Positions 1 to 28,074 of a stretch of DNA of 28,074 nucleotides are shown here, one piece after another (position 1 is the first letter of the stretch; each line of letters opens with the position of its first letter). The stretch spans positions 1 to 28,074 of the forward strand of contig CAVVOP010000003.1 in assembly GCA_963749915.1 (NCBI GenBank). The letters are read 5' to 3'. The notes under the pieces are model-generated. The model had not been told where the DNA came from. It worked only from the letters and a program-made list of their open reading frames with translations, and searched no databases. This stretch comes from an uncultured cyanobacterium. Lineage in GTDB: Bacteria > Cyanobacteriota > Cyanobacteriia > Cyanobacteriales > Cyanobacteriaceae. A program made the position numbers and the translations under genes.

Positions 1-414
1 CTAAATATAGTAATGGTGAAGGGACAACAAATCAGTATCTTAATTATCAAGAAAATATCGATCGACTTGATTTTGATTTACTTAAAGCGAATAATGATTA
101 CAAGCAAAATATATCTAAATTGATGTTGTTGGTTGAGTAGCGATCGTAATCAATGCCATCACCAAAACGTGAGATTACTTTTCTATTATGCATTTTCTGA
201 AGTAATTTTCTTACAATCTCAGATGTTTTAACGAAAATCATAGTTTTTTATCTATGGTAATATTTTTTATAATTCTATGGTAAATAGAAAGGCTTGTATT
301 CCAGGGCAAACGCATCTAAATTTTATTTATTTTGGGAAGAAAAGAAATGGTAAGCTGAAAAAGTTGGCTTAAGAGTATAAAAGACTGAGTTTGAGTAGCT
401 TTAGATAAATTAGA

Positions 415-1040
415 ATGAAATTAAGACCGAAAATCACTCTGATTGACCACTTTACCAATCTAACTGACCCAAGAATAGATCGCACCAAGGAACATAAACT
501 TATAGATATTGTAACCATTGCCATCTGTGCTGTGATCTGTGGAGCCGATACTTGGGTGGGAATGGAAGCTTATGGAAAAGCTAAATATAAATGGTTAAAG
601 CAGTTTTTGGAGTTACCCAATGGGATTCCTTCTCACGATACCTTTTCAAGAGTTTTTGCGAGGCTTAACCCAGAAGAATTTCAAAATTGTTTTCTCAATT
701 GGGTGAAATCCATCAACCAGTTAATATCAGGAGAAGTGATCAGCATTGATGGGAAGACTCTCAGACATTCCTATGATCTAGAAAATAAGAAAAAAGCAAT
801 TCATCTAGTTAGTGCTTGGGCAAGTTCTCAAAAATTAGTGCTTGGACAAAGAAAGGTAGATGAAAAGTCCAATGAAATTACTGCCATTCCTCAATTAATC
901 AAAGTCTTGGAATTATCAGGATGTTTGGTAACCATTGATGGGATGGGGACTCAAAAAAAGATTGCTGAACAGATTATTTCTAAGGGAGCTGACTATTGTC
1001 TGGCCCTGAAGGGCAATCAGGGGAACATTCATGAAACTGT
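415..1040 (+). pseudogene. ISAs1-family transposase, N-terminal part (interrupted)
   Basis: Motifs DPR..R..H.L.DI, GIPSHDTF, IDGKTLR, KSNEITAIP and LALKGNQ. The reading frame ends where IS1634 sequence begins. Confidence 0.93.
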
Positions 1041-3116
1041 ATAAATTCAGATTACGAGGTTAGAGGTTGAACAGTGATTGACTACGACAAGAAATACTCA
1101 GTGATTAGTTCTCTAGCTTATCAAGAGAACTCAGATAAATTAGTAGAAAAATGAGCAACGTTTAAGGGATAATTAAATTCAGTTTTTAATTTAATTTTGG
1201 AAATGATGTTTTCAGAAGATATACAAGTTCAAACCATTAATCATTTAGGATTAATTGCTGGAGTTATAGATGAAATTGGCATTGAAGAAATTATTAATGA
1301 TGCCCTCGGTATTGACGAGAGGGAAATCGTGACAGCAGGTCAAATAGTCAAAGCAATTATTCTGAACGGATTAGGATTTATTTCTCGACCTCTTTATCTA
1401 TTTCCACAGTTTTTTAAAGACAAAGCCACAGAACATTTAATCGGAAAAGGAATACTACCTGAGCATTTGAACGATGATAGAATTGGAAGAATAATGGATA
1501 AACTTTATGAAAAAGGATTATCTTCATTATTTTTAATTATTGCTTTAGCCATAGTAAAAAAATATAATATCAATATAGATTTTTCCCATTTAGATTCAAC
1601 TTCTTTTGCAGTAGAGGGGAAATATAATCAAGAAAAAATCACCAAAAACTTGGTGAAAGAAAATGCAGAATTAGAGTTAATTAATCAAATTCCAATTAAG
1701 ATAATTAAAGGTTATTCCCGTGACCATAGACCAGATTTAAAACAATTTATTTTGGATTTAATTGTGAGTGGTGATGGTGATATTCCCCTATTTTTAAGAG
1801 TAGCAGATGGTAATGAAAATGATAGAGCCGTTTTCGGCAAAATAGCGAAAGAATACAAATCAATGATAGATTTTGAGACGATGATAGTGGGTGATAGTGC
1901 CTTATATACAGAAAATAACCTGAAATTAATGAGTGGAATAGAATGGTTATCGAGAGTGCCACTATCAATAAAAGAGGCAAAAAATTTAGTTTCAGAACTA
2001 TCAGAATCTGATTTGACTCCAAGTAGTTTAGAAGGATATTCATGGTGTGAAGTAAGGAATAATTATGCAGAAATTGAGCAAAGATGGTTAATAGTAGAAA
2101 GTGAAAAAAGAAAAGTATCAGAGCTAGAAAAACTAAGGGAAAAAATAGAGAAAGAAAAAGAAAAAACCGAAGAAATATTAAAGAAATTGATGAAAGAAGA
2201 ATTTAGCTCATCAGAGGGAGCTTATGAAACAGTTGTGAGACTAAATAAGACTTTAAAATATCATCACATAACCGAGCTAAAAATGACAGAAAGTGAGTTA
2301 AATAATCACAAGAAAAAATCGAAAAAGAAAGAAGAAAAATCGGGAAAAACTTATCAAGTTACGGCTATTTTGAAATCAGATTTAACGAAAATAAACGAAT
2401 CAAAAAAAAGAGCAGGAAGATTTGTGTTAGCTACAAATAGATTGGATAAAAGTAAATTTAATTCTGATGAAATTTTAATTAAGTATAAAGAGCAACAAGC
2501 CGCAGAAAGAGGTTTTAGTTTTCTGAAAGATCCATTATTTTTTGCAGATAGTGTGTTTTTAAAAACCCCAAAAAGAATCGAAACAATGGCAATGTGTTTT
2601 TGGGGTTATGTCTGTTAGTCTATTCTTTGGGGCAAAGAGAAGTGCGTCGCTTATTAGAGGAGAGAAAAACGGGGATAAAAAATCAGCTAGGAAAACTAAC
2701 GGAACGTCCAACGTTAAGATGGATATTTCAATGTTTTCAGGGGATTCATTTAGTAATAAATCAAGGAATAAAACAGATAGTAAATCTAACAAATGAACGA
2801 AAACTAATTTTAAGTTTTTTCCCGATTTCTTGTCATAATTATTATATTTTATCTGGATAACTTATGGGATTTAAGAGTCTAAACATTCTCAATTATAATA
2901 CCATAAATAAAGAAGAGAAAACTGATAGATTTGCTCTGTTTATTTATTCTCATTAAAGGTGAAGTTATTGACAATGAGATTTTAATTTGAGCAAAGTTCG
3001 CAAGTACAAAACGCGAATAAAGAAGATATTGAGTATTATTACTTATATTTTGTCCAAAATAAGTTGCTTGGTTTTAATACTTTTATCATCTTACAAAGTG
3101 ACGTGCGGAATGTGGG
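1034..3116 (+). mobile_element. IS1634-family element type A, copy 1 (left inverted repeat deleted)
   Basis: Near-identical to the reverse complement of 15486-17583 but missing its first 17 bp. Right inverted repeat TGACGTGCGGAATGTGGG ends at 3116. Confidence 0.92.
1197..2860 (+). pseudogene. IS1634-family transposase, frameshifted
   Basis: Motifs HLGLIAG, HLDSTSF, GYSRDHRPDLKQ and ERGFSFLKDP. A 2-nt excess near 2595-2601 relative to the intact copy splits it into 1197..2618 and 2594..2860. Confidence 0.92.
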
Positions 3117-3137
3117 ATCTATGTGATCACCCCCTCG

Positions 3138-3174
3138 TGTTTAAGTTCTCTACCAAACAAAGAGAACTTAAACA
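3138..3174 (-). terminator. Stem-loop just downstream of the IS66 transposase stop
   Basis: Perfect 14-bp stem TGTTTAAGTTCTCT (3138-3151) / AGAGAACTTAAACA (3161-3174) with a 9-nt loop. Confidence 0.5.
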
Positions 3175-3180
3175 GATTGG

Positions 3181-4586
3181 TTAACCAGTGGGAATTGGAG
3201 GAGGAGAAAGACCTTTTCTTGCCCTCGCAATAACTTCACAAATATATGTCCAAGGATTAATACTTCTCAAACGGCAAGTTTCAATCACACTCAACAAGGG
3301 ACTGTAAGCCAAGCTACCTTCATTGGTTCTTGTCCCATAACTAATTCTTCGTCCAATCACTGCATGACGCAATGCTCTTTCCGCTTCATTGTTAGTAGGC
3401 GGTAAATCTGGATTATTAACAAATGCAATCACCGCGTCCCAATCGTTGATAATTTCTTTGGCCAAGGCTTTGAGCTTGTCATCAGATTTTTGAGAACCTA
3501 AAAAACAACTTGCTTCTAGCACCATCAAATTATTTAAAATCGTTTTTGATGATTTATCTTCCCCTTTTGCAATGGCAGCAATTAGTTCCCTTAAACTATC
3601 TAAGATCCATTTTCCTATTTGTGCCGCTTTTCGATTAACTGCTCCTGTTAAGGCAATGGCTTTTCTAATTAAATGAGCAAGGCATCTCTGCCTTTTTGGG
3701 TATGAACGATAACTTAAATAACCATCTGTGACTAACCACCCCACAAAGGCTTCTGTTACCAAATATAATAATTCTTCTTTCCTGGGAGAACCAATGTGAT
3801 ACACCGCAGTTTGACCCGAAATAGCTACCCATAACCATTGAAGATCTCCTTGAACTTCCCAATGAGTCTCATCTAGATGTAAAACTTCTACATTTTGTAT
3901 CTCTTCAATTAATTTTTCCACCACTGGACTACAGGCTATTCCTGCTTCCCGAATACATCTGTCGATGGTTCCCACACTCAATTCTGTTTCCGCCCAATCC
4001 CACAAAAATTCTTTGATTTTGACTCTACTCATTCGGTAACGCACACTTAGACTAGCAATCAAAGTTGCTAACAATGGTGTAGCTGACAAACTATTTTAAA
4101 TCCCGATTTTAGAGGTTTTAATTCGAGAACATGATACCCCATATACGGTTTCTCATTTTTAGTTATTAACTTCTGATTACAACTAACACAATAGTCGGGA
4201 TAATGAGGGATAATTTCTTCTGTAACCAGTGGTTTTGTTCGCCAAAATCCTTGTGCTCCAGGTTGTTTTCCAGGTCTTCTTTTTTTCGGAGGATCTGCTG
4301 AAGTCTGATTTTCTAGTGGTGGTACTTTTTCTTTAACGGAATCTTCTGGTTGATTATTTAATTCTGAGAGCACATCCACATCTTCTTTCTTCTTGTTTTT
4401 CGTCTGATAGGGATTATCCGTTGAAGGTGGACGGGAACTATTACTTGAGGAAAGTTCTAGTCTTTCACATTGTTCTACGGCTAATTGATGCAAATTGGTA
4501 GCAACTTCTACTAACCTCTGTTTTTCCAGAGATTCAAAGTAGCTTTTACTCATTTGTCCCAAATCATCTTTGTTTAGTTTAGCCAT
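3181..4586 (-). pseudogene. IS66-family transposase, split by an internal deletion/frameshift near 4075
   Basis: N-terminal part has SSNSSRPPSTD and RRPGKQPG. C-terminal part has HLDETHW, LVTDGY, QRCLAHLIR and PPTNNEAERALR. Confidence 0.9.
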
Positions 4587-4753
4587 AAAATAAAGTTTAA
4601 ACTATTTTGTCGGGCATCACTTCCTTTTTTCAATCAAATAACGGCCTATCTCTAATAAGTTATCCTATGATAACCGCTAACATTTCCAGCTTTCTCTAAT
4701 TTGGGCTTGCCGATTTCAGGACTAATTCAGAATGGGGGGGAGTGAACGGTTAC

Positions 4754-5028
4754 ATTTGAACAGTTTTCCCAGTAATGCCGAAGTCTTTGACCAAGCGGTT
4801 CGTAGTCATTGGGGAATAGAAAATTCTCTTCATTGGGTTTTAGATGTTAGCTTTCGTGAAGATGAGTGTCGAATTCGCCGAGATAACTCTCCTGAGAATT
4901 TTGCTTTACTTCGTCATATTGCTCTCAATCTTCTTTCTCAAGAAAAAACTGCGATGATGGGTATTCAAAATAAACGTCTTCAAGCTGCTTGGGATGACCA
5001 ATATCTTGCACAAGTGTTAAGAATTTAA
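4754..5028 (+). pseudogene. ISAs1-family transposase, C-terminal part
   Basis: Motifs VRSHWGIENSLHWVLDVSFRED and LRHIALNLL. The ORF-track start at 4732 lies inside the IS66 end. Confidence 0.92.
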
Positions 5029-5146
5029 ACAGACAAACTGACTGAAAAGCCTATTTTTCCGTTGAACAATCTTCCTTGTCTACCAATCTTCCCCCTCAAA
5101 AGATGTCTTACCCTCACCAGAATGTAAAAAAACTAACCTTGTCAGC

Positions 5147-5189
5147 TCGCCTTTTGAAGTAGCGATCGCCTTTTGAAGCAGCGATCGCC
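5147..5189. repeat. 19-bp tandem repeat with HIP1 octamers at the unit junctions
   Basis: TCGCCTTTTGAAG(T/C)AGCGA twice plus TCGCC. GCGATCGC at 5162 and 5181. Confidence 0.8.
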
Positions 5190-5514
5190 CTAATGCCAGA
5201 TTATCTATACACTCTCATTGATTGGAAATATGCTAAGGGCTTGGAGTTAACCAAAATTTACGGAAACCCTCTGAGCTTATCATTTTCCCTTCTTCAAAAT
5301 TTAGATGCGTTTGCCCTGGCTTGTATTCCTAAAAAGTTGCAAAATTTATGGAAAAGTACCTTAATGTTGGCAATGTATTAACTTCGTCTACTGTTGCTGG
5401 CTCAATCGTGAGAATGAAAATATCTTACAGTTTGAAACTTTAGTGTCAGCTTAATTTTAGTTGCACATAGCGTTAATATTGATTAGAATGGGAAAAATTC
5501 GCACTCGCAATATT

Positions 5515-6795
5515 ATGACTACTGCTCCACCAGCTATAGCATTATCTCCCTCACAGCAAGGTAAACAGTGGATTGAGCAACCATTACAATTGTTAGACTA
5601 TTGTTCTGAGCAATATGGTGATGTCTTTACTCTCGAACTGGGGGCCTTAGGGAAAACGGTTTTTTTCAGTCATCCGAAAAGCGTTGAAACAATTTTTAAA
5701 TTTCAGTCTCATCTATTTGAATGTCATCAATTTAACGTAAGCTATCGTGATTTGATGGGGAACAATGCTCTCTTTTTACAAGATGGAGAAGCTCATAAAC
5801 GCTTACGTCGTATTATGATGCCTCCTTTTCATGGAGAAAGAGTACAAAATTATGCTGTTGACATCATTAAAATAGGACAAAACCAGAGCAAAAATTGGAC
5901 AAGGGGAAAAGTTATCAAAATCCGTCCTCTGATGCACCAGATTGCCCTGCAAGCATTTCTCGAAATTACATTTGGTAGTTCTGAAGCTCCTATTAATCAA
6001 GTAAAAGATTGGTTTAACACAGAAGTTTTTAAAGAATCAAAAGGCTGGAAGCCCTGGTTTAATTATCACCACTTACACTCTAAAATCCGGCAACTCATTG
6101 CTGACGAAATTAACCTAAGAAAAGACAGGAATTCCGACACACCTGATTTATTAAATTGGTTACAATTAGCTCAAGATGAAACAGGTCAGCCTCTCACGGA
6201 AGAAGAAATTCAAGATCAAATTCTTACCCTATTAATTACCGCAGTTGATCCCCTCGCTATGGCACTCACTTGGGCGTTGTACTGGATTCATAAATTACCT
6301 GATGTCCAAGCAACCTTAAGACAAGAGCTAGAGACATTAGCTGGAAATTGCGATCCCCTCAATATTAGTCAACTTCCCTATCTCACCGCCATTTGTCAAG
6401 AAACCTTACGCATACATCCCATCCTACCAACAGTCTCAGGACGGCGACTCACTGAACGGATGGAGATTATGGGATATGATCTTGACCCTGGTGTTACCGT
6501 TGCTGCCTGTGCCTATTTAGTGCATCGACGGCCAGAAATTTATCCTGACCCCCATCTCTTTAAACCCGAAAGATTTTTAAACCAGCAATTTAGTCCCTAT
6601 GAATATTTTCCCTTTGGGGGAGGCAACCGATTATGTCTAGGTTCCGCTTTAGCTCCCCTAGAAATGAAATTAGTTATTGCCACGCTTTTATCATCCCATC
6701 ATTTATCCCTAATCAGTAAAGAACCGTTAGAAATGGTACGTTATGGGACCTTAGTTGCCCCTTCTGATCAGTTACAAATGGTTGTACTTAAGTAG
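5515..6795 (+). CDS. Cytochrome P450 (CYP110-like fold) with atypical I-helix
   Basis: Heme motif FGGGNRLCLG, ExxR (ETLR) and FKPERF. ATG 5515 preferred as start; alternatives are 5488 and 5461. Confidence 0.95.
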   Translation: MTTAPPAIALSPSQQGKQWIEQPLQLLDYCSEQYGDVFTLELGALGKTVFFSHPKSVETIFKFQSHLFECHQFNVSYRDLMGNNALFLQDGEAHKRLRRIMMPPFHGERVQNYAVDIIKIGQNQSKNWTRGKVIKIRPLMHQIALQAFLEITFGSSEAPINQVKDWFNTEVFKESKGWKPWFNYHHLHSKIRQLIADEINLRKDRNSDTPDLLNWLQLAQDETGQPLTEEEIQDQILTLLITAVDPLAMALTWALYWIHKLPDVQATLRQELETLAGNCDPLNISQLPYLTAICQETLRIHPILPTVSGRRLTERMEIMGYDLDPGVTVAACAYLVHRRPEIYPDPHLFKPERFLNQQFSPYEYFPFGGGNRLCLGSALAPLEMKLVIATLLSSHHLSLISKEPLEMVRYGTLVAPSDQLQMVVLK

Positions 6796-6827
6796 TTATC
6801 GATACCGAATAAAGAGATCTTAATCCT

Positions 6828-9800
6828 ATGGAACCCATCAACTTCAAACATTATACTTTCGTTGAACTGTTACGCTGGCGAGCCATCCATCAACCGGATA
6901 AACACGCCTACACTTTTTTAGTCGATGGCATGAAAGAAAGTGAAAGCCTGACCTACAGCGAATTAGATAGACAAGCACGGGCGATTGCTGCCCAGCTACA
7001 GATCTGGGCAGCCAAAGGAGAAAGAGCCTTGCTTCTGTATCCAGCGGGTTTGGACATTGTGAAAGCCTTTTTTGGCTGTCTTTATGCAGGGGTCATTGCA
7101 ATTCCCGCACCTTTTCCAGAAGCCAGTAGACTAAAGCGCACCATGCCCCGACTTCAGTCCATAGTTCAAGATGCCCAAGCCACTTTAGTGTTAGCCTCGG
7201 CTCAGATTTTAGAGCAATTAGAAGAATATCGTAAAATCGTTACGGAACTTCAAGCACTCAAAAGTCTTGACATTGACAAGATTGAGTCTAAACTTGCTGA
7301 TCTATGGCAAGACCCGCAAATAACCCCCCAGACCTTAGCTTATCTTCAATACACATCCGGTTCCACCTCAACCCCCAAAGGAGTCATGTTGACTCATGGC
7401 AATGTCGTGTTTCATTGTGATTGTATTCAACAAGTCTGTGAATATACAGAAGAGAGTGTTAGTGTGACTTGGTTGCCTTATTTTCATGATTACGGCTTAG
7501 TCGAAGGAATTCTTGCACCTTTGTATAACGGGACTCCCTGTTATATCATGTCTCCCTTTGCCTTTATGAAAAGGCCCCTAAATTGGCTCAAAGCTATTTC
7601 CCACTATCAAGCAACTCACACTCAAGCGCCTAATTTTGCCTACTATCAATGTATTAAAAGGATCAAGCCTGAAGAAGCGTTTTCCCTAGATCTGAAAAAT
7701 TGGCGTTCCGCTGGCAATGGAGCTGAACCCATCAATCCCAAAGTGTTACAGGATTTTTACGAAGCCTATGCCGTCACAGGCTTTCGTTGGAAGGCCTCAT
7801 GTCCTGCCTATGGACTCGCCGAAGCAACCCTGATGGTCTCTTGTTGTTCCCCTTCACGAGATCCCAAAATTAGCTATTTTGTAGCGGAAGCACTGATCAA
7901 TAATAAAGTGGTTGATGCATCACCGGGAGACACCCTAGTACGAGCAATGACCAGTTGCGGCCCCATTGTCCCTGAAACTAAAGTCGTCATCGTCAACCCA
8001 GATACCTTAAAACAATGTGCTCCTGACGAAGTTGGAGAAATCTGGGTTTCTTCTGAGAGTGTTGCCCAAGGATATTGGCAACGGGAAACTGCCACCCAAG
8101 AGACTTTTCAGGCTTATGTCGCTGATACGGGAGAAGGTCCTTTTCTGAGAACAGGGGATTTAGGTTTTATTAAAGAAGGAGAACTCTATATCAGTAGTCG
8201 CCTCAAAGATTTAATTATTATCGGTGGCACGAATCACTATCCTCAAGATCTTGAATGGACTGTCGAACAAAGTCATCCGGCCCTACGACCGAATAGTAGT
8301 GCGGCTTTTTCTATTCAAGTGGACGGGGAAGAAAAATTAGTCATTGCCCAAGAACTAGAAAGAAGGTCTATCCAAAAATCAGAAGACATCGAAGAAATCT
8401 TTAATGCCATTCGCAAGATCATCACCAAAGAACATGAACTGGCTGTTTATGCTGTGTTGCTCCTGCCAAGAGGCAGTTTACCGAAAACAGCTAGCGGTAA
8501 AATTCAGCGGAGCATTTGCTGGAAACAATTTCAACAAGGAATCTTAGAGGTAATCGCCAGTTGGATTGCAGATACCCCTTCAGCCCCATCAACCCCCGCC
8601 ACAACGATTTCTGCCATCAACCCCCCTTGTTCCCTGGTGACAGCACCGCCAGAGATCAGTAAACAACGGGCCGATCATTTGATTCAATGGTTACGTCAAT
8701 ACTCAGAAGAACGCATTGACTCTCGTTTAATTGATGAACGTCGTTGTCTTCCCCCTTATATCATCTTAGATTTTGGCAACCAGGGGATGATGGGACTACA
8801 AGTTCCTGAAAAATACGGCGGTTTGTCCCTAAAAAATCGGGATCTGCTGCGAGTCTTTGAACAACTAGCAGCCATTGATTTGAGTATTGCCTCACTGTTG
8901 TTTATTCATAACGCCAATGGTGTTCGTCCTCTGGTGGGTTATGGAACCCCCGCAGTCCAAGAAGAACTTCTCCCGTTGTTAGCGAAAGGACGAGAACTAG
9001 CCGCTTTTGCCCTCACAGAACCAACAGCAGGCTCTAATCTACCTAATCTGGGAACCATCGCCATCCCTGATGGCCAAGGGAACTGGCATTTACGAGGGGC
9101 TAAACGTTGGAATGGCTCTGGATGGGCCGGCATTGTCAATGTTTTTGCCAGAACCGTAGATGAACAAGGCAGACCAGGTCATCCCACGGCTTTTGTTGTG
9201 CGTCAAGGAATGGCTGGGTTGCGGGTGGGTCCAGAATCCTTAACCATGGGAATGCACGGCATTATGCAAAATATCATCTATTTTGATGATGTGTTGGTCA
9301 GTCCTAGCCATTTACTCGGTGAAGCCAATAAAGGCATGGATGTGGCAGAAGAAGCCATGCTGATTGCTCATTCGTGTATGGGTGCTTTGAGTGTTGGAGG
9401 GATGAAACGCTGTGCTCAACTGATGTTACGCTATGCCAGCCGTCGTCAAGTTTCTACTGGTCGTCTCCTGGATAGCCCCACTACAGCAGCTGTGTTGAGT
9501 GAACTAACGATCAAGATTACCTTGATAGAAACCTTGTTAGATCAATTAGTTAGCATCCTGGATGAAGGAGGTTATCCGCCAAAAGAAGTGGGCATGATCA
9601 CGAAAATCATCGCCACTGATTATCTTTGGCAAGCTGCTGACGACCTGGTTCAAACCTTGGGCGGAAGAGGGTATATGGAAAATAATATTGCTCCCCAAAT
9701 TTTACGCGATGCTCGAATGCTTCGCATTGGAGAAGGGGCTAATGAAATTATGACCATCACCGTCGGTAGACGGGTGTTTCACTCAGAGGCATTACACAGT

Positions 9801-10457
9801 TTTTTAAGCGATCGCCTGGGAGAGTCAGCCCTATCCCAACGACTTAAAGCGGCGGCTCAAGAAATTCAAGCTCGCTGCTTGTCTCTGGATGGACTGTTTA
9901 GTGATCGTTCTACTGCCTTATCTTGGGCCTATAATCTGATCGGTCAAGTGGGTATTTTGGGGGTTGTCTTAGCTGTGGCTCAAAGCCAAGCCCGACGTTG
10001 TTTTCCATCAGAATCCTTAAATTTGGCAGTGGCCTGGGTCGCCTGCCAATTTGAGACCACGTTAAATCAAGCTCTCAAGGGATTTCCAGCGGAATCCTTT
10101 ATTTTGAAGGCTCAACCAATCCATGATGTGATTACTCACTATGTCCAAGCGATCGGCGATCTTGAACAAAGACCGCCTGGGGTTGAAGATACCCTCGATC
10201 CGCTCCTGCGACGAGACATATCTAAGGAGGGATTTCCCGATTTTTCCCATTTGCCAGGCAATATCAATCTCGAAAATTTTGCCTCTGATACAGAAATTGC
10301 GCCCCAAGTAGCCAATTTATCTTTGGAAGAAAAGCGAGCATTAACCAAAAAGTTGCTGCTGCAAAAAGGCGCGGCTGCTAAATTAGCCACCATGTCGTCA
10401 GAACAAAAACGGATTTTGTTAGAAAAGTTACAACAAAAAAAAAGCGAATCTCACTAA
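6828..10457 (+). CDS. Fatty acyl-AMP ligase (FAAL) fused to an acyl-CoA/ACP dehydrogenase, with C-terminal docking-like helices
   Basis: YLQYTSGSTSTPKG, YGLAEATL followed by the FAAL insertion, LRTGDLG, NHYPQDLE and PKTASGKIQR. A Pro/Thr linker follows, then ACAD motifs AFALTEPTAGS, GGRGY and RIGEGANE. Confidence 0.93.
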   Translation: MEPINFKHYTFVELLRWRAIHQPDKHAYTFLVDGMKESESLTYSELDRQARAIAAQLQIWAAKGERALLLYPAGLDIVKAFFGCLYAGVIAIPAPFPEASRLKRTMPRLQSIVQDAQATLVLASAQILEQLEEYRKIVTELQALKSLDIDKIESKLADLWQDPQITPQTLAYLQYTSGSTSTPKGVMLTHGNVVFHCDCIQQVCEYTEESVSVTWLPYFHDYGLVEGILAPLYNGTPCYIMSPFAFMKRPLNWLKAISHYQATHTQAPNFAYYQCIKRIKPEEAFSLDLKNWRSAGNGAEPINPKVLQDFYEAYAVTGFRWKASCPAYGLAEATLMVSCCSPSRDPKISYFVAEALINNKVVDASPGDTLVRAMTSCGPIVPETKVVIVNPDTLKQCAPDEVGEIWVSSESVAQGYWQRETATQETFQAYVADTGEGPFLRTGDLGFIKEGELYISSRLKDLIIIGGTNHYPQDLEWTVEQSHPALRPNSSAAFSIQVDGEEKLVIAQELERRSIQKSEDIEEIFNAIRKIITKEHELAVYAVLLLPRGSLPKTASGKIQRSICWKQFQQGILEVIASWIADTPSAPSTPATTISAINPPCSLVTAPPEISKQRADHLIQWLRQYSEERIDSRLIDERRCLPPYIILDFGNQGMMGLQVPEKYGGLSLKNRDLLRVFEQLAAIDLSIASLLFIHNANGVRPLVGYGTPAVQEELLPLLAKGRELAAFALTEPTAGSNLPNLGTIAIPDGQGNWHLRGAKRWNGSGWAGIVNVFARTVDEQGRPGHPTAFVVRQGMAGLRVGPESLTMGMHGIMQNIIYFDDVLVSPSHLLGEANKGMDVAEEAMLIAHSCMGALSVGGMKRCAQLMLRYASRRQVSTGRLLDSPTTAAVLSELTIKITLIETLLDQLVSILDEGGYPPKEVGMITKIIATDYLWQAADDLVQTLGGRGYMENNIAPQILRDARMLRIGEGANEIMTITVGRRVFHSEALHSFLSDRLGESALSQRLKAAAQEIQARCLSLDGLFSDRSTALSWAYNLIGQVGILGVVLAVAQSQARRCFPSESLNLAVAWVACQFETTLNQALKGFPAESFILKAQPIHDVITHYVQAIGDLEQRPPGVEDTLDPLLRRDISKEGFPDFSHLPGNINLENFASDTEIAPQVANLSLEEKRALTKKLLLQKGAAAKLATMSSEQKRILLEKLQQKKSESH

Positions 10458-10527
10458 CATAATCCAGACAATATAGATAATATCGAGTATAATTTTAACA
10501 ATTTTATTTATCAATAGGAGATGATTC

Positions 10528-10950
10528 ATGACTGCCCAAATTATTTCTCATTTACCCACCCAAAACGATATCAAACATTGGCTGCTTAAATGGATAGCTA
10601 AAGAACTAGAATTATCCATACCTCAAATTGATACCAGTAATTCTCTTTTAGAATATAGTTTAAGTTCTATGACAGCGATGATGTTGGTAGGAGATTTAGA
10701 AGAATGGCTAAAAATAGAAATCACCCCCACTTTAGTTTGGGATTATCCTTCAATTGATGCCCTGGTTGACTATTTAGCTGAAGCAACTAAAAACCCAAAA
10801 AATGACAAAAGTTTGACGCAAAAAGAAGTAATAAAAACCGTAGATAACTTACCATCAAATAACTCAAACAATAGTCAAGCCTTACCAGATAATTTGGATG
10901 AGTTATCTGAAGAAGAAATGGATGCTTTACTTAGTGAATTATTGAAGTAA
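10528..10950 (+). CDS. Acyl carrier protein with acidic C-terminal docking-like tail
   Basis: W.L.W.A.EL...ID, YSLSSM (predicted phosphopantetheinyl Ser at 10666-10668) and PTLVWDYPSIDAL. RBS AGGAG upstream. Confidence 0.88.
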   Translation: MTAQIISHLPTQNDIKHWLLKWIAKELELSIPQIDTSNSLLEYSLSSMTAMMLVGDLEEWLKIEITPTLVWDYPSIDALVDYLAEATKNPKNDKSLTQKEVIKTVDNLPSNNSNNSQALPDNLDELSEEEMDALLSELLK

Positions 10951-11051
10951 TTGTAGGGTAAAGGAAACGATAATTACTGGGATTGTTCAGCTAAAATCCT
11001 TTTAAAAACTGAGAAATCAACCATAAATTTATTGACAAGAATAGTAAAAAA

Positions 11052-13550
11052 ATGACAAATTCTCATCAACAGATAGAGCAGCTTTCCCTTGAGCAAAAGC
11101 GCGTTTTGCTTGCTAAAATGATTGAGCAAAAAAGAAATAAAACTCAAGTATTTCCCCTATCATTGGGACAAGAACGTATTTGGCTACATAGTCAATTTAA
11201 TCCTGATAATCCTCTCTATAACGTAGCTGTAGCCTATCATTTGAAAGGAGATCTTGATCTAATTGCCTTAGAAAAGAGTTTACAAGAGATTATCAAGCGG
11301 CATCAAACCCTACGCACAACCTTTTCCCTAGAGGAGAAAAAACCTGTTCAGGTTATCTCATCTGATATTTCTTATCAACTATCAATTATTGATCTCCAAG
11401 ACATTCCAGAAAGGTTACGCCAAGAGAAAGTCAAACAATTACAAAAAGAAACCGCTAAAACTCCCTTTAATTTGACTCAAGGGCCTTTGTGGTGCATTAA
11501 ACTGTTTCGTTGTTCCCAAGAAGAACACAGTTTGCTTGTAATGATGCACCATATCATTTCTGATGGTTGGTCTTTTTATGTCTTCTGTCAAGAGTTACAA
11601 GAACTTTACCAAGCCTTTTGTCAAGGAGAAACACCTGCACTACCTGACTTAGTCATACAGTATGTGGACTTTGCTCAAAGACAACGAGAATGGTTAGAGA
11701 GTGAAGCGGTGCAAAAACAAATGACTTACTGGAAAACGCACCTAAGCGGTCAAGTGTCAACCCTTAAGTTACCCGTCAATTACTCTCAGGCAAATATGCC
11801 AATCACTCATCAGGGAACCTTCCAAGCTTTTGAGCTTTCTCCCAAGCTCAGTCAAGCCTTAAAAACCCTAAGTAAACAACAAGGTGCCACCTTGTTTATG
11901 ACCCTCAGTGCCAGCTTTCAGGCTTTGCTCTATCAATATACTGGAGAGGAGGATATGGTTTTATGTTCCCCTGTGGCCAGTCGTCATCGTCCCCAAACCA
12001 AAGAACTCATCGGGTATTTTAATAATATTTTGCCAATCCGAACTGACCTATCGGGTAATCCGAGTTTTTTGGACTTAATTAGCCGAGTGCGTCAAGTTGC
12101 TTTAAATGCCTATAAAAATCAGGATATCCCATTTCAAAAAATTATTGGTTTACCCAATCTCATTCAAACCTCTCTGACCAAAGTTTTATTTTCCGTGGAC
12201 ATGAAATGGCCGCCAGAGCTTTCTTTGACCAAGATTAGCACTGAGGCCCTGTCCATTCATACTGAACAGGTCAATTTTGATCTTTCCGTTTCTATCTGGG
12301 AAGAGTTAGACTACCTCAAGGGGGTACTAGAGTATAAAACTGACTTATTTGACCATTCCCTAATTACCCAAATGCTCCATGATTATCAAAACTTACTAGA
12401 AATTTTGGTGAATCAACCAGAGCAAACTCTGTTATCTCTGGAAGAAAAGAGCCAGTTTACTCAGAAAAAATTCCTTAACTTCCCCGATTCAGACAGACAA
12501 ACTGACTACTTGCCACCAAGATCGATTTTAGAACAACAAGTGGCACAAATTTGGGAAGAAGTTCTCGGCATTAGTCCCATTGGGGTTCGTGATAACCTAT
12601 TTGCCTTAGGGGCTTCTTCTCTGGCGGCGGCACGTCTTGTTGAGCGAATTGAAGACAGATTTAAGCAAGAATTCTCCTTAGCAACGATTTTCCACGCACC
12701 AACTATCGAACAAATCACAAATTTGGTTAATACTAATGATGCTTCTGTCTCGATTTCGTCCCTAGTCCCCCTACAACCTGATGGAGATAAACCACCACTC
12801 TTCCTTTGTGGAGGTGTGGGGATTTATTCTAATTTGATTCCTTATTTGGGAGTAGATCAGCCATTGTATGGGTTAATTAGAGTCAGGAATGAGGTAGATT
12901 CGCTAAGCGTAGCAGAGATTGCCGCTCAGTATCTGATAGAAATCTCTAAGGTTCAGTCCCAAGGCCCCTATTTTCTTGGTGGTGTTTCTTTTGGGGGGCT
13001 GGTCGCTTTTGAGATAACACAACAGTTACTCTCAAAAGGAGAAAAGGTAGCACTCCTGGCTTTATTTGATACCCCAGGGCCAGGAGCTTATCAACTCAAA
13101 CCGCTTCACCTACGAATGTTCGGCCATTTGAGTAATCTCTTTCAATTCGGTTTACCTTATTTTCAAACAAAGATAGAGAAAAAATTGCCAAAATTGCTCC
13201 GAAACCGGATACTCTCGAAGAATACCCAAGGCCCCGACTTTTCCACGAAAATGATCTCTAATCAATTATTCAGACAATTAGCCAAAGCCAGTGCTAAAGA
13301 ATATCAGTACAAAGTTTATCCAGGAAAGATTACGCTTTTTAGTTTAAGTCAAAGGGAAGCCTTGACAGACTCTTTATTTGATCCAGCCCTTGGATATGTT
13401 GATCCCCTTTTAGGTTGGGGAGCGATCGCCACTCAAGGAGTGGAATCTTATGAGATCCCTGGAGAACATACCACTATCTTAAGAGAACCCCATGTCAAAC
13501 TCCTTGGGGAAAAACTGAAGCTCTGTTTAGACAAGGCACACACTGCTTAA
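11052..13550 (+). CDS. NRPS-like protein with condensation, thiolation and thioesterase domains (no adenylation domain)
   Basis: C domain: PLSLGQERIW, RHQTLRT, HHIISDGWS. T domain: IWEEVLG..LFALGASSL..IFHAPTIEQ. TE domain: GPYFLGGVSFGG, PGEHTTIL. Confidence 0.92.
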   Translation: MTNSHQQIEQLSLEQKRVLLAKMIEQKRNKTQVFPLSLGQERIWLHSQFNPDNPLYNVAVAYHLKGDLDLIALEKSLQEIIKRHQTLRTTFSLEEKKPVQVISSDISYQLSIIDLQDIPERLRQEKVKQLQKETAKTPFNLTQGPLWCIKLFRCSQEEHSLLVMMHHIISDGWSFYVFCQELQELYQAFCQGETPALPDLVIQYVDFAQRQREWLESEAVQKQMTYWKTHLSGQVSTLKLPVNYSQANMPITHQGTFQAFELSPKLSQALKTLSKQQGATLFMTLSASFQALLYQYTGEEDMVLCSPVASRHRPQTKELIGYFNNILPIRTDLSGNPSFLDLISRVRQVALNAYKNQDIPFQKIIGLPNLIQTSLTKVLFSVDMKWPPELSLTKISTEALSIHTEQVNFDLSVSIWEELDYLKGVLEYKTDLFDHSLITQMLHDYQNLLEILVNQPEQTLLSLEEKSQFTQKKFLNFPDSDRQTDYLPPRSILEQQVAQIWEEVLGISPIGVRDNLFALGASSLAAARLVERIEDRFKQEFSLATIFHAPTIEQITNLVNTNDASVSISSLVPLQPDGDKPPLFLCGGVGIYSNLIPYLGVDQPLYGLIRVRNEVDSLSVAEIAAQYLIEISKVQSQGPYFLGGVSFGGLVAFEITQQLLSKGEKVALLALFDTPGPGAYQLKPLHLRMFGHLSNLFQFGLPYFQTKIEKKLPKLLRNRILSKNTQGPDFSTKMISNQLFRQLAKASAKEYQYKVYPGKITLFSLSQREALTDSLFDPALGYVDPLLGWGAIATQGVESYEIPGEHTTILREPHVKLLGEKLKLCLDKAHTA

Positions 13551-13585
13551 TTTTCTGTTATCAACCCAACCCCCCTTCTATTGAT

Positions 13586-15175
13586 ATGATTGCCACCGAC
13601 GACATCAGTGCCAAAAAAGCGAATCACCTCATTAACTGGCTACGAACTTATGCGAACAAACGCATCAACTCTCGTCTGATTGATGAACGTCGTTGCATTC
13701 CTCCCTATATTGTTCTTGATTTCGGTAATCAAGGCATACTAGGAATGCAAGTTGCTCAAAAGTATGGGGGACTCGCTCTCAAGAATTACGATGCCCTGCG
13801 GGTTGTTGAACAACTTGCGGGAATCGATCTCACCTTAGCAACCTTTGTGGTAATCAATAATTTTCTCGGCATTCGTCCTGTAGAACGTTATGGAACGGAA
13901 ACCTTGAGAGAAGAACTTTTACCCATTCTGGCCACCGGCCGGGAATTGGCCGCCTTTGCTTTGACAGAACCTAATGCTGGTTCTAATCCCGGATTACTCT
14001 CAACCACGGCGATCGCTGATGGTCAAGGGTGCTGGCAGTTGCAAGGAAAAAAAATCTGGATTGGTTCAGCATCCTGGGCGGGAGTCATCAATGTTTTTGC
14101 GAAATTATTAGATCATGATCACAAACCTCAGGGCATCACGGGGTTTACCCTACGACAAGGAACCCCCGGACTCAACCATGGCCCTGAAGTCTTAACTATG
14201 GGAATGCGTGGCATAGTACAAAATGCCATAGAACTTGAGTCAGTTCCTGTGAATACAACCAATCTCTTAGGGAACATTGGCTCAGGGATGGCAGTCGCCC
14301 AAGATGTCATGTTATTTACTCGTCTGGCCATTGGGGTTAAAAGTGTTGGTGCCATGAAACATTGTGCTCAATTGATAATGCGCTATTCTAACCGTCGTAC
14401 CATTAGCACAGGGGTCTTAATTGATAACCCTGTAACTCGTGTTCGTGTGAGCTATCTCACGGCATCTATTACTGCCCTTGAAACGTTGGTCTATCGAATT
14501 GCTCAATTGCTCGACGATGGTTTTTCGGTTCCTCTTGAGGGATATATTGTCTGCAAAACCGCTGGTTCTGAATTTCTTTGGCAGGCGACTGATTATCTCA
14601 TTCAAATTTTAGGGGGTCGTGGGTATATCGAGACAAATATTGCGCCCCAAATCCTACGGGATGCTCGAATATTTCGCATTTTTGAAGGCCCGACTGAAAC
14701 CCTCAATATGTTTTTGGGATCTTCATTAATTCGACCCAGAAAGGAACTACAGCAGTTTTTTTGCCACGATCTTGGGGCTGTTGAAATTTGGGACAATCTG
14801 ACAACTAAGGTCAAAGAAATTGAAGAAAGATGGACAAAATCTCCTGGTTTTTTTTCTGATATCAATTCTGCCCGTAATTGGGCTGCCAGTTTGATTGGTG
14901 AACTAGGAACCTACGCTATTTTGCTGGCAACAGTACAAGAAAAATTTAATAAAAAGCCATCCGGTCAGTTGCGTCGTGCCATTGATTGGACTCAAATTCA
15001 GTTTGAACTTACCTTTCAAAAAGCGTTGAGTGACTCATCGCTTAATTCTGTTCTCCAAAGTCCTAATGAAGCTCGAGATTTGATCTCCTCTTATACTGAA
15101 ACCATTGGTGAACTTGAACAAACTCTCTTGGGTGAGGAACAATCACTTGACGATTTTCTACAAATATGGAGTTAA
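13586..15175 (+). CDS. Acyl-CoA/ACP dehydrogenase family protein
   Basis: Motifs AFALTEPNAGS, GKKIWIG, GGRGY and RIFEGPTE. Paralogous to the ACAD domain of 6828..10457. Confidence 0.93.
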   Translation: MIATDDISAKKANHLINWLRTYANKRINSRLIDERRCIPPYIVLDFGNQGILGMQVAQKYGGLALKNYDALRVVEQLAGIDLTLATFVVINNFLGIRPVERYGTETLREELLPILATGRELAAFALTEPNAGSNPGLLSTTAIADGQGCWQLQGKKIWIGSASWAGVINVFAKLLDHDHKPQGITGFTLRQGTPGLNHGPEVLTMGMRGIVQNAIELESVPVNTTNLLGNIGSGMAVAQDVMLFTRLAIGVKSVGAMKHCAQLIMRYSNRRTISTGVLIDNPVTRVRVSYLTASITALETLVYRIAQLLDDGFSVPLEGYIVCKTAGSEFLWQATDYLIQILGGRGYIETNIAPQILRDARIFRIFEGPTETLNMFLGSSLIRPRKELQQFFCHDLGAVEIWDNLTTKVKEIEERWTKSPGFFSDINSARNWAASLIGELGTYAILLATVQEKFNKKPSGQLRRAIDWTQIQFELTFQKALSDSSLNSVLQSPNEARDLISSYTETIGELEQTLLGEEQSLDDFLQIWS

Positions 15176-15224
15176 GCGAGGAAGACAAAATACTCCTTAT
15201 AAGGGGTAAATCGAAGGTTCGTGC

Positions 15225-15444
15225 GATGAAGTAGTCCAAAAATTAGCTGACGAAAAGTTAATTGTGACGAACCAGTTAACTGAGAAGGAAGCAGGAGTAG
15301 TAATTGATGTTGCCCATGAATCCTTAATTCGTCATTGGCAGCAACTGCAACAGTGGGTAAATGAAAACCGTGAGGCGATTAGAATGAGGCGATTAGAATC
15401 GGGAGAAGGATTGAGACTTCTGCCGCAGAGTGGCAAAGCCAATG
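15225..15444 (+). pseudogene. Fragment of a STAND (nSTAND1-like) NTPase/WD40-type gene
   Basis: Translates DEVVQKLADEKLIVT...VIDVAHESLIRHWQQLQQWVNENRE, matching the post-NTPase 'AHE.LIR.W..L..W' motif. A 14-bp duplication at 15371-15398 shifts the frame. Confidence 0.7.
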
Positions 15445-15485
15445 AGTTGTTCCATTTTAATTGCACAGGTCAAAAAATATTATAA

Positions 15486-17583
15486 CCCACATTCCGCACG
15501 TCACTTTGTAAGATGATAAAAGTATTAAAACCAAGCAACTTATTTTGGACAAAATATAAGTAATAATACTCAATATCTTCTTTATTCGCGTTTTGTACTT
15601 GCGAACTTTGCTCAAATTAAAATCTCATTGTCAATAACTTCACCTTTAATGAGAATAAATAAACAGAGCAAATCTATCAGTTTTCTCTTCTTTATTTATG
15701 GTATTATAATTGAGAATGTTTAGACTCTTAAATCCCATAAGTTATCCAGATAAAATATAATAATTATGACAAGAAATCGGGAAAAAACTTAAAATTAGTT
15801 TTCGTTCATTTGTTAGATTTACTATCTGTTTTATTCCTTGATTTATTACTAAATGAATCCCCTGAAAACATTGAAATATCCATCTTAACGTTGGACGTTC
15901 CGTTAGTTTTCCTAGCTGATTTTTTATCCCCGTTTTTCTCTCCTCTAATAAGCGACGCACTTCTCTTTGCCCCAAAGAATAGACTAACAGACATAACCCC
16001 ATCAACATTGCCATTGTTTCGATTCTTTTTGGGGTTTTTAAAAACACACTATCGGCAAAAAATAATGGATCTTTCAGAAAACTAAAACCTCTTTCTGCGG
16101 CTTGTTGCTCTTTATACTTAATTAAAATTTCATCAGAATTAAATTTACTTTTATCCAATCTATTTGTAGCTAACACAAATCTTCCTGCTCTTTTTTTTGA
16201 TTCGTTTATTTTCGTTAAATCTGATTTCAAAATAGCCGTAACTTGATAAGTTTTTCCCGATTTTTCTTCTTTCTTTTTCGATTTTTTCTTGTGATTATTT
16301 AACTCACTTTCTGTCATTTTTAGCTCGGTTATGTGATGATATTTTAAAGTCTTATTTAGTCTCACAACTGTTTCATAAGCTCCCTCTGATGAGCTAAATT
16401 CTTCTTTCATCAATTTCTTTAATATTTCTTCGGTTTTTTCTTTTTCTTTCTCTATTTTTTCCCTTAGTTTTTCTAGCTCTGATACTTTTCTTTTTTCACT
16501 TTCTACTATTAACCATCTTTGCTCAATTTCTGCATAATTATTCCTTACTTCACACCATGAATATCCTTCTAAACTACTTGGAGTCAAATCAGATTCTGAT
16601 AGTTCTGAAACTAAATTTTTTGCCTCTTTTATTGATAGTGGAACTCTCGATAACCATTCTATTCCACTCATTAATTTCAGGTTATTTTCTGTATATAAGG
16701 CACTATCACCTACTATCATCGTCTCAAAATCTATCATTGATTTGTATTCAGAAGCTATTTTGCCGAAAACTGCTCTATCATTTTCATTGCCATCTGCTAC
16801 TCTTAAAAATAAAGGAATATCACCATCACCACTCACAATTAAATCCAAAATAAATTGTTTTAAATCTGGTCTATGGTCACGAGAATAACCTTTAATTATT
16901 TTAATTGGAATTTGATTAATTAACTCTAATTCTGCATTTTCTTTCACCAAATTTTTGGTGATTTTTTCCTGACTATATTTCCCCTCTACCGCAAAAGAAG
17001 TTGAATCTAAATGGGAAAAATTGATGTTGATATTATATTTTTTTACTGTGGCTAAAGCAATAATTAAAAATAATGAAGATAATCCTTTTTCATAAAGTTT
17101 ATCCATTATTCTTCCAATTCTATCATCGTTCAAATGCTCAGGTAGTATTCCTTTTCCGATTAAATGTTCTGTGGCTTTGTCTTTAAAAAACTGTGGAAAT
17201 AGATAAAGAGGTCGAGAAATAAATCCTAATCCGTTCAGAATAATTGCTTTGACTATTTGACCTGCTGTCACGATTTCCCTCTCGTCAATACCGAGGGCAT
17301 CATTAATAATTTCTTCAATGCCAATTTCATCTATAACTCCAGCAATTAATCCTAAATGATTAATGGTTTGAACTTGTATATCTTCTGAAAATATCATTTC
17401 CAAAATTAAATTAAAAACTGAATTTAATTATCCCTTAAACGTTGCTCATTTTTCTACTAATTTATCTGAGTTCTCTTGATAAGCTAGAGAACTAATCACC
17501 GAGTATTTCTTGTCGTAGTCAATCACTGTTCAACCTCTAACCTCGTAATCTGAATTTATACAGTTTGACGTGCGGAATGTGGG
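15486..17583 (-). mobile_element. IS1634-family element type A, copy 2 (complete)
   Basis: 18-bp inverted repeats CCCACATTCCGCACGTCA (15486-15503 and 17566-17583). 6-bp target duplication TTATAA at 15480-15485 and 17584-17589. Confidence 0.95.
15742..17403 (-). CDS. IS1634-family transposase (intact, 553 aa)
   Basis: Uninterrupted ORF with the same motifs as copy 1. Confidence 0.95.
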   Translation of the reverse strand: MEMIFSEDIQVQTINHLGLIAGVIDEIGIEEIINDALGIDEREIVTAGQIVKAIILNGLGFISRPLYLFPQFFKDKATEHLIGKGILPEHLNDDRIGRIMDKLYEKGLSSLFLIIALATVKKYNININFSHLDSTSFAVEGKYSQEKITKNLVKENAELELINQIPIKIIKGYSRDHRPDLKQFILDLIVSGDGDIPLFLRVADGNENDRAVFGKIASEYKSMIDFETMIVGDSALYTENNLKLMSGIEWLSRVPLSIKEAKNLVSELSESDLTPSSLEGYSWCEVRNNYAEIEQRWLIVESEKRKVSELEKLREKIEKEKEKTEEILKKLMKEEFSSSEGAYETVVRLNKTLKYHHITELKMTESELNNHKKKSKKKEEKSGKTYQVTAILKSDLTKINESKKRAGRFVLATNRLDKSKFNSDEILIKYKEQQAAERGFSFLKDPLFFADSVFLKTPKRIETMAMLMGLCLLVYSLGQREVRRLLEERKTGIKNQLGKLTERPTLRWIFQCFQGIHLVINQGIKQIVNLTNERKLILSFFPISCHNYYILSG

Positions 17584-17627
17584 TTATAAAATCGAATAAA
17601 CTTAGATCAAAATACAGAGGTTTGCTA

Positions 17628-20003
17628 GTGATTATTTATGTTAATGCTAGAGCAAGAGGCTCAAACGATGGAAGCTCTTGGAGAAATGCTTACTCCGATT
17701 TACAAGATGCTCTAAGAATTGCTAACCCCGGTACGGTAATTAGGATAGCAGGAAACGCGACTTATAAGCCTACCAGAGGAACTAATCGTTCTGAAAGTTT
17801 TGTGATTCCCGATGGGGTTAGGGTTTTTGGTGGTTTTAGTGGGAACGAAAATCAACCAAATCAAAGAAATATTGCTCAATATCCCACTATTCTGGATGGC
17901 AATATTGGTAGCTATCGGAATCAAGACAATAGTTACACTGTGGTTACAGTAGAGAATGTATCCAATGTAACTCTTGATGGTCTTGTTATAACTTCAGGTA
18001 ACGCTAATCTGAGAAGCTTGAAACCCTACAGTATGACAAAAGAAACTGATGGAGGTGGGGTATTTATTAAAGAGTCTCAAAATATTACATTGAGGAACTT
18101 GGAAATAAAAAATAATTTTGCCAATAATGGAGGGGGGTTAGTCAATGTACAAAGTGAAAACATACAGATCAGTAATTCAAAATTTACTAATAATAATGCG
18201 ATAAGATTGACTGGTGGCGCGATAACGAACCAATCGAGCAATATGGTAATCAATTCAAGTCTGTTCAATAATAACCAAGCTTTTGTAAAGGGCGGGGCAA
18301 TTAATAGTTTCAACAGTCAAATAATTATTACACGAAGTTCCTTTGAGCAAAACAAAACTATACTAGGCGACGGAGGTGCTATAGAAATAGAAGGAGTCTA
18401 TCGAAAGAATCCTAGCCTTCAGTCATTATTAAATAAGGTAAAATTTCTTGAAAATAGATCTGGAGATGACGGCGGAGCAATAGAAATTAGTGCTGGTGCT
18501 AAAGTATTTGGTAATCGGCTTTACTTTAAAGATAATGAAAGTGGATCATTAATAGGTTCAGCTATATTAGTAGAACAAGCATCATCAACTATTGTTAATA
18601 GTTATTTCAATACCGATGACACCTCCCCACAATATTTTGTTACTCATGGTTCTAGTTCACCATCGAGATACGTAAATTCTCTAGTAAATTCAACAGTTCT
18701 AAGTAGTAGCCCAGGAGCAAGTAAGGCTATTATTAATGTAGACGTGAGAGGAGGCACTGTCAGATTACACAATAACATTATTTGGAATGAAAATCCTGGA
18801 AATGGTTATTTGGGGATTAAAGTGAATGGTAGTTATGACCCTAGAAAAATTATAGTAAGTCGTAATATTGTTAATGGTGGTTTTCCTGGGGGAAATTGGA
18901 GTCTTGACCCTAATTTGAATTCTAACAATTTTACTCTTAAAGCTAACTCTCCTGCGATCAATCAGGGTAATAATCGAGTCTATTTGAATACGTTTGAACA
19001 GGTTAAAAACTATCCAAGTATATTTAATAAATCACAAGATATTCGCTGGAGACAGAGAATAGTTGGGAATGCTATCGACCTAGGTGCTAGTGAAAGTAGC
19101 CATAACCAACTTCCTGATGGTAGCGGTGGAACAGTTACTCTAGCAGGAGGAGTGACTAATGCTTTATTAGTCTCACTGCCTCTAATTGATGATGATGCCG
19201 ATTCAGAGATTATCAACTATCAGTTAATTGACGGTGATGGCTTTGATTTAGATCCAGACAATAACAGCGTTGTTGCCACTATTTTTGATGGTATAAACGG
19301 CACAGAAAATAACGATAAGATCTCTGGCACTAATGAAGAGGATACTATTAACGGTCTTGGTGGTAACGATACACTTATTGGTCGCTCTGGAGATGATCGC
19401 CTAATTGGTGATGCTGGTAATGATTTACTTAAGGGCAACAGAGGCGACGATTTTCTGGATGGCGGCAATGATAACGATACTTTGATTGGTGGTGCGGGTA
19501 ACGACTCTCTTTACGGTGGCACTGAAGATTATCTCAACGGTGGCAACGGTGATGATTTACTTGTTGGATATACTGGTGATGACATCCTTATCGGTGGTAT
19601 GGGGGATGACACCATAAAAGCAGGTCTTGATAATGACTCCCTCTACGGAGGTGCTGGTAACGATTACCTCGTCGGTGGTATTGGTGTTGGTAACAATGGG
19701 AAAGATCGTCTCACTGGCGGTGCTGGAAACGATACCCTCATCGGTGGTGGTTCTCGTGACAAATTCGTATTTGCCAGCGGGTTTGGCACCGATATTATCA
19801 CAGACTTTGGCACCGGTAATGACAAGATTGATTTAACCGCCTTTAGTCTGGGAACTGGAGGTTTCAATACTTTAGACATAGATACTACTACTATGGTTGG
19901 TAGCAGTATTATCACTTCTACTACTACTCCAGGCTTTGGTCAGATTACCCTTAATGGATTCACAGGATTAGATGCGGGTGACTTCATCTTTGTATATGTA
20001 TAA
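17628..20003 (+). CDS. Secreted calcium-binding protein: right-handed beta-helix/Pmp-like repeats plus C-terminal RTX repeats
   Basis: N-terminus IIYVN...GSSWRNAYSDLQDAL, repeated F..N...GGAI motifs, SPAINQG..IDLGASE, many GG.GND.L.G nonamers, and the tail GFGTDIITDF..DKIDL..DFIF. GTG 17628 with upstream AGAGG is preferred because the ORF-track start at 17565 lies inside the IS1634 end. Confidence 0.85.
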   Translation: MIIYVNARARGSNDGSSWRNAYSDLQDALRIANPGTVIRIAGNATYKPTRGTNRSESFVIPDGVRVFGGFSGNENQPNQRNIAQYPTILDGNIGSYRNQDNSYTVVTVENVSNVTLDGLVITSGNANLRSLKPYSMTKETDGGGVFIKESQNITLRNLEIKNNFANNGGGLVNVQSENIQISNSKFTNNNAIRLTGGAITNQSSNMVINSSLFNNNQAFVKGGAINSFNSQIIITRSSFEQNKTILGDGGAIEIEGVYRKNPSLQSLLNKVKFLENRSGDDGGAIEISAGAKVFGNRLYFKDNESGSLIGSAILVEQASSTIVNSYFNTDDTSPQYFVTHGSSSPSRYVNSLVNSTVLSSSPGASKAIINVDVRGGTVRLHNNIIWNENPGNGYLGIKVNGSYDPRKIIVSRNIVNGGFPGGNWSLDPNLNSNNFTLKANSPAINQGNNRVYLNTFEQVKNYPSIFNKSQDIRWRQRIVGNAIDLGASESSHNQLPDGSGGTVTLAGGVTNALLVSLPLIDDDADSEIINYQLIDGDGFDLDPDNNSVVATIFDGINGTENNDKISGTNEEDTINGLGGNDTLIGRSGDDRLIGDAGNDLLKGNRGDDFLDGGNDNDTLIGGAGNDSLYGGTEDYLNGGNGDDLLVGYTGDDILIGGMGDDTIKAGLDNDSLYGGAGNDYLVGGIGVGNNGKDRLTGGAGNDTLIGGGSRDKFVFASGFGTDIITDFGTGNDKIDLTAFSLGTGGFNTLDIDTTTMVGSSIITSTTTPGFGQITLNGFTGLDAGDFIFVYV

Positions 20004-20004
20004 T

Positions 20005-20362
20005 CACCCTTTTCCTCTTTGATTAGGAATTGTTTCTTCCGCCTTGGCTAAAGCTTGGCGAAGTTGTCCCTGTCCTTACTGTAGACCAGCAAACATAGCC
20101 CCATAATCATTGCCAAGGCAGCCACTCGTTGAGGTAACTTGACAAAGACCCGAGAGGCAAAAAATAGGGGGTCTTTAAGAAATCGGAAGCCTCGCTCACA
20201 GGACTGCTGGTTCTTATACTCTTGCAGAACCGTATCATTTGGCCACGACTCATCATCGAGTAAGTTTGTCGCTAACACGAATCGTCCTGCTTGGTTTCGC
20301 TGTGCTTCAACTGCTGGCTCATTGAGGATTAAAGTCGCATTGATATGATAAGTGTAGCGTTT
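20005..20362 (-). pseudogene. Internal fragment of an IS1634-family (type B-like) transposase
   Basis: Translates YTYHINATL...QAGRFVLATNLLDD...ERGFRFLKDPLFF. Similar but not identical to 23440-23785. Frameshifted near 20075; both ends are missing. Confidence 0.88.
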
Positions 20363-20494
20363 GGCGTTGCATCATTGCGGGATGATATGCAATTATTTAG
20401 TATTAAGAAAAAATATTTATTAAAGGCGATCACATGTGGCGCACTGCGTGCGATCGCTAGTAATCTAAAAAAAGTAAAAATAGTTTTTTAAAAT

Positions 20495-20846
20495 TTAGAT
20501 TATTAGCGAAATATCATTATTATTTAAGTAATAAATAAGAAGTTTTATTGACAATAAGAGCATTTCTTGACACTTAGAATAGCAAAATGTTTTTCTATGT
20601 AGTCTTGCCAAATAATGTCTTAGCCTACTATTTTCTCCTTCAACTCTTGTCATGTATGTTTTACTAATAATTTGATCTCCATCGGGAATAAATGACGGAT
20701 AAACTTTGTACCCATCTGTTATCCAAAAAAAGCATTTCCAATCTTTTACTTTTTCCCATAATTTTTCAAATGTATTAGAACTTCTATCTCCTATTTGCCA
20801 TTCTAAAATTCCTTTTTTAGCTTTATTTACAGCAGTCCATATCCAG
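20495..20846 (-). pseudogene. IS1-family transposase (InsB-like), C-terminal remnant
   Basis: Motifs WIWTAV, IGDRS, ITDGYKVY and MTRVEGENSRLRHYLARLHRKTFCYSK. The 5' part is replaced by IS1634. Confidence 0.9.
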
Positions 20847-21854
20847 CCGACATTCAGCAGGTTAATGTGGAAAAAAAATAATTTTATAGCACTACGCATT
20901 CAGGGAACGGACATATAATTAGAATCAAGAGGGCGAGCTGCTTGCAGCAGCGCTTCGCTCCCGCTAAATGGAAAGGGAGATCGTTAAAGTTTCGACGATT
21001 TAGTCTAGCTCCCTAGGTAGGCTAAGTGATAAAGTATTCTGAGATTTTAGCAAGTTTTTCTCTCAAGACAATGAAACAACCTCTGGACATTGATGTACAG
21101 GACATTGATCATCTCGGGATAATCGCAGGCATCATCGATGAAATCGGGATAGTGGAAATCATTAATCGTCTTTTGGGAACACATCCCTTGGAAGAAGTCA
21201 GTGCTGGTAATGTGGTCAAAGCCTTAATTCTCAATTGCTTAGGCTTTCTCACCGCACCCCTATATCTGTTTAGCCAGTTTTTCGAGGGCAAAGCCACGGA
21301 ACACTTGATTGGACCAGGCGTGAAACCAGAACAACTCAACGATAGTCGCATTGGTCGAGTACTTGACCAGCTGTTTAAAGCAGGACTGACCCCTGTGTTT
21401 ATAGAGATTGCCTTGGCTGTAGTGAAACGGTTTGGGGTGAGTACTAAACGAGCTCATCTCGATAGCAGCAGCTTCTGTGTACAGGGGGAATATCTCAATT
21501 CTCAGCCAGAGACTAACTTAGGTGAGAGCAGACCTCTAGAGCAATCCAGTGAGCAGAAGGCACAAGCAGAGGATTCAGCAGAGCCCGTACCGATTGAGAT
21601 TACCCACGGCTATTCGAGGGACTATCGCCCTGACCTGAAGCAGTTTACCCTGGCGCTAATCACTAGTGGAGATGGGGATGTCCCGTTGTACTTACGAGTG
21701 GGCAATGGCAACGATGCTGACCAAGCCGTTTTTACTGAAGTAATTGGGGAATTTCAGCAGCAGTGGAAAGCCGCACAGCCTGAAGTCTATGTGGCTGATG
21801 CAGCCCTCTACAGTGAAGAGAACATTGAAGTGTTAGGAGAGACCCCTTGGATTA

Positions 21855-23039
21855 AGCTAAGACGCATTTAACTTACATTTATTAATTCACCCTTATTCTT
21901 GATTTTTTTGCTCCAATTAATCACTAAACCTCCTTCATTTAATAATTGATTCACTGTTTTTGCTAATTGTTCTTTATTTTCAAAATCTCGATGAGCTATA
22001 AATTCTTTAGCCGAATGCCATACTAATTCTATTAAGTTATAATCTGGACTATATACTGGTAAATACTCTAATCTTATATTTGATAAATTTGTTTCTATTC
22101 TTTCTATTATTTCTTTCTTTTTATGGAAACTCGCATTATCTAAAATTATTATTATTTTTGGTCCTTTTTTTTCAAAATCTTTTTCATTATTTCCCTTACT
22201 TATCCATTCTTTTTTTACTTCTTCTTTTAACTTTTCTATTTTCTCATAAAATGTTTCTGAGTTCCCTTTCTCTATCATAAAGCACAGTCTTTTTTTATCT
22301 GAATATCTTAAGCCTCCCATGATATTTACTCTTCCTCTTCTTCTTTGTCCCTTGATTTTTTTTCTCTTTCCTTTTTTTGTCCATGTTTTTCTTCTTATTA
22401 CCCTTAAACTAAAACCACACTCATCCCAAAACCATATCTGGAGTAATTCCTGATTTTCTTTACTTATTTTTATATAATCTTCTAATTTTTCTTTAAATGC
22501 CTTTCTTTCTTCTTTATTTTGCTTATCTTCCAAACTATATTTTCCCCAAATATAACTATACTTTTTTCTTTTTAATATTCTCGCTATCTGTGATTTACTT
22601 AATTTAATTCCTGTTTCTTTTTCGAGATGTTCTGACAATCTTTTCCCTGTCCATCGCCCAAATTCATATCCTAAATCTTCGGGGGTCGTGTCCACCACTT
22701 CTAACAATATTTCGATATATTTATCCGTTGCTTTTATCTGATTTCCTTTTCTTCTTTTATCTTGTAATGAATCTACATTATTAGGATTACCATGCACTGC
22801 CCAATACGCTACTGTTTTTGTGGAACAACCTAAAAAATCTGCTATTTGTTGATAATTTTTGCCATCATTTTCTAATAAAAATATCAAAATCCTTTGCCTA
22901 ACTTCTGATCTATTTTCCGTTTTTAAGGAATTTTGGAGATATTTTTTTTCTTCATCCGACAAAAAGTTTTTAATAGGCATGGATTTTCATCTTAATATTT
23001 TCTGACTTAAATTATATCCTAGATTGATGCGTCTTAGCT
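21855..23039 (-). mobile_element. IS630-family element, copy 1 (complete)
   Basis: 13-bp inverted repeats AGCTAAGACGCAT. TA duplication at 21853-21854 and 23040-23041. Confidence 0.95.
21868..22980 (-). CDS. IS630-family transposase (370 aa)
   Basis: N-terminal HTH, GRWT..RLSEHL, and DDE motifs WDECGF, ILDNASFH and YSPDYNLIELVW. Confidence 0.95.
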   Translation of the reverse strand: MPIKNFLSDEEKKYLQNSLKTENRSEVRQRILIFLLENDGKNYQQIADFLGCSTKTVAYWAVHGNPNNVDSLQDKRRKGNQIKATDKYIEILLEVVDTTPEDLGYEFGRWTGKRLSEHLEKETGIKLSKSQIARILKRKKYSYIWGKYSLEDKQNKEERKAFKEKLEDYIKISKENQELLQIWFWDECGFSLRVIRRKTWTKKGKRKKIKGQRRRGRVNIMGGLRYSDKKRLCFMIEKGNSETFYEKIEKLKEEVKKEWISKGNNEKDFEKKGPKIIIILDNASFHKKKEIIERIETNLSNIRLEYLPVYSPDYNLIELVWHSAKEFIAHRDFENKEQLAKTVNQLLNEGGLVINWSKKIKNKGELINVS

Positions 23040-24096
23040 TAGCCGCGTCCCTGCCACCATCGCCGAGGCGCAACAGTTAATGCAGACTATCCCCCAGGAG
23101 ATGTTCACTGTCAGTTCCTCGAACAACAACTACTTGATAGCTGAAGTATGCAGCACCTACGCCGGAGTGCGCCAGCGCTGGCTAGTAGTCCACAGCGAAT
23201 CCCGTAAACAAGCTGACCTCAAGCAATTAGACAAACGAATTGCTCAAGCCAAAACGAAGAAAATCAAAGCTCTGAAAGAACTAGGCAATCATCCCTTCGC
23301 TTGTGAAGCTGATGCAGTAGATGCCGCCAAAGCTTTTGAGAAAAAGCTCAAGTATCATCGTCTGACTGATATTGAAGTTCTCCAGAAGCCCTACTATGAC
23401 AAGCCCGGTCGTCCCCGAAAAGGAGATGTGCCTAAAGGCTACACCTATCATATAAGCGCGACTTTAGCTCTCCATGAGCCAGCAGTTAAAGCACAGCGCA
23501 ACCAAGCCGGACGATTCGTATTAGCGACCAACTTACTCGATGATCAGCAGTGGCCAAAGGAGACGATTCTGCAAGAGTATAAGAACCAGCAGTCCTGTGA
23601 GCGAGGTTTTCGCTTCCTCAAAGACCCCCTCTTTTTTGCTTCTCGGGTCTTTGTCAAGTTACCGCAACGAGTGGCTGCCTTGGCCATGATTATGGGGCTA
23701 TGTTTGCTGGTCTACAGCATCGGACAGCGACAACTGCGCTCCTCTTTGGCGATCGCCTCAGAAACGATTCCTAATCAAAAGGGTAAGCAGACAGAGCGAC
23801 CAACGCTGCGGTGGGTAATGCAATGTTTTCAGTCTGTGCATTTGATTTGGCTGGAGGACCGAAAGTGGGGAATCAAGTTGAATGATTTACAAATGCACAT
23901 TTTGCGCTTCCTCGGTTCGGCCTGTCAAAAATATTATTTTCTTTGTTGAGAAACCTGCTGAATGTCGGTTATAAATCATCCCGCAATGATGCAACGCCGA
24001 AAAAATAGTACTTTCAGGGCACCTACAAGATTTTTTTTAATACATTATACTTCAAAGCTTATTGAGAATGTAGATATACCAATATGCTTTCTGTAA

Positions 24097-24131
24097 TCAA
24101 AAAAAAGTGCACCGGTGGCTCACTTTTTTGA
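24097..24131. terminator. A/T-flanked hairpin upstream of the IS4 transposase
   Basis: TCAAAAAAAAGTG-CACCGGTGGCT-CACTTTTTTGA. Confidence 0.45.
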
Positions 24132-24184
24132 AAAAATCGATATTTGTGGTTAGAGAAAATAGCGATTATCAATGATGTTATTAA

Positions 24185-25341
24185 ATGAATTTGTCACCCC
24201 TAAAGCACAAATATCTAACTCCTACTCAATTTCAAACTTTATCTATTCTAGTAGGATTGTTAAATCAATATAGACAAGTAAAAATAGAGAAATTAGCTGA
24301 ATTTTTTCCCTTACCAATTCTTTTTGAAAGTCGAAGAAAACATATTCAAAGATTCTTAACTTTAATCAGCCTAAGTATTCCCCTTATTTGGTTTCCACTC
24401 ATTCAACTGATTCTTACTCAACAATTTCCCCAAGACTCATCTTTAATTATTGTTCTAGATAGAACACAATGGCAAGACAAAAATATATTTATGATTAGCG
24501 TCCTAATTTGGCATAATCATGCTTTCCCAATTTATTGGAATATTTTAGAGAAAAAAGGTGCGAGCAATTTAAAAGAACAAAAAGCTTTAATAAAACCGGT
24601 ATTAAAACTATTAAGACAATACCATATTATCCTCATTGGCGACCGAGAATTTCATAGCGTTGAATTAGCTAGTTGGCTAAAAAAAGAGAAAAAAAAAGGA
24701 AAAATAAAATCGATTTTGCCCTCAGACAAAAACAGGGTACTTTTTATCATCGAGGGGGTAAAAAGTATGAAAAACTATCAGATATAGAGATTGAAAGGGG
24801 AGTAAAGCAGATAAAGATGGGGATAAAAGTTACAAAAAAGACTGGTTTTAGCCGACATAATTTAGCAATATATCATCAAAGAAAAAGAAAAAATAAAAGT
24901 AGTGAAGAACCATGGTATATCTTAACATCATTAGAGAATGAAATAGAAGTAATCAAGATTTATGAGCAAAGAATGGGTATTGAAATGATGTTCAAAGATT
25001 ATAAAACAGGAGGTTATAATTTAGAAGGAAGTAAAGCAAATATACAAAGACTAACTAATGTAATTTTATTGATTGCTATGGCCTATACAAAGCAAACATT
25101 GAAGGGAAGAATAATTAAAAATAAAGGACAGCAAAAATATATAGGAAGGCCACAAGAAAAAAGAAGAAAAACAAAAAGAAACAGTGAATTTTGGATTGGT
25201 TTATATGGTGAAAGTTGGGCAAATAAATATGAAAAATATCAAGAGGAAATTAATAAAATAATAAGTTTAAATAGTAACAAGTTAACGTTTTATCACCGAG
25301 GGTTGAAAGCAAAAGATGAAATAATGAAAGTCTATGAATAA
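24185..25341 (+). pseudogene. IS4-family transposase in two frames (-1 shift at an A-run near 24690)
   Basis: Motifs LFESRRKHIQRFL, LDRTQW and IGDREF, then EPWYILTSL and Y.QRMGIEMMFKDYKTGGYNLE. Confidence 0.85.
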
Positions 25342-26164
25342 ACCTAAGGTAATTATTGTAAATATTACGCTAATTAATTTTAGGCAAGTTTTTCGTTGTA
25401 CTGAAAATAAATAAAACTACTGGTACTTGTGCTGATCACGAAAAAATTAAGGGACTAACTATGTTACTTAACACAAATCTCAATATATACAATAAGGCTA
25501 TTCTCAATAAGAACTTGAGATACTATCAATTTATATAGTATGTCAAAAAGCCGAATTAATTACCAAATATAGCTTTTGGGCTGCTCGTCACCCCTTCAGG
25601 TGGAATGGACATCCGGGGAAAGTTTTAGGGGTAAGGGAAGATTGGGCTAATGCCTATCCTAACACCCATATCGCCCTTGTCAAAGCCCTTTTAGAAGCCT
25701 GTCAATATTGTGCTGATCCTAATAATATCGAAGAAATTCGCACTATTTTAGCCGATCGCAAATATTTAAGTACCAACATTGATTACATCCAATTAGGCGA
25801 CCCCAATTCCTACAGTTGTAACTTAGAAAAGTCTGTCGAATATGCCCACCATCGTTTTTATGGAGATGGCATGAATCGCCCAAGTCGTACAGAACATTTA
25901 TGGATGATGACGCAAATGGCACGATGGGGAGATATTCCCTTTCCTCGTAACTGGGTAGAAATTTTAGAAAGAGTATGTCGAGTTGGTGTCTTTAGTACCG
26001 CTTGTCGAGAATTGGGATTAAGCGACTTAAAATATCGCCGAGAAGCCATCAAACTCTTTGATGATCTGCCTTTTAACGATGAAGATCCCATCGCTTACTT
26101 AAATCATCTCGAAATCAAATGTAACGTAACAATGGCGGAAATTCCTCTTAATTCTCGTGCATTA

Positions 26165-27270
26165 AGCTAAGACGCATTTAACTTACATTTATTAATTCAC
26201 CCTTATTCTTGATTTTTTTGCTCCAATTAATCACTAAACCTCCTTCATTTAATAATTGATTCACTGTTTTTGCTAATTGTTCTTTATTTTCAAAATCTCG
26301 ATGAGCTATAAATTCTTTAGCCGAATGCCATACTAATTCTATTAAGTTATAATCTGGACTATATACTGGTAAATACTCTAATCTTATATTTGATAAATTT
26401 GTTTCTATTCTTTCTATTATTTCTTTCTTTTTATGGAAACTCGCATTATCTAAAATTATTATTATTTTTGGTCCTTTTTTTTCAAAATCTTTTTCATTAT
26501 TTCCCTTACTTATCCATTCTTTTTTTACTTCTTCTTTTAACTTTTCTATTTTCTCATAAAATGTTTCTGAGTTCCCTTTCTCTATCATAAAGCACAGTCT
26601 TTTTTTATCTGAATATCTTAAGCCTCCCATGATATTTACTCTTCCTCTTCTTCTTTGTCCCTTGATTTTTTTTCTCTTTCCTTTTTTTGTCCATGTTTTT
26701 CTTCTTATTACCCTTAAACTAAAACCACACTCATCCCAAAACCATATCTGGAGTAATTCCTGATTTTCTTTACTTATTTTTATATAATCTTCTAATTTTT
26801 CTTTAAATGCCTTTCTTTCTTCTTTATTTTGCTTATCTTCCAAACTATATTTTCCCCAAATATAACTATACTTTTTTCTTTTTAATATTCTCGCTATTTG
26901 TGATTTACTTAATTTAATTCCTGTTTCTTTTTCGAGATGTTCTGACAATCTTTTCCCTGTCCATCGCCCAAATTCATATCCTAAATCTTCTCTTGTAATG
27001 AATCTACATTATTAGGATTACCATGCACTGCCCAATACGCTACTGTTTTTGTGGAACAACCTAAAAAATCTGCTATTTGTTGATAATTTTTGCCATCATT
27101 TTCTAATAAAAATATCAAAATCCTTTGCCTAACTTCTGATCTATTTTCCGTTTTTAAGGAATTTTGGAGATATTTTTTTTCTTCATCCGACAAAAAGTTT
27201 TTAATAGGCATGGATTTTCATCTTAATATTTTCTGACTTAAATTATATCCTAGATTGATGCGTCTTAGCT
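26165..27270 (-). mobile_element. IS630-family element, copy 2 (79-bp internal deletion)
   Basis: Same inverted repeats as copy 1. TA duplication at 26163-26164 and 27271-27272. Lacks the bases equivalent to 22681-22759. Confidence 0.95.
26178..27211 (-). pseudogene. IS630-family transposase, frameshifted by the deletion
   Basis: Split into 26981..27211 and 26178..26948, with the junction at 26990/26991. Confidence 0.93.
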
Positions 27271-27368
27271 TAGTAGCGGCTTAATCAAAAATATTTGGGA
27301 ATGTGGGCAGTGCATCGCCCTACATTTAAGATACTATCAATCTGATTTAATTTCGAGAGGCTAACATC

Positions 27369-28074
27369 ATGCAAACATCAACCAAAAAATTCGCTCAAAA
27401 AATGGAAAAACAATTATATCAAGAATCATTTTTAACCATCGAAAACGTTTCTAAAGTTTATCCCACTCCCACAGGCGGTTACACCGTTCTTAAAGACGTT
27501 AATTTGACCGTCAATCAAGGAGAATTTATCTGTGTAATTGGTCATTCTGGTTGCGGTAAATCGACCCTTTTAAATATGGTTTCAGGCTTTGCTCAACCCA
27601 CTTCAGGTTCAGTAAAATTAAAAGGTACACCCATTACCAAACCCGGACCCGATCGCATGGTAGTATTTCAGAATTATGCCCTTTTACCTTGGTTAACGGT
27701 GTTTGAAAACGTTTATTTAGCTATTGATTCGGTATATCCTGAGAAAAAGGAAGCGGAAAAAAGAGCCATAGTAAGAGATCATTTAGCCTTAGTGGGTTTA
27801 ACGGAAGCCGCCGACAAAAAACCGCCTCAAATTTCTGGGGGCGTGAAACAACGTAATTCCATCGCCCGTGCTTTGGCTATACGTCCTGAAGTACTGATTT
27901 TAGATGAACCTTTTGGTGCATTAGATCCTATTACTAAAGAGGAGTTACAAGAAGAATTACTTACTATTTGGAATGAATATCGTTGTAATGTTTTAATGAT
28001 TACCCATGATATTGATGAAGCCGTATTTCTCTCCGATCGCATTGTGATGTTAACTAACGGACCAGGATCAAAAA
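27369..28074 (+). CDS. cmpD: Bicarbonate/nitrate ABC transporter ATP-binding subunit D (runs off the window)
   Basis: Not in the ORF track. RBS GAGAGG then ATG 27369. Translates MQTSTKK...GHSGCGKSTLL (Walker A), PGPDRMVVFQNY, ISGGVKQR, LILDEPFGALD (Walker B) and MITHDIDEA. Follows the cmpC remnant. Confidence 0.82.
   Translation, partial: MQTSTKKFAQKMEKQLYQESFLTIENVSKVYPTPTGGYTVLKDVNLTVNQGEFICVIGHSGCGKSTLLNMVSGFAQPTSGSVKLKGTPITKPGPDRMVVFQNYALLPWLTVFENVYLAIDSVYPEKKEAEKRAIVRDHLALVGLTEAADKKPPQISGGVKQRNSIARALAIRPEVLILDEPFGALDPITKEELQEELLTIWNEYRCNVLMITHDIDEAVFLSDRIVMLTNGPGSK

Follow-up and report, generated by a model that had tools for sequence, protein, structure and literature searches.

The window analysed here, the entire 28,074-nucleotide (28-kb) contig of an uncultured cyanobacterium, consists mostly of insertion sequence (IS) copies. 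Its part from 5515 to 15175 is filled by five plus-strand genes that form an intact operon and not a truncated remnant (Table 1). They encode a cytochrome P450, a fusion of a fatty-acid-AMP ligase with an acyl-CoA dehydrogenase (FAAL-ACAD), a stand-alone ACP, a condensation-carrier-thioesterase protein that has no adenylation domain (A-less C-T-TE), and a second, stand-alone ACAD. In the pathway that we propose, and to which we assign slightly less than an even chance, the FAAL loads the ACP, the two ACADs and the P450 tailor the acyl-ACP, the C domain passes the chain to the T domain, and the TE frees a modified fatty acid. All of this chemistry is a proposal, built on direct observations of the gene set, its integrity, its stand-alone conservation, its intact motifs and the clade formed by the C-T-TE proteins.

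Table 1. Coordinates of the cassette, its domains and motifs, and the flanking elements in the window
Feature	Position (nt)	Strand	Details
IS piece	5029-5319		Left of the 85-bp repeat; 2 other own-genome copies (blastn)
~85-bp repeat	5392..5479	.	Directly upstream of P450 start; left edge of cassette-specific DNA
Cytochrome P450	5515..6795	+	426 aa from ATG at 5515; ORF open from TTG at 5461; Pfam p450 5e-68
FAAL-ACAD fusion	6828..10457	+	1209 aa; AMP-binding 2e-66, three Acyl-CoA_dh 3e-29, 1e-16, 3e-16 (Pfam)
FAAL part of fusion	6855-8567	+	Approximately residues 10-580
ACAD part of fusion	8652-10208	+	Approximately residues 609-1127; motif RIGEGANE at residue 966
Two tandem basic helices, fusion C-terminus	10314-10454	+	LSLEEKR..., SSEQKR...
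Stand-alone ACP	10528..10950	+	140 aa; PP-binding 2e-12 (Pfam)
Acidic C-terminal helix of ACP	10894-10947	+	LDELSEEEMDALLSELLK
A-less C-T-TE	11052..13550	+	832 aa; Condensation 1e-96, PP-binding 4e-15, Thioesterase 1e-13 (Pfam)
Basic N-terminal helix of C-T-TE	11073-11138	+	
C domain	~11145-12470	+	HHIISDG at 11547-11567
T domain		+	LGASSL, Ser523, at 12606-12626
TE		+	GVSFG (Ser646, 12981-12995), Asp673 (13062-13076), His806 (13461-13475)
Stand-alone ACAD	13586..15175	+	529 aa; three Acyl-CoA_dh 1e-27, 2e-19, 2e-15 (Pfam); C-terminal extension
RIFRIFEG motif of stand-alone ACAD	from 14666	+	Residue 361
IS1634-like element	15486..17403	-	Transposase 15742-17403; DUF4277 and DDE_Tnp_1 (Pfam); right cassette boundary

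The composition and boundaries of the set agree with the original prediction of five tightly spaced, co-oriented ORFs, bounded by IS and remnant DNA, in which a FAAL is the only activating enzyme and both A domain and ketosynthase (KS) are lacking. The ORFs, identified by ORF calling and Pfam, are separated by gaps of 32, 70, 101 and 35 bp, and they contain no frameshifts, since their lengths agree with those of the orthologues. All catalytic motifs are kept in the full-length frames, as seen from alignments and motif positions, and the strength of the Pfam matches is far above chance for all five genes. On the left, an IS piece extends to 5319, and on the right the IS1634-like element begins at about 15486. 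Neither an amino-acid-type A domain nor a KS was found among the five genes by Pfam, and the KS is absent by the same search from the whole window. One loader faces two carriers in the cassette (Pfam). No ETF or ferredoxin partner is encoded within it, and one Sfp-size PPTase gene is present in its own genome.

The AMP-binding domain is FAAL-like by sequence. Its best NCBIfam families are fatty-acid-AMP ligases (PRK05850, 1e-131, and FadD32, 7e-120, neither of which reaches its equivalog cut-off), MbtM is among its other NCBIfam matches, and its best solved chains are FAALs (7r7e-g, 5e-157; 3kxw, 1e-132; FadD23/32/28). A cognate carrier, the ACP, lies 70 bp downstream and matches the N-terminal, FadD32-loaded ACP of Pks13 over profile positions 2-90 (NCBIfam). 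Its phosphopantetheine serine is likely Ser47 (nt 10666-10668); the SSM motif and the tail are conserved in the ACP alignment, with only the second Ser retained in strain PCC 7822. The P450, whose best solved relative is CYP120A1 (4e-37), likely starts at the ATG at 5515, because residues 17-19 of the frame opened by the TTG are where the alignments with the orthologues begin.

The fused and stand-alone ACADs share 49% identity and constitute two separately conserved orthogroups, each with 100% support; in the tree the stand-alone enzymes form a clade with 100% support apart from the fused ones, and the fused ones from the three cassettes with five genes make up a clade of their own, apart from other sampled fusions. 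Both retain the glutamate motif, and the glutamate of RIFRIFEG is, we assume, the catalytic base. The stand-alone ACAD belongs to the VLCAD/ACAD9 type: its best solved relatives are ACAD9 and VLCAD (about 1e-45), and its RIFRIFEG aligns with the same VLCAD motif. This similarity suggests that its substrates may be long chains.

In the C-T-TE protein, residues H167, D171, S523, D673 and H806 are invariant among 28 aligned C-T-TE proteins, and S646 is present in at least 90% of them. The AF2 model (mean pLDDT 82.1) has a helix at residues 13-28, and residues 469-483 (pLDDT <50) form a disordered linker between C and T, which as modelled has no space for an A-domain remnant. The C domain bears most resemblance to ordinary C domains that form peptide bonds and to the one that comes first in PvdL, which accepts an acyl group; it matches ordinary C domains at 2e-72, whereas the solved starter C domain of CDA is a weak match (2e-13). 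This weak match, together with the lack of an A domain in the protein and in the cassette, led us to reject an NRPS lipoinitiation module (C-starter, A, T). For the T-TE part, the counterpart is the ACP-TE at the C-terminus of Pks13 (2.9e-29 in NCBIfam, about 1e-18 for solved Pks13 chains).

The same five genes are found on a plasmid of Gloeothece verrucosa PCC 7822 (locus L106) and in genome G122 (L017), and a four-gene core of FAAL, ACP, C-T-TE and ACAD, with one ACAD and no P450, is found in genome G202, Gloeocapsa sp. PCC 73106 (L016). At all three loci the loader, the ACP and the tailoring genes adjoin the C-T-TE as they do in the window. The FAAL-ACAD fusion is present in L017 and L106 (68% and 76% identity) and absent from L016; the P450 is 62% and 68% identical in L017 and L106, and the stand-alone ACAD 65%, 60% and 69% in L016, L017 and L106. 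The cassette had been predicted to be a self-contained unit that matches no described pathway, and both claims held at the loci and in the literature covered. PKS or NRPS genes lie beside none of the three homologous loci, where the neighbours are housekeeping or unrelated genes, and no KS was found there. In the literature searched, no described pathway with the FAAL-ACAD/ACP/C-T-TE/ACAD/P450 set was found, whether by the domain combination or by the PCC 7822 accessions. The own genome of the cassette (100% complete) has a single condensation-domain match in total; its sole other NRPS-like gene, on contig C8, encodes an A-MT-T-R protein with its own T and reductase, and its 4 KS matches are all on contigs other than the window.

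A-less C-T-TE proteins have related C domains. When 65 C domains were analysed with IQ-TREE, 37 rows from such proteins, picked after inspection of a first FastTree tree and drawn from a sample limited to the best matches of the query, make up one side of a branch with SH-aLRT 98.4; FastTree gave a 75-row clade at 97%. Six C-T-TE proteins of the FAAL type form a subclade with 99% support. The C domain of the window groups with those of 4-hydroxybenzoate (4-HBA), ambigol-like cassettes and not with those of C-A-T modules. FAAL-type and 4-HBA-type C-T-TE proteins are 35-39% identical, and therefore their functions may differ.

The genes around these proteins repeat one theme. The C-T-TE has a small carrier and a free-standing adenylating enzyme as neighbours in 9 of the 12 A-less loci examined, namely FAAL and ACP in the window, L016, L017 and L106; A and ACP by Pfam in L019 and L022, and by ORF layout only in L020; and in L113 and L114 an A domain by Pfam with a small ORF that is ACP-like only by BLASTP (2e-8). 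L023 stands outside the nine, as it has a stand-alone A and the count covers its loader alone, and at L018 and L021 the C-T-TE comes after NRPS modules. L019, L020 and L022 share the order DAHP synthase, chorismate lyase, A, ACP, C-T-TE and FAD enzyme (halogenase-like in L019); they are 4-HBA cassettes with a layout like that of ambigol Ab6/Ab8/Ab10/Ab9; the complete order presumably corresponds to Ab7/Ab5/Ab6/Ab8/Ab9/Ab10. Since this C-T-TE clade follows one loader and one carrier in differing pathways, hand-over and release fits it better than the joining of acyl units.

Putative docking helices would connect the proteins. A basic helix (LSLEQKRxLL...) occurs at the C-terminus of the FAAL or FAAL-ACAD and at the N-terminus of the C-T-TE in all four cassettes, and an acidic helix (LSEEEMDALL...) at the C-terminus of the ACP, again in four of four. 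Of the two carriers, only the stand-alone ACP, and not the T domain, has an acidic tail to match these basic helices. The basic-helix pattern was absent from every ORF of seven other FAAL loci scanned (the FAAL-ACAD fusions L025, L026, L029, L030, L031 and L033, and L028), and the ACPs of the 4-HBA cassettes, 85-87 aa in length, have no long acidic tail.

By analogy with its family, the FAAL domain would adenylate a medium- or long-chain fatty acid and thioesterify the ACP. The fused and stand-alone ACADs and the P450 would then act on the acyl-ACP, with 2-enoyl or dienoyl chains bearing a hydroxyl or an epoxide as likely products. From the conserved, charge-complementary motifs we predict that the ACP, through its acidic C-terminal helix, docks on the C-T-TE at the basic helix of the latter's N-terminus. 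The C domain, if it acts as that of Ab9 does, would then shift the acyl chain onto the phosphopantetheine thiol carried by the T domain of the same protein. Finally, the TE would hydrolyse the chain or, if hydroxylated, lactonise it; the product could be a free fatty acid with these modifications or a lactone. In other bacteria some compounds of these kinds are signals or antimicrobials.

The closest layout is that of the ambigol sub-pathway for 3-chloro-4-hydroxybenzoate, which is said, from work of Duell and colleagues in 2020 and Kresna and colleagues in 2021, to consist of Ab6 (A), Ab8 (ACP), Ab10 (halogenase) and Ab9 (C-T-TE). The latter group reportedly found that in Ab9 the acyl group is passed on from the ACP to the PCP by the C domain and is then hydrolysed by the TE. 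Judged by layout and by this reported mechanism, the two systems share a stand-alone loader and carrier, on-carrier tailoring and a stand-alone A-less C-T-TE; the C-T-TE of the window falls in one clade with those of three cyanobacterial 4-HBA cassettes, a comparison that covers these relatives. In contrast to ambigol, the substrate here would be a FAAL-loaded fatty acid and not 4-HBA, and the tailoring enzymes are two ACADs and a P450 and not a halogenase; the long acidic tail of the ACP and the 35-39% identity of the C-T-TE also set the window apart from the 4-HBA cassettes. Moreover, the cassette is apparently a whole pathway, whereas that of ambigol supplies a building block inside a larger cluster.

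Parts of the cassette also resemble systems from which we separate it. Section 4.1 of PMC8949500 describes SyrE as ending in an A-less C-T-TE, whose T domain receives a substrate that was first loaded and tailored on another carrier. The SyrB1/SyrB2/SyrC/SyrE system, as portrayed there, shares with the window the terminal A-less C-T-TE and the separate carrier for loading and tailoring; however, the SyrE C-T-TE ends a nine-module NRPS, SyrC carries out the transfer and the C domain makes a peptide bond, whereas the window set has no upstream peptide, SyrC-like gene or amino acid. A SyrE-type split terminal module was rejected, as there is no SyrC-type shuttle among the five genes and no upstream NRPS modules. 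That FAAL/ACAD/ACP units usually feed PKS lines, as the original prediction stated, is borne out by L026 and L029, which run into KS-AT-ACP, and by the published example NvlI, a fused FAAL-ACAD from the nostovalerolactone pathway of Nostoc punctiforme, for which PMC9324945 proposes fatty-acid activation and oxidation before later processing. The window has the same fusion of FAAL and ACAD domains, and fusions of this sort are frequent in the order, where this ACAD type occurs in 32 of 401 genomes, mostly inside frames of 1200-1350 aa. Unlike NvlI and the L026 and L029 fusions, which feed type I PKS modules, the window has no KS and encodes its ACP in a separate gene. A loading unit of a PKS line of the NvlI type was thus rejected, the fusion being present but a KS being found neither in the window nor beside L016, L017 or L106.

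Two mycobacterial systems are also instructive. In mycobactin synthesis by MbtM/MbtL/MbtN (FadD33, ACP, FadE14), the FAAL loads the ACP, the ACAD introduces a 2,3 double bond into the ACP-bound chain, and a GNAT transferase attaches this chain to a lysine in the core of the siderophore. The window shares this FAAL-ACP-ACAD logic but has a C-T-TE and encodes no acceptor scaffold. With FadD32 and Pks13 of mycolic acid synthesis the likeness would cover the whole flow, in which a FAAL serves the first carrier, a central domain passes the chain to the second and a TE off-loads it, the window ACP corresponding to the N-terminal ACP and T-TE to the C-terminal ACP-TE. The central domain, however, is C and not KS-AT, so that neither a Claisen condensation nor a carboxyacyl extender is expected.

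Other uses of the second carrier can be envisaged. The original prediction had the FAAL load both carriers and the C domain join two acyl units or acylate a free nucleophile. Two fatty-acyl units could thus be joined, for example as an estolide in which the acyl-ACP donor is esterified with a P450-hydroxylated acyl-S-T acceptor, and the TE would release or cyclise the dimer. A lone thioesterase could carry out a hydrolysis, for which a C-T pair is an elaborate means, and this leaves room for a real condensation, which the intact HHxxxD motif would permit; there are two carriers for one loader, and in three of the four cassettes a P450 could supply the hydroxyl nucleophile. However, the L016 core, with one ACAD and no P450, would have no nucleophile, the ACP and the T domain are only 25% identical, the tail matching the FAAL helix is on the ACP alone, and related C-T-TE proteins occur in one-loader, one-carrier aromatic-acid cassettes, whose product we take to be a monomer. 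We therefore depart from the original prediction here, the clade pattern favouring hand-over and release, and consider the joining of two acyl chains quite improbable. Alternatively, T could receive an amino acid or a hydroxy acid in trans, from a remote enzyme or a shuttle like that of SyrB1/SyrC/SyrE. Such loading, followed by N- or O-acylation to a lipoamino acid-like conjugate, would suit a C domain nearest to ordinary peptide-forming ones and to the first of PvdL, and has a precedent in the shuttle-filled T of SyrE (PMC8949500). We regard it as decidedly unlikely: the genes of all four cassettes include no amino-acid A domain or SyrC-like transferase, the single further NRPS-like A domain of the own genome has its own T and reductase, and four genomic settings that are unrelated to one another would each need to have retained a trans partner.

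Hand-over could also proceed as we propose and end differently, if the TE moved the chain to a sugar, glycerol or an envelope lipid to give a modified glycolipid or lipid ester. The TE of Pks13, which transfers its acyl chain to trehalose, is part of the ACP-TE that the T-TE resembles; a sugar-type MFS transporter, glf and a GH1 gene lie near the PCC 7822 cassette, and glycosyltransferases adjoin the C-T-TE at L021 and L114. These sugar-related neighbours are, however, not conserved across the four cassettes, and hydrolysis and transfer are not distinguishable from the TE sequence; we hold an acceptor other than water to be unlikely.

The surroundings of the cassette bear on its activity in its own genome. 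The 5392-5479 repeat has 4 further copies there at 99-100% identity, and the end sequence of the IS1634-like element has at least 50 matches, many at 97-100% identity (blastn). Repeat or IS DNA stops within 35 bp of the P450 start, and therefore the native promoter may be lost. Scans of the cassette for promoters and terminators gave no excess over the shuffled expectation. The stand-alone ACAD was found in none of 6, and the C-T-TE in none of 2, same-genus genomes searched. A silent passenger, intact in sequence and unexpressed or non-functional on an IS-ridden contig, would account for these features and for the contigs of the RNA library, which match the repeats at the cassette edges only and no gene. 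But these are environmental contigs, which cannot show absence, none of the five ORFs is shortened or has lost a catalytic motif, and this explanation addresses activity in one genome and not the function of the cassette; we consider it very improbable. The patchy, plasmid- and IS-borne occurrence points to an accessory trait passed among cyanobacteria.

By assembly-line logic a condensation domain requires an acceptor loaded by an adenylation domain. The window and the large A-less C-T-TE family, contrary to this logic, have no adenylation-loaded acceptor, and the four- or five-gene fatty-acid cassette is about the simplest system for asking what the C domain does, be it thioester hand-over, ester formation or something else. 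In a bolder and unlikely version of our proposal, the cassette would be mobile and would contain the entire pathway to a diffusible small lipid, a 2-enoic (DSF-like) or hydroxy-dienoic acid or a lactone of it, made by acyl-ACP dehydrogenation and not by the RpfF crotonase route. A-less C-T-TE proteins would then be widespread, barely studied modules that hand a chain from carrier to carrier and release it, with a C domain that forms a thioester and not an amide. The cassette is a variant of known machinery and not a new kind, and it is a good target for genome mining; it is accessible on the plasmid of a cultured strain, G. verrucosa PCC 7822, and in the ESM Atlas one cluster of A-less C-T-TE proteins alone has 3889 members.

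The five-gene set of the original prediction is borne out by the ORFs, their Pfam domains and motifs, and an AlphaFold2 model. The 28,074-bp contig (C3) belongs to a 4.69-Mb genome of 34 contigs, and the co-oriented ORFs of the cassette are separated by gaps of 32-101 bp. The adenylating part of the second gene product resembles a fatty-acyl-AMP ligase (FAAL), as its top NCBIfam families are fatty-acid-AMP ligases and its nearest solved structures are FAALs (7r7e-g, 5e-157; 3kxw; FadD23/32/28); CYP120A1 is nearest to the P450 among solved structures. By Pfam, the cassette contains neither an amino-acid adenylation (A) domain nor a ketosynthase (KS). The condensation-carrier-thioesterase protein (C-T-TE) retains the C domain motif HHIISDG, the T domain motif LGASSL with Ser523, and the TE motif GVSFG with Asp673 and His806, while the two acyl-CoA dehydrogenases (ACADs) carry RIGEGANE (fused) and RIFRIFEG (stand-alone). 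In the model of the C-T-TE (mean pLDDT 82.1) the three domains are joined by short linkers, and the predicted fold has no space that a decayed A domain could occupy.

Features of the contig
Feature	Position	Strand	Description
IS1634-like copy	1197-2860		split into 473 and 88 aa
IS66 pieces	3181-4586		
IS part	5029-5319		upstream of cassette; two other genomic copies
85-bp repeat	5392-5479		upstream of cassette; four other near-identical genomic copies
Cassette	5515-15175	+	five ORFs, listed in the next five lines
Cytochrome P450		+	first cassette gene; Pfam p450 5e-68
FAAL-ACAD fusion		+	1209 aa; AMP-binding enzyme and full acyl-CoA dehydrogenase; Pfam AMP-binding 2e-66
Acyl carrier protein (ACP)		+	140 aa; Pfam PP-binding 2e-12
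C-T-TE		+	832 aa; Pfam Condensation 1e-96, PP-binding 4e-15, Thioesterase 1e-13
Stand-alone ACAD		+	529 aa; Pfam acyl-CoA dehydrogenase
IS1634-like element	begins near 15486		downstream of cassette; at least 50 genomic matches
IS1634-like copy	15742-17403		intact, 553 aa
RTX-repeat protein	17565-20003	+	812 aa
IS1 fragment	20495-20899		
Third IS1634-like copy	21026-21871 and 23080-23949		interrupted by the IS630-like insertion
IS630-like DDE_3 element	21868-22980		inserted in third IS1634-like copy
IS4	24185-25341		split
Second DDE_3 copy	26178-26948		truncated
ABC ATPase ORF	from 27369		runs off contig end

Comparison with other genomes indicates that the cassette is not a truncated remnant. 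Exactly one condensation-domain match was found in the complete genome, the one in the window; the other adenylating and polyketide synthase (PKS) genes, namely a 2802-aa frame that resembles an olefin synthase, a small FAAL-KS cluster and an A-MT-T-R protein, lie on other contigs. A C-T-TE search of 401 genomes of the phylum returned full-length stand-alone relatives in eight others, two of which carry the cassette. In one (locus L017) all five genes are kept in order at 53-68% identity, between pyrF and unrelated genes. The other (L016), its C-T-TE listed as a Gloeocapsa sp. PCC 73106 protein, has a four-gene core of FAAL, ACP, C-T-TE and ACAD at 55-72% identity, without the P450 and the fused ACAD, with glycogen phosphorylase, SDR and GHL10 protein genes at one end and KDPG aldolase at the opposite end. 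In addition, a tblastn search of plasmids revealed the five-gene set at 57-76% identity on the Gloeothece verrucosa PCC 7822 plasmid Cy782201 (L106), where genes for a giant CARDB protein and an MFS transporter, together with glf and a GH1 gene, are its neighbors. None of these three homologous loci has adjoining PKS or nonribosomal peptide synthetase (NRPS) genes, which is the comparison on which the remnant question had been made to turn. The cassette is rare and patchy, being plasmid-borne in one strain and here part of an IS-bounded contig: an orthologue of the stand-alone ACAD adjoins a C-T-TE in two of 400 other genomes of the order, and no such orthologue was detected in six genomes of the same genus. 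A contig search of genomes with a single protein gave only three distant partial matches, and the 70 loci from metagenome contigs were all ordinary multimodular NRPS loci lacking the cassette; the patterns in alignment A1 are generic to C domains and uninformative on the range of the cassette.

The A-less C-T-TE proteins form a large family. Of the 120 top-ranking relatives in the protein collection, most are 770-930 aa long with the same three domains, and the ESM Atlas holds one cluster of this architecture with 3889 members. According to the trees, the C domains of these proteins group together. In a FastTree phylogeny of 130 C domains, a clade of 75 rows, all of them A-less, received 97% support; one of its rows was labelled otherwise by a crude rule, and its Pfam list shows no A domain. 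Under an IQ-TREE mixture model with 65 rows, 37 A-less rows fell on one side of a branch (SH-aLRT 98.4), these rows having been picked after the FastTree result was seen and leaving out L021 and a divergent A-less group (P0060, P0055, P0041, P0071). The C-T-TE of the window lies in a subclade with 99% support together with the proteins of PCC 7822, L016, L017 and two further contigs, and a 31-row sister clade consists of metagenomic C-T-TE proteins. With protein P0011 as query, a class-level search added two A-less loci of another type; its other matches were proteins that had been found before.

Gene contexts were examined for 12 A-less C-T-TE loci, and nine of them share a scheme in which a single loader and a single small carrier accompany tailoring enzymes and an A-less C-T-TE. 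The window, L016, L017 and L106 are FAAL cassettes. Three loci of the 4-hydroxybenzoate (4-HBA) type (L019, L020, L022) combine DAHP synthase, chorismate pyruvate-lyase, a stand-alone A domain, an 85-87-aa ACP and the C-T-TE, followed by a FAD enzyme that is halogenase-like in L019; L020 was placed by ORF layout alone. L113 and L114 have a stand-alone A domain, an 85-89-aa ORF that is ACP-like by BLASTP alone (2e-8), and asparagine-synthase-like and NAD-synthase-like genes; L023 has a stand-alone A domain and a halogenase, and in L018 and L021 a C-T-TE with a TubC_N docking domain follows C-A-T modules. The arrangement in L113 (genome G708) and L114 (genome G920) is a recurrent cassette in its own right, in which the asparagine-synthase-like gene encodes an amidotransferase; L114 adjoins glycosyltransferases and a DegT aminotransferase, and to our knowledge this cassette does not correspond to a described pathway. 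In the C-T-TE of L023 (positions 9125-11626, genome G170) the TE nucleophile position is occupied by Cys (GRCMGG) instead of Ser, the sole case among 28 aligned proteins.

The gene order of the 4-HBA loci is presumably that of the ambigol cluster (Ab7, Ab5, Ab6, Ab8, Ab9, Ab10). In vitro, 4-HBA is reportedly loaded onto the ACP Ab8 and chlorinated there, and the C domain of Ab9 is said to move the 4-HBA unit to Ab9's own carrier, from which the Ab9 TE releases it. The C-T-TE proteins of the FAAL and 4-HBA types are only 35-39% identical, and the 4-HBA cassettes have short ACPs without an acidic tail, unlike those of the FAAL cassettes. In syringomycin biosynthesis, SyrE also ends in an A-less C-T-TE, the T domain of which receives chlorothreonine; SyrB1 is the carrier on which this residue is loaded and tailored, and SyrC shuttles it (PMC8949500). 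This is a second precedent for the proposed filling of an A-less C-T-TE from a separate carrier.

FAAL-ACAD fusions are common in the order: the fused-type ACAD occurs in 32 of 401 genomes, mostly within frames of 1200-1350 aa, and none of the ten loci fetched around such genes has a C-T-TE. In L026 and L029 the fusion is followed by KS-AT-ACP modules, and L033 has desaturases and a flavin monooxygenase. A published fusion is NvlI of the nostovalerolactone pathway, where the proposed role of the FAAL domain is activation of octanoate, which the adjacent ACAD would oxidize before its extension by PKS (PMC9324945). In a tree of 17 ACADs, the four stand-alone cassette enzymes form one clade and the three fused ones another, each with 100% support, so the two ACADs of the cassette are not redundant copies; the stand-alone type is closest to ACAD9 and VLCAD, long-chain enzymes that are dimeric and have a C-terminal extension. 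Two other small FAAL clusters were observed. L028 (G008:C1:2005000-2024999), one of the ten loci and another compact cassette without PKS/NRPS genes, encodes a 1151-aa FAAL-ACP-aminotransferase fusion together with a sulfotransferase and an SDR, a stand-alone ACAD of the same family, a protein of the bile-acid/sodium symporter family and an alpha/beta hydrolase. L105, in the genome of the window itself (G000:C21:699000-712000), encodes a FAAL, a 453-aa protein without a Pfam match, KS-AT, ACP, a 636-aa protein whose sole recognized domain is TubC_N (docking), an SDR and a glycosyltransferase resembling MGDG synthase, and may be a glycolipid pathway.

All four FAAL cassettes share putative docking helices. 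One or two basic helices of the form LSLEQKRxLLxKL make up the end of the FAAL or FAAL-ACAD protein, a basic helix of the same kind opens the C-T-TE (residues 13-28 in the AlphaFold2 model), and the last helix of the ACP is acidic, with the form LSEEEMDALLSxLL; the basic pattern was found in no ORF of seven other FAAL loci, six of them with a FAAL-ACAD fusion. This suggests that the ACP meets the loader first and then the C domain by one and the same tail, and thus that it is the donor carrier. Profile matches of the ACP to the FadD32-loaded N-terminal ACP of Pks13, and of the T-TE part to the C-terminal ACP-TE of Pks13, agree with this role. The proposal that the FAAL loads both carriers is weakened, since the T domain is only 25% identical to the ACP and, embedded in the C-T-TE, would offer the FAAL no comparable handle.

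From gene content, conservation, motifs and family relations, all observed directly, we infer every chemical step of a hand-over and release mechanism that, as a whole, we put forward tentatively, as plausible but somewhat short of probable. The FAAL would load a fatty acid onto the ACP, both ACADs and the P450 would tailor the acyl-ACP, the C domain would pass the chain to the T domain, and the TE would release a free modified acid or a lactone. Against this hand-over stand the low identity to the 4-HBA type and the elaborateness of a C-T pair as a route to hydrolysis. Were the TE instead to transfer the chain, in the manner of Pks13, to a sugar or lipid acceptor, the same hand-over would precede it; this outcome we consider unlikely. 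An amino or hydroxy acid loaded in trans would yield a conjugate, which is quite unlikely with no loader or shuttle in any of the four loci. The original prediction that the C domain joins two acyl chains loses ground, as the four-gene core has no source of a nucleophile, and such a condensation now seems rather improbable. Olefin or ketosynthase chemistry was dropped for want of a KS, and beta-lactone formation and an isonitrile lipopeptide pathway because their gene sets do not match.

Other points against the hand-over reading concern partners and expression. The five genes encode no redox partners. In RNA-library contigs of runs X2-X4, coverage is limited to the cassette edges, that is, to the 85-bp repeat and the IS end at 15480-15800, apart from one 56-base piece of X4 at 15112-15167 (depth 2.3); the DNA run X1 gave low-depth pieces of the cassette genes. 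This pattern is compatible with both expression and silence. The promoter region of the cassette may have been replaced by repeat DNA, and both promoter-like and terminator-like sites occur at shuffled expectation (21 vs 19.5 and 12 vs 10.4, respectively). In three environmental RNA libraries the 85-bp repeat itself lies within long contigs of high depth, and it may be a small mobile element or belong to a repeat that is transcribed. That the IS-flanked copy is silent, which would concern its activity and not the function of the cassette, we regard as distinctly improbable.

FAAL-ACAD loading, acyl-ACP dehydrogenation and A-less C-T-TE proteins each have precedent; what appears new is their combination in a complete four- or five-gene fatty-acid pathway. 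A literature search that reached a minority of subscription journals found neither this gene set nor the PCC 7822 accessions in any paper, in agreement with the initial failure to recognize a described pathway. Occurring in a cultured strain, the cassette is a manageable system in which to study the function of A-less C domains.

IS and repeat DNA on both flanks confine the cassette-specific DNA to about 5480-15485, and the remaining contig is almost wholly IS copies and fragments, plus the RTX-repeat protein and the start of the ABC ATPase. The cassette is flanked by neither direct nor inverted repeats of the kind that delimit a composite transposon, and Rfam had no matches in the whole window. 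The GC content of the cassette is 42.5% vs 37.5% for the genome, within the top 6% of equal-size windows, and the GC3 of its genes is inside the genome's spread, so composition is a weak hint of foreign origin. The RTX protein, which is located between IS copies, has six stretches of RTX calcium-binding nonapeptides and a weak match to the Chlamydia PMP repeat, and may be a secreted or surface protein.
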